Assembly (NCBI GenBank): GCA_964036045.1 | Contig: OZ038378.1 | Span: forward strand, 166,718,001 to 166,782,000 | Direction: 5' to 3' | Length of the DNA: 64,000 nucleotides | Origin: Eutreptiella sp. 'Long Island Sound 2002' | Taxonomy: Eukaryota; Protista; Euglenida | Shown: one piece after another, positions 1 through 64,000 of the stretch | Numbering within the stretch: position 1 is the stretch's first letter | Layout: the number at the start of each line of letters is the position of its first letter | Made by a program: the position numbers and the translations under genes | The notes under the pieces: model-generated | The model's database searches: none | What the model saw: the letters and a program-made list of their open reading frames with translations, nothing else | What the model was told of the DNA's origin: nothing

Positions 1-360
1 GGGCCCGCACGGCGGCGGCGGCCCGGTACCCGACGTAGTCGTCGTCCTCCGCGCAGCCGCGCACGGCCCCGAGCAGCGCCTCCAGCGCCCCTTCCGTGAC
101 CAGCCTCTCCCTCGCGCTGTCGCTCTCGGCGAGGCCGGCCAGCGCCGAGGCCGCCTCCCCCTGCGCCAGCGCCGTCCCGGTGCGCACGAGGGCCACCAAA
201 GGGCCCGCGGCCCCGGCGGCGACGACGGCGGTGGCGTTGCCGGGCTCGGCGGTGTACTCGTGCAGGGCCGCGGCGGCCGCCTCCTTCTGCTCGTCGGTGC
301 CGTGCACGAGGTCCCTCACCAGCCCATCCAAGTCCCTTTGCCACGGGTCTGCGGGGCTCT
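1..360 (-). CDS. Exon of an armadillo (ARM)-repeat protein, running off the window edge; not in the ORF track
   Basis: Very GC-rich. The minus strand translates without stops as SPADPWQRDLDGLVRDLVHGTDEQKEAAAAALHEYTAEPGNATAVVAAGAAGPLVALVRTGTALAQGEAASALAGLAESDSARERLVTEGALEALLGAV. The repeated 'GA..PLVALVR.G...AQ..AA.AL' pattern is typical of ARM repeats. It is preceded by a polypyrimidine acceptor (ccatccctccctcctccacag, AG ending at 361). Confidence 0.8.
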
Positions 361-3300
361 CTGTGGAGGAGGGAGGGATGGGCGGTGTCGCTTCCTCATG
401 CCACTGGGACCTGTGCCGGGCCCCTCCCCCTGACGACAGCATACGCAATGCGCGGCGGTCCTTAATGCAACAAAACGATTCCCGGCCACTCCCGTCCACC
501 GCCAACCGCCGTTAACGAAGCAACGACTGCTGCTCGTCAACTGTCCTCCGATCCATTCACTTGCTGCTGGAAACCGCTCGGGGCGATCGGTTGGACGTCA
601 ATCGCTGTCCGTTGGCCAGTGCCCTCACACTACACACAGAATAGTGGCGGACCTGCCGTACAGCACATCCTGTGGTGCGCTCATTATCTTGTGCCGTTAT
701 TCCGGCCCACAGCTCCCTAGCATTGTTCGTGTGTCTCACATCAACGGACGGCGGCTTTGAGATGCGTATTTCTATGGACTTTTCATCCCCCGCCGCATAT
801 ACACCAGTACCCCCTGATGCTTGCACAGTGCCCACAATGACTCAGATGCACCATCGGTAGTAACCGACAGGGGGAGGTTGCAGGTGGGGATGTTGAATCG
901 GCTACAAAACGGGGGGGAGGGGGGGCACAGTTCTCCATTCCAGACGATGGGGGAAATGTTGTAATGGGGTAATAGGCTGGAAGCTTTCATTGATAAGCAG
1001 CAACAGCAGAAACAAACCAGCAGCGCAAAGTACAGTCACAGGCATGGGCGATCTCCGAGTTCTCAGACCCAAAGTCCCGGTAAAATCATATCCACAGGTC
1101 TGTCACAAGGGTATTTCCAACCACCGTCATATCAGCGTTGCTCCACCCATTCATATCTGCTATTGCAAGTGCGATGCAGAGCACAGCTCATACCGCTCAC
1201 TTCTCCAAGGGTCAACAGCATCGCAGCACTCGGGCGCTTGGCACCGACTCCTTTGCATCTGAGAGACCAAAGCACTACCAGCCCACACACTACCACTGCT
1301 GCTGCGAGGCTGTGAAGCCAACCACGACCTGCCCGCCGGCGGCTGTCTAGTGGCTGCCCGGACACCCCAACAGCCGCTGTTGTTGAAGACGTAGCTGCAC
1401 GGGTGTGGACGACAGGAATTGCGAAAGACGACGGAGATGCAATGCGGTCACGCACATGTCGCGAGTGGTCCATGTGCAGAGACGGTGGAGGTTCCGTTGG
1501 AGGCCTGCGGCTCACAACCTGCACTGCCCACAGGTGCTCAGCTGCGATTGCCCCGAACAATATGGCCCCCACAGCAATCCCTAGGCCCACTGCAAGCCCC
1601 ACCAGACAAACGGTCTGGTGTGAGTTGCAGTGACCAGGGTCACAGCAGCACCAGCACTGTAGACTGGGAGGCCAGGGCGGCGGCCGGCGGGGCTTGGGAT
1701 CTGGTGTGATGGCCGCTTCCCAGTGACTGTAGCTGTACATCTGAAAGCGACAGGGTCAATGATCTGCTGACAAAAAGCGAAGGAAAGTTGGGCAAGGGAT
1801 CTGGGAAACAGAAGCAGGGGGCGGGGGGCATGGAGGCTGCGGGCCACTTTGACCCACAACCAGTTGACTCAAGTGCACAACTATTGATATGGTGCAGTTT
1901 GTGAAATCGCGGAAGGTTCTAGTTTGGCTGAAAGGTGCTGTGCGGAACACATGCTACTGCGACTTCCACAGAGGTCAACCATGAGAAAATTGAGGCAACA
2001 GGGAGCAATCGCCATTGACAGATTTGTGCTGTGAGATTTTTCGGCCTGAAGAGGGTTAGTTGATCGATGGATTGATGAACGGGGGCAGACCAAATGCCAA
2101 CAGGAGTGAATGGGTCAAACGTTTTTCTAGGGTGATGCATGACCAACATTGTGTGTGCAGCAGCACTACTGTTTCAGATGCTTAATGTTTCAGGCGTCAT
2201 TATGCTTGGCAAGCTTACGGGGAATGTTTGCCCGGCACGCTACTTTTGTATTGACTATGCCTACTTTAACACCTGTTTTACCCTCCCCTCAAGAAGGCCC
2301 CCAAAGCACAGCAGAATGACCTACAAAGCACATTGCATAGGAGAAACTGACCCAGTGGCTACGTATCCCCTGCCATATCGGGGCTAGGTCAGGTGACCGG
2401 TGGCAATGCAACCCCTGCCATATGTGCGTCTCCAACATGGAGAGGTGTAACATGCCGGTTTCCTCAATTGCACAAGAAAGTTGAACGAACGAACGAACGG
2501 AGGAGGTATCATAGCGGCTACACAATGTGGGGAGGAAATTTGAAGCGGCTACATAACCCCTGCCTTCTGTGGCCCCCAAAGTGGCGAGGAAATCAGAAGT
2601 GGCCACATAACTCAAGGGGCCACTCCATTTGTGGATTGTCAGTCCATACCCCCTATTCACGGAGCCACTCAATTTGTGGATTGATCGCAAGACCATACCC
2701 CCAACTCAAAGGGCCACTAGCATTGTGGGGATGAACATGTGGCTACACCGAGAAAAGTAAAAAATGGCTGGTCATGGGTGGGGGATTGGCCCAAAAGATG
2801 CCGGGCTCCTCCTCAGATTGGCGCCATCTTAGTGCAACCCCAACTCCTAGGGGAATGTGTACCCAAAACACACATTCCGGGGTGAAATGTAGGAAACATC
2901 AGGCCTTGCTTTGGCTGCTGTACATGTTGATGGCCTTTTGATGTGGCCACGTACCAGGCCTACCACTGTCCACTTCCCGACCCAGACCCCTGTCCCTACA
3001 CAGGCTAGCACAAGTGTATTTTTTTGGGGGGGGGCTAACTCAAACTGTTCATGTGGGGTATGGCTGAATATGTATGAATATGTATGCCACATACACCTAA
3101 ACACCAGTCGCTTATTACACCTAGGGCGCCGAGGCACCCAAAACTTTCACCACATGATACACCCACCGCAGTGGTTGTCCGACTGGACTTCCCTGTCCCC
3201 CCCCCCCCCCCGCAATAGACAAACATGGCCTGGGCCATTAACATGGGGCCTCAATCGTCGGTACTGATTGACTGCATGTCCCAACCATAGACACTTTCCA

Positions 3301-6000
3301 CGGTTAGTCCATAAGGTTCTGTGCGTTCCAATGACACACGTTGCTTCAATGCGGCCTTGTACAATTTTGGTCACGGGTGAGCTACACACGGTGCATTAAG
3401 CGATGCAAAATTGGTATTGGGCAAAGAGCAATGACCCCCAGCCAAAGACTTACTGCATTCTACTACTTGCTCACCATCCATGGGCTGCAATGCATGGCAC
3501 TCCTTCAACACAACCCCGGACAACGGCAAATTGGGTCTCAAAAAGAAGCAAAGAAAGAAATGAGCGGGGAGGCTATCATTTAGGGGGGTGGCTAGGCACA
3601 ACTACAGTTTGCGGTAGGCACAACTACAGTTTGTGGAAAAAGAATAGTCACTGCTCACGCTGGGACTGTACGAGCCAGAACTGCTCTGAGCATCAGTTTC
3701 ACTGGCTCCCAAGTCCTGTGCATCTGATTGAGTGTCAGAAAGGATTGAAAGATTCAGTGTTGCAAGTGCTGCCCATGCTTCAGAGGAGTGTTGTGGCGGC
3801 GGCGGTTTGTCCAGGATTGCTAGGCGGTACCCCAGATGGCGCGGATGAATGGATGTCCGCCCTTCCAGACGATATGGGGCTTGCCCGTGTAGCATTACAC
3901 CATGGAGGACAACATGCGATCTAACCGTCAGCAGCCATGTGAACGCATGAGGCATGGCCAGGCAACCAATGAGCAAACATAACCTAGGTCAGCCGTGGAG
4001 CCAAAGGCACTGTGCCATGCGACCCTCAGCGAAGCAATGGCGGGACTCAATGCCCTTAAGCCCAAGTCCAATGCTCCTGAATATGCACACACACACACAC
4101 ACACACACACTCTCTCTCTCTCTCCGCTCCCTACCCGTTAAGGAAATGTGATCCCCCCCCCCCCATAGCCGGAATAGACAATCACACCCCTCCCTTCCCC
4201 TTAAAACAAGCTAAGTATGCGGCGCTTCATTCCCTCCCCTTGGAATACCCCCGTCCATAAGAGTTGGGCCTCATCCCCATCAGGGATGGGAGAGTTGGGG
4301 GCGGTGCGCCGCTGCGCAGCACATTTTCCAAGGGCACTATCAGTACTTCGTAGCTGTCGTCTCGGTTGGCAACATTGTGCTGATTCGCAGATCATTGGGT
4401 AGGGTAATTGTAACGGAGCTTGCGGTAATGGGAACTTCCTAGGACTCCTCATGTACAGAGGGCTGTCCCGACGGCGTGGCAAAGGGGTCCATTGCAGAGG
4501 CCAAGAGATCATCCAAACACATGGGCTGCAGATCATCATCTGTGGCATTCCCCGAGGTGGCCGCTGGCAACCACATGGGGTCCACTAGTGAGGGGGAGAG
4601 GTGACTGCGGGCGCCCAGCACGACATGTCAAACTCACCCTTGGGTGTCGCACGTGTTGGTTGCGTGTGCGGCTGACTAGGACCACTGAACACCACAGGTA
4701 GGGTGGCCAGCCGGCTCGCACCTAGCACCGCCTACAATAGGCGGGGGAGCGGCGGGAGTATTGGTGGTGATCGCATCCTAGGCAGGGAAACAACGCCCAT
4801 CCTTGTACTCAGCAGCTCCACGGCCAAGACCCATCGCCGTGGCGCCTTGTGGTATCTGCCTCTATCTTATTAGCAGAGTGATTGCAGGGGGAACCGCGTT
4901 GTCGCCTGCGGGCCCTGGACGAAGCAGTTGCGCCTACGGCATAGCCACTCATACTGCATGTGTGTACACACGCGCTGCCATCTCAAGCGTCAAAAACCCC
5001 AGTCGCATAAGGTATTGTATGCCCCCTACCGTCATGGGTGCCCTAGGTGGCGTTTGTATTCGTGTGCTTGAGAGGACTTTGGATGCACCAGTGGTGCCAT
5101 CCTCATCACCTGACGCATCACGAGAGCTTGAGGAACTCTCTGATGAACCTGTGTCAGGTTCAACTTCAGACTGGTGAAAAATTCCATCCTGGAAATGATT
5201 CCAAGGGCCAAATGTGTTTTGGAGCGTGGTGCATGTCCCGTGTGTCTCCCTTTGGGTATACGTGGATTTCTTGACCCGTGTTCTGGTTTGGCGCGTCGCA
5301 CCATTGGTCTTGGGGTGTGATGTCTCGCGGGAGTGGTGCGAGCGTGACGCGCGATTGGCGTTGGTGCCCATGAAGACTGCGAAGAGAAAGCTTCCAGCAT
5401 TGAAATGACCACCTTAGGTGGAATCCGGCGTGGTGGCCGCGCTACCGTGACAGCAGTGGCAGAAGGGTGGGGAGGGGGGCATGCTTGTCTATTTTGGCTG
5501 GGGGCGCCATTCTGGCAGGCCATGAGCAATGCATACTAAGCTTGCTTATACCCCCGTGACACAGGCATATGGTCATAGCTACAACTCACATTCTGGCAGC
5601 ACGGGGGGGGGGCATGGTTTAGCATGGTTTCACATTTTGAGCTGTTGGAGTTTTCTCGGGTCTAGATCCCCCACACAACTATCTGCCACCAGAGGCCCTG
5701 TGTGTGTGGTGGGCCATTTGTTGCATTGTGATGTCAAGCAAAGACTGAACGTGCGCCATATGTGCCCTAGACACGCATGTTAAAGGTGATATTGTTGTTA
5801 TTCGGGAAAACTTTAACAACATCAACACACAGTTGACATTTTTATCGTGAGTTTTTGTAGCTTTTGTGGCCACCACGAGTTTTCATTATGCCCACGTTGG
5901 CAGGAGTTTGGCCCATGATAGCTCATTTTGCAAATTTGCCAGCCACGTTAAAAAGGCTAACCTTATAAAGTTTTAAAATGTAATTTTCAATTGATAGTAA

Positions 6001-6553
6001 GAGGGAGTACTCGCACCGTGTGCGCTCTGTGCGTGCACCTTGCCAAGTATTTGAACAATTTCCCCAGCAGATGGTCTACCGGGAGAGGGGTTGTAGATGG
6101 CACCTAGTAGGCTCTGAAGTGTTACCATATCCCCATGGTTGGCTCTCAATGGTTGCTGTTATATCCTGGTGGGCCTTGAATGGTCACTGTGATTTCCTGG
6201 CGTGCCCATGTGGACTCCAATTCGATGTGCTAGTGCCCGTGGGTGATGAACAATGCGCCCATTGACTTCATACTTGATTGCCACGAACTGCCCGCATTCG
6301 GACGGTGCTTCAACAGTGGCTGCAACTGGGGTGCAAGTAGAACAGGTGTACGTGACAGCGACACCAGTGGGAAGCCATGAAAGAGACATTGCTGCGTGGG
6401 AAAACAAAATAAAGGATGTGGGCAGACAATTTGTGGCCCTTTGCCCTAACAACGGCATGCATTACCCTCTAAATTAGAGGAACTGGTCCCGAGAACAACA
6501 AAAATACTCGCACCGTGCGTGCACTGTGCTCGCACCGTGCCCAGTACTCCCTC
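6001..6553. mobile_element. MITE-like element, probably PIF/Harbinger-derived
   Basis: Inverted termini GAGGGAGTACT (6001-6011) and AGTACTCCCTC (6543-6553). TAA lies immediately outside both ends (5998-6000 and 6554-6556). Subterminal GCACCGTG/GTGCGTGCAC motifs at both ends. A TAA target duplication is characteristic of PIF/Harbinger. Confidence 0.6.
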
Positions 6554-8502
6554 TAATGCACTGTTAATAATAAGGCACCACCGTTATTGTTAATCCCGTC
6601 ATCTGAGATGCAGACACCCAAATATTTCAGCTACCACTTTAAATGTTAACGCTCCCCAAAATTCTCTCCCTTGCAGCCAAAACACACAAAAAACAGGGTG
6701 AAATCTTGTCTTTCCACTTCCAAACAGTTTGTGTTCAGTCCAAGTGACTCAAGGATGCCTTACACCTCTTGAGACCCAGTGGTGGCGTCCCATAGGGTTG
6801 CAGTTTACTGGGTGGCTCCACCACCACCTAGAGCACCATCGTCAGGCATCGTTGGGGACACGTTTTCGTGCTCAGAGTCAGGTTTGGGGCCAGGCTTGGG
6901 TTTGGGTTTGCTGTTTTGGGGGCCGAGTGTGCTCAAACTGGCGCTGCGCCGCATCTTTCGTGGTGAAAAAGAGGGTGCAGTGGGCATCAAGTATTGTGTG
7001 GTGAAAAGAAGGTCAACAGACATGGTCAGCTCAAAATGAATCACCTGCCCCTGCACAACGAGTGACATCTGCTTATCCCAATAGTTGAACAACACTAGAG
7101 TTCAAACCAGATTCAAAGCAAGAAACATTGCCTTTACTACAGGGTTGCATATTTCCTTGATAGATAGCTATATCTGTACAGTTGAGGCATTTGTGCAGGA
7201 GAGCTTAAAAATATTTCGCTGAAGGTGTACAACACAGGGGATTTATTCACCCTCATACTCAAACCCACACGTGGTTGGTCCTGTTGGGCACCACTCAGGT
7301 GACTATGCCAAGCACAATACCAGAGGGGAGGGGACCCAAATCGGCGTCCCAATTCTCCTCCATCTGCACCAACCTGTTGTCCCCGAGTCAGAGTCACTGT
7401 CTCACTCAAGCTGGTGGGCTTGAAGGGCAGCCGGGGAGAGCGAGGGGCATACAGAGGGGCGGGAGCGGTGTTGATGGGCTCAGTTCAAGTAAGCCAGAGC
7501 ACCATTGACAAACAAGGCCACAGCCGAATGGCCTGGCTGACCAGAGGAGGAGAACAACAGCAACAGACAACGAGGTCGAGATTCTAGGCATGGAGAGCAA
7601 GATCTGTGTGCTTTGCTGTCCATTTGGGCTGTCTCAAGGGATGCTGTACGCTGCACCAATCCCCAAATGATCCATCTTAGGGTACCATCTCATGCAGGGC
7701 AAGAGGTGACTGCATGCTAAATGCCACTACCTGCAGTGTGAAATATCGCAGATTGTACCATTTGAGGCTGCTGATTCCGTGTGATATGACATTCAACAAT
7801 GTTCTAATGTACAGTTGTGCATGGCTTGCTGCTTGGGCTGCACAAGAATTTTCGGATTTAATTGTCCGTTGATGGTGTCAAGTGCCTTCCATGACAGTAT
7901 GACAGTGGTGGCGCTGCGATGCTAGCCAGAAATCCCACAGTACTGTAATTAGATTGCAAACGCGTCCCTTTGACAAAGAACAGTTGCGTTTGGAAAACAT
8001 TTGGTGTGCGCCCACTGGATGTGCACAGGTGGGTTTGTAGTTTCACTCATTGTTTACATGTTGCCTAACGGGACCTCTCACCCCATGCCCACCCAAGTGT
8101 CACAGGTGGGGCACGCGGCCGGACAAAAGAACGGGGGCATGGGACTGGCCACCACCCCCGTCGCTCTGGATTAAAGCAACGAATTATTCATTCATTAATT
8201 GCAGAGTATTCTTTGACCATTGCTTCGATACAAAGGGCTGCAATGCACAATATCCGAACTTGACTTCAACAACAGAAATAGGGCCGACAGCCACAACACT
8301 GCTCGACTGAAAAGGTTGAACAATGATTGAAATGAAAAAGTCCAATACACAGAGGGATTCAGAACAGCAAAACTTTCGGATGAGCAATTTCTGTGCCTTT
8401 TGTTTTGCTGTTTGTTTATTTGTGGGCTGAAAGCAAACTCCTTGTTTCCCTCAAGTCTACACCTGCTGGTGCCCTCAATGAACAAGTCCAAATGTTGCTG
8501 GC

Positions 8503-10224
8503 TCATAGATTGAGAGTCAGAGTATGCAAGGCTGCATCTTTCAGCCCAGCAAGTGCGTGTGCACCACTGTCGCCGACTTCGTTGAACTTCAGATCTATCA
8601 GCAGGTTGCACAGTGTGGTTGCATCCTTCAAGCCAGCAAGCGCTTGTGCACCACTGTTTCCAATGTTGTTGCCATACAGATTCAGAGTCAGAGTGCGCAA
8701 TTTACTATCCTTCATTCCTGCAAGGGCATGGGCACCACTATCACCAATCTTGTTGAATTGTAGGCTCAGATGAAGAGTATGCAGTGCGACTGCATTCTTG
8801 AACCCAGCGAGTGCTTGGGCACCACTGTCTCCCATGTTATTCCGGTACAATGTCAGAGTGAGTGTGTGCAGCGCAGCTGCATGCTTCAACTCCGCAAGTG
8901 CCTGAACACCCCTATGCCCTACTTCGATGTGCTGCAGGTCCAGAGTCAGAGTATGTAGTGCAGCTGCGTGTTTCAGCCCCGCGAGTGCTTCAGCACCACA
9001 GTCCCCCAGGTTGTTGCCGCACAGATTCAGAGTCAAACCCTGCAGTCCAGCGGCATCCTTCAGCCCAGCAAGCGCTTGGGCACCAATGGCTCCCACTTTG
9101 TTGTTGCACAGATTCAGAGTCAGATTACGCAGTGCAGCTGCATCCTTCAATGCAGCCAGCGCTTGCGCACCAGTATCTCCAATATTGTTGCCACACAGAT
9201 TCACAGTCAGAGTGTGCAGCTTGGCTGCATCCTTCAACTCCGCAAGGGCCTGAGCCCCGCTGTCTCCAATGTTGTTAGATTTCAGGATCAGACTTAGAGT
9301 ATGAAGTGCAGTTGCATTCTTGAACCCAGCAAGTGCCTGGGCGCCACTGTCCCCCACATTATTCAGGTCTAGTATCAGAGTCAGACTGCGGAGCGCGGCG
9401 TCCTTCATTGCAGCCAGTGCTTTCGCACCACTGTCCCCTATTGCGTTGCACTGCACATCCAAAATGAGAGTGTGTAGTGCAGCTGCGTGCCTAAACATTG
9501 CAAGTGCTTTGGCACCCCTGTCCCCCACGTTGTTGCCACACAGATTCAACGTCAGAGTATGCAGTTTAGCTGCATCCTTCAACCCAGCAAGTGCATGGGC
9601 ACCACTGGCGCCTATTTTGTTGCCACACAATATCAGAGTTAAAGTGTGCAGTGCAGCCGCATTCTTCAATCCAGCAAGTGCCTGCGCACCAATGTCTCCC
9701 ACATTGTTAGGGGCCGATGCATTGAAAGACAGAGTGTGTAGCGCAGCCGCGTTATTGAACGTGGACACATTCAAAGACAGGGTGTGCAATGCAGCTGCAT
9801 CCTTCAACGCTGCAAGTGCCTGCACACCACTATCTCCCACGTTGTTGTTGGACAGATCCAGGGATAACGTGTGCAGTGCAGCGACATCTTTTAATCCAGC
9901 AAGCGCTTGGGCACCACAGTCTCCGATACCGTTACTGTGCAGATTCAGAGTCAAAGTGTGCAGCGCAGCTGCGTCCTTTAACCTGGCAAGCGCCTGGGCA
10001 CCAGAGGCTCCCACTGTCATCAGTTTCAAAGACATGGTGTGCAATGCCTGCATGCACAAATTCCGCATCACTTTGAAGACATCGGGTCCCCTGACAACAC
10101 CGTACCGTACATGTCGCTGCTGCAAGATATTCCACATCCGAAGACACACATGACTGCACACCGCGTTCTGTGCAAAGTCAGAGATACAAATCAAGACATC
10201 CTGAGGCAACTCAAATAGCTTCAT
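8503..10224 (-). CDS. Intronless leucine-rich-repeat protein (RNI-like 28-aa repeats) with F-box-like N-terminus
   Basis: ORF 8503..10257 with ATG at 10224 (MKLFELPQDVLICISDFAQNAVCSHVCLRMWNIL, F-box-like). Followed by roughly 17-18 repeats of consensus LHTLTLNLxxNNIGDSGAQALAxLKDAAA. Confidence 0.9.
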   Translation of the reverse strand: MKLFELPQDVLICISDFAQNAVCSHVCLRMWNILQQRHVRYGVVRGPDVFKVMRNLCMQALHTMSLKLMTVGASGAQALARLKDAAALHTLTLNLHSNGIGDCGAQALAGLKDVAALHTLSLDLSNNNVGDSGVQALAALKDAAALHTLSLNVSTFNNAAALHTLSFNASAPNNVGDIGAQALAGLKNAAALHTLTLILCGNKIGASGAHALAGLKDAAKLHTLTLNLCGNNVGDRGAKALAMFRHAAALHTLILDVQCNAIGDSGAKALAAMKDAALRSLTLILDLNNVGDSGAQALAGFKNATALHTLSLILKSNNIGDSGAQALAELKDAAKLHTLTVNLCGNNIGDTGAQALAALKDAAALRNLTLNLCNNKVGAIGAQALAGLKDAAGLQGLTLNLCGNNLGDCGAEALAGLKHAAALHTLTLDLQHIEVGHRGVQALAELKHAAALHTLTLTLYRNNMGDSGAQALAGFKNAVALHTLHLSLQFNKIGDSGAHALAGMKDSKLRTLTLNLYGNNIGNSGAQALAGLKDATTLCNLLIDLKFNEVGDSGAHALAGLKDAALHTLTLNL

Positions 10225-11339
10225 ATCTGCAGGAGCACAGGCAGTCTGTAGAGACAACGCCCAGGCAAACGATTGGCAAAGATGTGCTCATGTGGGCTGC
10301 CAAGTTGCACGGCACCCATACATCCTCCCTGAAAGCAGAATTGCATGGAGCAATGGAAATTCCGCGATGCAATTGCCCTCCCCTTGCCCCCCGGACATTC
10401 CTCATACCCTGCCCCCCCCCCCCCTTGCAATCCCCTCCTTTAGTGCGCGACGGTCTCCCGGCCGGGGGGGGGGGGCGGTCGCTAAGTGACTGTCTCCCCT
10501 GGGGGGGGGGGGATTGCAAGGGTATTCCAAGGCAAACTAAACAGCAAATGTTGGGCATCATTTTGCATGTGTCTGCTCTTGCTCATGTCCAACTCTGATG
10601 CTCGCGTGTTGCAACAATTTTGTGAGGTTTGACTGTTCAATGATACCATCCCTCCTCCACAAGTAGTACAAGAATAATGGTACAATAACCCTGCCGGGCA
10701 GTGGGTGGCCATGATATCAGCTTTTCAAATAACCCGCATGATCTCAACCGCAACCCCATGCCTCTCTTTTCGAGAGCCTGTTCAGTTTTCTTCTCAGCTG
10801 TCCTTTCACTTGGCCCTACACAATCCTGAAAGACCTTGTCCACGTCAAAATGCTTCCCCGCCGAAAAGCAGCACTTTGTGTAGTAGTCTAGGCCCTGGGG
10901 CTCCGTGTCCAGTTCCCCTGCTGGCATCCTTGTGCTGGCCTTCCCTGGACACTATGCACCACGCAACCAAAGGCAATTCCACACACTCTGATTGTTCAGC
11001 CGCTGTAGCGCCTTCATCACATCTGCCGCTTCCTATGGGGTCCGAAACCGCTGAATTCGCATTTCAAAGCGCATGATTTGCTTGACAGCCCCTCCATTGC
11101 ATGGGACCTTTTGAGATGATACACCTGGTCCACCGTTGAACATGAATTCTGACAGATCAAACCCAGGTTCATGAGCTCAGTCATGCAACTTCTTATCGGT
11201 CATGATGGCGGCGATCCTCAATCCCTGCCCTCCTCTTCTGCCCCCCGCCCACCCAATGCAGCGGTCCAACCGGTTGTCTGCCTCAACCTGCCTCCCAACG
11301 CTTAAAGTGACGATGTAGAGGGACTGTATTACCAGTTCG

Positions 11340-12200
11340 AGGGACCGTGTCGACTGATCGTATGGAGGGACCCCATTTTGAGGGACCGGATAGAGTGACA
11401 GTATGGAGTGACTGTCCTGAGTGACCGTTTTGAGGGACCATATAGAGGCACCTCATGGGGGAATGTTTGCCCGGTGCGCGCCCGGCGCATGCCCGGCGCG
11501 CTACCTTTGTATCAAGTATCGTATCTCTAGCCCCAGGTTTATCCTCACCTTGGGAATTCCCCCAAGTAGACCGCACTAGACCGCAAACCTTCCCCGCAAG
11601 GCACCTTGTATAAGCCGAAATATGAGAATTCAACAACACAAAATGTCACACCAACCACTTCCAACCACCACCCTTGCAGTCGTCATAAACTGCAAAGGTG
11701 CAAAGGATGGGCCAAATTCTTAGACAAGGTGCTCCAAATTGTTTGGTGAGGGGGGGGGGCAAAAACAGGCACAGGTGGGGAATGGTCAAAAAAAGATGCC
11801 CGGCGGGCTAACGCTCCCCCCATGACCGGCTGGAGGGACCGTTCAGACTGACCGTACTAAGGGACCGTATGGAGGGACCGTACAGAGGGACCACTCAGAG
11901 TGACCGTCTGGAGTGAACGTATGGAGTGACCGTATGACCGATAGAGTGACATATAGACGGACCGTATGGAGGGACATAGAGTGGCTGTATGCAGTGAGTG
12001 TATGGAGTGAGTGTATGGAGTGACCGTATGTGGTGACCGTATGGGGTGACTGTATAGAGTGACCTGATGAAGTGACCATATGACCGTATAGAGGGACCGT
12101 ATGGAGTTACCGTCTCTGAGTGACAATTTTGAATAACCGTATAGAGTGACCATATGGAGTGACTGCATAGAGTGACCGTATAGTATGGCATGACCGTGTC
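11340..12200. repeat. Degenerate minisatellite (GTGACCGTATGGA/GAGGGACC-type units) interrupted by a MITE
   Basis: Many copies of gtgaccgtat(g/a)gag and gagggacc at 11340-11450 and 11830-12200. Confidence 0.8.
11457..11820. mobile_element. MITE-like element with imperfect TIRs; related copy at ~2220-2810
   Basis: The left end gggggaatgtttgcccgg matches the reverse complement of the right end (ggggggagcgttagcccg). The start ggggaatgtttgcccgg and a near-end aaagatgcc(c)gg recur at 2220 and ~2795. Confidence 0.5.
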
Positions 12201-15200
12201 ACCTTCGTGGCATCTGCTGAATAGTGTTGTCCCTGCTGTACCTCGGCCATGGGCATGATGAGGGTACAGTTAGAGATACAGGTTATGCTGAGGCACTAGC
12301 GACTCGTTATCAGTCCCTTCTGGGGCGCGGGGTTCGCCAAGGACAGCCCAACTCCTGGGACGGCATGGCTCCGCTTATGTCATGCGGGCAGTGTGTGCGG
12401 CCCTGTGCAGACTGCCTAGGCCCGGTGGTGCCTCCCTGCGGCCTTGTGCGTCTTGCAAAGGCCTCGTGCTGATTTGCCCAGGCCTTTTGCATCCTTAATA
12501 TGCATTCCTTCCTTGTGCATCCTGCAAAGTTCTGGTGTTGACTGCCACAGATCCGTGCCCTTGTGCTCACTGCCTCAGAGTCAAGTGTCGCGCGCGGTCA
12601 GACTGCAATTGCTTCCTTAGCACTCATGCTGACACTCAAAAAAGTATATGCGAACAAAATATAAAAGAGATGTACATGCTTTTTTGGTTTTGTTTCATTT
12701 TTTTTTTCAGCACCCGCGTGACACTTGCATGACACTGACCCCACTGCCTAACCCCATGTGCACCCTCACCAGAATTGCATGTCTCATTGCACGTTTCCGG
12801 AGGTGGGGCTGCTTCAGGGGGCAGGGGTGAAGGTCTAAGAACCATTAGTCAGTAAAGTTGAGATGGGGGATAGTAGGCATGGGGAAAGCCCTTTGTTGCA
12901 CCCGATGTGCGTTTGCTCAAGATGCCCAGATTTATTATGGAGAAAAGCATGAAAGAAGCTTTTGAGCCCCCCCCCCAACCCCAATTCATCTGGTCCCTGA
13001 AGCATTACCCATCAGCCATTACCCCCCCCCCCCCTCCCCTGGGGGAGTGTTGGGGGGGACAGCTCCCCTTAGGTCCCCTGGGCCACACCCTTCACGCCCT
13101 GCCCAGGCCTCCCCCCTCCCCAAGCGAGCTTGTCAGGACAACGCAAAGCATTGTTTCTGCAACTCTTCGAATCGTGGAATTGGGCAGTCCCGTTTTCTGG
13201 TGGTCCGTGAAGATCAAGTTTGTCCTGTGGTTCAGGGCCTGGGACGGTATTTCCGCTGGAGCCTTACAGACAGCAACACAACAGCAGTCCTTCAGCCCCA
13301 CAAAGGCCCACTCTCTGCGCCGGATCGAACATGCCTCGTACTCGGCACAGGCCCCAGCCCAAGCTATGCAAGACAATGGTGATCAGGGTCCGAAGTTCGC
13401 ATCCTCTGGACATACATCGGAGTGGCATACCAACTTGTTTCATTAGTGCATGTGATATATAGATCATCGTCGACAGCTCCAGATGTGGGGTGCTTCACCG
13501 GGCAACCGCCACGCCAGAGGCATTACTGGAGGCTCTAAGGACTGTGCCTGTGGGCCTTCCACAGGTGTAACTTGGCCGGCCGCAAAAAGAATATGTACCA
13601 AACGCAGACCTGCCTACGGCACAGTCTGCCCCGCCGCATCGGCCTGCCCCCCGTGCGCAGACTTGTGGAGTGCACCTGCCCCCCTTCCTCCCCCCAACTC
13701 AAGATGCAGGTCCACACTTCATACGATGCAGCCGGACAGTATGAGAGGGTTCTACGGTGAATGGGATGATCGCGAGAGCAGCCAGCATAAAGTGGTTCAG
13801 TCCAGGGTGAAACATTGCTGGCGTCTAGACCCCTTTGGCGTCCCTTGGCCTACGGAGCCTGAACACAGCCCAGCATACGCCCAATGCCACGTCGCCCACA
13901 CTCAAACTGAAAGGAGCAGGTGTCAGAGAGACAAGTGGCCTTCCATGTGGTCTTCCGTGCCAGAGATGACGTCGCTTGCATCCCCGTTGGCATTGCAGCC
14001 GGGGCGTGAACAACAATTTCGTGGCGAGGACCAGTTTCCGCCGCACTTCAACAGAAGAAATGCAACTTCACGCCGTCTCACTGACCGTCGTGGGGTGGTC
14101 ACTAGCGGCAGGTGACATGTCAACCGCCAGCGATTCCAGGCCAACTGACGGCCAACCGATGGCGGTTGGCCACCCACAGTCGGCGGTTGGTGGCCTAATT
14201 GCAAGCGAAGCAGACATGGCTATCACACAAAATGGGTGATGTGTTACGCTGCATCATCTCTGGATGCCAGAGCACTGCCTGCGTACGTCATAAAGAGCGA
14301 CAATTCACTCCCGTGCCACCCCCGCTCAAGCTGAGGTGGGAGGAAGGGTGCCACAAACACAGTACTTGATTCAGGAACCTCGAGTCAAAATCGCAGGAGA
14401 GGATGCGCAGAATTTGGAGAAACACGAAGGGCCCCATCCTTCCACAGTGCCCAGCCTCTGCACTGCTTGCCAGACAACATCATGCTGATAATGGCAAGGG
14501 AGTCATGTACATGCTGCACGTGCCGCATTTCTTTTCAGAATGCGGGACGTGGCTGCCGGAGAGTTCAGCACACAACGCTGGACCTAGATACCTACCGAGG
14601 AATTGTGGCTGTTGGTGTCCGCAGCCTCTGCTAGGGGAGAGGCCGTGGAGAAAGATGGGAAGGGGATGGGAGGACAGAGCCTTCTGCTGCATGGCCATCA
14701 TATCAAAGATGCGGGATGCGGGCAAGTACGGAAACTAAAGAGGTTGAAATTCTCGGGTTCCTCGGCAAACGATAACCAGGGATTGTCAACAACCTTGTGG
14801 CATTGGGAGGCAATTCTAACACAACAGCAAAAAATGGAGCCCTTTTTGCATATGTACATGACACACGACAGTGAGTCGTGGCCATTTATCCAAATAGCAG
14901 TAATAGGAGCAGCAGATACCCCATTGTGTGGCTCGCCGTGTTTAATTGTTTTTGAATTTTACGACACGCAACTGCAACAAGACTAAACATCCAGTTCCCC
15001 AGCTGCAGTGCGTGGGCACAGGAGGGAGACGGCTCAGGGAGGGGGGGCGCGAAAGAAGAGGGGGCGGGGGATGCTATGAACAAATTTTCTGCAATACTTG
15101 AAAGAAGCAAAAGAGCCGTCAGAAGGCAACGCCAACCGCTAATCCTCGTATCTACCACATCCAATGCTACAACAGCATTTTTGGCAAACCTCTCACCCAG

Positions 15201-17536
15201 CGCACTTGGAGCCTGTGGGCTAGCACGCCGAAACTCAAGACGCCAAATCTTCCCCTGAAAAACCATACTTGCAAATTTTGTTCACGCAAAAGAGATCATC
15301 ACCCTTTGGTCTCTCCATTTCTCCCTGCACAGATAGGGGGGAGCCTTAGGTCGGGGAGAGGTGTCACAGACGAGGCACAAGCCCTACTTCTCCCACACCC
15401 TGCGGGGGTGTGGACAGCGCAAGGAGGACCTGGTCAACGGCACAGGATCACCCCCCCCCCCCCCGCGGCATGACAGTAGGGTACGGGGGCCAGACAGCCC
15501 CCCTGCTGGATTCCCCAGACCCCCTCCTCCCTCCCTTTCCCCGCCCAACAAACGCATGGACATGTTGGGCTGCCTGCCTATCCTTAATCAGCGCAATTTT
15601 TCTCTCGTTTTTTGTTTTTTCCTCAGGACAGCCCTACAGTACAGCCGTCCAGGCCAGTGGTTAACCGCCAACGTCCAGCATTGAAGCGCCAAGCGCCGGG
15701 ACTTAACTGCGGCTGGTGGTTAATGGCCAAAATTCGATTCATTGAGCACCAATTGTTCGTTTCATTTAGCACTTTCAATGACAACGGCAGCTTGTTTGCC
15801 TGGCGCACGCTCGCACGCGCAGGGTGCCTGTTTTGCCAACGACCCCCTGGTCTGACTGCCCAAAACGACCCCAGCGGGCAGGAAAATGGTGCTCCAGTGA
15901 CCCAATTAGACCCGACAGTCAACAGCAAGTGGCATGCTGTGAATATGGGCTGCATACGCCGGAGCCCAAAGCTCTGCCATCCAAGCCCCCAACGCAGGCA
16001 CGGGGAATGGAAGAGGCTGGGAAAAGCTGAGCAGTGCCATGCAACATTTCCAGGGGCTCAAAACGCATGTTATTACTGTACCGGGACACAAATCATAGAG
16101 CCCAGGAGCGATGTATATGTATGTACCACGAGTAAAGCAAAGTCACAAAGCGGAGGGCAGGGGCGATTAAGGTCCAAATCTCCGTGTTCTCACAGCAAGA
16201 GGGAAACCCGCATGGGTCAAAAGTTGTGGATCTCCAGCGGTGAAACCTCTATGAGGCAAACCAGCTGGGCCAGAGAACAGCCCAGCCACCCACTTTGGTT
16301 AACCACCCCTCAGGTGTGACGGGTGTCACGGAGTGGGGCAAACCGCGATGGAACCGAAGCATGAAGCATTTGATCCCACAACTTTGAGAGGGTTCTCCTG
16401 ATTTAGATCTGCTGCACCTCATATCATATTATGGGGATCGCAGTAGAACAGCCTGAGGCTACTGCAGTGTCTGAACAAATCTCCAAATAACAAGGGAAAT
16501 GGGTGGCATTAGTTTGCGCTACATCAGTGCACATCTGTACGGTTGACGGAGGGTATTCCGTTCTTCCGCACACCATCCCACCCACAGGACGTCGCTGTGA
16601 ACTCTTGGGTTAGAGTTGGGTTGCCAGTATACTGATCCACTCTAACGCTCATTTCAAACATCCCCCTTGTCTACCGAACACGTTGGATGCTGGTGCGGAG
16701 GTTGCATACTGGTGTCTCTCCGACAAAGGCGTGCCGTGCATCCGGCATTCCTGTGCACGCGCCGTGCATGCGCTGCTGCACTGTTCCACGTCCCGCCCCC
16801 ATGAGAGGGGGCCCGCTGCAGGTGTGCATCTTGCAGGCCATCAGCCCCCCAGCCTGTCCGTCCGCCCTGCAGCGGGCCCAGGCCGGCGAGTGGAGCCCTG
16901 GGGCTTAGCAGACTCCCGGAGCGTCTGCCATAAGGGCTTGAGGTGGATCCGGGTGGCTGCCTGCGCCCTGGGGGTCGAGCACTGAGGCAAGGGGGCACCC
17001 CTGCCCCCACTGGTCCCCACAAAGATCATGCTCGGGTCCGGGCGGTCGCCATAGGTCAAGGCTCATGCGCCCCAGCACCGCTGGTGCGCGATATGCATGC
17101 CCACAGGGCTGAACGGTGTACAGAGTCGCCAGGGACGCCATTGAGCTTCCCCAACACGCCTGTAAGCCTCAATATTGGCCTCCAGATCGAAGTCCAAATC
17201 CAACCCCTTGCCCAGCCCCTACCCTGCCCACCCAGCCCCCTTGCCCTGCACCCCCCAATGCCAATGTGACAACATACGAAGGACAAACCCGAAACCATAT
17301 GCACCAACACCATAACATGGCTTTGGATTCAAACCGCACCTTGCAATTACTGCTGGTAGTTCTCTCATTGCGTGCACAACTTGCAGCAGTCCCCTCTTAA
17401 GCCCTAATGGACCAGCAGAGACCCACGTCATGTCAACATGGTTGAACTTCAACTACTGACAGCACATCATCTCGAGATCAAGACCACCAAACCCTGGTAT
17501 CAACAGTAACGGTGCTGTGGGGCCGGGAGCTGGCCG

Positions 17537-17713
17537 CTAATTCGCCATTGTGCTGGCAGGCTTGGCCCTCTTGCGGCCCATGATGCGGCAGCCGCGAAGG
17601 TTCTGAGGTTTGTCTTCAAATCCTTCGGACCACTGAACCGCCTGGCACACATTCGGGAACCTGAGGGGCACGTGAAGGTATGTATGCGCTGGTACATATG
17701 CCTCAAGAAAGCA
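17537..17713 (-). CDS. SAM-dependent methyltransferase, terminal exon (CFLEAYVPAH...NLRGCRIMGRKRAKPASTMAN*)
   Basis: Acceptor ttctgtcag (AG ending 17714) is phase 0 and matches the donor at 20859. The NLRGCRIMGRK motif fits a methyltransferase C-terminal strand. Stop TAG at 17537-17539. Confidence 0.6.
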   Translation of the reverse strand, partial: CFLEAYVPAHTYLHVPLRFPNVCQAVQWSEGFEDKPQNLRGCRIMGRKRAKPASTMAN

Positions 17714-18714
17714 CTGACAGAAGTCAATATGTAGTACTTGAGGCCGCCCTGATCGCAGTGAACATGGGCATTGCATGACGATTGGGGGTCCTCTTTGGGT
17801 ATGGTCTTGTCTCAGGCTAGAGTCTTTTTGATACAGCAAATTCAGTCCGAGACTGTAAAAATGATAAATGACTGAGATCTGCTTGCGGGTGGACCCAAAA
17901 CCACTGAGCATCTCGCCCACCATTGGCCACTTGGCTTGAGTTGAGGCCTCACGCTGGTTCCTCAAGCGGGCACCCAATCCGAAAATGTGTACATCACGCT
18001 CCGGGCACCGCAAGGAAACAGCCTTTTCAGGACAACCATACAGAACCCCCGACAGAAACCCCAAGCAATACATCATATCTTCAAATGTTGTGCAATATTC
18101 CTCTCCTATTTCTTCCCAAATGAAACCTTCCACAAAAATCTGTTCAAACACAAAAGTGCTATACGTTCCCATTCACAAAATTCAGATTCATCAACCTCTC
18201 TTTTCCAAGAATTGATGAATCCTCGATTTCGAAACAGCAAACAAGCAAACTTCAATGGGGTTGATGGATGTAAGTAATCTTGGAAGTTCTCTCCAAAGGC
18301 TTTCTTTCCTTGGGCGGCTAAAGAAAAAATGCAGGTGGTGTTGCATTGTGCCCCCTCAGTCAACCGCCGCAACCGTGGCTTAACCATACAGTAGTGTGTG
18401 ATGTAAAGACCATGATGTGAAACCTTCTTGGGCATGCCACACGCAAAAACCTATGAACCTGCCATGTGTTGCAGTGTACCACAACAGTCACAACGACAGC
18501 CATACAACGCATGGGCATCACCTTTAGTCACTTGCATGACGTTGTTTTTATGAAGGAATGCACCGCCGTTGAACCAGTTTCGCCCAGCTCGATGTGGCTC
18601 AATGGATGTGGGTGACGATGGTGTGCGCAAGAAGACCAAAAAGCAGAAAACAGTGGGGGGGGGGGGGAAGATGAGGAGAGCCCAAAAAGGATGGTGGCAA
18701 GGATCTAGCACTAG

Positions 18715-19749
18715 GTGAGAGCGTCCCGGACAAGGTGTCTGGCTCAACCAGTGTTGTGGGTGGGCTCAACCGGATCAACCGGGGCCTTCAACCCGGTTTC
18801 ATTTCGGTTTCACAAATGGTGGGAACTGTTGTGTCCCCTTTTGTGTCCTGCAGGAGCAACTCTGACTTGCACGCTTGAAGGCGGAGGGGAAGCAGGAGGC
18901 TTCACGACACAAACACGGCCTCCCACCAAAGGTGGTCATTGGCTGGGTACTCACGGAAGAAGTAGGCACTACACGGGTGTACATGGGCACCATGGTGAAG
19001 CCAACAAAGACGGGACTAAAGCCAATGAGGAGTTGACCCACATCCCACCAGGTCAGGGTCCAGCAGGTAGTGACCCTGCATCTCAAGGGAAGAAGGTGGT
19101 GTGGCCAGTGATGGGGGTGCCAAAGAAGACAAGTTTCACACCCCAAGAGGATGCGGAAAGTGCCTTCCTTGCAGTACAATCAAAGGAGGCTATTATGGAT
19201 GAGCCATTGGCATCAGTCAAGGATGGGAGCAACGTGGGTGAGAAGGACGTAGAGGCCATTGTTGAGGAGGCCGAAGTTGAGGAGTCCGTTGCACCAAAAG
19301 AGGAGAGGAATGACGTGGAACAGGAGGAGATGGAAAAGGATACCGTTGAGGAGGTGGTGGAACAAAAATTTGAGGGCAACGAACCGCTGAAGGAATGTGC
19401 AGCGCTAGCGGTTGAGAAGCCCCTCATACCAAAGGAGGAGGAGAAATTAGTGGATGAGGCAATGGTGGATGCTGATGTTGACAGGGATGCAGTGCGGGAA
19501 GAAGGTGCACCAAATGCCATTGTGGAGACACAAGCCACGCCAGCACTATGGGATTCCAAATGGCTCATACTGTGGAGCAAATTCAACAAGCATGAGCCAA
19601 CTTTTCATACAGGGCAAGGTTACAATTTGAAATTCCAGATGGCTACTTTATACCTTAAATCTCAAATTGTAGCTGGTGATTCAAGTGCACCACAAGTGGG
19701 GCACCCACTAGCTCCTTCTCCTAGAGGGGGAGGGGCAACCAAAACGTAA
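18715..19749 (+). CDS. Acidic low-complexity ORF of unknown function, antisense inside a methyltransferase intron (possible transposon-derived fragment)
   Basis: 344-codon open frame, E/K/V-rich, with a globular-looking C-terminal stretch WLILWSKFNKHEPTFHTGQGYNLKFQMATLYLK. No family recognised. Confidence 0.3.
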   Translation: MRASRTRCLAQPVLWVGSTGSTGAFNPVSFRFHKWWELLCPLLCPAGATLTCTLEGGGEAGGFTTQTRPPTKGGHWLGTHGRSRHYTGVHGHHGEANKDGTKANEELTHIPPGQGPAGSDPASQGKKVVWPVMGVPKKTSFTPQEDAESAFLAVQSKEAIMDEPLASVKDGSNVGEKDVEAIVEEAEVEESVAPKEERNDVEQEEMEKDTVEEVVEQKFEGNEPLKECAALAVEKPLIPKEEEKLVDEAMVDADVDRDAVREEGAPNAIVETQATPALWDSKWLILWSKFNKHEPTFHTGQGYNLKFQMATLYLKSQIVAGDSSAPQVGHPLAPSPRGGGATKT

Positions 19750-20859
19750 ATCAGACCACCAGAAAAATCCTATTGCGCTTCACGATGTACAGTGAACACA
19801 CAAATGGGGAAAGCTGTAGTTGCCGATGGGAGAAGCGCTTGGAAAATTTGCAAGTAAAATACGGCAGGATTCATTTCGTTAGCACTGTAGGGCATGTGTT
19901 AACGGGAGCTTTTCGCATTAACCTTGCCATCATTGATGCCATCCCATGTCGCGTCCACATTTTTCATTCTTTGCCGCCAGGAAACACACATAGTGAAAAA
20001 GGTAAATAAGGGTATGGCTTTCAAATTGAACATTCGTCGTTTTTTTTCCTGTACAGATTCAGTGTGGTTACAGGGCCAGGCAGGCAGCCTTTCACATTCA
20101 GGTTGTAACCAGCAGTGACATGTCACATCCACAGGCCATGGCACTTGACGCCATTTCCAGCCCCCGACGCTGGAAAGGGTGAAGTGGCCAGTGGCCTTTG
20201 TAGATGGTACGATGCAAAGGGGGATTTCGGAACCCCGAGCCCTGCCCAGGGCCGGCTATGGCCCAATTAAAAGCCCCTGGCTTTCTGTTTTGGGGCGTTT
20301 TTTGTGGTAGCATTGGTGTTGTCAGGGCTGTCCTTAACATACAAAAAAAAATAATCTTGTCCATGTACGCTTGAATTAACAACTGCACACACCGCCATGG
20401 AGAAGGCAACCCTCAGTGAAATCAGTGGAATACCAACCATGTAGTGCAAACACCCGCCCAGGGCTGTCCTTTAACAACACATCGTTTTTGTTTTCACTAA
20501 GGAGCGCCTCTTATTAAGAACAGCTCTTTGGACCGGCGCATAACTGGGAATCGCTGGCGGTTCATGGCCAAATTATTCTTCAGTAAGCATCGACTGCAAG
20601 TGAAGCTTAATAGTGACACTCTTGAAACGGATGTATCACTGGATGATCTGAAATTTTGCAGTGTAGTGCCTGGTCGTCTTTGGCCTGTAGTGTGACAAAC
20701 AGCGAATCCTAATTGCCGATAAAAATTAGTGAAAGGTGAAGCACCCTGCCCCCGCATGCCCCAGCCTTCTGTGGAATACGCCTGAAGGGATTGTGACGCG
20801 GAATGCACCGGATCCATGGAGCACTTGGCATACCTCTCATTGCGGTTACTGCACCGGAC

Positions 20860-20968
20860 CTTGTGAAACAGATTGGCCACCGCCATATAGAAGTGCCCCA
20901 ACTCCGTGACATAATCCAGCCCATGCTCAACCTCTAACTTCTGCCTGTTTGCCAAGAACGCCTCGCAC
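20860..20968 (-). CDS. SAM-dependent methyltransferase exon (CEAFLANRQKLEVEHGLDYVTELGHFYMAVANLFHK)
   Basis: Acceptor gtatttcag (phase 2) and donor AAG|gtccgg (phase 0). Phases match both neighbouring exons. Confidence 0.8.
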
Positions 20969-21461
20969 CTGAAATACAGCGGAAATATGCAACTGTGGGT
21001 GTGTCAGGGGGTGCGTTGCAAGGGGCAACACAAATGGGTCACCGGACAGGAACTGGGCAGTTGGGAGGTCATTGTCTTGTGTTTGTTTTCTTTGAAGTTG
21101 TGACGGAAGCTGGGCACAAAATGGGGAAATTGCACAATTCGTGCACAACAAGTGTCACAACAAACTACAAGGTATCTGGGACACGTAACACGAAACGATG
21201 GCGCAGATGTTGAAGAAAGAAGTGTATGCAAGTCAGAAATATCAATATACAAACTCGGTTCACGACGCAAGGACCGTGAGTCCCGGCGCTAGGCAGAGGA
21301 ACGTGCTCTCTAAAAGGGTGTGCTCAAGTATGGACTCCCAGTGAGCAATGTACATGGGACGACGTGCAGTACCCTGAGCGAACAGCACAACACGCTGCAT
21401 TGTATCGTGCATCTGGATGCAGTCGAAGGCTGTATTCTTATGGGACATTTGAATGACGTAC

Positions 21462-21692
21462 CTTTCCCATATGAACGTGCACCACCGGTCAGTCATGTCC
21501 ACAAACTCCTCTACCACAAGACCATTGGCCTCCAGCAGCTCACGCAGCCTTGTCTCAGTGATAGGGGCACCGTTCGGTACCGAGACATCGTCCTTCAGGC
21601 GCTGCTGGTCCTCCGGACACAGCTCCGTGTCGTCAGCCAAGAAGTAGTCTTCAATCATGAAATAGCCATTGTCCGCTAGGCATTGCCCGCAC
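21462..21692 (-). CDS. SAM-dependent methyltransferase exon (CGQCLADNGYFMIEDY...LEANGLVVEEFVDMTDRWCTFIWER)
   Basis: Acceptor ccttcacag (phase 2) and donor AG|gtacgt (phase 2). The L..nG.f.ieDy and D.T..W motifs are typical of class I methyltransferases. Confidence 0.85.
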
Positions 21693-22065
21693 CTGTGAAG
21701 GTCCAGAACAAATTGATAATCCAAGGGGGAGTATCTGCACCGCGTGCTCTACTTCTCACAAAATGCCCCCCAAGGAGAGGGGGCGCTTGGGTACAAGACC
21801 TCTGTAAACCTCCCTCCATCTTGCCCAATCCAGCGCCTCCCAAGGTGAAAATACATAAGATGGCCCCTTGGGAGCAACCACCACTCTAGTTTGGGGTCTC
21901 CCTGCCGGATTGTCGGTTTTTCCTACCCCTGTCCTGATCCTGGAGAGAAATTGTTGCTCCTCCGGCCTGACCGCCGGTTGGTCTACAGCTGCTTGGTCGG
22001 GCCAGACGATGAGATCTCTGTGCAGGGTTTCCACTGATTCGGAATAAAAAAAATCTTTTTGATTC

Positions 22066-22125
22066 GGAAATATTCGGAAATATTCGGAAATATTCGGAAA
22101 TATTCGGAAATATTCGGAAATATTC
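22066..22125. repeat. Six tandem copies of the decamer GGAAATATTC
   Basis: Read directly from the sequence. Confidence 0.95.
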
Positions 22126-22591
22126 AGATTGTTAAAAAACACACTGTTGCTCTTTGTAAATGCCCGTGGATGTCCTCTGGATGTTTGCTGTTCATACCAC
22201 AAGTCCCATACTCCCAATTTCTGCACCCTGAATTTGCCACAGTTTGAATGAGCATGAAACGCGGGAATTAATCACAGAAACGTACAACAACCAGTGCCTG
22301 GTAATGTTTTACTTCTTCACAACCCTCTGCTTGTGTCATCTGGAAATTGAGCAGCCCATTTGGCTGCAGTCATATGTTTGCCACGCTTTCTTGCTTGCAA
22401 TGGTTGTTTACCCGATGGTGCTAGTTGTTGCTTGCTCTGATGGAAATTCATCAGGTGTAGGCACAGGCATGGATGTGTTGACAGAGCTGGAAAATCGGGG
22501 GGAAGGAGTGTGCACCATACCCAGAGTACATCCCCCACAACACAGGAGACCCTCCCCGTATCCCGCCAAAACCCGAATGCTCACCCTTCTC

Positions 22592-22684
22592 ATATTCGGA
22601 AATATTCGGATATATTCGGAATATTCAGAATTAGCAGGTCCAGCTCTGTTTCGGAAATAGTCGGAAATATTCGGAAATATTCGT
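22592..22684. repeat. Second, degenerate cluster of (T)TCGGAAATAT decamers
   Basis: catattcggaaatattcggatatattcggaatattcag...ttcggaaatagtcggaaatattcggaaatattcg. Confidence 0.9.
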
Positions 22685-25600
22685 TTCTGAATGAGCGGGA
22701 AACCCTGCTCTGTGCCACGTGCCGCATCAGGTGCTCCCTGAAAGGTGCCGCTTGCGACAAATGTCAAGGTAAGTTACTTTTCCATCAAAACCCCAATCTG
22801 CAACAACCACGCTATGTCTAAAAGGCCCGTACCTTGAAGGAGCAGCACGGGGTGGAACACACTAACTGACCACTGGCATACCCCACGAACATGCTAACCA
22901 TGCAATGTGGGGAGGAAGTGTTTAGGCAGACAGGTGGATTCGTGTTTTTTTCCAAAAAAAATTTGCGGTCGTCCTCCAAAGCCCGGGGGTCAGTCTCGGT
23001 AGGATTTTGATGGTCCTGTCAATTGCCCTTTTTGGGGGGGAAGGTCCGGCTGGAGGGCTCTATCGACCCCCCCCCCCCCGAAACGAAGTCCCGGCTGCCC
23101 CAGCAGTGGCCAACCACGTCCAATTTATGATTCAACAGGATCCAGCTGCACCACACGTGAGTACTGGGGGTGAACCATCATTTGGTGACCAAGACCCAAA
23201 AATCAAGAAAAAAATAAAATGGGATTTTTGGAATCTGGCAGTGGCTCGTTGTCATCTTTCGTGAAGGAAGTCCTCGGCTTGGTGATACAGTGTGTGGGCT
23301 GCCCGCTTTGCAGGCATGTGACGGAGTCTGGGACCAGTGGCGTCAAGCAGGGACGCATTAGTAGGAGAGGACTGGGGGTGGGGGAAGATGGGATTCAAGG
23401 ATTTGTGGACCAAAAAACGTCCAAAAAAGGTTGTCTTTTATAAAGTTTGATTTTTCCCTGAGGAACTTTTTGTAGGACCCAGGGGAGGGAGGTGCGGGGG
23501 GGGGGGGGGGCTCCTTTTCAAAAATTTTCCGTTCTAGTGTGTTCATGGTAAGGACGGAGTTTTGAGGGTGAGTGTGGAATGGCGGTGCTACAACTCGCAT
23601 TTGTAGTGTTGTGCAGCGGGCGGGGGGGAGGGGGGGGAGAGCCTGCAGTGTCTTGCACAACCAGTTTTCCTAAACCCCCCCCCCACTTTTTGTTATGTTA
23701 ACGAATGGTGGGGCAGTTGGTGGAGAGGTTGAACTGTTGACAAAAAGTGGGGGCGTTAACGAATTTCATCGCACTGCAGAATTTGTCCCTTTGTCTTTGT
23801 CTTGATGTTGAGCAGAATGTACGTATGTATGTTGAGAAGCGTCACAAGGCTGAGGATGACCCTCAGCCTGACCCTATGGAGCCTTTGGTAAAGCAGCAAC
23901 ACACTTCCAAGCAACTTTCTTTGATGTCCTTTTTCAAACCAAACATCCCAAACTAATGTGGTCTTATGTGTTTCTCCAAAAATACTTGCCCATTTGTGTT
24001 GCTGCCATATTTGATGGAGGATTTAGTGAGTCAAAACTGTCACTGTTAACCAATTGTGGGGAACATGGTCTGCAAAGTCAACTGTTAACAAATCCCCGGG
24101 CCGTTACCAAAATTGGGTGTTAACAAAAAGTGGGAGGAGGGGGGGTTAGAGGCTCTGGGCCTCCAGGTGCCTGTGTGGAGGGGATTGGAGAGTCGGTTTG
24201 CGAACCATGGCAACTGGTCACCGATGATGGCTCATGGTTTCTGACTTGGATTTCAGCAGCAGGCGCGAAGAACGCGGGGAGGGGGGCTGGCATGACGCCT
24301 GGTTGTGTTGCTGTCTGCAGCTGGCGGCGTCTAGTGGCCTCTCGCCACTTCCCCTTGCCCTTTCCTTGAACCATTTCCCTCCGGCGGCGGCGCCCATCAG
24401 CCTCTCCCGTCTTTGTGCACTCCCTCTCCCTGCCTGGCCTATACTTACACACCCTTCCTTCCCCTTGGGAGGTTGTGCCAATGGAGCTCCTGGACTGTCC
24501 CTGTTTCACTGCTCTGTGCCGGGTCCCCACGGAGGAGGGCAACTGCCCTCGCCATTGGCCACGTGCGTCCAAGTGGACACCCCAAACCAGGGGGAGGGGG
24601 GGGTAGGTGTTGCCATATAGGCTGGGTAATTATGCCGGTTGGTACTTCCGGATGTGGACAACGGTTCCACCTTTCGAGCGGAAGTTGTGTATGATGTCTG
24701 TCCTCAGACGGTGGGGAGACGGATTTCTGGCAGACGAGAGTGGGACTGGTTCCTTCTGCTCACAGGTGCCGCTTCTGCCCCTGTGGCGTCCACCCCACCG
24801 CCGGCGCCGGGCAGCCTGCACGTTCAGTCATTCCTAACTGTAAAGATTTGTAGTGTGCTCTCCACCACTGAAAAGAGGGGGGGGGGGGGGGGCATCAAGG
24901 CCGAGTAAGTGCGCAGGTTGATACCTCTGGGTGTACGCACTGGTTTGGGTTTTCAGGCGGAAGCCGTCCACATCGCTTGCCCACAGGCGGTGGGGGAAAA
25001 ATAGTTTCCGCAGGTCAAAATGCGACAGGGTGAGAGAGGGGGGGATGGGGGGGACCTTGTGGATCGGCGACGGTGTGGGCATGGCGGCAGCGGCTCAGCC
25101 CGGCAGACACACAAAGTGGGCCGCGGTCCGGCCGGCCTTCAGACCGTGCTTCGGCAAGCCGAATCGACCGGCGGATACCGCCGCCCCACCCCACCCCATG
25201 GCTAGCACCCATGGCCTTGTGTGACATTCACGTTGCTGGTTGTGGTGAGCACCTCCCAGCCTGGGGTCTTCCTGATGAGCGCATAAGGCCGTCAGGGGAG
25301 GACGCAATGGCAGAAATTGCATTCTGGATTCCCACCCAGGAAGGTGGATGCCCGGGGCAGTACAGATGCCTGCTGGTCATAGCAGAAGGTTCAAAGGCGA
25401 GAGGCCAATAGGCGCCGCCACAGGCTAACAGAGCCAACCCCCAAGGCCTCGTGCCAACCCCCCCACCCCCATCCCCGCCCTCCCACCCCGTGTTTCCACC
25501 ATGTCGGTACCCCCGCCATGGCGGTACCCCCGGCGCACGTGCCCGGGTGCAACCGCTTTGAGGGTGCCTTGGGGCTCCCCCGCATTACCTCTTCGCATCT

Positions 25601-26263
25601 GCACGGCAGAACCTCCGTGGGGCCGTTGATCGCTGTGTCTACAAGTACACGTCCCCAACACCGCTGCCATGCTGCACCACAATGAGAGCGGCAGGTGCAC
25701 AGGTGGAAGGGGGCGGGTTGTCTGTCTGACGGTTCAACGGGCCGAATTGCTGGTCTCATTTCGGCCGAGCCGGACCCGAATACTACTGGACAGCTCGACC
25801 CGAATACACCACCGGACTGCTCTGTCCATCCGTGGGGGAGGGGGAATATCCAACACCGGCCAGAACAAGAACACCCAGTGTCAAACATCATGCTCTTAAC
25901 CCAACCACATCCGACGGTGGGGGGGGGGGGGGGGCTTAAAGGGGGGGGGGGGGGGTACTGAGCCACACATCAGACCTCTGGCTCCCACGGCATTGATTGG
26001 CCCAGTACTGCTACCAAATCATATGTGGGTTGGATGCCCCGCACTTGCCCCGTGGGATGGAACAAAATCGTTGGGAACATGTGGCCTCACACTTGGTAGG
26101 ACGCAGGTGGACACTCGGAAAGAGGTAAGCGCACGCACACTGAGTCGGGTGCGGTACGATCTCAACTAAGATGCAGCCAGACCGTGATACCCATGATCAA
26201 GCGTGGACAGGCGGCCTTCTGAAGGGTTGTCCTGAAGGGGGCTATCCCACCGCCATCGTATAC

Positions 26264-26487
26264 CTTTGGAAGAGATCCTCCTTGTCTGCGATATGGAGGA
26301 GAGTGAGTTGGGCAGTCATGCAAGCGTGCCCCTGGATGCCCAAGTAGTCCAGATCCATGTGAGAGAAATCCCCTTCGACGACCTGAAAGCGGGTCTCCGG
26401 GATGCGCAGCAAATTGTTCATGATACGACAAATCTTCACCAACTCATGCAAGTACTCGATGCCTGTGACACGCACCCCATACTGCTC
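26264..26487 (-). CDS. SAM-dependent methyltransferase exon (EQYGVRVTGIEY...FQVVEGDFSHMD...LLHIADKEDLFQR)
   Basis: Acceptor gcttcaacag (phase 0) and donor AG|gtatac (phase 2). Contains motif II/III-like VTGIE, GD and LLHI.DK. Confidence 0.88.
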
Positions 26488-28038
26488 CTGTTGAAGCACA
26501 GAGCATTGGCTGTCGTTCGCTCCCCCCCCCCCTTTCCTTGCCAAGAGCCCCACAGGAAAACATTCTGCACATGCCATTTCTTGATGGGGCTAGTCGTTTT
26601 GCAAAACAAAGAGCAATGGGAATCCCATCGCTATGTTGGGCCACAATTGGCCACACTGCCCAAGACCAAAGCATCCAAAAACAAATACAGAAGCGAAAAC
26701 ATGCTTTTAGCTCGGTGACTGACACAACCCCAAGCCCAAACCGGTAGTGCTGGGGCGGCGGGGGGGGGGGGGGGGGTGGCGCAAGTTGCTGGCAGCAGCA
26801 CTTTGTGCAGGCAAACCTTTGTACAGGCAACTCCTTTTACAAACGAACCCCCTTCACAGGGAAGCAGCTCTGTGCCAAACCAGCCCCTGGTAGCTTACAC
26901 AGAGGAACTCTTGGAGAAGGGGATGCTTCAAAAGAAGGTGCTTGTGGAGCTGTGTACAACGAAACCCTCGTACACACAACTCCACGTAGAGGCAACCGCC
27001 TGTGTGTAAAACCCCTTGTGTGCAACCCTATGTGCAACCAGTTGTCTCAATAATGGTGGTGGTCCTCATCAAGTGCTTTTAGTTTGTATCAAACATCTCC
27101 ATCAAGAGACATGCATCAGGCTGCTTGGACCCCCTGTCCTGAATTGTTTGGGTCAGCACAGAGCTCCAGAAATAGAGCGATTGGTTGTACAGAGGGTTGC
27201 TGCAGTGCTGGTTCCAGTCAGTCAGTCACCAGTCACAATTTCGCCGACTCAGTAGCGCCATTCACCAGTCAATGTCCTCCGGTCAACTGAGTCACGTCGG
27301 ATTGGTCGCCCGCCAAAGAGCACTGCTGGTCGGCGTACCACAGTTCGAATCCTGCTTCCTACAGCACGATCACACGAACGATCATTCGTGCGATCACACG
27401 AAGGACTGCAGACTGCACGAGGCAGATAGATGAGCCTGCGGATTCCAAAGCGCGTTATGCATGTTTTTCTAGCCCATCACTGGAACTTTGCGCTGACCCG
27501 GATGGTCCATCGGAGCCCTGCGCAAGCACTCTGCTGCTCAAGCTCTGCCCAGTCAACCAAAATAGACCACCACTCTGCGCAAGCCCCAAGATTGAATGGT
27601 AAATGTGAGGGGGGACATTTAACGGAGGTTGAAGATTAACCCGATGTAAATATCATGTCGGGGGTGGGGCTGAAATCGTTGCTTGCACCTGAATGCAACG
27701 ATGCTCTTCCATGTACCCGCTCCATGCAAAATCTCAGATTGGAGCTGTATTGGAGCAGATATGAAAGCACGCCAGGATGGCCAGGCATCTCTGCCTGATA
27801 TCCATTGTCAGTCGACTCGATGGAGTCAATGACACCTTTGTACATAGGGGCACCGTGCGCTAAACCCTCACCAAGGCTCTGCCCAAGGAACCATCCCATG
27901 TGAATCCTGGCATATCTTTTCGTTTCTTCGCCGACGAAGGCTCCTCAATGCAAACCGCACGCGAAGCTGCTTCTGCACCAACACCCCCTAAGCCAACAGC
28001 CACTCCAAGCACGATGCAGAGCAAAAGGGGTCAGATAC

Positions 28039-28161
28039 CTGCATATACCGTCCTGGGCCGCCAACTCCAGTGCCTATGTCGATGGCCCGGGCGTGCTTGG
28101 GAAGCTTCGCTGCATAGCGGCCAAAGAAGTCATCCATGCACTCGTACCCCAAATAGTGGAG
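28039..28161 (-). CDS. SAM-dependent methyltransferase exon with motif I (LHYLGYECMDDFFGRYAAKLPKHARAIDIGTGVGGPGRYMQ); not in the ORF track
   Basis: Acceptor ctctcatgcag and donor CAG|gtatct, both phase 0. Glycine-rich SAM-binding loop IDIGTGVGGPGRY. Confidence 0.9.
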
Positions 28162-31002
28162 CTGCATGAGAGCGGGGCATGAACGCTGATGGGTGTGTGG
28201 CCCTTTGTTCCCCTTTGTTGAGGTCTCCTACGCTACTCTGTGTGTACTTCGCGGGGTCGGGGACAAGATGTGGAACAAGGCAAAGGAAAAACGGGAGTGA
28301 GGGGAACCGACAGACGAATACACGACAAGTGTGCTACGCCGCAGAATGTGCTCGGGTGTGGAAGGGGCCATCACGAGCTTTGCCCACTCAGTGCTGCTCT
28401 GCCCGTCCAGATCCAGGCATAACCCGGGCAGAGCAAACGAAACAGACCGAGAAGAGCGAAAGAAAAGGAAAGGCCAGGGCTGGCGAGTGTGTGCATGGCA
28501 CTGTTAAAAGTGTAACCGCAAAAGAGTAGCAAAAGAGTGTAATGCGAGGTATTGCTTTGTGACCTGAGTACACCTTCTTCTTTGCTGTATCCCGAGTACC
28601 AAAGTAAGCGTAACCCGAATACTCTTTTGTGCCGCACCCACATACGCATGCACTTGGCGTATTTGTGGATACCTCATTTCCACATTTTCTCTCTCATGGG
28701 CGCAGAATGAAAAATACCCGAGTTGCGTCAGACACACTAGCCCCCTCCCGGCAGCGCCAGACCTCGATGGGTCCCCTGCTGAGGCCCTGGTGATGCACCC
28801 CCGCCCGCGCCGCCGCAGTTCGGTCGGGGTGCACCCGCCGCCCCTGGGGCCTTAGAGGCATCAGGGGACCATGAGGCATCCAGACACGCCACAGCCGGGC
28901 CAAGTGGTGCTACAGGCCACGTGGGGGTGCTGCTGGCTGCGAGCACCGAGGACCGACCGCTGCGCAGTGGAGTGGCGTGTCGTTTGGTGGTGGCGGTGGT
29001 GGTTTGGGGGGGGGGGGGGGGCTTGAAGGGGGTTGCAGGAGCGCTGAGGAGGGCTGCTTGGAGGAAAGGGGGGCGGGGGCGGTGGCAGGGCCAAAACGGG
29101 TGCTGGAACATTGGAAGCCTGGGCCCGTTTCCTCACCTCCTTGTGCGGCTTGGCATTGCAATAAGTGGGGTGGCGGGTCGCAAAACACACGCGCTTTACG
29201 GTGTGTCGGTGAACTGGAATCGGAAGCTGCTGGTGTACGTCCCGGCCACGGCAGAAGGGGGGCATGTAAGCCAGTTTTATGCCACCCTCCGAAGTGGCGG
29301 TCGAGCTGCTCGCTGTGCGTGTGTTCAGGGCGCTGGTTGCTCTTGTGGCTTGTGAGCAGATCCTGTTGCGTTGCCACTGCCGCCGCGGGGCAGCTTCGGG
29401 CGGTGGCCATGAAAGTGGAGGAGGTTTGCGGGTTTAACGCAAGTGATTCTGCTTTGTGCAGGTGTGTCTGGGGGAGTGTGCATGTGTGTGTGGTGGGGGG
29501 GGGGGTGGGGGCTGCCCTACTGCTGTCGATTGCAGCTTTCTGCCCTCGTGGCGTCCACTCGCTGGTGCTGACAGTCTTCACATTCGGGGGAGGGGGGGGG
29601 TTGCCGGCGAGTAGCTCTCCCGATGGCAAAAGCAATGGGCTCATCCCTCAGACCACTGATACCCCCATGCCCTTTGCCCTCGTCAAGGCCCTCCGAATCC
29701 AAATGGCTCTGAACGGGAGGTGGCAATGCGCCGTCCACCAGGAGCACGCCATTGCTTGAGGGCCCCTGGGGGCGGTGGGGGGGTGCATTTGGGGCCCTTG
29801 CTAACCCCAGACGACCGGCCGACAAACGCACATCCGTCAAGACTTCCCCGGGACAGAAATGAATCCAATTAAAAGGGCCCGAAATTGGAGGCCGGATTTA
29901 CGTACACTTGTTGTTGGCCCCTGACCCCCCCCCCCCCGGGGGCTGGGGGGGTTGTGCCACTAAGCAATGGCCTGACCGGGAGCCCTGCACCAGCGTGAAG
30001 GCAGGCGGTAAAGGCAGAAGGTGGGCAGGGCGCGGGGTGGGGGGGGGGGGGGCACGAGGCAGGTGGTGTGGGGAGGTATAAAGGCAGGGTGCCGGCGTAG
30101 GGGATGGGGTTTAGGCCAGAGAGGCAGGAGCTGGGCATGACGAGGGGGTTCAGGCTTTGCACCAGGAGGCCCTGGGAGAAACAAGCGCACTGCGTGCACA
30201 CCGCGTGCACCGTGTGCACCGCGTGCACACCGCATGCTAGTTCTTCATCCCTATTCTATGCACTTTTGGCAGGTTACCAGGGGTCCAGGGTTGGCATACA
30301 ACAATGGAGGCCTCCACTCCACCTCCTCACCAATGCCATGGTGGTTGTAGCCGCCCACACCCCCTGTCAGGGGGGATGGGGGGTTCAGCATAGAAAGACC
30401 TCTTCGGCACAGCCCGCACCGAAGAGGTTGCCCCATGGCGTGCCCAAGCCTGTGGAGCAGTCGTTTCGGCACGTTTCGCGGTTCGGACCTCACGGAGTGC
30501 TCATTCCCGTATGGTACCCAGGCCCATCAGGCAATCGTCTCGTGGATCAAGACATTCATGTCACTCAGTTGGAGTCCTCCCCTCATTCTCTTCATCGTCC
30601 TCCTCATCAGAAGTCAGGGAAGTGCTGAGAATGACTCCGAGTCACAGGATTCTGATTCAGAGCCGAAGGAGGTGGGTGATCGCAAATTTTCGATACCGCT
30701 GCCCCCCCCCCCCCCCTTCCACAAGCTCTACTGATGCTTGTGGCAGAGCGGTGTTTACAGGTCGCAGTGCCTAAATGAAAAAGTAATGCATTCATAAGAT
30801 AGCACTAGATACCGTGCACATTGCGTGCACCGCCTGCTCGTTTCTCTCCCTGCGGCAGGACTTGGCTGAAGCGATTGCCCTATGCCATGGTACGCCGGCT
30901 TCCAGCGGTTCGCCACCAACAGACGTATGCCGATCCCCAGCCGCCGCTGCCCACCGCCAGCCACACGTCCTCCATCACAACGGATGTGCACGTGAACAGC
31001 AC

Positions 31003-31159
31003 CTGATCTATGAACCCAAAGTCAGAGGCCTTAAGGGACGCGCCGCAGGTCCAGGCAATCTCCACCGCCTTGTGCAACGTGTAGCGCACGCGGGCGTCTG
31101 AGTACAGCTTCATCTTTCGCAGCCCATCGGTCGTCAGCGTGTGCACGTCCTCGTGCCCT
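31003..31159 (-). CDS. SAM-dependent methyltransferase exon (GHEDVHTLTTDGLRKMKLYSDARVRYTLHKAVEIAWTCGASLKASDFGFIDQ)
   Basis: Acceptor catcgctgcag (phase 2) and donor CAG|gtgctg (phase 0). Joins to give FIDQ|LHYLG, a DQ.HY.G pattern preceding motif I. Confidence 0.8.
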
Positions 31160-33159
31160 CTGCAGCGATGGGGGTTTGGACTGAGGGCCGGCAGGGCTGC
31201 AGGCCATGAGAGCAACGCAAAGCAGCTGCACACACACTTGGCACAAAGCAAATTTTTGTACGTACAGAAATTGCACACGACTGACCCCTGATTCATAACG
31301 CCGCGCACCAGTCGCTTGGACGCACATCAGTGGCTCAATTGCTTCTCTTGCCTTGTTTCCTTTGTTGTGTGGCAGAGGATCGGCAGAACTCGCACCCGCA
31401 CTTGTATGGCTTGGAGCCTTCTTTCTCGGGGCCTACCACCCCTACGGCCCCACCAGCGTGTCAGGGAGGGCGGTGACTGGTCAACGATCGCTCCCTTGCC
31501 GCCAAGGCAGTACAGGGGCTACCGCTGGTCCCCGACAAACGGGATCCCCAGGCCCTGTTTCTCCGGCAGGGAGTGAAAATTTCCGGGCCCTATTAGCCCG
31601 GATTGAGGGAGAACCGCCACATGGCGCGATAAGCTGTTCCAAGTGGTTGGGGTGCACCTCAAGTCTGTGTCCAGGGGGGAGAGCCACCGCATGCCGAACT
31701 GAACAGCGACCACGGGTCGGGGTGCACCTCAACGATGTGTCTGGGAGGGCCCCCACGTGGATAGTGCACATATTCTCGCGAGCAATCCCTTGTGTGTGTG
31801 TTTTTCGTTCAACTGTCAATAAGTGTGGGGCAAAGCAGTCAAGCAAAAGTGGGGGGGGGGGGGGGATGCACAGAATGTGCGACTAGATGGCATGGGGCTG
31901 CAGCATCATCACAGAAATGAAGCTGTCTCTGAAGAGATTGTGTCATACACCCAGTACTCACTGCCTGCGAACCGCGGCTAGAGCACAGCCCAAAGAAGAG
32001 ATCCGAAGCACAGTTTGGAGGGCATACTTGGAGCTCCAAATCATCATGCCGGTGCGGATATTGACCACTTTCGAGAAATATTTGACATCCAATGTACTGC
32101 TCTGGCAAATAATAGTGTCTGGCTTTGTGGGGTGTGAAGCAAACTTGATGTGGTCCTTCAATGCCTGAACGCAAATCAACCGCATGGAATGGATCAGGGG
32201 CCACACAGGGAAACAATTGCTAACAGAAGGGAGTGGTCACTTGCTCCCATGTGTCTCATTCTTGGTACGCAGGTTGCCCAGTACAAATCCATCTTCATGC
32301 CAGGCTCTGAGTGCCGGTTGCTGGTCCTGCAACTTCTTGCCTCCGAATCCCCAACACACACACCGGCTCCACTGCCACTCCCTTGGGGCTTGCGGCAGGT
32401 CCTTTTCCTGGATCTCCTCGTTGCAGCCCCAAAAAAGCAGTGTCTGCCCCGGCTGCTCACGATTGCAGCTGACTGCTCTCGTGGCGCCCGCTCGCTGGCA
32501 TGTTTAACCTTTGGGGGAAACACGCCTTGGACAGCTTCAACTTCATCTTGGGACCATCCCTTTCTGGTCTATTGTAGAGGGCGATGGGTCTCTGGGAGGC
32601 AGGGGGGGGGGGGCGGGGGCGAATGGATTGGGTCGACATGACATAGGACGGGTGGACGAAGAGAGCACCAAGGCAGCAAAATTTGCTTCTGACTGACGGG
32701 ATGATCCGGTGCAACCCTGAACACTTCCTTCATGAGTTACTCTCGAGGCCATTCCATCCGACGGAGGTGAGATGAGATCCCCGGCAGGTGACGCGGAAGG
32801 GGAATCCGCGCTGGTCCACCCCATTCGTCACGACTGACAGCTACCACCAGCAGCAATAGCAATTTTTCTTTCGGGCAGCTACAAGGCTCTTGCTTAGGCG
32901 GCCAAAACAGGTACACTTTTGTACCGCTGTTTTTTTAAAAAAATACCGAGAAATGATGTGGGTTATTTGAGTGATTTACCCTCTTTTTTTGGCCCTGATT
33001 TTTCATGAATGTTTTTTCAGTAAAAAAAGGTACTTTTTTCATGACGTTGCAACAATTTGGGCTCTGCTGTATTACTGCGTAGTAAGGTGTCTCCATAAAG
33101 AAGGATATTGCACTATACGTCCTGCTAAGTGTAGGTTAATACGCCTTTTTCTGCAACGC

Positions 33160-33344
33160 ATTGCGAGGCCTCGCAATACCAGGATTTGATTTTCGGTGCT
33201 TCTGCTAAAATTGAACGCATGCAGAATTCGCATATTGGTAATTACGCCAAATAACATGGTCCGTCGAATGCGAGGCCTCGCATTCCGGTTCGAAATATTC
33301 AAAAAAGGGTCACTTGCGCAAATCGAAATGCGAGGCCTCGCAAT
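33160..33344. promoter_or_regulatory. Left-end cluster of three AWTGCGAGGCCTCGCAWT palindromes (14-bp cores at 33162, 33269, 33329)
   Basis: Perfect cores read directly. The copy at 33266-33285 extends to a 20-bp perfect palindrome. Function is inferred. Confidence 0.8.
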
Positions 33345-33780
33345 AATGTAGCATGAAACAATAAAATGGACAGATCCACCAACTACACAGCATGTACATT
33401 CCCTTTGATGCGGCGCTACTGTATGGCCGGCCATACAGGTCCCGCCGGCATCTCTAGTTTTCATGCTGTGGTCACCGCTGACTTCACTGCCCAACAGCAA
33501 TGGTCGCGCGCCGCAACTGGGTACCGCAGTTAGGATTAACAAGAGAAATGTGGGACCAGTTGACCGTTACAAGTAACCGAGAATGTGCACGCGCGACGCA
33601 GTTGCGCGGAAAGATCGATATGCGCGTGTCGCGTGTGCAGCGCTGTGCTGGCAAGAAATTTTATTTACCTGTAGCATTATAAGTGCCTTTTTTCTTTAAT
33701 TGTTCAATTCAAATACACTTTTTCAATTTTTGAGATGATTGTTCATGCCACGGAACATTGCGCATTGAGCGCAGAGGGAG

Positions 33781-35718
33781 TTGGAACGGACTGTCAGGCG
33801 ATTGCGAGCTTTCTGTGCAACGGAACATGGATATACCACTCCTGAATCCCTATGGGCTGCTGTTGAAAACAACAAGAGCGGAGCTGTTTTCTTTTATGAT
33901 TTTGCGTGCTTGTTGCGACTGAACCGGAAGACACGGCACTCACTTCGGAGACTGAAAGGCAGACCAGAGAGTCGAGCGGCAAATCACTTCAAGGAGAAGT
34001 TCTTTAACCTATACAAAATCTTGCGCTTGCGGTGCACACCCCAACACCAGGACGAGGACGCCCCCGGTTTTGCCTCTATCGGGCGGCAGAACAGGCGCCG
34101 GCTGCGCAGGACAGGGCTGCTTCAGCTGCGAGAGGAAACTATGAAGCAACGGTCCGCGGGAAAGATGCTTGAAACATGGCGTTGGATGGAGAACCGGCAG
34201 GTTTGCGTCTGGATCGACAATTGCTACATTAAGCAGTATGGAACGCATCCAACGATCCAGGATCAGTCGCAAAATTGCACAGCGCTTTGCGTCGTTGAGA
34301 TTCCGTGCAGGTTGCCGTACTTCAGAGGACACCCAACCATAGATGTGCTCATCGGCAGCATCGGCAATGTGGCTGCAGCGCTGGTCAGAATGAAACGGAG
34401 CTTCCGTGGGATAGTAACAGATCTGGGCCTGCTTGCGGACAGACCAGCGCCAATACCGAGCATCAGGGCGCCGCTTGACATCGTGCGATATCCAGTACCG
34501 AATCCTGGTTGGACACCGCTGTTGCTGACTACGCATCAGGTATCCTCGTACAAGGGCCTCGTTGAGGTGTTGGACTACATTGCATCCCTGTCGAACCACA
34601 CGCACCCGATTGTGCCCATCCTCGTTGATGAGAACATACACAAAAGATGCCTCAAGTTATTGTACTGCGACAGAACGCAGCGCTGGAACTGGCACGAAAA
34701 ACTCAAGAGAACTCCCATCTTGTACGGCTGTTGGCATCCCTATAAATACCTTGTGACAAACGTGTGGCGGCGCTTTCATTCTCTATTTGTGTACTTCCGC
34801 TTTGGCCGCTTAGGAGTGGGGAAAACAGTAGGGTCGTACCCGAAGATGAGAGTCATGGAGAGAACTATGGCTGGCATCCTGAAGTGTTCGCCGCATTTCT
34901 TGCGGCAGTTGCGGCGGAAGTCGAACAGGTTACAGGCTGTTGCCGATCACGGTGGGACGGCGATGGATCGACTGAAGAGTGTGGTATGTAAAGCTATGGT
35001 GAACCTTCTGCAAAACTGGTGTCCGCTTGTCCTCTACTGTGGGTTTATCGTGAGGCAATGCAATTGGTCCGGACAACACCCAGGATCCGCCATCGACGCC
35101 CATCATGTTCTCCGACTGGTGTTCGTGCTTTTGACAGAGCTTGGCAGGGCTACAGCTGACCCACTTGTGTATGTGAGGACCATCGGTGTCGCCTTAATGC
35201 ATTGGCAGGCGTTCAACAGCGCCCTGCCCGGATTGTGCTATGGTGAAGAGTTTGGCGAAGTTATGCTCAGTCGACTGGGGTCCATGAAAGACGGACACAC
35301 CTGGGTCGTCACACCGAGCGACGTAGAAGATTTGTTCGTCCAAATATGTCCTGCCAGAATTAACAGACGCCTCCTGGTCAGCGGTTTGTCGTCCGACATT
35401 GAAACAGAGATCCGACAGCGCTTGCACTCGTATGTTACTGACGACCGCCTGAGAATTCGGTACTATCCCTGGCAATCGGGTAGCTCGACTATGGAGAGGC
35501 ACTGGGAGGCTGATCCGGATTTTCCGTCCGACCCTTACGGCGAGCCGGACGTGGACACATACAGGACTTTGTTGACCGATGTTTTGCGTACATTTCTGCG
35601 GCAACCCCAAAACTTCTCACCTGCTGTGCTACGGTTGATGGACAACATGGTTCCTCTGCGGTCTGATGCGCAGAGAACGAACATTTTGGACACAATCTGG
35701 GCCTTTACCGATGCATAG
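33781..35718 (+). CDS. Putative DDE (RNase H-fold) transposase with helical insertion, DUF6589/KDZ-like; true start probably in an upstream exon
   Basis: 645-codon uninterrupted frame with candidate catalytic motifs in order: VWIDN (D146), LVDEN (D283), GCWHPYK (H319) and YGEEFGE (E489-E493). Counted from the ORF-track start. An in-frame stop lies at 33766-33768 and a phase-0 acceptor gcgcag ends at 33774. Confidence 0.6.
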   Translation: MERTVRRLRAFCATEHGYTTPESLWAAVENNKSGAVFFYDFACLLRLNRKTRHSLRRLKGRPESRAANHFKEKFFNLYKILRLRCTPQHQDEDAPGFASIGRQNRRRLRRTGLLQLREETMKQRSAGKMLETWRWMENRQVCVWIDNCYIKQYGTHPTIQDQSQNCTALCVVEIPCRLPYFRGHPTIDVLIGSIGNVAAALVRMKRSFRGIVTDLGLLADRPAPIPSIRAPLDIVRYPVPNPGWTPLLLTTHQVSSYKGLVEVLDYIASLSNHTHPIVPILVDENIHKRCLKLLYCDRTQRWNWHEKLKRTPILYGCWHPYKYLVTNVWRRFHSLFVYFRFGRLGVGKTVGSYPKMRVMERTMAGILKCSPHFLRQLRRKSNRLQAVADHGGTAMDRLKSVVCKAMVNLLQNWCPLVLYCGFIVRQCNWSGQHPGSAIDAHHVLRLVFVLLTELGRATADPLVYVRTIGVALMHWQAFNSALPGLCYGEEFGEVMLSRLGSMKDGHTWVVTPSDVEDLFVQICPARINRRLLVSGLSSDIETEIRQRLHSYVTDDRLRIRYYPWQSGSSTMERHWEADPDFPSDPYGEPDVDTYRTLLTDVLRTFLRQPQNFSPAVLRLMDNMVPLRSDAQRTNILDTIWAFTDA

Positions 35719-35797
35719 AATCGGTTTTAGGTTGATTCCCAGCTGTGTTATGTTATTGCGCGCACAACGGTGCTTTTGCTTCCTGCTTCGTGACTAG

Positions 35798-35932
35798 AAT
35801 GCGAGCCCTCGCAATCGCCTCCTGCAAAAGTACGTTTTTGAGTAGATGTTCTTGCCTGAATGCGAGGCCTCGCAATACAAAGTAGGTAATTATAAACAAA
35901 TACCTGTGTTTTCGATTTCAAGCCCTCGCAAT
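35798..35932. promoter_or_regulatory. Intergenic palindrome cluster: one-mismatch core at 35800, perfect core at 35861, degenerate half-site at 35917-35930
   Basis: aatgcgagccctcgcaat; aatgcgaggcctcgcaat; ttcaagccctcgcaat. Confidence 0.8.
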
Positions 35933-35992
35933 CAAACCATAAATACATGCCGAACGACACAGTTTTTTCCCTTTTTACAGGCCTATTTCATC

Positions 35993-38575
35993 ATGGCAGA
36001 GAGCGTGACGCCAACAAAAGCGGGCAGAGCATCACCAGACACCTTGCAAGTACCGTCCACGCAGGACACGGTGCCAGAGGAGTTCCTGAGGTTCTACAAG
36101 AAGCCTTTGCAGGTGGAGGTCGACGTCACTACCCTTGGGATCGACAAGCAGAAGAAGTACGGTCAGATCCGGAAGTATCGACAGAAGCAAGTGGACGAGG
36201 TTAAGAGAAGTCTCATGGCAAACCCTCCTGAGGAGCCCGTGACCGTGACTGCATGGCAATCACCAGGTACGTAACCGGGCCGCAGCGGCGATGTTTCATG
36301 TGCATGCTCTCAAGACCCTCTTTCCGTCCTCGGTTGATGATTGGATCGTCATTGTAAAGCAGCACTGCGTCTGTGCGCTCAAAGAGCTCCGAAACGAACG
36401 TCTTGAGAAAGGCCTCGACCCACCGCAGTGGATGCAAATTGTTAAGGTCAACCTGCTGAAGACGGAGACGAGTTGGGCTACTCGGGTAGCAATCGCAAGT
36501 CGCAAGCAGGCCATCGATCTCGACATCTCTGCCGTGCCACCGTCGGAAGCAGCTGACAACTTTCTTATGCATTTGCGGGATTCGCCGGCTGGGCCTGACG
36601 AGTCCGCCAGGGATCACATTCACCGAACCATTCCAAAGGCCGCGAGCGGAAGTGCATGGATCCCTCCACAGGTTTCGGATGATGAACTCCAAGTATGTTG
36701 CTGTTTGGAATGCGAGGCCTCGCAATCTGCAATCTAGCAACGTACCCTCCGCCTGTGCAGTCTTATGCCGTTAAGGCCTTTGGACCCTTCTTCACGTGGG
36801 TGTACCACGCGGAGGACGCAGCTGTGCAGTCCGTGATCAATTTCAAGAACATGGACACACCACTGACAATGAACCAGTTGAAGTTTCTGCAGAGTTTGTA
36901 CGAGCCAGCCCTCCTACAACAGGTCGCCGCCGATATGTGGAGACCAAAGGTGAACATCAAGGAAATCCAGGACCGGGCCTCTACTTACCAGAAGCAGCAG
37001 TGGATCAAGTGGCATTGGGGAGCCGCTCCGGACAGCGTCATCCATCCCTCTCGAAGTATGTTCCCCTGACAGGCAAGTAGGCAAACACGCAAACATGAAG
37101 CCAAATCAGTCAATTAAAACTTTCCACACCTGTGCAGAGGCCAGTCCGGCAGAGAGGGTACCGCTGCATGACTGGGATGTCAATTGGTTTCGGATCCCTT
37201 TGGGGGCCTGGCAGTGGAAATTTGAGGCTCCGTCGCCAAAATGGGAAACGCTGAGCAAGGAGCGGTTCTGGACGGCAATGGGACACACTTTTCCAAAGCG
37301 TGGGGCATCAATGGACCTTGGCCGCCCCCGACTGGCCACGCCCTTGACGGAGGTCAAGTCTACGGAGTCTGGAAAAGTGGATGTGCTGAACATTGAGGCT
37401 AGTGGAAAGATGGTCAAAATGTTGTGCGCCCCCTACAAAGATCCACAAGATCCCCTTAAGTTTTTGGAGGCGCTGGAAACGGACATGATTCTTCTGAATG
37501 CGAATCTGGCGGATGGTGCTGATTCTGTGAGTCCGGTTGTGATGGCGAAGTTGATCGAAAACCCCGAAACGGTGCTGGTCATCTACGGCGAGGTGTCGCC
37601 CGCGTTTGACGCCCTGCAAACAGTTCTGGAGTCACCTGGGATTGCGGAGAACGATTACTGGTATGAGAAAGTGCAAGTGTGTCACTGGCTACCGGGTGCG
37701 GGCAAGACGGGAAAAGGCGGAATTCAAGTGAATGCACTGGTTCTGGTGGCCGGTGTAAAGATCAAGAAAAAGGTATGTACAACGCTTTCGGATTGCGAGG
37801 CCTCGCATTCCCTTTAACATCTCGCTACTCCTCTCCGCAGATCCCACCATACATCGGCTTGGATCGCCGCGAACGTGATGAACCAGGGTTCATGCCCCTT
37901 GTCCTCTATACGTGGCTGGCGACGCTGATGCGGAACAGAGACCGCTCGGACAACGTCATGATCTTCGATCGCGATGTGCACATGGCAGCGAAAGTGGCAG
38001 CTTTGGATGATCTTCCACAAGTTTGTTCTCTGCAGTTGACGAAATCAAAGCGATCGGACTGGGCACGGAGCTACCATCACGAGGTGACGCAGCGTGTGCA
38101 GGCAGGAGTAGACCAGACGAGGTTGGCACAGTGCGAGCTCTGGATCCAGTTCGGCATGCCAATGTGGGTCGAGGACGAGAACGTGGGGTATGCCCATCTG
38201 GAAGTGTCGACTGCAGAGGAAGCAAGTCAGAAGGCCCATGCAGAAGTCGGAGACGAGGACTTGGAGGATCCGGAGGACGACGACGATGACGCGGTGCTGC
38301 TGGAACATGATCGGCGATCTCCTCGGAAGTCAACGCAGGTTCGGGCGTTCCAGGCTGGCGATGCACATGAAGATGAGCCGGAGGCGAGCCAACCGCCGAA
38401 GCCGAAAAAGCCGAAGACCAAGGCGGCAGCAGAGCCGAAGCACACGACCCTGACGCAGCCCCAAGGGGTGAAGAGGACGCTGAGCCTTCCGGATCCGGGA
38501 ACAGCAGTGGGCTCCACGGCGAGGAGCAAGATGTTGGCAGCGGGATTGAAGAAGAAGAAGAAGCCCTCCACGTAA
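35993..38575 (+). CDS. Five-exon ~765-aa protein: ParB/Srx-like N-terminal domain, degenerate beta-class N6/N4 DNA methyltransferase-like domain, and acidic/basic tail
   Basis: Exons 35993-36266, 36334-36692, 36761-37055, 37138-37772 and 37841-38575 total 2298 nt (766 codons). Introns 2-4 are GTATGT...CAG of 68, 82 and 68 nt, and each joins consecutive ORF-track frames in phase. Intron 1 is GTACGT...cctcGG (67 nt, non-canonical acceptor). A polypyrimidine acceptor ending at 35980 lies just upstream of the ATG. Confidence 0.75.
36709..36726. promoter_or_regulatory. Palindrome copy inside intron 2 (36693-36760) of the ParB-like gene
   Basis: aatgcgaggcctcgcaat. Confidence 0.85.
37792..37809. 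promoter_or_regulatory. Palindrome copy inside intron 4 (37773-37840) of the ParB-like gene
   Basis: attgcgaggcctcgcatt. Confidence 0.85.
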
Positions 38576-38623
38576 AGGCGTTGGTAGCGCTGCAGCCCTG
38601 TTCTACGAGATATGTCGTCCCGC

Positions 38624-38891
38624 ATTGCGAGGCCTCGCATTCCCAGATTAGGCAACTTGCCATTTCTGCTCTTTTTTTTAGAAGCATCATCTGGAGATGA
38701 TGATTATACTGACCCTAAGGCAGCAGTCAGTATTGCGAGGCCTCGCATTCTTAAAGCCTCACGTGTCGACGCACACAATGTATTTATAGTTTGTATTCTC
38801 TTTTTGCTTGTTTCTGTGTGATCCAAAGCTGTGTGTAATTGCAAGGGATTACCTTGATTCATGTCTCGTATTGCGAGGCCTCGCAATACGA
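38624..38891. promoter_or_regulatory. Right-end cluster of three palindromes (cores at 38626, 38734, 38872)
   Basis: The last copy extends to the 26-bp perfect palindrome tcgtattgcgaggcctcgcaatacga (38866-38891). Confidence 0.8.
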
Positions 38892-39960
38892 ATAGGAAAA
38901 TAGTATATTTTTACATCATTTCGGCAACCTCGGGCGTAAAACTTGGCTTTTTTAAGGGTGCAAAAAAAAAGGAAGGAGAGGACAACACCAAAAAGCAAGG
39001 TTTTATAGTCGAAAAACCCCCAAAATATGGTGCATTTTACAGAAAAGTGGGTAAAATGGCAAAAATTGTGAGGCCCTCGGACCCCCCCCCCAACAGCCCC
39101 CCCCCAGAGTCTTTGACAGATAGCTGAGTGGTGGGTCGCAGCGGGACCGGGTCTAGCCGCCCTTCCGGTGTTGTACTACACGGCAAGCAACCAGCCTTTA
39201 TGGACGCGCCCCCCTTTCTAGGCTAGGCCGATTGCTGTAGGGCTCCCAACTTTCACAGGAGCAATGCAAGTTCGAAGGCTGGAAGCCCCAAGTGTTGATG
39301 GAGAACCACAATTGCCCCATGCCCCGTGCTGATGTCCTCCAGACCGGCGACATAATCCCATACTCCAAGAGCTGGGCTTTTTTGGAGGAAAATCATGCAT
39401 TTTTGTGGGTAATTGGGCCAAAAAATTGAGTAGTCAAATTTTGTGGTTGAAAAAAGTAGGCAAATCGGGCAAATTACCTGTACCAAATTTGCAGACATCC
39501 CGGTACAAAGGGTACCTATTTCGGCCGCCTAAGTCTTGAGTACGGGCACATCCTGACGAGCCAGCGGACCCCCAATGCCCTTGTTTCGCCCCTTTTCACA
39601 TCCACCGCCATTCTTAATTCTGCACTGATTGGCTCTGTGCAATGCAGCTCTCGGGAGGGCACCATGTTGCACTTGAACTCTACTTGAGGGAGAGGGGAGC
39701 GGCATATGAGGGAAATCAGCCAATTTGGACACTCGTGTCTGATCTGCTACTTTCGGCATCCGTATCCAACCGGGAGCTTGCTTTTGGGAATCATCGAAAA
39801 AGATCGTCACCGCCTGGCATCGCGCATTCGGAGAGGGGGGGGGCGGGGGTGGCATTACGGGCGCTCTTCTGGGCTGGCCAAGACTCTGTGGACTAAGGCA
39901 GCCCGTCCAGCTGGGCCACCACTTGGGCAAACATGTGGACCATTGGCGGCGGACTTATAC

Positions 39961-40131
39961 CTTTCGGAGGTCCACGTAAATTAGCAGGTCTGCAGCCACA
40001 ACTCCAGCGATGCAGCCCTTCACTGATTTGTGGTCCGCCGCCACGAAACTGATGGCGGTGTCCGCTTTCAAGCCGTTGGAGCGTATGGACCCCCAGTGCT
40101 CAAATCGGGTGGCGTGGATGAGCTCCATCGT
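39961..40131 (-). CDS. Exon encoding a second, degenerate KptA/Tpt1-like ART-fold domain (TMELIHATRFEHWGSIRSNGLK...DLLIYVDLRK)
   Basis: Acceptor tgtctgcag and donor AAG|gtataa, both phase 0. The H.T...W.sI...GL and lIyvD motifs match the Tpt1 C-terminal lobe. Confidence 0.7.
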
Positions 40132-43100
40132 CTGCAGACACCAGGGCAGATGAGGGCCGTGTGCAGGCGGGCCCGCAGCATGAGACGATGTGGGGGGGGC
40201 GCGATGGGCCGGTGACAAAGACGGTGCAGAACAATGCGACACTCATTATTTGCGCATTGTCACAGACTGCCTCCGTTTGCCTCTGCAGTTGTGCTGATAT
40301 TTATGGCCCCAACAAAATTGCCACGCTTTCAGCTCCCACGTGCCCGTGTCCCCCTTGCGCCCACTCCATGCTAAAAGCAGACCGACGGTGACATACGGAG
40401 AAAACAGGCCGCAGTGTGCGAAATGATGCAGAACGGGCAACCATTTCAATCCCCCCCAAGGGCGCCGTGGCAGACTTCCGTTTCAGGCTTTCGCTGGGGT
40501 GCCTTGCCAATGAACGAGCCCGATCAGACCAGCAGCAGTCCTAGACTATTAATGACATAGGACTGCAACTCGGTTGTTGTGATTGCAGACCAGGGACCAG
40601 TTTGGTCAGTTTGCTGCTGTTTTCTTGGGGTTGTGCGTGGCCTGAGGGTTTTGAGGAAAATTCTGAACCAGTTACTGCAGAAAGTGATCAGAAAAGGTCA
40701 CTGAAAACCCCCGCACAGGGCCTTACAACAGGTGTCAGATTAGATGCATGCAACTGGTAAATGGTAAAAGGCAGAGCACAGCAAAGAGCAGAAGAAGAAG
40801 AAAATTCCCTTCAGAACATCTTTCGGCCCAAGGCAAGACCAACGATATGCCCAAATGGGGCCTGTTCTATGCTCTTCAATTATCCCTCTTCCACAGACAA
40901 CATTCCAGCACACGGTTTAGAAGCCCTCTGGCAGCTCTGGCGATCACAACCAGAGGCAACAGCATTCGAAGCTCCCCCCATCCAAAAACACATCTTCCAG
41001 CACGATGGCAACCACGTGTACAAACATGCATACACGCATGCATGTATAAAGATATGTGAATCCACCAGATGCACCGTATGCATGGTGTAAATACAGCATA
41101 TACGCGCATACATGTAGACACATACACACATTCACACATACACATACACACACACATAAACACATTTTCACACGTAAAAACTTGTGTGCGTGTATACCAC
41201 CAAATAAGCAGTGATGCACTACACATCACGGTTGCCGAATATTTTCTGTCACTCAACCTTACCACTGCTTGGCTTGGTTTGAATGCTTGTTGAAACTTGG
41301 CCAGATTATTTGTCATGATTCGGGTTACTATGTGTGCAGCAACAAGCGCTCCACAGAGCTTTCTAAGCCCACCATCAAAGAAGAGATTTTAAATAATACA
41401 TTGATGCTGAGTGAGACGGTTTGCAGAGTAATTGATGGTAGAGTCAGCAAATGACAATTGGAGGGACCATACTGCATGTGCGATTGAAGGGTTGGTCTGT
41501 GGGCTACAGGAATTCTCCCATGCCGAAGTGGACAAAACCTGGTTCCCCAAACAACCTGTTCATAGCGCACACTAAGATCCAGAAGCAAACTCCAGAAGCA
41601 CATCCCAAACGCATCTAACCGAGCGCGTCAGGAGGAGCCAGGGGGTTGCAATGCGGAAGGCTGGGTGGATTGTCAATTGTTGGAGGAGGGATCAACAGAG
41701 GATCCTCACCAGATGCCCGCACCCCCTTTTAGAAGAGGGCTCTGCTCGTGGAACTCACCGAAATGACTTGGACATGATCTAAACCCCACAATTTAGAACA
41801 AGTGAAAATGGTAAACCCGACCAGAATGGCGCCCATGATGTTGCTAGAATGCCATTGGGTTTCCAACCTTGGGTTCTTCACTAGATGTGCTTTCAAGCGA
41901 TGGTTCATGCAAAGGTGGCTCAAACAATGTTCCCGAAGGGACATCTCTTGGGTTGAGAGTAGCCATAACCAGTAAACACAATAGGATACATTTCTTGATG
42001 CCACCCAAATGGGACAACCTATGTTGTGCTTTATCTGCCATTAAAGCCTGATACACTGTCCAAGCACTTATGGGGCACAGAAAAATCCGAGAGCAATCCG
42101 AGACCCTGGGGGAGGGGGGGGGTTACAGAAATAGGATAAAATAAAAGACTTGGTATGGCAGGGAAAGCCATGTCCCTGACGAACAGCTGGAGCTTGTCTC
42201 TTTCTCTTTTCTTTCTCTTTGTCCTGAAACAACTTATCCTTGGCCCAGTTGTGTGACAGTGTACTTACTTATTGCTAATAAAGGACCAGGCTATCAACAT
42301 ACTGTGCATGGTGTGTGTAGTATGTTAAGCAACATGTGGGCACTTTGTGTTACATTTCTTGCACTACAGACCAGCAGACAGTGTGTCTTTGGACATGCCC
42401 AAGGGTTCTAGGCATTAGGCATCTCTATGCGCCGAGCACCAAGGCGGGGTATGCGGCTCAAACTTTTGCAGCTGTGGAGCCTCAAACAGGGACCCCGTTT
42501 TCAAAGGGCATGGGTTGTTCAATAACCCTGCTAGGCAAATCTATACACGAGTGTGCTCACAAATGCAGGTCCATTTAGAAGGTCCTCGGGAAGTCAGCTG
42601 TTGTTGACTGCTGTTTGGCTGAATCTGAGTGTACTGTGTACCGGAACCAGTTTGCGCGCTATGCACAAAACACTGTCTTGTATCTTGGTGTGTACTCAAT
42701 CTTCCCTTCAGCAATCGGGATTGTTCGTGCCATTTTGCTTACATGTTCCCCAGCAACAAGTCAAATATTGTTAAGGAATTAGTGAAATGGCCATGTGCCT
42801 GTGCTTTTGGGGATGATGAGGACGGAGTGCCGTTTGGTTCACTGATTTCTCCATTTTATACACCATCTGTTTGCCCTTCTTTCAGAGGGTAAGGCAGGGG
42901 TGGGGGTGATGGGTATTGGTGTTTATAGCACAAATAGCGCAACCATGACATGTTTGCTGCCCTCCATCATGCCACAAGATTCTTGAACATTCGTTTTTTC
43001 CCACCGACGTGTTGGTGAAAAAAGACACCTGGGGCCGTTTGCGGCTCTTGATAAGCTTTTCTGTCCTCTTTTTCTGCCACTCGTGTTCACTGGCTTCTTA

Positions 43101-43384
43101 AGGCTACAAACCCCCAAATGACACACCCATGCGTCACCATATGGGGCCGGGGCCTGTTTTGCAGAGGCATGCGGATTGCCAATACATGCTTTGGTACCAG
43201 CCCCAGAAGGCCTCCCACGCAGCTGTTCCCATGGCACCACCAACGGTGTGGGCTGTGTTGGGCCAAGGGCGAAATAGACATGGCCATAGATCAGTCACGA
43301 TGAAATCTGGTGCCAATTTTGTTGGGGAAGGGCCGTGAGCTTGCACTGAATGCGGGGCAACTGATGACTTTTCTGGAACCCCTT

Positions 43385-45304
43385 GTAACGCAACCACCCC
43401 CTCAATTCGGCGAAGAAATCCCAACAATTCGGCAGGACAATTCGGCGGGCCTATTTTTTGGCGAAATGCTTCCCAGTCACCAGGATTATGGCCCTGGCCC
43501 CCCAAACACACTGTCCCTTTGGTTGCTGTGTTGTCAGAGACATGTGGAAACCCTTGTAAGCTGAAAATTTTTTTGCATCGTGCTGCTTCTATAAGACGAA
43601 AAATGACATCTGCAGAGCGAAAATGAGTGGTTGACTGGTTACAGTGTTGGGCTATAAGATGCTGAAAATTCGGGTGCCTAGGTTCAAACCCTGTTGAGGG
43701 TAAATTTGTGACCTGGACCCAGAGTCAAAGACAGGTTTTTGGAAGTGTCCGGGGGGTAACTTGGGGTAACTTGGTCCCACCGTTTCAGTTTGTGGCGCTT
43801 TTTTTTCATGTGCACGGGAAGGCTGTGCACTTTCTGAATATCCAAAAGGCGCCGATTGCTTCAACGACATTTTGGAAAAACGGCACCGTTTTTGGGCGGG
43901 GTCACCCAGAAAAGTGGCAAAACTTGCCCACAGTCAAATAGGGGGTTTTGGAGGTGTCGGGGGGGGGGGGGAACTTGGTCCCACCGTTTCAGTTTGTGGT
44001 GCTTTTTTTTTCATGTGCACGGGAAGACTGTGCACTTTCTGAATATCCAAAAAGCGCCGACCACCTACCGAGGTATATGTTCTGAAAATTGGACGAATGT
44101 CCTCCAGAATCGTTAGGGGGCGCCCACCTTCCATGAGACAATACACCAAATCCTCCGGGAGGTCCTGTGTATCGCGTGGATCCTTCACTTGCAGAATGGT
44201 TTGCCAAGATGGCTTTGATGCCAGCTCAGCAGGAAGAGAAACTGGCTCCTGTTCACGGAAAGCACGGCGCCTACCACGCTGCAGCTCTACCACCTCTGAC
44301 CTATATTTCTTGTCTCTGCTTTGATCCCATTTCTGTGCCACATACTCATGCTTCCTCTTTTTGTCTGCCCGTTCCTTGTCCTCTTTCTCCTTCACCTTCC
44401 GTTTCTCTTCCCGTTCTACATATCCTGGGGCAAGCACCAACTTTGCGCCCGCACGAATGACCTTGGCACACGCGGCATCATGAATCCCTGAGATAACATG
44501 CCTTGTCAATGAGGCCTCCCGAGTCTCATCCATCTTCTTACCACATGGCTTACAGTATAGCTTGCCGTTGTTATCATACAAACCATACTTACCGTACTTT
44601 TCAACCCTCTGTGCAATTGTAACAGTTTTCAGCACACGGGGGTTTTTGGCCTTCTTTAAGGTGTCTGGACGCGAAGGCTTTGCAGGCTTCTTCTGGGCAC
44701 CTGACTCCTTTGCAGAAGTGGAAGACTCGGCAACCTCGCATTCCCCAGGCTTTTTCTGGGCACCTGACTCCTTTGCAGAAGTGGAAGACTCGGCAACCTC
44801 GCATTCCCCAGCCACAGCTACAGAATCCACTGCAGGCACCAGTAGCCCGGAATCCACTGATTGGGGGCCTGTTGATGAGCTGCCCGAAGAACGGCGGCTG
44901 AAGAACGCACTGGGCCGTGCAGAGCGAACACAAAATTCGCAAACTGCCCCCTCACCGGCATCAGGATACTTGTCCCGAAGCAAAGCTTGATCAGCGGAGG
45001 ACAACGAATCCCAGGGGACCAAAGACACGTCCTTTTGTGGACAGTAAAAACACTGCATGGTGCCAATCTGAACAACCAATGTACAAAGAAAAGGTATTAT
45101 GCAGTAAGGGATGCCTCCAACTCAGGTGACCCAGAACCCATAAACCCCAACAGGTCGGCAAAACGAGGCGGCAAAGTCCCAGAAACCTAGTGATTCGGCA
45201 AAACAAATCGGCGAAATTCAGAAACCGAACAATTCGGCAGACCAATTCGGCAAATTCGGCCAAATTCGGCCACCGAATTGGGGGGGGGGGGGTTACTAAC
45301 GCTG
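43385..45304 (-). mobile_element. Internally deleted hAT-like element with CGGBP1-type zinc-finger transposase N-terminus
   Basis: Minus-strand 5' end cagcgttagtaacccc...caattcgg resembles the other end (gtaac...accaccccctcaattcgg). Clusters of AATTCGGC lie at 43403-43448 and 45192-45280. Confidence 0.55.
43934..45058 (-). pseudogene. Truncated CGGBP1-like/hAT transposase N-terminus (C2H2 finger), no catalytic domain
   Basis: TIAQRVEKYGKYGLYDNNGKLYCKPCGKKMDETREASLTRHVISGIH followed by DLVYCLMEGGRPLTILEDIRPIFRTYTSVGG. The frame then runs into an unrelated duplicated repeat at ~44060. It contains a 63-bp tandem duplication (GECEVAESSTSAKESGAQKKP x2). Confidence 0.7.
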
Positions 45305-46424
45305 ACTCCAAACAAGAAGCAAGTAACCAGAAGCATCCAAGAAGCCTATGTACCGGTATCGTATCTCCCACCTACCCATGGCCAACATACAAGGATGATT
45401 TGCAATGGCACTTACAACTCCTCGTGGTAGCAGAGGTAGGGCACAGTTGGACTACCTTGAGCCGATTACCTTGACAGTGTACGGACCTAGAAACTTTGCA
45501 AACAAAGGTGCGTGCATTGTTTAATGGACTAGACAAGAGGGAGTGAATAACTCTAATAGAGGTGCTCAAGGAGCAGCTGGACCCAGTGGCCACTCTCCTC
45601 ACTAACAGACTCTCTAGGAGAACTTGTTCATGGCTTATCAACTCTAATGCTGCCCTTGGTGGGCTAAAGTACCTTAATAGAAAGGGGCACTCGCCTTCAC
45701 TATTTGAGGTGATGCTTCGATATCATGACTCCTCCAACATTGTGGGGACACTCCAAGGGTAAATTGAATGAATAGGGCTGGAGACTGTCATTGGTGGCTT
45801 GGCACTATCCACTGATTTTGATGCTGACCAAAATGTGGGTCATTCTAGAAGTGGGGTTGGAGACTGGTGAGAGAAGAACTACCCCGAACTATCAAAAGGA
45901 GGACTAAGTATCACACCGGCTGTACCCAAAATGGATATGTGTTCCGGTTACACTGAAGGTGCAGATAGGTACTACACAAGCCGCTAGGGGCGGTGGGACG
46001 TCTATTTGGACCTCGGAACTGTCACCAGTGTATGCAGCGGGATGACTGCCACGTTCTTGCCTTGCGGACTTCCCTGAAATTGAGCTGACTGGAATGAAAA
46101 CTGGAATGAAGGTGGTAGAAACAGGAACTGGCAGTGTGGTATTGATGTGAAGAAAAGTATATCCTGACATGCGCAATGGAGTGGGGGGGGGGGGGGGAAG
46201 GGAAGGATGGGAAAGGCCCTGAACCTCATGCAGCACCACTGATCTGCAAGGGTGCATGTGTTTGGCCTGCTTGCAGGGTCGGCCTGGGACCACTTCAGAG
46301 GCCATGGCCCTCTTTGTTCCCTGCAGCAGGGTCACTTTAGTAGCAAAGAAAGAAAAGGTATCGCGATGGCGGCTCCAATGCACCTACGTTACCTAACATT
46401 ATACATACACTGCACTTCGCATAC

Positions 46425-46643
46425 CCCGTTCTGCCAGGCACTGGTATCATCAGGTGCAGTCCAGATTGTGGCACCACTCGGGGTTGCCACCGCCTTGATA
46501 AAGCAGCTCGGGGGCACAATGCCACTCTCCTGCTTCCCGGAGGAAAGCACCTCGATCTGACCATTGAGGGCAGTGCGCTCATCGAAAAGAACACCGTCCT
46601 CTTTTGCCTTTCGCATGTCCACGAAGATCAGCACCTCTGGACA
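46425..46643 (-). CDS. Exon encoding the C-terminal half of the first KptA/Tpt1-like domain (CPEVLIFVDMRKAKEDGVLF...SGIVPPSCFIKAV)
   Basis: Acceptor atttttgcag and candidate donor GGG|gtatgc, both phase 0. Matches the Tpt1 pattern 'vlIyiD..ka..dGi.F...Ng.il..G.ipp.yf'. Confidence 0.82.
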
Positions 46644-46731
46644 CTGCAAAAATATGAGGAGCGCCAGCTGATGGAGCCATAGTGGATTTATGCCACGGCC
46701 GGTAGAGCTTTGGCACATGCAATGTCAAGGA

Positions 46732-46912
46732 GAGGGAGTACCCGCACCAGACGCACACCGCGCAGGGTTTCGTACCAAAACTGGGCCCAATGGTCTCCCC
46801 CCGTAGGCCCTCAAAATGCTATTCCTTGCGCTGTGACTGTCCCAGAAAGACTGGCTGCGTCAGCTCTTGACACAGCCCCAATGTATGCACGGTGTGCACA
46901 CTGTGCCAGCTA
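46732..46912. mobile_element. Short degenerate MITE of the same family as 6001-6553
   Basis: Left end gagggagtacccgcacc versus gagggagtactcgcacc at 6001. Right end gtgccagctactccacc versus gtgcccagtactccctc. Confidence 0.4.
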
Positions 46913-47183
46913 CTCCACCAAAGCCTCGCACCATAGGAGGCTCTATATTGCTTTGGGATGCTTTGGAACAGGTCGCCGTTGCATCGGGGCTAGCTTCAAC
47001 TTGATTGTGGCATGGGGTGTTTCCTACCCAGGAGAGGTAATGAGAGGCAGCAGTATAGACGGTGTCCCTCAGAGCGTTTTCCAGGAGTGACATATAACAA
47101 CGCAATTATCAAGTTTAGATCTCCCAAAAAAGAGAGAAAGCAATGCGAACATAAGAGTAGGGCAGGCGTCATTTGTTGCCATT

Positions 47184-48077
47184 TCTCTCTGGGACACCGG
47201 ATTTCATGCCAACACGGAGCGTTTTCAGGGGTTGGTGCCTTTCTTGCCTCATTTGTGCCCGCTGACTGTCCCAAAGGGGGGGGTATGTGGGGTATATTCG
47301 GAAAGCCCTTGAAAAGGCTGTTTGTTGATCATTATTACGGTCTCACTGACATGGCTGGCCTAACAATCCAGCACGTTGTACGAAACAAACAGCGGTTTGT
47401 ACGCAAGCTGCGCATTTTGAAGCGCAGCGATTTTTGGAATGTGTCCAGGTGGCTGGCCGGTGCATATAAGTCTTCAGGCAGCCACCTGGACCATCAGCAG
47501 AAGCCTGTTTTGATCAGAGATGAGAAAATAAAGTGGTTGGACTTTGGCAAGACACCTAACCCTGAAAACCTGGAGGCCAGGGTACAGTGAGGCCATTCCA
47601 TGGCGCAAGGTCCAGCTCACCAAACAGCGAAATGTGGACCTCACAACTGACGGCCTGTGGGCCATGCCCCTGAACACAGGGTGGGTACCAGTGAAGCCAC
47701 GCAGGCTGCAGGATTGGGAAAAACTGAAGAAATATGTTCCCAGTCACAAGCACGGGGATGTGTGCCCCAATGGAGTCCCGGCCCTTGCAGAAAGGGGCAA
47801 CGATGACAACGAATCGGATTCGGAATAATGAGTGATCCCTGGACCATTGCCTGTGCCCTGTGTGTCCTCCCTTGTACAGCTCTGTGCGCAAAACTGTGAC
47901 CACCTACCCCCCCCAACCCATACATTTCTGAAACGGCGTTTTCCCACAGATTTCGAAAAGCATACACATACCCCCCCCAAGGTGACGACATTTTGGTGCA
48001 TTACGCCAAAAGTTGAGAAAAGTCTGAAAAAATGTGAAAACGCTCCGTGTTGGCATAGAACGGATGTCCCAGAGAGA
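47184..48077 (+). mobile_element. Non-autonomous DNA transposon with ~44-bp imperfect TIRs and a decayed internal ORF
   Basis: atgccaacacggagcgttttca (47206-47227) is the exact reverse complement of 48035-48056, and similarity extends out to ctctctgggaca. Internal broken frames include RFVRKLRILKRSDFWNVSRWL, EAIPWRKVQL and KLKKYVP. Confidence 0.7.
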
Positions 48078-49852
48078 TTTGTAAAGCCACTGTATCCCCC
48101 CCTCCAAAAGAAACAGGCGCTGTCCCGCCGGTTGTGGGGGCGCAAGGACAATGCAGAATATCGCAGAGTCTCACAAAAAAGGGGGTTACACAACTGGGTG
48201 CAATATGCACATTGGTTCACACACACACACACACACACACAGTCTGTGTGCAACCAGCACACTCACACACCACACACAGTGCTGTATGATTGACGCCAAA
48301 GCGTTCGACTGTCTCTTGATGATGCTATCTGCAGCACAGGCCTGTGGGCAATGGCGGTTGTCTGGGACCAGGGAGCAAAGATTTGAACTGATGGGACAGG
48401 ATGCTCTCCTGGTCATAAACATCGAGGAAATCAGTCAGAGTGCATGACTGGTCTGCAGTCAAGCAGGTGTCATGGGTCTAACATGCTGTCTATACTTTTT
48501 GTTTGAGGTATTGATATGTCCCGAGGGTGGAGGATAGGGTGTCCATGACTGCTTGTGTGGGGAGGGTGATTGTCTACCACCACTGTCGCGAGGGTGGAAG
48601 AAGGGTGTCCACGACCACTTGCATGAGGCTTGAGGATTGTAAATTTGGCGACACCACCACCAGCACCACCACCACCACCCCTTTCTTCAAGGTGGAAAGC
48701 GTCTATGCCTACACTTTTGTTTACCTTCTGGTTTCAGGTGGTGTGTGGGTTCTAGCAAAGACACAGCTGAGGGTGCTCCTGTGGCACTTCACATTGCACG
48801 GGAAGCCACGGGAAGGGGGTTGTCGATACCGAGGGGGGGGGGGGGTGGCACGAGGCCATGGTTTTTTGTTTTGTTTGCCTTTGGCGGCGCCTATTGGCCT
48901 CTCACCACTGCACATTCCGACCCTCTGTGGGTCCGAAGGTGTTTTGGTTGCATCAACAAGGGGAGGCAGGGGGCCGCAGGCAGGTCAAGAAGCGCTCTGC
49001 ACATATACGTCCTGGCATGCATATGCAGCAATGTTCAGCAATTCAATGATCCAAAGTGTACTGCTCGCCGTATGTACAGTGTCAGACCGCTCAATCACTT
49101 GTGTTGCCGTGTTTTGTCGACCAAGACCACTGGTCTGCAATGCTACCACAGGGGAGGGCCAGTTACTGCCTACTATGACCTTGCTCAAAGGCTGGCACCC
49201 AATCGACCACAGGTCAGTCGGAGGTCCAACAAGGGGAGGCGGGGGGGGGGGGGGAGGCGATGGTGAGTACAAATTTTGGAATGGCAAAACTTGGTGCTGT
49301 GAAAATTTGGCATAGTTTGCTAAATACCATTCGAAGATTTGGTACAAACTTCCCAGACACACAACAATGCAGGCACAATGGGTGTGTGCATGCAAAGAGC
49401 AAAAAAAACGACACATGAAAAAATGGCCACGGATCTTAGCACACCATCGCGTAATTTGGCACAGTTTCATTGTGCCAAATTTTTCCTAAGGGTGGGGTTG
49501 TGGTGTCCATGATTGCTTACAGGGAGGGTGAATGTCTACCACCACTTTGTTGAGGGTGAAAAAAGGGTGTCCATAGCTCTGATATGCACTGCAACCAAAA
49601 AAGAAAACCGCCATTCCATGGCCCCACAACGATGCGAAACCGAATCCCCATGACATTTGGACAAGCCGTTGTTTTACTTAAGGTGCAAGTGCAGCGAAGC
49701 GGAAACACACATGTTCAAGCATTGTGCAAACAGATCACGCGCCAGAGGCGCCCCCAACAATCATGTCCATTACAGCAAAGCGCTGTTGTTTGGACAACGG
49801 GGAGGGGGGGGCAGCACAAAAGCGCACAGAAAGGGCCAAGGGGGAAAATGAC

Positions 49853-49993
49853 CTTGGAAAGACCAACAATGTCTCCTTTCTCCGCCTTTGCATCCTGCCG
49901 CACGAAGTACACATGTTCAGCCATCTTCTGCAACCCTGCCGATTGGATCTGGCACCAATTCTTGAATGTAGTGCCATGGAGGAGTACCTCGGG
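49853..49993 (-). CDS. Exon encoding the N-terminal half of the first KptA/Tpt1-like domain (PEVLLHGTTFKNWCQIQSAGLQKMAEHVYFV...IVGLSK)
   Basis: Acceptor atactcag and donor AAG|gtcatt, both phase 0. Carries the HGT...W..I...GL..M signature of the Tpt1/KptA NAD-binding lobe. Confidence 0.82.
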
Positions 49994-50780
49994 CTGAGTA
50001 TGTCGGACCATTGTGCTGTATTTCCTGTAAGAACTAATACCTGGCTGGCAGCAGTGGTGTGAACATTTTCCAATGTGTTCAAGTTCTCATCCAAGCACTG
50101 CACAACAAAGCAACACAGAGTTTGCAAACCCATCACCCTTGTCTAAGGGAGAGCATATGCACCACGCACATGCGTCAAGCAGTACTCTTATGGCGAGTCT
50201 ACCTGGAACAGACTGAGTTCTACCCCGTCCCAAAATGGACCATCGAGGACAGCAAATCCATGTGCCACATGACATCCTTCCTTCCCACAAACATTGTAGA
50301 ATCAAAAGGCCAACACAAACGATGACTTGGATCTTTGTACCACCAATTCATCCCCACGTCTAACTTGAAAGCTGCTTGGTTAGGCCAGACGGCTAAATCT
50401 CCGCGCCACGCGCTAAGCACCGCCCAGGTTCCCAAACTAAAGTCCCTCCAAGTGATGAGGGGGGGGGGGGGGGCTTCGGGCGACGATGCTTGAATACTTG
50501 AAACATGGAAACGTCCCTCCAATGTCTATGAAAGCGAGCTTTTACATTTCACCCTCGCTATGGCATATGCTCAAAAGCAAGCGATGAATTTGAGGCCTAT
50601 CCTCCTCAAAAGTGGTTCAAAGCCAAGTTGTTGCACTGCGTGCGCACTGCGTGCATACTGCACACGCAAAGGCCGGTATACTCACCCAAGAATACCTGTC
50701 ACCTGATTGGTAGCACAGCCAAGCAGCAAAGCCCACATGAGAACCACGAAACTGCCTTCAACTTTGGTACTCCACTATCC

Positions 50781-51480
50781 CTATGAACAAACCATGCTCA
50801 AGTGGCAAGTGCCACACTTAGATATATCACCAAGACGGTGGCCACACAATTGGCAACAAACACCATCATCATTTTCCTCCTCCTCAATGGTTGCCTCCTC
50901 CCGTGCCCATAGAGACTCAGGCACATGAGGCCAAGGTCCATAGGGTTGATACCTAGTCTGCCTGCGAATACAAAACTGAGTAAGGTGGAGCAAAATACGC
51001 ACATGGCCATGCAACTCCGTTGCAGAGCGTGTCCAAACAGTGCGGACAATCCTCCATTGCCACAACCGTGCAAAGAGGTGCTCCACCTTTGCACGATAGA
51101 AGCCATGCACATCGTTATACTCTTGTTGGTCTTCACTCAAAGTTTTCCGACCAATATAAGGCGCAGCGGTGTTCAAGAAGCCCTTATAGGCGCCGTCATG
51201 TGCACCTATTTCAAATTCGAAAAACGGCCCATGTGTTCGCAAAGGACCACGTTGATCCCAAATCATAACATCCGCGGAGGTTCCCAGCATAAGGTCACAT
51301 ATACATACTATATTCCCAAGATTGTCCACAGCCACGGTTATCTTATAAACATGGCCTGCGTACTTGGGATTGAAAAGGACATCCGAGCCAGATTTTTTTT
51401 GGGGGGGGCTACAAGAGTGTGCACAGGCGTGCGCAACGGTCGACCCTTAGTCGAATGGTGCATTTTGGCCGTGCAAGGGG
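50781..51480 (-). pseudogene. PIF/Harbinger (IS5-like, DDE_Tnp_4-type) transposase remnant
   Basis: FNPKYAGHVYKITVAVDNLGNIV...HDGAYKG...PYIGRKTLSEDQQEYNDVHGFYRAKVEHLFARLWQWRI is the typical D-G-Y / YN..H...R..VE pattern. Frameshifted upstream of ~51390. Confidence 0.75.
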
Positions 51481-54015
51481 GCGGGGAGACAAACAGGGAG
51501 GTGAAGTGGATTAAAGTGCCCTCTCATGTAATTATTGAAGGTAACAATGACACGGCGGTGAAACAAGCAACACCCAAGGCAACAACTAGACATGCAGAAG
51601 TCCATCCTGAACCCACCTGCCTGAGCCTGAGTGACCCGAAACAAAGGGGCCTCTGGCCCCCACGTTTTGGGAAAACACAAGCGCAGGGGTGAGGTAATGT
51701 TTAGTGAGGGCAGCATCCACAAAACGTGATAATACTATGGGGACCCGAGAAGGCAGGGGAGATGTAGCCAGATTGATTTCTCCCCATATGCTCGGTGGGT
51801 TGAGATTTGTCGCGTCCTGCCAGGGTGTTATACCCCAGAACCAGCAAATCCTGGCGACAACAGAACTGAGGAATTTTCTGTTTTTCCAGTGCACCGCAGA
51901 TCTGCAGGTGACCTCTCATGAGCACCTCACAGGCACACAACATGCTCCCCAAGAACATCTCAGTATCAATGATTGCATCAATGAAGGCAATGTGGGATAA
52001 ATGTGTTCCTGTTCCATCACATTGCTGCCAAATGCTATCAACATTTTGACACAAACATAAAAAAAATACACATCAAAGGATCAAATGCCCAGCAAACAAT
52101 GCCATTCCACCATGAGGTAACGTTTGCCCAGCGCGCCCAGAATCCAAATCAATGTTCCGGCCATCTATCCCAATGCTTTACCCCCAAACAGTACTCCCTC
52201 ATCGAGCCCAGGAACCCAAAGCAGAAATGACACACCAAAGCACAAAATGCAGGCAAACCGAAAATCTTTCATTTATTGTTAGTCAACAACCGTAACCCCT
52301 GGTTGCATGTATCTCATTCTCGGGGGATGGAGAGCATAGGGGAGGCGACTGTGATGAAGAGTGGCTTTGGTGGGACGGTGACCCTTTGCACGCAGGGCTA
52401 GGTCAGAAAATCCCATACAGACACGTGCCTCCAAACGGTTGGAGGCGCCCAGATGGTTGCACTGCGCTAAGGGCGCCCCTTGAGACCAGGGGGGGGTAGA
52501 ACTGGGGGGAAATAGGTGGGAACTTTGCCCAGCGCTAACATACCCTCCATGAATCTCATGAGACATAGCCTGTGAGGTCAGTTGGCAGAGTGGGTTCAAC
52601 AAAAAATCATGAAAGGGAACTGGAATGCAATCATGTTTCCGGTTGTACTTCATGCGGGACACCAACTAATTGACAGGGGGATTGAAGATTCACCGAACAG
52701 CACAGGTGGCTCGTTGGGGTCTCTTGGCAGTGGTTCGAGGTTAACAGCAGATTGGGAATCAATGGTCTTTCAGGGCCTGGGATCCAGGAATGGCTCGGCA
52801 GCGCATGATCGCTAGCACATTAGACCTTGTAAAGGGGCCCATGCAGGGCGAGGGGATATTAGTGAGCTTAGTTCATGGGCTAGACGCCACTTGCCAGACT
52901 ACAATAGCTGTGAGCGAGTGAGGTCCGTACTCCGGCGGTAGAGCGGCAGTAGAGCAAAAGGCTCTACCAGTCAACTTAGCTCTGAGGTGGCCTGGCAAGC
53001 AGTACATGAGGCTGTTGGGTGTGTCGCCCCGCATCCCATTCATTGCTCATGCTGCTCATGCGTGTAAAAGGGCATGTGCGTTGTCCATGGGCGCAAACCC
53101 ATTACACAGGGCAGCCATGCAAGCCCAGGGTTACAAAGGGCAGCGGGGGGGGGGGGACTCTGCGTGACCAAGGCACCATTGGTGGGCGGAAGTCGGCTGG
53201 TGACGCCGGTTACCATCCATTGGCAAGGGAAGGTAACCCAGAGCGGTCGAAACGTGCCTATGGCGGGTCGGAAGGAGACCAAAGTGACTGGAAAATGACT
53301 GATAGCAGACATAGCAACGGCCCAGAAACGTGAAGACTCATCGATTGAACACATAAATACTCTGGGCGCGCTTAAACGATGCACCAACAAACCCACTGCC
53401 TCACCAACGTGTTCCGTTGCGCATGCCTTGTAGTCGACTAAATTGTGCACTCTTCATGGAGGTTTCTGTGGGAAATTGGAGGACATTCAAAAAATGGGCT
53501 GTGAGACACCCACACCGCAGCATCCAAACTTCCCGACAGGGCATGATCCAACGAGGGGCAGCAGAGGTCAAGCCGCCAGCCACTCGTTCTATGGTTCCAA
53601 AGCTCTGTAGCAGGAAGGAGGCAGGATATGAAGAGTGGGTATGGCTCCCCCCTGATGCTTGCTGGCGCGCAGAAGAATAGACATTGAGTCTTCGACAAGG
53701 CTCTGGGCGGAGAAATCACTTGGCCGTCACCGTCAATGAGATGAAATCGGTGTGTATGTGCGTGTTTAGCTGTTCATTTCACAGAGGGCAAGCACCTGTT
53801 AAGGTGACACTCTTATGCAAGGACATCTTGGGAATGGTTAGGGGACAACATGTTACAGAAGGAGACGAGCATAGGGTCAGTGTGTCATTTGAGTGCGCGT
53901 GCGTGCGTCCAGCACTGCAAAGGATACTCCTTCATGCGTTGGACGTTGCTCATGCCCTGCACAACATGTGCATGTGACAATGCCACATTGTGACCATGTG
54001 ACTGCAAAAAGTGAA

Positions 54016-54055
<40 letters not shown>

Positions 54056-55319
54056 GGTGAATGTGTGCAACGCCCAGAAAATCACCTTAGGATTTGCCAT
54101 CATATCATATCACATCACGCGTGCACGTGTGTGTGCTCTGTACTATTAAAGGTATGCACACAGACAACCCAAGGCACACTTCGGTCTAAATGGGAATATA
54201 TGCAATGCAGGTACGGATACACGCGCATGCGCATACACACACGCACGAGTACCATGAGTGCGACAGAAGCCACTTGTAACCGCCACTACCCCTGCCCAGG
54301 ACTCCCTTTGAGAGCAGGTCTAGGATTCCGTTGCAAAGGGCGGAGGGGTGCACCGGACCCACATATCACCTTAGGGCAAGGCATTGAAGTCACGAAGTTT
54401 GCTCCTTCTACTCTGGGCAGCCTGAGTTGAGCCGTGAGGGGGGCGCATAGGGGTGGTGCGCACACAGACATGGACACACACACACACGCATACACACATG
54501 GTACACAGACATGGTACCACACAAATTGTACAATGTGGAGGTTGGCTGGTGCAGCCATCACGCTGCACTGCTCAGCAGCGCCCTCTTGGGGTTGGTTGCG
54601 TTGGTGGCAACAACAGGATCGTTAGCCTGGCATGGGAGCCCTGGTGCAGCGGTCAGAGACCAGGTCCTGGGCACAGGACCTGATCAGGTACAGCACAGCA
54701 AGGAACTGTACAGCCACCAATACGGTATGGAGGGACAGGGATGGACGGCGAGGCAAGGAGCTGGAAGAGCTGGGCTGTGCAGCCACAGGCCCTTGAAAAC
54801 GGGATGCCCTTCGGGGAACAAGATGAAGCCCGCATCCCGTTCTGCATAGGACTACAAAGAAACACACAATGGAGACAAAGGCAAAAGAGGGAGTCGATAT
54901 GAATGCAATCGCGAGCTACCCGGGCTGCAGTGGGGAATGGGCACAAGTGCTCAGTTGGCCCAAGAGGACAAACACTCTCTTCTGACGCCACGAATCATTT
55001 GGGACCACAATCCATTTCGAACCGCGGACCATTTCGGACCGCGCACCATTTAGGGTCGCGGATCATTGGTAACTCTTTCCCTCCCGCACTTGTGCATGCA
55101 AGATTTCAGAATGAGGCAATCAAAGGACGTAGCATTGCTTGATGATTGGTTGCATACAATACCACGAAGGACGGAGTATGTGGCAGTTGTGGACATTACT
55201 TGCTCATTGAGCAATTTCACTTTAACATACGCATTCGCACATGCAGGCGCACGCAGACGCACGGCCCAAAGTACTTCGAATCCCAAGACTCGAAGTAGCT
55301 ACTACACCGGCGACAGTAG

Positions 55320-55498
55320 TGAAGCCGTGGTTTCCGAACTCTCCTGCAGACCCCAAAGTCGAGGGTTCGAACCCGATGGTTGAAAACACGTGGAGTCGCA
55401 CGCTCGCATGTTGGCGAGTGGTGCTCATAAATTTCGGACCCATGCCCCGGAATCCAGCACACGCACAGGCGCAGATACGCAGGCAGGCGCGCAGTCGT

Positions 55499-55500
<2 letters not shown>
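55320..55500 (+). mobile_element. tRNA-derived SINE-like head followed by a (CA)n tail
   Basis: Pol III B-box GGTTCGAACCC at 55364-55374. No complete cloverleaf seen. (CA)n starts at ~55500. Confidence 0.45.
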
Positions 55501-55535
<35 letters not shown>

Positions 55536-55751
55536 GTAAGAACCCAAATACACGCCCTGGAGCGAAGATGACAGGCAAGGCACGTGCACTGCGCATCTGG
55601 ACCGCTCGTCAGGACATACACAAAAGAATGAAGGAGACACACACACTTCGGGAGGGAAATCAGAACCACAACAAAAACACGTGCAGTGTGGGTGAAACCG
55701 GGCACGGCGATGGCACGACACTCCAGAAAAACCTCGTCAGGCCACAGACAC

Positions 55752-55938
55752 GGACACACACACACACACACACACACACGATTTACGGAACGAAACGGGC
55801 AGCAGTCAAGACGCGGGCAGCAGTCAAGAAGGCCTGTTTGCACTCATTCTCGTCAGGCACAATCAGAACAAAAGCAATGGCATTGTCTGGCCGCGCTAGG
55901 CGCCTTTCTGCAGTACAGGGTACATGAGAGTGAAAGTG

Positions 55939-55974
<36 letters not shown>

Positions 55975-56130
55975 TTACGGAACGAAACGGGCAGCAGTCA
56001 AGACGCGGGCAGCAGTCAAGAAGGCCTGTTTGCACTCATTCTCGTCAGGCACAATCAGAACAAAAGCAATGGCATTGTCTGGCCGCGCTAGGCGCCTTTC
56101 TGCAGTACAGGGTACATGAGAGTGAAAGTG

Positions 56131-56170
<40 letters not shown>

Positions 56171-56326
56171 TTACGGAACGAAACGGGCAGCAGTCAAGAC
56201 GCGGGCAGCAGTCAAGAAGGCCTGTTTGCACTCATTCTCGTCAGGCACAATCAGAACAAAAGCAATGGCATTGTCTGGCCGCGCTAGGCGCCTTTCTGCA
56301 GTACAGGGTACATGAGAGTGAAAGTG

Positions 56327-56364
<38 letters not shown>

Positions 56365-56537
56365 TTACGGAACGAAACGGGCAGCAGTCAAGACGCGGGC
56401 AGCAGTCAAGAAGGCCTGTTTGCACTCATTCTCGTCAGGCACAATCAGAACAAAAGCAATGGCATTGTCTGGCCGCGCTAGGCGCCTTTCTGCAGTACAG
56501 GGTACATGAGAGTGAAAGTGAACACACACACACACAC
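55752..56537. repeat. Tandem array of four ~192-196 bp units, each containing a variable (CA)n tract
   Basis: tttacggaacgaaacgggcagcagtcaagacgc starts at about 55782, 55974, 56170 and 56364. Confidence 0.95.
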
Positions 56538-57075
56538 AAACAACCACGACAGACGACACACGACACAAAGCGAGGCGCGCGACGCAAAACCACGTGACGA
56601 GCAGACCCGTCAGGCCAGGGTCACGCTGGCATAGTGGGGGCGGAGCGCCTCTCCAACTTGTCCCACTGAACCCGTGCCGGAGGAAACAAGAGGGGACGGT
56701 GAGAGAAGACAGACCGATTGGAGTGGTGAGGCGCCCCTCGGCACACATGCTTATGGTTGTCGTGAGGCACCCTCTGGATGCCCACGCAATCGCACACCGA
56801 CTCATGCAGACAAGGACGTCGACACAGAACCAAACAAACGTGTCCGCATATGCAGCCGTCAACATTGCGTCGGACACCTCGCGATGGGGGTTGCTGTCAG
56901 GCAACCGCCCGGCTGTGTCGTGATGAAGAGGCGCATCCCGACACAGCACAATACTGTCGTGTGCCAACTGATCGAGGTCGCACACACAACTGATCGAGCC
57001 ACGGCCAGACAAAACACATGAACGTGACCAGAAATGGAAGGACAGGGGGTCAGTAACGTAAGCCGCATGAGCAGC

Positions 57076-57106
57076 AGCACCACCACCACCACCACCACCA
57101 CCACCA

Positions 57107-57180
<74 letters not shown>
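57076..57180. repeat. Compound (ACC)n-(CA)n microsatellite
   Basis: Read directly from the sequence. Confidence 0.95.
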
Positions 57181-57183
<3 letters not shown>

Positions 57184-60100
57184 TGCAAGACAAACGGGCA
57201 CAACGCGGTTTCCGAGTGTCAGAATCCTCGTCAGTTGGAACGTCAAATAAGACAGAACACACACACACATACACAGGAGAGAGAGATTCACAACTTCATA
57301 CAGTCGTGCAGTGGCAGGTACCATATTGCTGCTGTGCCCCGCGGCACCAGACCAGGCATCTTCGGCTGCACAAGGCAATCACCGGCCAGTGACTGGCCGG
57401 TGAGGAAGTGTGATTTGGTCCAGTTTCTTCATCCCCCGTGCGCTGTGCGCCCCCGGAACGCGCTTCCCTCCCGGCGGCTCAGGTTTGTATGGGACCTTGG
57501 CCTTCTTCTGCAGCAACGCCAAGTAGACCATCGTGTCCTTGAGTACCGGATCCGTCCTAATGCCATCGAATACATAGCGGCAAACGATACAGGAGGGGCG
57601 GGGGGGAATGGGGTCACAGAGCTTTGCTTGAAGGGGGAGGAAAGTGTGCCCATCGAGCGGAGGTGGGAGGGGGATTTGATGAAGGGCCCCGGTCTCCTCA
57701 CGCAGCAGGCAGAGCCGCAACAGGTAATACAAATGAGAAATTCGTTGTGTGGACACATTTTGGGGAGGTGGGGCAGGGACTTGGAGGCGAGAGTACAGCC
57801 CAGGAACTCTTTCCACCCCAAGAAGAGCACAGGCCTGGGGATGGAGCGGGCTACCCCTGGGATACACTACCCTGGCCTATCGGGGGGTGCGCAGCATACA
57901 CGGCATGTGCGACTGGGACAAGTACAAGAGGCTGGGACAAGTACAGCGGTGCTTCATTCGGAAAAGGCGGGAAGAGCAGATTCCAAGGGGTTTGAGAACG
58001 GGGCAGTCCATGGCGTGGACACGCCTTGGGACTAGAGTCGTGTGCCACAGCAAGAGCCCCAGAAAGAGCACACGGAGGGGAGAGGAGCAGCGGAAATGCC
58101 TGCGGGTGTTGGAAGAATGGGCGCCATGGCACGGCCTGCGGAATGGCATGGAAATAGTTGGGCAGAGAAGGACAGGGGCTGAGCCTGCCAACTGCTACAG
58201 AGGCTGGTCCAGGGTCAGCCCCCGAGCGACCGACGAAGCGGGTGCGAATGAACAGAAGGGCGGTTTGTGCGGGGATCGTAGAAGAGCTCTAGAGGGGGGG
58301 CGGATAAAGCCCAATTAACGAGAGCTAAGCGAAGGCGTAGGTGGACCTCCTGGTAGACTGACCTTGTCCAACACAGCCACCTCCCAAGAGCTACCGGATT
58401 GCAACCACTCCAAGGCACATCACTTCAAAAAAAGAGTGAGAAGGAGGAACGATACAAATTGGTGTGCGACAAACGCACTGGCGAAACGGACTAGCAGAGC
58501 GAGAACCTCCTGCATATCTGCCTTTCGACCTGTTGTCTGCATAGGTGGGGGGGGGGGGCGTGCGATCAGGAGGAAAGGAGGAACGGATTGGTGGGCAAAA
58601 TAGGCACGCACACATCAAGAACGGAGGGCTTGGCTGCACCTGGTCCTCCAAAGGTGACACCTCCGAGACCCATTCAATTCGGAGTGGGTGAGCCACCCCC
58701 AAAGCCCCAAAACCCCCCCCCGCCCCCCTCCCCGTGCCCTGTACTGAGCGCAGCCACCCAAGCCCATCCTCTACGAAGGCCATACCACTCGGCATAAGAG
58801 TACTCAAACTTCTCACAGCGCCGATCCTCCAGCTTCTTGGGGACTGCCTGGTGCACTGCCTGCTGCCAGAACCGATCCCTCTGCTGTTGCTTCTTCAGGG
58901 CAGCCCGCTCTGGTGAATTCTGCACAGGCCGCGGGTGGATGCGCAGCGCTCGCGTTTCGTCACCGAGCCGCAACATGAGGCGCACAAAGACAGTGTGGAC
59001 TGTAGGATCCCCAACTCCGTACATCAACCGTCCAAAGCACTTCTGAATGACCCCGCCAACGGACAAACCGACTCCACCTTTTGTGGTTCACCCCCCCCCC
59101 CCCCGAGTCACTGAGCAATGGCCTGGTGCTGGAGTCCTTCTCTCCTTTGGCATCGGGGTCCTCTCATAGGGGCTGGTTCTGACAGTACAAACCTCGGCGA
59201 CCGACCTGAGGTTTGCTCCCTTTGGGAGGCAATTGCTGCATGACAGAAATTACCTTCCCCAATGCGGCTGGAGGAGGAGCCAATCAATCAACTGTGTCGT
59301 CCCTAGAAAGGGGTCCGCTCCTTTCCCGGTGGTCCCGGGAGAAAGAAAAAAAAAGAAGAATGGCACCGGGGGCTGCCAACGCTCGGGGGCCGGGGGGTCC
59401 ACAAGGGCAGAACGAGAAGCCGGTGCTCACGCACGGTACAACTGCAAGCATTTGCATGTCAACAAACAGTGTGGACGCAGCTGGGGGCGTTTGCCATAAA
59501 GCTCAGTAAGTGCGCCGGTTGGTACTCATGGGTGTGTACACTGACTCGGGGTTTTTTCAAGAGGAAGTTGCCAACATTGTTTATCCCCAGAAGTATTTGC
59601 TTCGCAGGTAAGAGTGGAACAGTTGTCCCTCAGGTGCTGCTGCTGCCCACGTAGCGACCACTCCACTGCCGAGCGCTCACATGGGTCTGTCCCGAGACGG
59701 TGAAGATTTGGGGGTTACATTTCCTGGGGTTCCAGATGACCAAGCAGCATTTCCAGGCATTTTGCTTTTTGCAGAAGAGCGGGGCTGGCTTTGCACTGTG
59801 GTCCGTGGGCCGTCCTGTCCCTTGGGTGGGAGGGGGCGAACCCGCGGAACCTCGGAAACCCGCTTGGGGCCGCGCTTCGAGACCCAGTTGCAACAACCAT
59901 GGTCCGAGGGCCGAGGGTGTGCTTCCAGTGCCTCGCTGTTCCCACGTGCACGCCTGTGGGTAGTCCCCATGGGTATTGAGCAATGCATTGGACCGTCCTT
60001 CACTCACAATTTAACTGTTTGCACACGTGGCCAAACTCGCAGACTCGGGACCTCTGGAGTGCGACACGCAGGAAAAGGGATCCTACCCTGGTGTTCTCGA

Positions 60101-61814
60101 TCCAATTCTTGGTCAGCTGCTGCTGAATCTCTGTGTGAAGCTTGTACCCAATGGAATGCGGCAAAGCCAAGCGAGCAATGTTGCGGTTGGGCTGCAGGGC
60201 CTCCAACATGGCCTGTCCACCTGAATATCATAAAACCAGGCTGACATACATGCATTTGTGCACTCGTGGACAGATGAGGCAATGGCAGCAGAAGAGGGTG
60301 GGTGTGAGCGGGCAGTAGATCAACAGCCGTTCTGGAGCCAAACCGAATTGAGAATGAGCAAGCGTGGGAGGCAGGCATGTTACAACCAACCACCGATGCA
60401 TCTTCATACCCCGCAATTACCGTTTTCGAACCATACATGCGATAGCATACGCGGCCCCTGAGATGTTAGGCTGTCGGCTGCAGGCAGTCATTGCGCGAGA
60501 TGATTCCACTTGTCCAACCTACTCCAAGGAGGAGAAGGAAGAGAGTCGAATGCCGTCTGATATTTAAGAACGCTTTTCCTGCGGCATGCTGCAGCGCGCT
60601 TTTCAAAGGGTCTGACAGGAAACATTGTGGTGTTCCATTGGAATTGCACCTTTTTTATAATCACAATTGTATCATGGAGAATGGCAGTCTTTCCAATGTA
60701 CCTAGGAGGCCCTGCCATGCTGTTGCTAAGGCCTACTTTTCAACATCCTCCTATGCAAGCAAGCCCTATGTAGCGATGAAATGCCAAGCAACATCTGTCC
60801 ACTCAATATGTTTCTGGGTAAACACATGGCAATAGTCAATGGCCTCGGAAATTTGAGATTGGTTGCGGAGAATTTCAGGTGCTGCTTCCCCGTCTTGATT
60901 TTGCTTTTGTTGCCACAGTGGGATCTCCTTCTGCCCCACATCCAATCGTTGTGGTGACAATGTCGTCATAAAAAAAATAGATATACAAATAAATGTGTGC
61001 TGCAGCAAGCCTGCAGGGCCTTTGGGCACAAGTGTGGTACACTTGTAAGAGAATACTTTTCGCGCACCGCAAGTTTTGCATGTAGGCTCTGCCTCTGTCC
61101 CACTGTCCCTCTCCCAGCCAAATATCCAAACACACACAAGAAACCTACATAGTACACAAATCAGAATCGCTGTACTCAGGCTGCAGGTGTTCAGCCCCGT
61201 CGGGGCACAATGGCCAAAGGCGCCAAGCCAAACCTTTACTCAGGTGCCAATAGATGCACCTGCCCTCCGGGGCCGGGCAATGAGTAGCTCAAGGAGACCT
61301 CACAAAACAAACTTCACGTAAGGAAGACAAAGGATGAGTGAAAAGGCCGAGTGCAGTCCCTACAGCAGTCCCTGTACCAAGCCCCCCCCCCCCTTGTCAC
61401 CCCTGTGGCAAACCTAAGGTTATTGCTAACCTTAGTTGTGCATGTAGGCTCATCCCATTCCGGTGTCCCGCCCTACCTCTGCCTCCCAAACACTGTCCCA
61501 CTGTCCCTCTCCCACCCAAACAGCCAAACACGCACAAGAAGCTTGCGTGATACACAAATCAAAATCGCTGTACTCGGGAGAAGAAACCCATGCAAGCCCA
61601 ACATATGGAGTCTTGCTACCGTACAAGATCTGCTATCCCCCCCCCCCCCACACACACATGTGACTGAGTGTTTCGGCCCACACCTGAGCTACTTGTGGTG
61701 CCGACACTAATGTGGTGGGACGTCCGCAGGGGAAGCAAGTACTGTCACAACACAACGCCTACTTCTCCGTGGTATATATCTCTCTCTCTCTCTCTCTCTC
61801 TCTCTCGGGGACAT

Positions 61815-62670
61815 TCATAATATGCCAACTTTCTGGGTTTTGGCACTTTTCGGCAATTTCTACAACTTTTGCTTCCATGTGCAAACATGTCATCACCTGG
61901 GGGGGGGGGGGGTATGTGTATACTTTTTGAAATCTGCAAGAAACGCCATTTCAGAAATGCATGGGTTGGGGGAGGGGGTGGTTGCCATTTTTCAGCGTAG
62001 CACAACGCATTGGGCGATACACACAAACATGGCACTGCACCGTTCATCCATTTTTATTCAGAATCACTGTCATCGTCAGCATTCCTTTTTTCAGGCGGGG
62101 CTGGGACCCCATTAGGGCAGACATCCCCCTGTTTGTGGACAGGGACATATGTGAGGCTGGACATGTCAAAAATTCATGTTGTGAAGCCTTGGTGGGGTGC
62201 ATCTTTCGATCCCAAAACTGGGCAGCAAAGGCGGTGGCCTCAGCGGTCGTCAGAATGGCATGCTCCTTGTGGGAGCATGCGAGTGGCTGTGAGCGGGACG
62301 TACGGGGTTTTTTTGCCCGGCTACCAGGCTCATGCCGAGTCACCTGCACCCACTCTGCACCCCCAGAGCGAGCCCTTTTGCGCGTCGACGGCTTTTGTGG
62401 TGCATCCGGGGAAGCAACAGCCCATGGCGTGAATTTGTATGAAGACATGGCAACTGCCTGTTGAAAAAAAGAGGCAGCACACAACACATGCACCGTCCGA
62501 AACGGACAAAAATCTCAAACATGTCGTCAGTACAGCATGCAGACCCAGGGTGTTCCAAATAGCCCTTTTCACGGGCTTTCCGAATATACCCCACATACCC
62601 CTACCTCCGGAACACTCAGTGGGCACAAATGAGGCAACAATGGCACCGACCCCCGAAAACCCAGAAAGTT
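61815..62670 (-). mobile_element. Second, diverged and inverted copy of the 47.2-48.1 kb element family
   Basis: The reverse complement of 62560-62660 (ggtgccattgttgcctcatttgtgccc...ggtatgtggggtatattcggaaagccc) matches 47230-47315. The other end at 61870-61980 matches 47900-47990. Confidence 0.7.
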
Positions 62671-64000
62671 CGCATAATCGGCAACATCCCTGAGAGATAT
62701 GCAACAACAGTAAAACAATGGATGACAACAAACAAGAACAACGAACGAGGTGAGGGTTAGGAGAGCCCCATGCTTGGGCTCGCAGCAACGTGCAAGGGCA
62801 TTCTTCCGGCTGGTACGCTAGTAAGCCACATCACAAAAAGTGCAAACGATGGGAGATGACAAACAAAGCATACACGTCCTACACACCGCGACTGTAGTCT
62901 GAGCAAAAAAGTACATCGCAACCTCCCCTCCTTCCCTAGTACAAAGAGGGCCGGCAACCCCCACCACATTCAACCGCACTAGGCTCGGAGGTGGGTGCTT
63001 ACTAGCCGCCTTGGTCCTTGCACCAGCTCAGCTCGGGCCCAACCTTGCTCTAGCTTGGCTTGGGACTGGCTGCTATCTAGCAGGGGGCCAGCTATGCGCC
63101 GGCTCGGCTCGCGGCCAGCTGAGGGTCACTCCGCTTTGGGTGGACCGCATGCCCTGCCATGCGTTGTAATCTTGGCCTCCAAGAGGCGCGTGATTGTGTT
63201 GTGCCGAAGATGCACCAATGCGGCAAGACATCAAAGTGGGAGGCTATGCAAAAAACACGCAGTGCCGTGGGGTTGGGTGCTTGGGGGGGAGTGGAGGTGC
63301 TCGGATGAGGCTTTTTCACCTGCTCCCCCATGTGCCACCCCCCCCCCCGGAAGAGAGGAGTTGCCCCCCCCCCCCCCCCCCCCCCATGCCTCCACTCGAG
63401 CACTTGTCTGTCCCTATGACCCATCGTGCCCCACACCGCCAGCGGGCGCATAGCATGTGCGCGCGCCTTTGCTTGTGCCTCCACCTACAAGTCGGCAGCA
63501 AACGTTGCCTTTTGCTATCTGCTGAGACAGTTTGCCGGGCTGAGGGCACTTTCCACATACCAAAATGCCATAGTGAGGTGCTGCAAGCACAGGCAATGCA
63601 CCACCCCGCGGACAATCTTGTTTTGCACGGGCAGCGTGCTCGATGCTTGGCCCCAAAGTAGGTGGCATGTGGCCGCAATGTTAGTTTAGCCTAGGCCAAG
63701 GTGTGTGTGCAACGGTACCCCGCCTCACCCCCGGAGCCACACACGGCCCATGAGGGCTTAGGCGACGCCAATTCCCACCATGGCAAAGCACCCCCAAGTT
63801 GACCCAACACAACAAAATTTTTTTGAAAAAAGTGTCCCAAATTCAAAAACCTCTTTTTTTCTAACGACGGTATAATTGTGGGAGGTTTTCGGGGTAGGAT
63901 GCGGCAAGTGTGCTGCAGTCGTTAATGAGCATCTGGCTGCGGCGGCATGCTGTGTTGTCCATAAGTTCCTGGGTGATGAAACACCGCACTCACACTCCTA

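Follow-up and report, generated by a model that had tools for sequence, protein, structure and literature searches.

A two-gene cut-and-paste transposon of Eutreptiella with palindromes as putative recognition sites in its non-coding DNA

En/Spm, VANDAL and Harbinger elements are known transposons that combine two proteins with repeated binding motifs, so that a transposase gene coupled to a second gene and to a palindrome array, considered in the original prediction not to be a known architecture, does have precedents. In En/Spm, the TnpD transposase is accompanied by TnpA, whose 12-bp binding motifs are repeated in the subterminal regions, often in inverted pairs near both ends; TnpA probably brings the ends together and works against silencing. 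Target duplications measure 7-8 bp in the P element and 8 bp in hAT elements. VANDAL21 combines the VANA transposase, the anti-silencing protein VANC and arrays of a YAGTATTAY motif. In this Mutator-like element of Arabidopsis, VANC binds a short motif that accumulates within its own element, in introns, between genes and in the terminal non-coding regions; related families differ in the motif as well as in the protein, which co-evolve (PMC5735166).

The window analyzed here (64,000 nucleotides of contig OZ038378.1 of the euglenid Eutreptiella sp. 'Long Island Sound 2002', to which all positions refer) contains, at 32893-39533, a copy of a cut-and-paste DNA transposon of class II (TIR) that is present many times in the assembly; its limits were set by homology breakpoints with paralogous copies, by terminal inverted repeats (TIRs) and by a TCTTG duplication. 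The left TIR (32893-32926, + strand) begins with CTTAGGCGGCC, exactly where homology with loci L001, L008 and L009 starts, and homology with L003, L005 and L009 stops at the outer edge (39533-39534) of the right TIR (39501-39533, - strand). The target-site duplication lies directly outside both TIRs, as identical 5-mers at 32888-32892 and 39534-39538. TIRs were 33-34 bp long, with 3 mismatches and 1 indel between the left one and the reverse complement of the right one, and were nearly perfect between other copies of the family. The CTTAG terminus was common to the window element and the L002/L010 subfamily. Target duplications were checked in two full-length copies, the second being L009 (TGGGT/TGGAT, 4 of 5 positions matching). 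Together with the dispersed copies and an RNase H-fold DDE transposase, the TIRs and 5-bp duplications identify a class II TIR transposon, and the prediction of a mobile DNA transposon is borne out by these ends and by more than 130 paralogous loci.

The element had been anticipated at 32900-38960; it is real, but its limits were misplaced. The right 0.6 kb was overlooked because a secondary insertion of 303 bp (39073-39375) interrupts the right subterminal region. This insertion was absent at the same point in L003, L005 and L009, and no further copy of it was found among the window and the compared locus sequences. The AT-rich ends reported earlier were recovered as a lower GC content at the left end (0.46 in 33001-34000, versus about 0.53 elsewhere). 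The observed/expected CpG ratio was 0.92 in the element and 0.60 in the rest of the window. A dinoflagellate spliced-leader relic was looked for and not found.

The family is large. At least 130 clusters of homologous ORFs were found in the same assembly, ENA analysis ERZ25074135, nearly all on different long contigs, and a second protein count in that assembly gave 150 clusters; some protein clusters comprised 65-77 members sharing at least 90% identity. The flanks were unrelated between the paralogous copies, which occurred in L001, L003, L004, L005, L008 (two copies) and L009. In public data, the family comprised 1160 clusters at 50% identity, not one of which matched a Pfam family, and a metagenome scan with alignment A1 returned no relatives.

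ORF1 is open over 645 codons (33781-35718, + strand) and encodes a DDE-type transposase with a predicted RNase H-like core and an all-alpha C-terminal region. The protein was modelled with AlphaFold2, at first with an 11-sequence alignment (pLDDT 36) and then with 49 diverse sequences (alignment A2), which gave a pLDDT of 89.5 and a pTM of 0.82. The top 15 Foldseek matches in the PDB were all DDE transposases, namely those of the P element (probability 1.0), Hermes, ISCth4 (IS256-type), RAG1 and Transib, with HzTransib/RAG1 ranking only 14-15; the viral Foldseek library gave nothing meaningful. Since the E-values were weak (2e-3 at best, with TM-scores of 0.31-0.42), placement in a superfamily remains loose. 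The confident model and its transposase matches nevertheless support the DDE-like transposase proposed in the original prediction, and the modelled fold supports an RNase H-like DDE enzyme whose nearest structural matches are the P-element and hAT transposases. The suggested likeness to DUF6589 had no sequence support.

Across the ORF1 family, residues D146, D233, D283, W318, H319 and E360 were invariant and E489/E490/E493 nearly so. Judging from these positions, D146, D283 and E489/E490 are probably the catalytic residues, and H319 probably occupies the place of the hAT/P-type CxxH histidine. The dN/dS ratio (w) of ORF1 was 0.22 at a dS of 0.38 between the window copy and the L001/L008 lineage.

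Both the P element and hAT elements (Hermes), within the P/hAT/MULE/Transib-RAG1 group that provided the best structural matches, share with ORF1, in this order, an Asp on the first RNase H strand, an Asp after the fourth, an invariant His just after the fifth and a long all-alpha region followed by conserved Glu residues. The element differs from them by its 5-bp duplication, which is neither the 7-8 bp of the P element nor the 8 bp of hAT, and by its sequence. Pfam gave zero matches for ORF1 and its 48 relatives (49 members), and PDB sequence profile searches with the family retrieved no transposase, including P element, Hermes, HzTransib and RAG1. The Pfam signatures of the P element superfamily (Tnp_P_element/THAP9-type, THAP domain) and those of hAT (BED finger, C-terminal dimerisation domain PF05699) were likewise not detected in the ORF1 family. 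The 5-bp duplication is shared with Transib, but Transib termini are of the CACNGTG type instead of CTTAG, and no sequence match to the Transib/RAG1 core was obtained. PIF/Harbinger elements are set apart by DDE_Tnp_4, a Myb-like second ORF and a 3-bp TWA duplication, compared with 5 bp and no Pfam match for either gene here. En/Spm resembles the window element in encoding two proteins and in having arrays of short motifs towards each end; however, the window element has no CACTA termini, a 5-bp instead of a 3-bp duplication and no Pfam Transposase_21 or Transposase_24, and its motifs are true palindromes that also lie in introns and intergenic DNA. The element is best read as an unclassified and previously unannotated variant of the two-protein cut-and-paste transposons. 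Because so large a family is invisible to Pfam, annotation of the genomes that carry it currently misses this transposase family.

Gene 2 lies downstream of ORF1 on the same strand, and its introns were called from reading frames, splice signals and comparison between copies. Exon 1 (35993-36266), defined by frame analysis and copy alignment, was homologous to the N-termini of L002 and L012; it is followed by exons 2 (36334-36692), 3 (36761-37055), 4 (37138-37772), for which over 130 homologous ORFs were counted in that assembly, and 5 (37841-38575), which encodes an acidic stretch, then a lysine-rich tail and the stop codon. The four introns (36267-36333, 36693-36760, 37056-37137 and 37773-37840) were 67, 68, 82 and 68 nt long, in agreement with the anticipated 67-82 nt, with GTAYGT...CAG signals. 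The spliced coding sequence is 2295 nt long without stops, for a product of about 765 residues.

Gene 2 had been proposed as cargo of the transposon. Its position and orientation were instead kept in lineages whose transposases were only 25-34% identical, the gene order of the window being also found in L002 and L012, and its w of 0.28 at a dS of 0.37 indicated purifying selection. Judged by sequence comparison, gene 2 belongs to the conserved core of the family and is not a recent cargo. Lacking a recognisable domain and yet conserved, it makes a good target for structure prediction.

The same prediction had identified the gene 2 product as a bacterial-type fusion of ParB and a methyltransferase, carried as cargo, with the palindromes serving as parS-like sites or as self-marking methylation targets. 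By eye, the N-terminus does look ParB/Srx- or DGQHR-like (a strand, GQ(I/V)R, a helix, a P-x-V strand and (N/K)(G)QH), the GQ(I/V)R ... (N/K)(G)QH pattern being found in the window, L002 and L012, and arrays of an 18-bp palindrome beside such a gene recall the arrays of about 16-18 bp at bacterial parS. Statistical homology support was nonetheless absent: searches of Pfam, PHROGs, NCBIfam and the PDB with single sequences and with profiles A3 and A4 gave nothing informative, tblastn against phages gave nothing, and hhalign against P1 ParB returned a probability of 0.9%, a weak negative since the query profile was shallow (Neff 1.7). More generally, no profile library detected a DNA-binding domain in either the ORF1 or the gene 2 protein. 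The methyltransferase half fared no better. The PPY-like motif was IPPY in the window but LPNY in the L002 sister subfamily, and the glycine-rich SAM-binding loop was absent, the motif I position being without glycines in both; an active N6/N4 DNA methyltransferase (PF01555 type) therefore appears unlikely from the protein's motifs. Window gene 2 is, furthermore, a eukaryotic, intron-containing gene within a cut-and-paste transposon, unlike bacterial ParB/parS, and its status as an ancient core gene of the family argues against cargo. The ParB-methyltransferase interpretation as a whole is considered very unlikely.

The palindromes themselves belong to the element, as had been foreseen. The 18-bp palindrome core TGCGAGGCCTCGCA was matched 10 times when up to 2 mismatches were allowed, each time between 33162 and 38885, as against 0.28 matches expected by chance, which upholds the earlier observation that it occurs nowhere else in the window. 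Three sites form a left array (33159-33178, 33266-33285 and 33326-33345), with positions conserved in L001, L008 and L009. Three more are intergenic (35797-35816, with one mismatch, 35858-35877, and a half-decayed eleventh copy at 35914-35933), and three form a right array (38623-38642, 38731-38750 and 38869-38888). The remaining two lie in introns 2 (36708-36727) and 4 (37791-37810) of the four gene 2 introns; intron 3 has none. Window palindromes thus sit solely in the element and solely in its non-coding DNA, upstream, between the genes, in two introns and downstream.

Each of the relatives proved to carry a palindrome of its own, a positive outcome of the test put forward in the original prediction. 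In L002 and L010 the palindrome was a 22-bp variant that kept the 12-bp core and was laid out in the same way, introns included, and the L002 intron equivalent to intron 2 held that lineage's own palindrome; the intron 4 site was also found in the Logan homolog L011. The L012 palindrome was of different sequence (6 matches versus 0.00 expected), and L006 had 7 half-sites at up to 1 mismatch (2.07 expected). These lineage palindromes were GC-rich and 16-32 bp long; they recurred in practically every non-coding stretch of the element, and the flanking DNA had none. The possibility that they are independent mini-elements was rejected, as the exact 12-bp core was not found outside element-homologous DNA in the window or loci L001-L005 and as positions were conserved between subfamilies. 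A literature search for the palindrome string returned one unrelated paper only.

Taken together, it seems fairly probable that the palindromes of this cut-and-paste transposon copy are cognate sites of the gene 2 product, in the manner of the repeated motifs bound by En/Spm TnpA and VANDAL VANC. The palindromes would be predicted sites for a dimeric, sequence-specific, element-encoded protein, for which the gene 2 product is the candidate. Binding across the whole element could allow the family to recognise its own copies, and such self-recognition might serve end pairing for the transposase, control or protection of the element's own expression, or both. A parallel is offered by VANDAL/VANC, in which a lineage-specific motif is likewise concentrated in the introns, intergenic and terminal non-coding DNA of the element. 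Differences are that VANC motifs are direct tandem repeats and those of the window palindromes, that gene 2 has no detectable homology to any Pfam family and that the host here is not a plant.

The sites could alternatively be bound by the N-terminal helical domain of the transposase (residues 1-110) for transpososome assembly only, gene 2 having an unrelated role. This helical bundle was well modelled, the three-site arrays are set back from the two ends by comparable distances (267-453 bp at the left and about 340-610 bp at the right once the 303-bp insertion is subtracted), and the six sites seen in L012 were all upstream of the transposase gene. Subterminal repeats of hAT elements bound by BED domains (PMC10368747) provide a precedent for subterminal sites bound by the transposase. 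On the other hand, 5 of the 11 window sites are internal, three between the genes and two in introns, as far as 3 kb from either end, which counts against pure end recognition because such placement is unusual for end-recognition sites, and the intronic placement was conserved between subfamilies. Binding by the transposase alone is on balance rather unlikely.

Palindromes acting as nucleic-acid structures, either RNA hairpins in UTRs and introns, with effects on termination, splicing or the stability of transcripts, or else DNA cruciforms, were also considered, as perfect GC-rich palindromes fit a hairpin or cruciform as well as binding by a dimer. Arrays lie close after the stop codons (+80 to +200 for ORF1, +50 to +300 for gene 2), L002 sites were at +12 and +69 after ORF1, and between the L006 and window motifs every inner base pair was flipped, which keeps the stem but not the recognition surface. 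Yet the left array precedes the ORF1 start by 400-590 bp and might not be transcribed, the window palindrome has no loop, and the outermost position, A or T on both sides, was not kept complementary. The Rfam search gave no family match. A purely structural role is accordingly judged highly improbable.

Under the preferred reading, in which the palindromes are cognate sites of the gene 2 product, the family would offer a natural series of at least five lineages with the same two genes and a different palindrome each, and this series would show the evolution of a transposon self-recognition code. It would also extend to other eukaryotes a self-recognition documented mainly in plants (En/Spm TnpA, VANDAL VANC). 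A broader and doubtful proposition is that ORF1 and gene 2 define a widespread unclassified superfamily of eukaryotic cut-and-paste transposons whose conserved accessory protein, possibly ParB/DGQHR-like in fold, reads a lineage-specific palindrome through the non-coding DNA of the element, as a eukaryotic transposon-borne counterpart of ParB/parS or VANC. If so, the palindromes would label 'self' copies, either for the pairing of ends or for protection from silencing, and the protein would co-evolve with its site.

The two window genes had been described as intact and co-oriented. They are indeed co-oriented on the + strand, but neither is intact. A five-copy alignment places the ancestral start of ORF1 at the ATG at 33745, with a premature TGA at codon 8 (33766-33768) where paralogs have CGA or CAA; L008 reads through from the ATG. 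In gene 2, the acceptor of intron 1 is GG (36332-36333) in the window only, versus CAG in all four paralogs compared (L001, L003, L004 and L005). A 19-nt mini-intron that would rescue the frame was considered implausible since paralogs have a normal intron of 67-69 nt, and no other in-frame acceptor was found in intron 1.

Owing to the ORF1 stop, the lost gene 2 acceptor and the 303-bp insertion, the window copy is probably dead as far as its sequence tells. Its two ends and its site arrays have been retained, so that mobilisation of this copy in trans is still conceivable. The description of the element as recently active was only partly right, with about 2.7% of private substitutions in the window copy and a w of 0.73 relative to its closest relative (L004), as in neutral decay. 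Decay of methylated CpG as the cause of these lesions was unsupported, the substitution rate at CpG (0.021) not being above that elsewhere (0.028).

For the suggested placement of the element within a host intron, the single piece of evidence was a weak KptA-like exon on the opposite strand at 39955-40239. Neither an empty site nor an excision footprint came to light for the family, the one empty site seen being that of an unrelated element nested in L002, as compared with L010. For the L002-type element, the right end was searched for and not found.

The element in the window was a cut-and-paste transposon: it had terminal inverted repeats (TIRs) and a 5-bp duplication, and carried a DDE-type transposase gene, a second gene under constraint (gene 2) and lineage-specific palindromes limited to its own non-coding DNA. 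Compared with nine loci from one ENA assembly, it showed a left edge of homology with paralogs at exactly 32893 (L001, L008, L009) and a right edge at 39533 (L003, L005, L009). The block originally predicted at 32900-38960 was real, and it had been ended at 38960 because of a 303-bp insertion (39073-39375) missing from the other copies compared. TIRs of 33-34 bp, starting with CTTAGGCGGCC, were bordered by TCTTG at both outer edges, a perfect 5-bp duplication; the corresponding pair in the sole other full-length copy recovered (L009) was TGGGT/TGGAT. Flanking DNA differed at every locus. The element is a TIR transposon of the classical kind, with a target duplication of 5 bp. The insertion lay in the right subterminal region, was absent from three paralogous copies and had no second copy in the window or any comparison locus. 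A small palindrome inside each TIR, GGTAC-N6-GTACC (32910-32925), was kept in all copies.

The transposase gene ORF1 had 21 close homologs and gene 2 exon 4 at least 130; apart from one Logan contig, all the contigs bearing them were long and came from the same ENA assembly. Two copies lay less than 10 kb apart on a single contig (L008, 8755-12878 and 19173-21488); their near identity (dS 0.027) points to local duplication, not to independent insertion of each.

ORF1 (33781-35718, + strand) was an open frame of 645 codons. Among 1.84 billion representatives, a profile search returned 1160 related clusters (246 at E ≤1e-30), and those inspected were on short contigs from Logan, ENA and JGI. No Pfam family matched ORF1 or any of 48 diverse relatives, and profiles built from them found nothing among PDB sequences; the label "DUF6589-like" had no sequence support. 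An AlphaFold2 model from an 11-sequence alignment failed (pLDDT 36), and 49 diverse sequences gave pLDDT 89.5 and pTM 0.82. In Foldseek against the PDB, the top match was the P-element transposase of Drosophila (E 2e-3, probability 1.0), followed by Hermes, ISCth4, RAG1 and HzTransib; E-values and TM-scores (0.31-0.42) were modest, and all of the best 15 matches were DDE transposases. The DDE-like nature proposed for ORF1 was therefore upheld by a confident model with an RNase H fold. Invariant residues included D146 (first core strand), D283 (directly after a core strand), D233, E360 and W318-H319, directly after the strand following that of D283, with E489/E490/E493 close to invariant. From this pattern, the catalytic triad would be D146/D283/E489-490, and the protein would have an alpha-helical insertion, like hAT and P-element transposases. 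P and hAT transposases had the folds closest to the ORF1 model, and the element family differed from both in sequence and target duplication; with Transib it had only the 5-bp duplication in common. The element family matched no Pfam transposase family, and may already stand in Repbase under a name of its own.

Gene 2 followed ORF1 on the same (+) strand in five exons (35993-36266, 36334-36692, 36761-37055, 37138-37772 and 37841-38575), separated by introns of 67, 68, 82 and 68 nt, with a spliced coding sequence of 2295 nt free of stops. Its proposed identity as a ParB/methyltransferase module found no database match: neither the pieces of gene 2 nor the longer single-ORF versions from the sister subfamily (L002) matched anything in Pfam, PHROGs or NCBIfam, among PDB sequences (single sequences and profiles) or in phage genomes (tblastn), and hhalign of P1 ParB against the shallow profile of the gene 2 N-terminal alignment gave a probability of 0.9%. 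Methyltransferase motifs were not conserved (IPPY in the window, LPNY in L002), and the glycine-rich loop was absent. What speaks for the ParB-methyltransferase model is a ParB- or DGQHR-like pattern at the N-terminus, seen by eye and common to the window, L002 and L012 (another lineage), which is a lead rather than a result. Nor was gene 2 cargo, as had been proposed: in L002 (ORF1 34% identical) and in L012 (transposase about 25% identical) it likewise lay after the transposase gene and was co-oriented with it.

Between sub-lineages, both ORF1 (w = dN/dS = 0.22 at dS 0.38) and gene 2 (w = 0.28 at dS 0.37) were under purifying selection, indicating that both were in use during divergence of the element family. 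The two genes, originally predicted to be intact, kept long open frames in the window, yet each had one probable knockout. Alignment of five paralogous left ends placed the ancestral ORF1 start at the ATG at 33745; codon 8 was TGA in the window (33766-33768) and CGA or CAA in paralogs, and the next in-frame ATG was residue 121 of the listed ORF. Intron 1 of gene 2, ending in CAG in four paralogs, ended in CGG in the window (36331-36333), with no in-frame alternative splice except a 19-nt intron. Private substitutions amounted to about 2.7%, and divergence from the closest relative (L004) was near-neutral (w = 0.73). Protein clusters of the L002-type sister subfamily had 65-77 members at ≥90% identity. 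The predicted recent activity held for the element family as a whole, which was prolific recently, though the window copy is decaying.

CpG observed/expected was 0.92 within the element and 0.60 in the remaining 57 kb of the window. Private substitutions were not enriched at CpG relative to other positions (0.021 vs 0.028 in the window copy; 0.081 vs 0.073 in L004). Either these copies would evade CpG methylation, or CpG depletion in the background would have another cause.

The element carried its own palindrome array, as originally predicted. A palindrome of 18-20 bp (core TGCGAGGCCTCGCA) had 10 matches at ≤2 mismatches, all within 33162-38885, compared with a mean of 0.28 in shuffled sequence; an eleventh, half-decayed copy lay at 35914-35933. 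Three copies were upstream of ORF1, three intergenic, one each in introns 2 and 4 of gene 2, and three downstream of it (0/11 in coding sequence). The exact 12-bp core was not found outside element-homologous DNA in L001-L005. Another perfect palindrome of 20 bp, unrelated to the first, was CTGTATGGCCGGCCATACAG (33419-33438). This possible promoter element, with variant forms in L001, L008 and L009, lay about 310 bp ahead of the ancestral start of ORF1.

Relatives bore palindromes of their own, a positive outcome for the check suggested with the original prediction. In the L002 subfamily and in L010, a JGI contig of that type, the palindrome measured 22 bp, shared the 12-bp core and had different outer bases; it was laid out as in the window (three upstream, two after ORF1, three in gene 2 introns). 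L012 had a different one (half-site CCGCGAA; six copies in 1.9 kb upstream of the transposase gene vs 0.00 expected), L006 another motif, TTCGCTCC (seven half-sites at ≤1 mismatch vs 2.07 expected), and L007 two copies of a fifth.

A dimeric protein encoded by the element would have the palindromes as its cognate sites. The gene 2 product is the favoured candidate binder, with a predicted role in self-recognition: pairing the ends, controlling or protecting expression, or both; alternatively, the N-terminal domain of the transposase alone would bind them. As further rivals, the palindromes would act as structural RNA or DNA hairpins, or the ParB-methyltransferase model would apply. The L006 arms (330-554, 2716-2733), TTCGCTCC / GGAGCGAA, differed from those of the window, TTGCGAGG / CCTCGCAA, by a flip of each inner base pair, a change that would keep a hairpin stem and alter a protein recognition surface, and that could be coincidence.

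For the favoured binding by gene 2 protein, VANDAL21 offers a parallel: VANC21 has a measured distribution over its terminal, intergenic and intronic DNA (PMC5735166), a pattern matched by the spread of the window palindromes, where binding is predicted. With three palindromes arrayed symmetrically close to either end, the element is reminiscent of En/Spm and hAT elements and their subterminal repeats. The architecture, originally held to be unknown, is not unprecedented, since the element works like two-protein transposons already known to have repeated binding motifs. Further attention is due to the family-wide lineage-specific palindromes and to a conserved gene 2 without a recognised fold.

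In L002, a nested 1.6-kb element (10265-11867; 77-nt inverted ends, 97% complementary) lay between the two genes, and the uninterrupted site in L010 provided a true empty-site comparison for this nested element. L004 held a LINE-like unit (15271-18936) in which a 2OG-Fe(II) oxygenase ORF (AlkB-type, PF13532) directly preceded an endonuclease/reverse-transcriptase ORF. A KptA/Tpt1-like exon (39955-40239, - strand; PF01885, E 0.0024, a weak match below Pfam's cutoff) lay on the opposite strand, about 420 bp beyond the right end of the window element, and an LRR_6-rich ORF of 584 codons occupied 8503-10257 (- strand).

Follow-up and report, generated by a model that had tools for sequence, protein, structure and literature searches.

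The 64-kb stretch of DNA that was analysed, here called the window, carries a whole DNA transposon whose terminal inverted repeats and 5-bp target-site duplication, the latter taken from one insertion, are those of a cut-and-paste DDE element (Table 1). Unrelated flanks left of position 32893 were found in all four runs (7, 54, 61 and 5 contigs; agreement 0.34-0.49), and the element sits at many insertion sites. Joints skipping 302-306 bp at the nested insertion were likewise present in 4/4 runs, with no target duplication at the edges of that insertion. The CpG observed/expected ratio is 0.92 in the element versus 0.60 elsewhere in the window, a difference that the youth of the element alone may explain. 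Two genes fill the element, and no ParA-like or replication gene was found between the inverted repeats, nor any ATPase family match. The inverted repeats, the target duplication, the transposase and the predicted gene 2 thus bear out the first-pass annotation, which had assigned the palindromes described below to a two-gene transposon.

Table 1. Coordinates of the transposon, its genes and its palindromic sites in the window.
Feature	Position	Strand	Remarks
Whole DNA transposon	32893..39533	+	6,641 bp; multi-copy family; defined by inverted repeats and target duplication
Left target-site duplication	32888..32892		TCTTG
Right target-site duplication	39534..39538		TCTTG
Left terminal inverted repeat	32893..32926	+	34 bp; starts CTTAGGCGGCC; 88% identity with right arm
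Right terminal inverted repeat	39501..39533	-
Nested insertion	39072..39375		~304 bp; missing from many other copies
Gene 1, DDE transposase	33745..35718	+	ORF; intronless; unclassified family
Gene 2, predicted accessory protein	35993..38575	+	five predicted exons, 781 aa; GT-AG model gives a single open frame
Gene 2 predicted exons	35993-36266, 36286-36692, 36761-37055, 37138-37772, 37841-38575	+
Palindrome site 1	33160..33177		left cluster; core starts 269 bp from left end
Palindrome site 2	33267..33284		left cluster
Palindrome site 3	33327..33344		left cluster
Palindrome site 4	35798..35815		one mismatch; between genes 1 and 2
Palindrome site 5	35859..35876		between genes 1 and 2
Palindrome site 6	35915..35932		decayed in window copy; most other copies have a full site with one mismatch
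Palindrome site 7	36709..36726		in predicted 68-nt intron 2 of gene 2 (36693-36760)
Palindrome site 8	37792..37809		in predicted 68-nt intron 4 of gene 2 (37773-37840)
Palindrome site 9	38624..38641		right cluster
Palindrome site 10	38732..38749		right cluster
Palindrome site 11	38870..38887		forms the core of a perfect palindrome of 26 bp; right end 344 bp away, nested insertion discounted

In the window copy, codon 8 of gene 1 (33766-33768) is a stop; other copies have a sense codon there. Judging from the predicted structure, the gene product is a DDE-fold transposase whose family is large (1,294 clusters) and has a confident P/hAT-like fold. The model was built from an alignment of 130 sequences and reached a pLDDT of 93; a model from just 9 sequences, with a pLDDT of 35, was set aside. 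Its top fold matches were transposases and integrases, led by the P element (Z 10.1, rmsd 4.9, 279 residues aligned; PDB 6p5a and 8edg, listed with Hermes) and including the hAT transposase Hermes (Z 8.4, rmsd 6.4, 280 aligned), while the best Foldseek E value was 0.002 and no viral structure matched at E 0.001. The candidate acidic residues are conserved among the homologues (D150 in 107/109, D287 in 126/126 and E497 in 76/80), as are E493 and E494, conservation not singling out the catalytic E among the three. The N-terminal domain is conserved, helical and arginine-rich. Relatives of gene 1 were recovered from 5 of 65 candidate stretches in metagenomes, from none of 78 and none of 20 in viral contigs and from none of 12 in prokaryote genomes.

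With the P element and Hermes the protein shares an RNase H-type DDE core bearing a large helical insertion; it differs from them in sequence (~10% identity), in its 5-bp duplication instead of the usual 8 bp and in that no THAP or BED finger was detected. Members of the P superfamily carry a THAP domain and produce a 7-8 bp duplication. The 5-bp duplication agrees with that of hAT5; yet the gene 1 protein has no Pfam match, and neither in it nor in 34 homologues did Pfam detect THAP, the BED finger or the hAT C-terminal dimerisation domain. In the CMCT clade (EnSpm/Plavaka/Chapaev/Transib), C(2)C and H(3-4)H motifs lie after the second D and before the E (PMC12730594), an interval in which only H291, H323, C431 and H483 are more than 50% conserved in gene 1. 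The termini of the element, CT..AG, depart from the 5'-CA..TG-3' of that clade, whereas a 5-bp duplication fits its 2-5 bp range.

Gene 2 copies occur in other assemblies (P0019, P0205-P0208). The gene model requires an unusual first intron of 19 nt, and none of the 15 joints listed out of 21 in four runs, from contigs of unrecorded kind that form no test of splicing, fell at a predicted gene 2 intron. By eye, the predicted protein is laid out as ParB-like motifs in front, a methyltransferase-like region and an acidic, lysine-rich tail. The first-pass annotation had postulated a ParB-like element protein, and motifs resembling ParB box I (QIRK...PVTV) and box II (VIAKQHRVCAL in P0205) can indeed be discerned by eye against the consensus; the libraries and the profile comparison, however, gave no significant match. 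When gene 2 was compared with 63 phage ParB-like proteins, the best-aligned stretch was the box II segment, at a non-significant level (probability 0.2%, E 0.25), and searches of Pfam, NCBIfam, PHROGs, PDB sequences, phages and plasmids were blank or at chance level; the Atlas search with exon 4 gave no usable match. The CTP-binding arginine patch of ParB has the consensus GxxRxxA. No intact patch is present in the four gene 2 copies that span this position (window, P0205-P0207), which read KQHR in one and KQHC in three. On its sequence, then, the putative ParB likeness of gene 2 is motif-level only. As for the methyltransferase-like region, no family or PDB match was found, comparison with two phage methylases gave nothing significant, and neither D/N/S-PPY nor a glycine-rich SAM loop was seen, again by eye, at the places expected from the consensus. 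No 2OG-oxygenase match was found.

The perfect core TGCGAGGCCTCGCA occurs in nine exact copies and one copy with one mismatch (35800), confirming the ten positions previously reported. With up to two mismatches the whole window yields just these ten, against a mean of 0.28 and a maximum of 2 in 100 shuffled windows, none of which reached ten, and with up to three mismatches no match was found in the other 57 kb outside the element. Every core contains two CpGs and all ten sites have A-W 5' and W-T 3' of it, as first noted. The description as an 18-bp palindrome needs refinement, since a perfect palindrome of at least 18 bp is found in three sites only (33160, 33266 and 38866), whereas in the remaining seven the W/W pair is non-complementary. 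The sequence at 35917, formerly taken for a half-site, carries G at 35918 and 35920 in other copies, giving TGCGAGCCCTCGCA (1588 and 1493 of 1659 in depth in run X2; 2215 and 2194 of 2410 in run X3; all in run X9; 20/30 in run X1), and is thus a decayed full site, which brings the sites in the element to 11. The isolated half-sites at 44734 and 44797 both stem from a 63-bp duplication inside an unrelated ORF. The first-pass annotation had also described the flanks as unrelated and excluded tandem duplication; indeed, the sequences flanking individual sites show no mutual similarity and Tandem Repeats Finder detected no array within the element.

The sites are grouped 5' of each gene, in two gene 2 introns and on the 3' side. 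Under the predicted gene model all 11 lie outside the coding 68% of the element (naive P ~3e-6), although in four other copies the intron 2 stretch around site 7 is read through, in three different frames. The earlier statement that the sites never fall in coding exons therefore holds for the window element but fails in its relatives, where one of four sites in family L002 and two of seven in L003 lie inside the transposase ORF. Across element copies, one of 11 non-coding variants fell within a site, a very small sample drawn from 40 of 1,327 variants listed (40 of 2,267 in the other comparison).

Multi-copy palindromes were found in all four distant families considered (L002 to L005), whose transposases are 26-32% identical to gene 1. 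A GCG-N6-CGC core is common to all of them, while the flanks are different between families and self-complementary within each. In L003 (transposase 32% identical), five exact 12-bp cores with their own ACG/CGT flanks lie within 2,681 bp; L002, L004 and L005 have four sites each, with flanks unlike those of the window element. The motifs of the window element, L002 and L003 each match their own element only. Palindromes of two kinds occur in L004 and likewise in L005, suggestive of more than a single binder. The 12-bp core had been fixed before L003, and only L003, was examined; the other three motifs were read from the same loci, so that the shuffle controls for these (first-order Markov, 30 resamples) are after the fact. 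Such a common core with private flanks in four distant families argues that the sites are selected features of each family, which, together with their confinement to the element within the window, upholds the first-pass view of selected, element-specific sites. Functionless by-products (footprints that a small insertion element left, its targets, or copies spread through local conversion) would fit the decayed copies, the sites mutated in individual copies and the at least one nested insertion already in the element; given the unrelated flanks, the lack of a tandem array, the same 12-bp core beside a 32% identical transposase and the sites inside coding sequence in two relatives, this origin appears highly unlikely.

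As to what reads the palindromes, their two-fold symmetry and fixed half-site spacing point to a protein dimer, and the ParB-like motifs, together with the sites in its own introns, make gene 2 the likely binder on sequence grounds, with the transposase as its main rival. Internal sites bound by a transposase have models in the Mu enhancer and in the subterminal repeats that hAT and CACTA elements carry. The palindromes might likewise be internal or subterminal sites bound by the transposase itself, which would thereby aid end synapsis or repress its own gene: palindromes accompany it in four of four distant families, none of which showed a gene 2 (tblastn found no gene 2 homologue in five related palindrome-bearing loci, on contigs of only 1.5-4 kb) and lie within its ORF in relatives, the outer triplets are roughly symmetric about the element, and the arginine-rich N-terminal domain could serve for binding. 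We nevertheless consider this less probable, since the motif is absent from the terminal inverted repeats, the distance to the nearer end is 1.7-2.9 kb for five of the 11 sites, including the two in gene 2 introns, and the double palindrome types of L004 and L005 suggest additional binders.

The clusters directly 5' of both gene starts and 3' of gene 2 could alternatively be sites for a host transcription or chromatin factor, or RNA-level signals, captured to drive or process element transcripts. A core common to families with diverged proteins would agree with this, as would the contigs of two runs in which two palindromes are joined with unrelated spacers, indicating that the word also occurs in other contexts. 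The empty 57 kb of the window and the lack of any Rfam match speak against it, and family-specific self-complementary flanks are more in keeping with private binders than with a single host factor, so that we hold this explanation to be unlikely.

In bacterial ParB/parS and RK2 KorB/OB systems, short dispersed palindromes, some in coding sequence, are bound by protein dimers, and KorB uses them for repression. The palindromes resemble these in being short and dispersed over a mobile element, with some in coding sequence in the relatives; they differ in that no ParA was seen, the element is integrated and eukaryotic, the ParB likeness is motif-level and no prokaryote sites were found. A single-copy match of the 18-mer in viral contigs was taken as chance, and 15 prokaryote loci in which two cores lay 20-50 bp from each other were rejected, all having 67-76% GC and most being local duplications; none of the 15 matched transposase or phage ParB profiles. 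True parS-like centromeres, segregating or tethering excised circles, or targets methylated by an enzyme of the element, would account for the parS-like size and symmetry and the two CpGs per core, and ParB-methyltransferase fusions are described in algal transposons (PMC12477816). Segregation, proposed in the first-pass annotation, is unlikely because the element is integrated and no ParA-like gene was seen within its inverted repeats; a methylation target, also raised there, is unlikely as far as an enzyme of the element itself is concerned, because the C-terminal region of gene 2 seems to lack catalytic and SAM-loop motifs. Given the altered arginine patch, and as collections of prokaryotes and viruses yielded neither sites nor transposases related to these, we attach very little probability to either.

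Similar arrangements have been proposed elsewhere. In Plavaka (EnSpm/CACTA) of the red alga Bostrychia moritziana, PAG3 has a proposed ParB-like N-terminal domain, and the inverted repeats next to it are suggested to be the sites that it binds (bioRxiv 10.1101/2025.02.11.637652). Both systems combine a DDE transposon, an accessory gene and nearby inverted repeats, binding being proposed in each; Plavaka, however, has tandem arrays beside PAG3 instead of single palindromes dispersed over the whole element, measures 17-19 kb instead of 6.6 kb, and has the 2OG-oxygenase and the C(2)C and H(3-4)H motifs that were not found here. The accessory protein of Sola1-1_Ec32 of Ectocarpus (ParB-like plus N4C/N6A methyltransferase; PMC12477816) shares the apparent architecture, a ParB-like front and methyltransferase-like back on a DNA transposon, but gene 2 seemingly lacks catalytic motifs by eye, transposase and orientation differ, and the available account mentions no binding sites, whereas palindromes are present here. 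In VANC-type anti-silencing, the accessory protein brings about methylation loss and derepression. VANC21 of Arabidopsis binds its own VANDAL element in introns, between genes and in the terminal non-coding regions, and accessory protein and motif co-evolve (PMC5735166). The window element likewise carries family-private short motifs in its non-coding parts, yet VANC motifs have one orientation and spread by tandem repeats, as opposed to dispersed palindromes, and sequence comparison showed no link to VANC. A ParB-like accessory gene accompanied by inverted repeats would thus have its precedent in the red-algal proposal, and VANC/VANDAL may serve as a working analogue.

With moderate confidence, we favour the palindromes being self-recognition sites for a gene 2 dimer, which would bind those of its own element, coat it and thereby control its expression or chromatin state, the outcome being protection from silencing or autoregulation in the manner of VANC on VANDAL, rather than segregation. 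For this we count the element-confined sites, their positions 5' of genes, in introns and on the 3' side, the family-private flanks, the CpG ratio, the box-like motifs and the algal and VANC21 parallels; against it, the non-significant ParB profile, the blank libraries, the missing homologue in the five loci and the 19-nt intron.

The transposase family, with its 1,294 clusters, P/hAT-like fold, 5-bp duplication and no Pfam match, appears to be undescribed in the literature searched. More tentatively, and with considerable doubt, an unnamed eukaryotic DDE clade of superfamily size may carry a self-recognition system derived from parS/ParB, in which the conserved GCG-N6-CGC core and the private flanks of each family would form a barcode. 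Its reader would be a ParB-like dimer that co-evolves with it, probably works independently of CTP, has a dead methyltransferase domain and coats its own element against host silencing. With a site exact to 18 bp, two genes in a compact element, and relatives that keep the core but differ in their flanks, the question of the reader, accessory protein or transposase, and of how its specificity shifts, becomes one for a simple cross-binding experiment.

The palindrome was searched across the window as TGCGAGGCCTCGCA, admitting at most two mismatches, and compared with shuffled sequence. Ten matches were retrieved (shuffle mean 0.28) at the coordinates of the ten copies described in the first-pass annotation, all 10/10 with the AWT flanks reported there as constant, and the palindrome is a real feature. 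Of the 18-bp palindrome then proposed, the ten sites stand, but a perfect palindrome of at least 18 bp occurs in only 3/10. Position 35917, previously taken for a half-site, is occupied in most other element copies by a complete site with a single mismatch, which brings the element to eleven sites. No tandem duplication is involved, as had been stated, the site flanks being unrelated and the sites lying outside any tandem array. In the remaining window no match was found at up to three mismatches.

Contigs diverge at 32893 into many unlike flanks in all four public runs aligned to the element, an estuary metagenome among them, indicating that the transposon is a dispersed multi-copy family; decayed copies (70-92% identity) occur among database proteins from many long contigs. 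The window's own copy is likely dead, judging from a transposase stop at codon 8 that has no counterpart in other copies and from the ~304-bp insertion towards its right end. CpG observed/expected is 0.92 in the element versus 0.60 in the host DNA of the window, a level that would fit protection from methylation and also a young element. Over the whole window CpG is depleted (0.63), with CA and TG in excess (1.37 and 1.36), which looks like the pattern of a CpG-methylating host. GT-AG gene structure marks this host as eukaryotic.

Features of the window and of the related metagenome loci (window positions unless a locus is named)
Feature	Position	Description
Transposon	32893-39533	6,641 bp; bounded by inverted repeats; TCTTG outside both
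Inverted repeat arms	32893-32926; 39501-39533	34 bp, 88% identical
High-depth stretch	33363-33635	several-fold to tenfold depth of rest of element (4/4 runs) and contigs with separate loose ends at 33363 and 33405, hence common to a more abundant repeat; no Rfam match
Single palindrome	33419-33438	20 bp, inside the high-depth stretch
Predicted gene-2 introns		19, 68, 82, 68 nt; GT-AG model, the 19-nt one a prediction
Insertion	39072-39375	~304 bp, near right end of the element copy; C-runs at start; lacking in many other copies; neither target duplication nor second copy found within window
Leucine-rich-repeat ORF	8503-10287 (-)	594 aa; LRR_6, E 1e-44
Cysteine-cluster ORF	43934-45121 (-)	395 aa, two clusters; weak zf-FCS match, E 0.07; contains a 63-bp duplication; may represent a piece of a different transposon
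Tandem repeat	55744-56560	~192-bp units, 97-98% identity
Palindrome, L003		7 sites, 5 of them exact; core GCGAGGCCTCGC, identical to the window's; ACG/CGT flanks
Palindrome, L002		4 sites; AGTCC/GGACT flanks
Palindrome, L004 and L005		4 sites each, around GCGCGATCGCGC
Second palindrome GGTGTTTYTCAACACC, L004	247, 779, 800, 1607, 3199	5 copies
Second palindrome GGTGTTTYTCAACACC, L005	263, 1053, 1277	3 copies
Small ORF, L004	~450-775	upstream of transposase; ends in basic patch and CxxC...CxC motif; palindrome site directly after its stop

Gene 1, encoding the transposase, is an intronless ORF. Neither its protein nor 34 homologues matched Pfam above curated cut-offs, and a profile search (E 0.001 or better) gave a family of 1,294 clusters. 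Conserved in the family are the motifs WxDN, RxPxD, GxWHxY and EExxE, along with a second D that lies between RxPxD and GxWHxY in the list order. The structure model is confident (pLDDT 93, pTM 0.87; 130 sequences), with the P-element transposase as best fold match (Z 10.1, rmsd 4.9, 279 aligned), further matches to Hermes (Z 8.4), Tn5 (7.8) and ISCth4 (6.7), and RAG1 and Transib at Z 5.0-5.6; Foldseek retrieved nothing at E 0.001. Features by which the available text of its description defines the CMCT clade (PMC12730594) are absent, both the CA..TG termini and the protein motifs C(2)C and H(3-4)H. Comparison with Pfam, known structures and the CMCT definition placed the family in no named superfamily; it is apparently unnamed, and no publication on it or on the palindrome was found in the literature searched, which excluded most subscription papers and Repbase Reports. 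Database proteins P0015-P0017 form a sister family (~35% identity), on long contigs of the same source collection.

A metagenome scan identified related transposases at five loci (5/65 candidate stretches). They belong to four families, whose transposases share 26-32% identity with that of the window; L006 is a decayed member of the L002 family. Multi-copy palindromes were present in 4/4 families. The motifs of the window, L002 and L003 each match their own element only, and those of L004 and L005 have one match each in the other locus. Main-motif sites lie inside the transposase ORF in 1/4 cases in L002 and 2/7 in L003, and copies of GGTGTTTYTCAACACC in 1/5 in L004 and 2/3 in L005. This second palindrome, common to two families with 47% identical transposases, suggests two binders. 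The DNA word persists while the adjoining protein falls to ~30% identity, and the best explanation is that selection maintains it as a protein-binding site. Contigs of the public runs X6 and X8 join 37813-37815 to 35859 and carry a pair of palindrome sites whose spacers do not resemble those of the window, which indicates that the word is also used elsewhere in the same host, by sister families or by other repeats.

The gene-2 model joins five GT-AG exons into a single open frame of 781 aa, and sites 7 and 8 fall within its two predicted 68-nt introns. Intron 2 is read through by four other copies in three different frames, and intron 4 by one other copy in a frame closed in the window, supporting both as non-coding stretches. 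Judged by eye against the ParB-box and amino-methyltransferase consensus patterns, the front of the protein resembles boxes I and II of ParB. Its back looks like a circularly permuted amino-methyltransferase in which the catalytic and SAM-binding motifs are degenerate. When the protein was compared with 63 phage ParB-like proteins, the box-II segment was singled out, but at a probability of 0.2%; searches of family, structure-sequence, phage and plasmid collections came back blank, and neither likeness was confirmed. The earlier proposals of a methylation target, taken as self-methylation by the element, and of a segregation role are disfavoured, the former by the catalytic motifs lacking on inspection by eye, the latter by the absence of ParA from the element.

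Two-fold symmetry and fixed spacing suggest that the palindromes would be read by a protein dimer. Their family-private flanks point to a binder encoded by the element and argue against a host factor; a host or RNA-level role seems quite improbable. Binding by the transposase is itself unlikely: the terminal repeats lack the motif, and the sites fall in gene-2 introns and between genes, which favours an accessory protein over a transposase acting only at the ends. That an accessory protein would coat the element through these sites has, in our judgement, about an even chance of being right; that it would be a ParB-derived dimer, reading the GCG-N6-CGC core and private flanks as a barcode, is a rather doubtful proposal. 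Against the accessory-protein reading, no gene-2 homologue was found in the five related loci; all are short, and they are silent on which protein binds.

parS, KorB, Mu and CACTA are systems with which such sites can be compared. In the available text of the respective sources, PAG3 of red-algal Plavaka elements is proposed to contain a domain resembling ParB (HHpred e-value 0.29) and to have its sites in adjacent tandem inverted repeats (bioRxiv 2025.02.11.637652), the Ectocarpus Sola1 element encodes a ParB-like and methyltransferase protein (PMC12477816), chlorophytes and chytrids have fusions of ParB-type HTHs with adenine methyltransferases (PMC4738411), and VANC21 of VANDAL21 binds family-private motifs in non-coding parts (PMC5735166). 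Whereas the PAG3 repeats, as described there, are tandem and adjacent to the gene, the window palindromes are dispersed. The present sites stand out as dispersed and palindromic, with a core conserved across the gene-1 transposase family; the transposon, which carries an accessory gene, would use them to recognise its own copies.

Follow-up and report, generated by a model that had tools for sequence, protein, structure and literature searches.

Few transposons are known or proposed to mark themselves, namely VANDAL, Spm, Mu and those with putative ParB-like accessory genes in algae. VANC21 binds motifs that lie in introns of VANDAL21, between its genes and in its terminal regions (PMC5735166). 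ParB-like accessory genes adjoin inverted-repeat arrays in red-algal Plavaka elements (PAG3, Bostrychia) (10.1101/2025.02.11.637652), a ParB-like accessory protein is also present in Sola1-1_Ec32 of Ectocarpus (PMC12477816), and these algal proteins have been proposed to bind and modify the inverted repeats of their own element (10.1101/2025.02.11.637652; PMC12477816). Spm TnpA and the AtMu1 transposase bind family-specific motifs and activate cognate copies, and the AtMu1 transposase does so alone (10.64898/2026.08.24.746577). The P-element transposase has its sites at distances of 9 and 21 bp from the terminal repeats (PMC7776569), and dimers of the piggyBat transposase bind palindromes as well as internal sites (PMC11707139).

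The locus described here carries a palindrome, two copies of which sit in introns, and this palindrome is an element-wide motif that belongs to the transposon rather than to the introns. The element, located at 32893-39533 (+ strand) of the window (the whole 64-kb stretch of DNA that was analysed, to which all coordinates refer), is a DDE transposon of the cut-and-paste type, 6641 bp long, bounded by terminal inverted repeats and inserted at many sites; the copy present here is a decayed member of a multi-copy family. The repeats are imperfect and approximately 34 nt long (32893-32926, + strand, and 39500-39533, - strand), with inverted arms of 27 nt (32893-32919 and 39507-39533) that are 89% identical. 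The pentamer TCTTG flanks both ends and, on the strength of this single locus, is a candidate for a 5-bp target duplication. In four public runs the coverage of the element drops at both ends and contigs continue into many different flanks; in the deepest run (X2), 49 contigs carry unlike flanks before 32893 (agreement 0.35). Since the runs may include the source of the window itself, these data show many insertions, not many organisms. The copy in the window is dead or non-autonomous, because gene 1 carries a stop at codon 8 (33766-33768) and the acceptor of intron 1 of gene 2 is broken. Other copies skip an insertion of approximately 302 bp near the right end (39073-39375), the corresponding joints being present in all four runs, and this insertion is possibly a nested small element. 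In three of the four runs the bin 33323-33563, which includes a different, perfect 20-bp palindrome at 33419-33438, is covered about 10 times as deeply as the remaining element, and loose ends occur at 33363 and 33405; the stretch is therefore common to a much more abundant repeat.

The remainder of the window holds other repeats and genes. Two arrays of a 10-nt tandem unit, approximately 550 nt apart (22060-22130 and 22650-22690), are perhaps subterminal repeats of another element, and 55744-56560 comprises about four head-to-tail copies, 97-98% alike, of a unit near 194 nt. On the minus strand lie a 594-codon open frame with leucine-rich repeats (8506-10287; Pfam LRR_6, E 1e-44) and a fragment of a Harbinger-type DDE_Tnp_4 transposase (50784-51446; E 7e-12).

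Gene 1 of the element (33745-35718, + strand) is intronless, contains no full copy of the palindrome and encodes a DUF6589-like DDE transposase, whose fold and acidic triad are recognised from a structure model and from alignment. The model (pLDDT 91.8) matched the P-element transposase best (Z 10.4, rmsd 5.9, 291 residues aligned), with Hermes at Z 9.3, and the top 12 rows of the fold search were all transposases. Among 13 sequences D150 and D287 were invariant and E493/E497 nearly so, and a GxWH motif was conserved. The protein has 792 relatives at E <= 0.001; none was found among viral contigs. Language-model features from the Atlas placed it at 0.95 to a DUF6589 cluster (202 of 256 features shared; DUF6589 in 29 of 30 matches), with a recognition value below the 2300 mark of the tool, and Pfam yielded no match at E <= 1, DUF6589 (PF20231) included. 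We take DUF6589 to be linked to the Academ superfamily.

Gene 2 (35993-38575, + strand) is an accessory gene of five coding exons (35993-36266, 36334-36692, 36761-37055, 37138-37772 and 37841-38575, all on the + strand). Removal of the four introns yields a single frame of 765 codons, and if any one of them is kept a stop follows within a few codons. Intron 1 (36267-36333, 67 nt) ends in GG in this copy; in most other copies the acceptor is AG, 36332 G>A being the majority letter in all four runs. Beside intron 2, 9 of the 10 exon positions that vary at >=8% among other copies are third codon positions (p = 0.0004), counted in the frame of each flanking exon, which differs between the two sides of the intron; neither the donor hexamer nor the final AG of intron 2 shows a variant among the difference rows listed. 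Frame, third-position and splice-end conservation thus support the introns well, and we infer that they are spliced. No RNA run was among those listed for the element. Of the ten runs that contain it, six (X1, X2, X5, X6, X7 and X8) behave as DNA, and of the joints listed for them (15 of 193 in one listing) none falls at an intron; one of three runs taken by guess to be RNA (X11) gave 0 contigs for the element, so that these runs have no bearing on expression.

Exon 5 of gene 2 is matched by 107 proteins from many contigs. When compared to a profile of 12 ParB sequences, the N-terminus of the spliced product ranked first of 502 (profile-profile P = 0.0011), the likeness covering residues 59-154 and spanning the intron-1 junction, and with a second profile of 9 sequences it took ranks 1 and 2 of 1003 (P = 0.028), both profiles being small and home-made. 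The nucleotide (CTP)-binding motif of ParB is GxxR. In gene 2 the corresponding position aligns to KQH, and the motif is not conserved; the likeness behind the term ParB-like used in the preliminary description is weak. The separate exons matched no Pfam or PHROG family, pieces of the gene had no match in a phage collection, and the C-terminal half had no PDB sequence match. For this half, Atlas values of 0.80-0.81 to helicase/AAA families lie below the lead threshold of the tool and may stem from a GAGKTG string. The structure model reached a pLDDT of 42.6, a quality at which fold searches were uninformative. A degenerate N4/N6 methyltransferase, suspected by eye in the C-terminal half, received no support from a 14-sequence profile, which placed it at rank 75 of 317 scored (P 0.17).

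The palindrome has an 18-bp consensus, AWTGCGAG-NN-CTCGCAWT, and occurs ten times without mismatch and once with two mismatches, in every case inside the element; no further match with <=2 mismatches was found anywhere in the window. Three sites lie at the left end (33160-33344; sites 33160, 33267 and 33327), three between the genes (35798-35932), one each in introns 2 and 4, and three at the right end (38624-38887; sites 38624, 38732 and 38870). Two of the intergenic sites are full (35798 and 35859), and the third (35915) is degenerate, with one perfect half and 2 mismatches to the consensus. The sites nearest the tips are 267 and approximately 343 nt away from them and are unlike the terminal repeat. 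Flanking sequences of the ten sites are unrelated to one another, and the sites therefore owe their spread neither to tandem repetition nor to the insertion of a single unit. The A/T letters beside the core are complementary in 3 of the 10 sites and mismatched in 7, a pattern that fits half-sites read separately and not a selected stem. One perfect half-site also lies in the first codons of the transposase gene (33801-33808); it is not clearly conserved, because one other copy reads RQLRA there. Among viral contigs 15 matches to the motif were found, each of a single site, and these were attributed to chance.

The preliminary description had proposed a site at least every ~2.5 kb, and about every 0.9-1.1 kb across gene 2, and the distances agree: the largest gap is 2471 nt and spans the siteless transposase gene, and those across gene 2 are 794 (850 when the last perfect site is taken as the start), 1083 and 832 nt. 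The siteless transposase gene and its 2471-nt gap indicate that spacing is not strict. The intron layout it had reported was also recovered. Introns 2 (36693-36760, + strand) and 4 (37773-37840, + strand) are both 68 nt long, run from GT to AG, start with GTATGT and hold the perfect 14-bp palindrome TGCGAGGCCTCGCA at 36711 and 37794, that is 18 and 21 nt after the first intron base; intron 3 (37056-37137, + strand, 82 nt) and intron 1 (+ strand) have no site, and a 95-nt GT..AG stretch at 35886-35980, a possible 5'-UTR intron, holds the degenerate site at 35915. The sites are not central, as had been stated, but occupy nt 17-34 and 20-37 of the 68 (36709-36726 and 37792-37809), in the 5' half, between the donor and the 3' tract, which leaves 31-34 nt for the 3' signals.

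The chance of finding the 14-mer in a given 68-nt intron is approximately 2.5e-7. Neither the donor nor the length sets introns 2 and 4 apart, however: intron 3 also starts with GTATGT and intron 1 with GTACGT, intron 1 measures 67 nt, and intron 2 is 67 nt long in a second subfamily, as deduced from read-through peptides. Two of ten sites in introns represents no enrichment over the share of introns in the non-coding DNA (p = 0.39). The pattern of sites is real and non-random, and the intronic position is a by-product of the element-wide system of sites.

Other copies allowed the site to be compared with its surroundings. In run X2, 0 of 18 site positions of intron 2 vary at >=8%, versus 12 of 41 in the flanks (Fisher p = 0.007), where several variants reach 45-95%; these values come from 40 of the 61 difference rows and exclude contigs <80% alike. 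Two changes within the site in X2 occur at 3% each and are both CpG transitions, and two shallow runs add a few further site changes, in one or two contigs each. Loose ends revealed a second subfamily with different intron-2 flanks and the same site. Two subfamilies were likewise seen in read-through peptides, with a 67- and a 68-nt intron 2, different flanks and the same site, which was intact in 4 of 7 proteins. For intron 4 the site was intact in 11 of 24 informative proteins (107 examined), the rest having one to three residue changes; peptides of this kind over-represent copies whose read-through frames are open. Selection thus appears to act on the site, not on the intron.

One metagenome scan provided relatives: 70 pattern matches gave 5 confirmed loci (L001-L005) in four families, L004 and L005 showing 24 differences in 2964 nt. 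Four of the five loci, and hence three of the four families, carry their own repeated gapped palindrome, with transposases 22-31% identical. The motifs are TCCGCG-N6-CGCGGA in L001, GGTGTT-N4-AACACC in L002 and GTCCCGT-N2-ACGGGAC in L004/L005; both motif and spacer are wholly different between families, each motif being unrelated to the others and 16-20 bp long. A dimeric protein would suit such dyads, whose arms of 6-8 bp enclose a free centre. The observed counts were reached by 0 of 100 simulated sequences in each of the four loci, and although the motifs were found post hoc, the flanking copies alone suffice to define them. L003, a cut piece of 2070 bp that is mostly coding, had no repeated palindrome.

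Besides their copies in the flanks, these relatives have palindromes in frame within the coding sequence of the transposase, whose gene lacks introns. L001 has one such copy, at residue 458, in a loop with a two-residue insertion; L002 has one, with one mismatch, at residue 212; and L004 has two, at residues 439 (expanded loop) and 790 (low-complexity tail). Codon shuffles matched these counts in 0, 10 and 0 of 1000 cases, respectively. The occurrence of palindromes in three relative families indicates that internal sites are a design of the clade, for which introns are one housing. No ParB-like or gene-2-like sequence was found in L001-L005, whose contigs are short and cut; the left sides are truncated, and an accessory gene may still lie there. 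On the right, the end of the L005 contig resembles, by eye, the terminal repeat of the window, approximately 990 nt past the transposase stop, which would leave no room there for a long second gene. We also noted four to five TAACCC telomere-like units in the right part of the L005 element (3440-3470 and 3605-3644) and, in L002, another motif that recurs next to the main palindromes (~320, 940, 3240 and 3300) and has a CGCGATCGCG-like core, as well as short open frames to the left and right of the transposase.

The preliminary description had suggested that introns serve to place DNA-binding sites along the element without disturbing the protein. The placement of sites along the element is supported, since the site is kept where the intron flanks diverge and since relatives also carry their own palindromes within the element; the notion that the introns exist to hold sites is not, because two of the four coding introns are siteless, there is no enrichment, and intronless relatives use codons instead. 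We infer that a protein recognises the site in its DNA form, and that gene 2 encodes this reader. In such a scheme, the weakly ParB-like accessory protein encoded by the element would bind the palindrome as a dimer, on double-stranded DNA, and coat the element at roughly 1-kb steps, and the coating would keep the element unsilenced and competent to move, a form of self-marking or anti-silencing; introns would be the only free space for sites in a 2.6-kb gene, where intronless relatives write the site into codons. The anti-silencing purpose is suggested by the precedents, the presence of one CpG in each half-site and the CpG-poor surroundings (CpG observed/expected of 0.92 in the element versus 0.60 in the rest of the window), although the higher CpG content could merely reflect a young, coding element. 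That the palindrome is a site at the DNA level, whether bound by the gene 2 product or by the transposase, we regard as probable with considerable confidence; the complete proposal, with double-stranded sites bound by a ParB-like dimer of gene 2 that coats the element against silencing, is about an even call.

The absence of a gene 2 homologue from the short, cut relative loci, in which sites are nevertheless present, speaks against gene 2 as the reader and leads to the transposase, which might itself bind subterminal and internal sites, pairing the ends, limiting activity or activating cognate copies. This possibility, rather unlikely but to be taken seriously, would account for sites that accompany the transposase in three relative families, fits the short right side of L005 (a resemblance judged by eye) and has precedents in piggyBat (PMC11707139) and AtMu1 (10.64898/2026.08.24.746577). 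It is weakened by a motif that has no likeness to the terminal repeat and of which the outermost copies are >260 nt away from the tips, by the complete change of motif and spacer between families, and by the truncated left sides of the relative loci, where an accessory gene could lie. The change of motif from family to family, together with the absence of the motif from the other 57 kb of the window, also makes it decidedly improbable that a host transcription or chromatin factor, exploited by the element, binds the site, a reading that would draw on the putative status of the element-encoded binder.

Two further readings, both raised in the preliminary description, concern the introns themselves. 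The palindrome could form an RNA hairpin that assists or regulates the splicing of introns 2 and 4, and intron 2 of this copy does form a long hairpin, in which the donor and the 3' portion pair (-21.8 kcal/mol; z -2.23; a stability reached by 6 of 200 shuffles). The hairpin is private to this copy, however, since frequent variants at 36700, 36703 and 36739 disrupt its pairing with no partner change among those listed, and intron 4 folds no better than its shuffles (z -0.48, 59 of 200); moreover 8 of the 10 sites lie outside coding introns, relatives also carry sites in coding sequence, and the A/T pair is mostly mismatched, so that a splicing role is very improbable. Alternatively, introns 2 and 4 could derive from one palindrome-bearing, introner-like mobile intron, as their equal length, common donor hexamer, similar site offset and borderline flank similarity (p = 0.07) might suggest. 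Introner families are defined by likeness that extends to both intron ends (PMC9860276). The likeness of introns 2 and 4 is limited to the site, and outside it two tests found no significant similarity between them (p = 0.07 and 0.21). The intron ends show neither terminal repeats nor a target duplication, the ten sites have unrelated flanks, and the motif does not recur in the rest of the window, all of which renders such an origin highly improbable.

With binding by the gene 2 product as the preferred reading, the system of sites may work like VANC/VANDAL or like the proposed ParB-like accessory systems. As in VANC/VANDAL of Arabidopsis, an accessory gene stands beside the transposase and short family-specific motifs occupy non-coding parts, including introns of the accessory gene itself (PMC5735166). 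In contrast to that system, the sites here are 16-20-bp dyads, single, dispersed and with unrelated flanks, and in relatives occur in coding sequence as well; tandem amplification of the VANC type is not seen among the ten sites, and the likeness drawn is one of layout, not of a Mutator-like transposase or a VANC-like gene 2. The algal accessory proteins resemble gene 2 in their ParB-like N-terminus, for which the ParB call is also weak (HHpred E 0.29), but their repeats form tandem arrays beside the gene and their C-terminus is a 2OG oxygenase or N4/N6 methyltransferase, whereas here the sites are spread through the element, the transposase is DUF6589-like and the methyltransferase profile lent no support to such a domain. 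Spm and AtMu1 motifs cluster at the termini, with intron or codon sites not described in the text consulted (10.64898/2026.08.24.746577); those of this element are internal as well as near the ends. P and piggyBat share with it internal or palindromic sites, to which dimers of their transposases bind, and the fold of gene 1 is closest to P and Hermes; their sites lie within ~130 bp of the ends, as opposed to across 5.7 kb here (PMC7776569, PMC11707139).

The layout of the element also calls to mind bacterial ParB-parS, a system of dispersed palindromes of approximately 16 bp and a ParB protein. Here, unlike in that system, the CTP-binding motif is not conserved, there is no ParA and no partition role is evident. 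We tentatively suggest, as a possibility, that this scarcely described clade of eukaryotic DDE transposons has a parS/ParB-like self-recognition, in which the 16-20-bp palindrome of each family would co-evolve with a dimeric reader encoded by the element, and internal sites would be required in addition to those at the ends, in minimal introns where these exist and otherwise in transposase codons. Single long palindromes that are dispersed through an element and overprinted on codons seem to be new: codon-overprinted sites were not described in the available text of the literature searched (PMC7776569, PMC11707139, PMC12477816, PMC5225508), Repbase reports and subscription papers being outside its scope.

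The clade offers at least four natural pairs of site and family, with long and unambiguous motifs, which makes the idea of ParB-like self-binding testable by gel shift. Orthogonal pairs of reader and 16-20-bp site could serve as tools, and codon-overprinted sites would clearly illustrate how a code at the DNA level constrains protein sequence.
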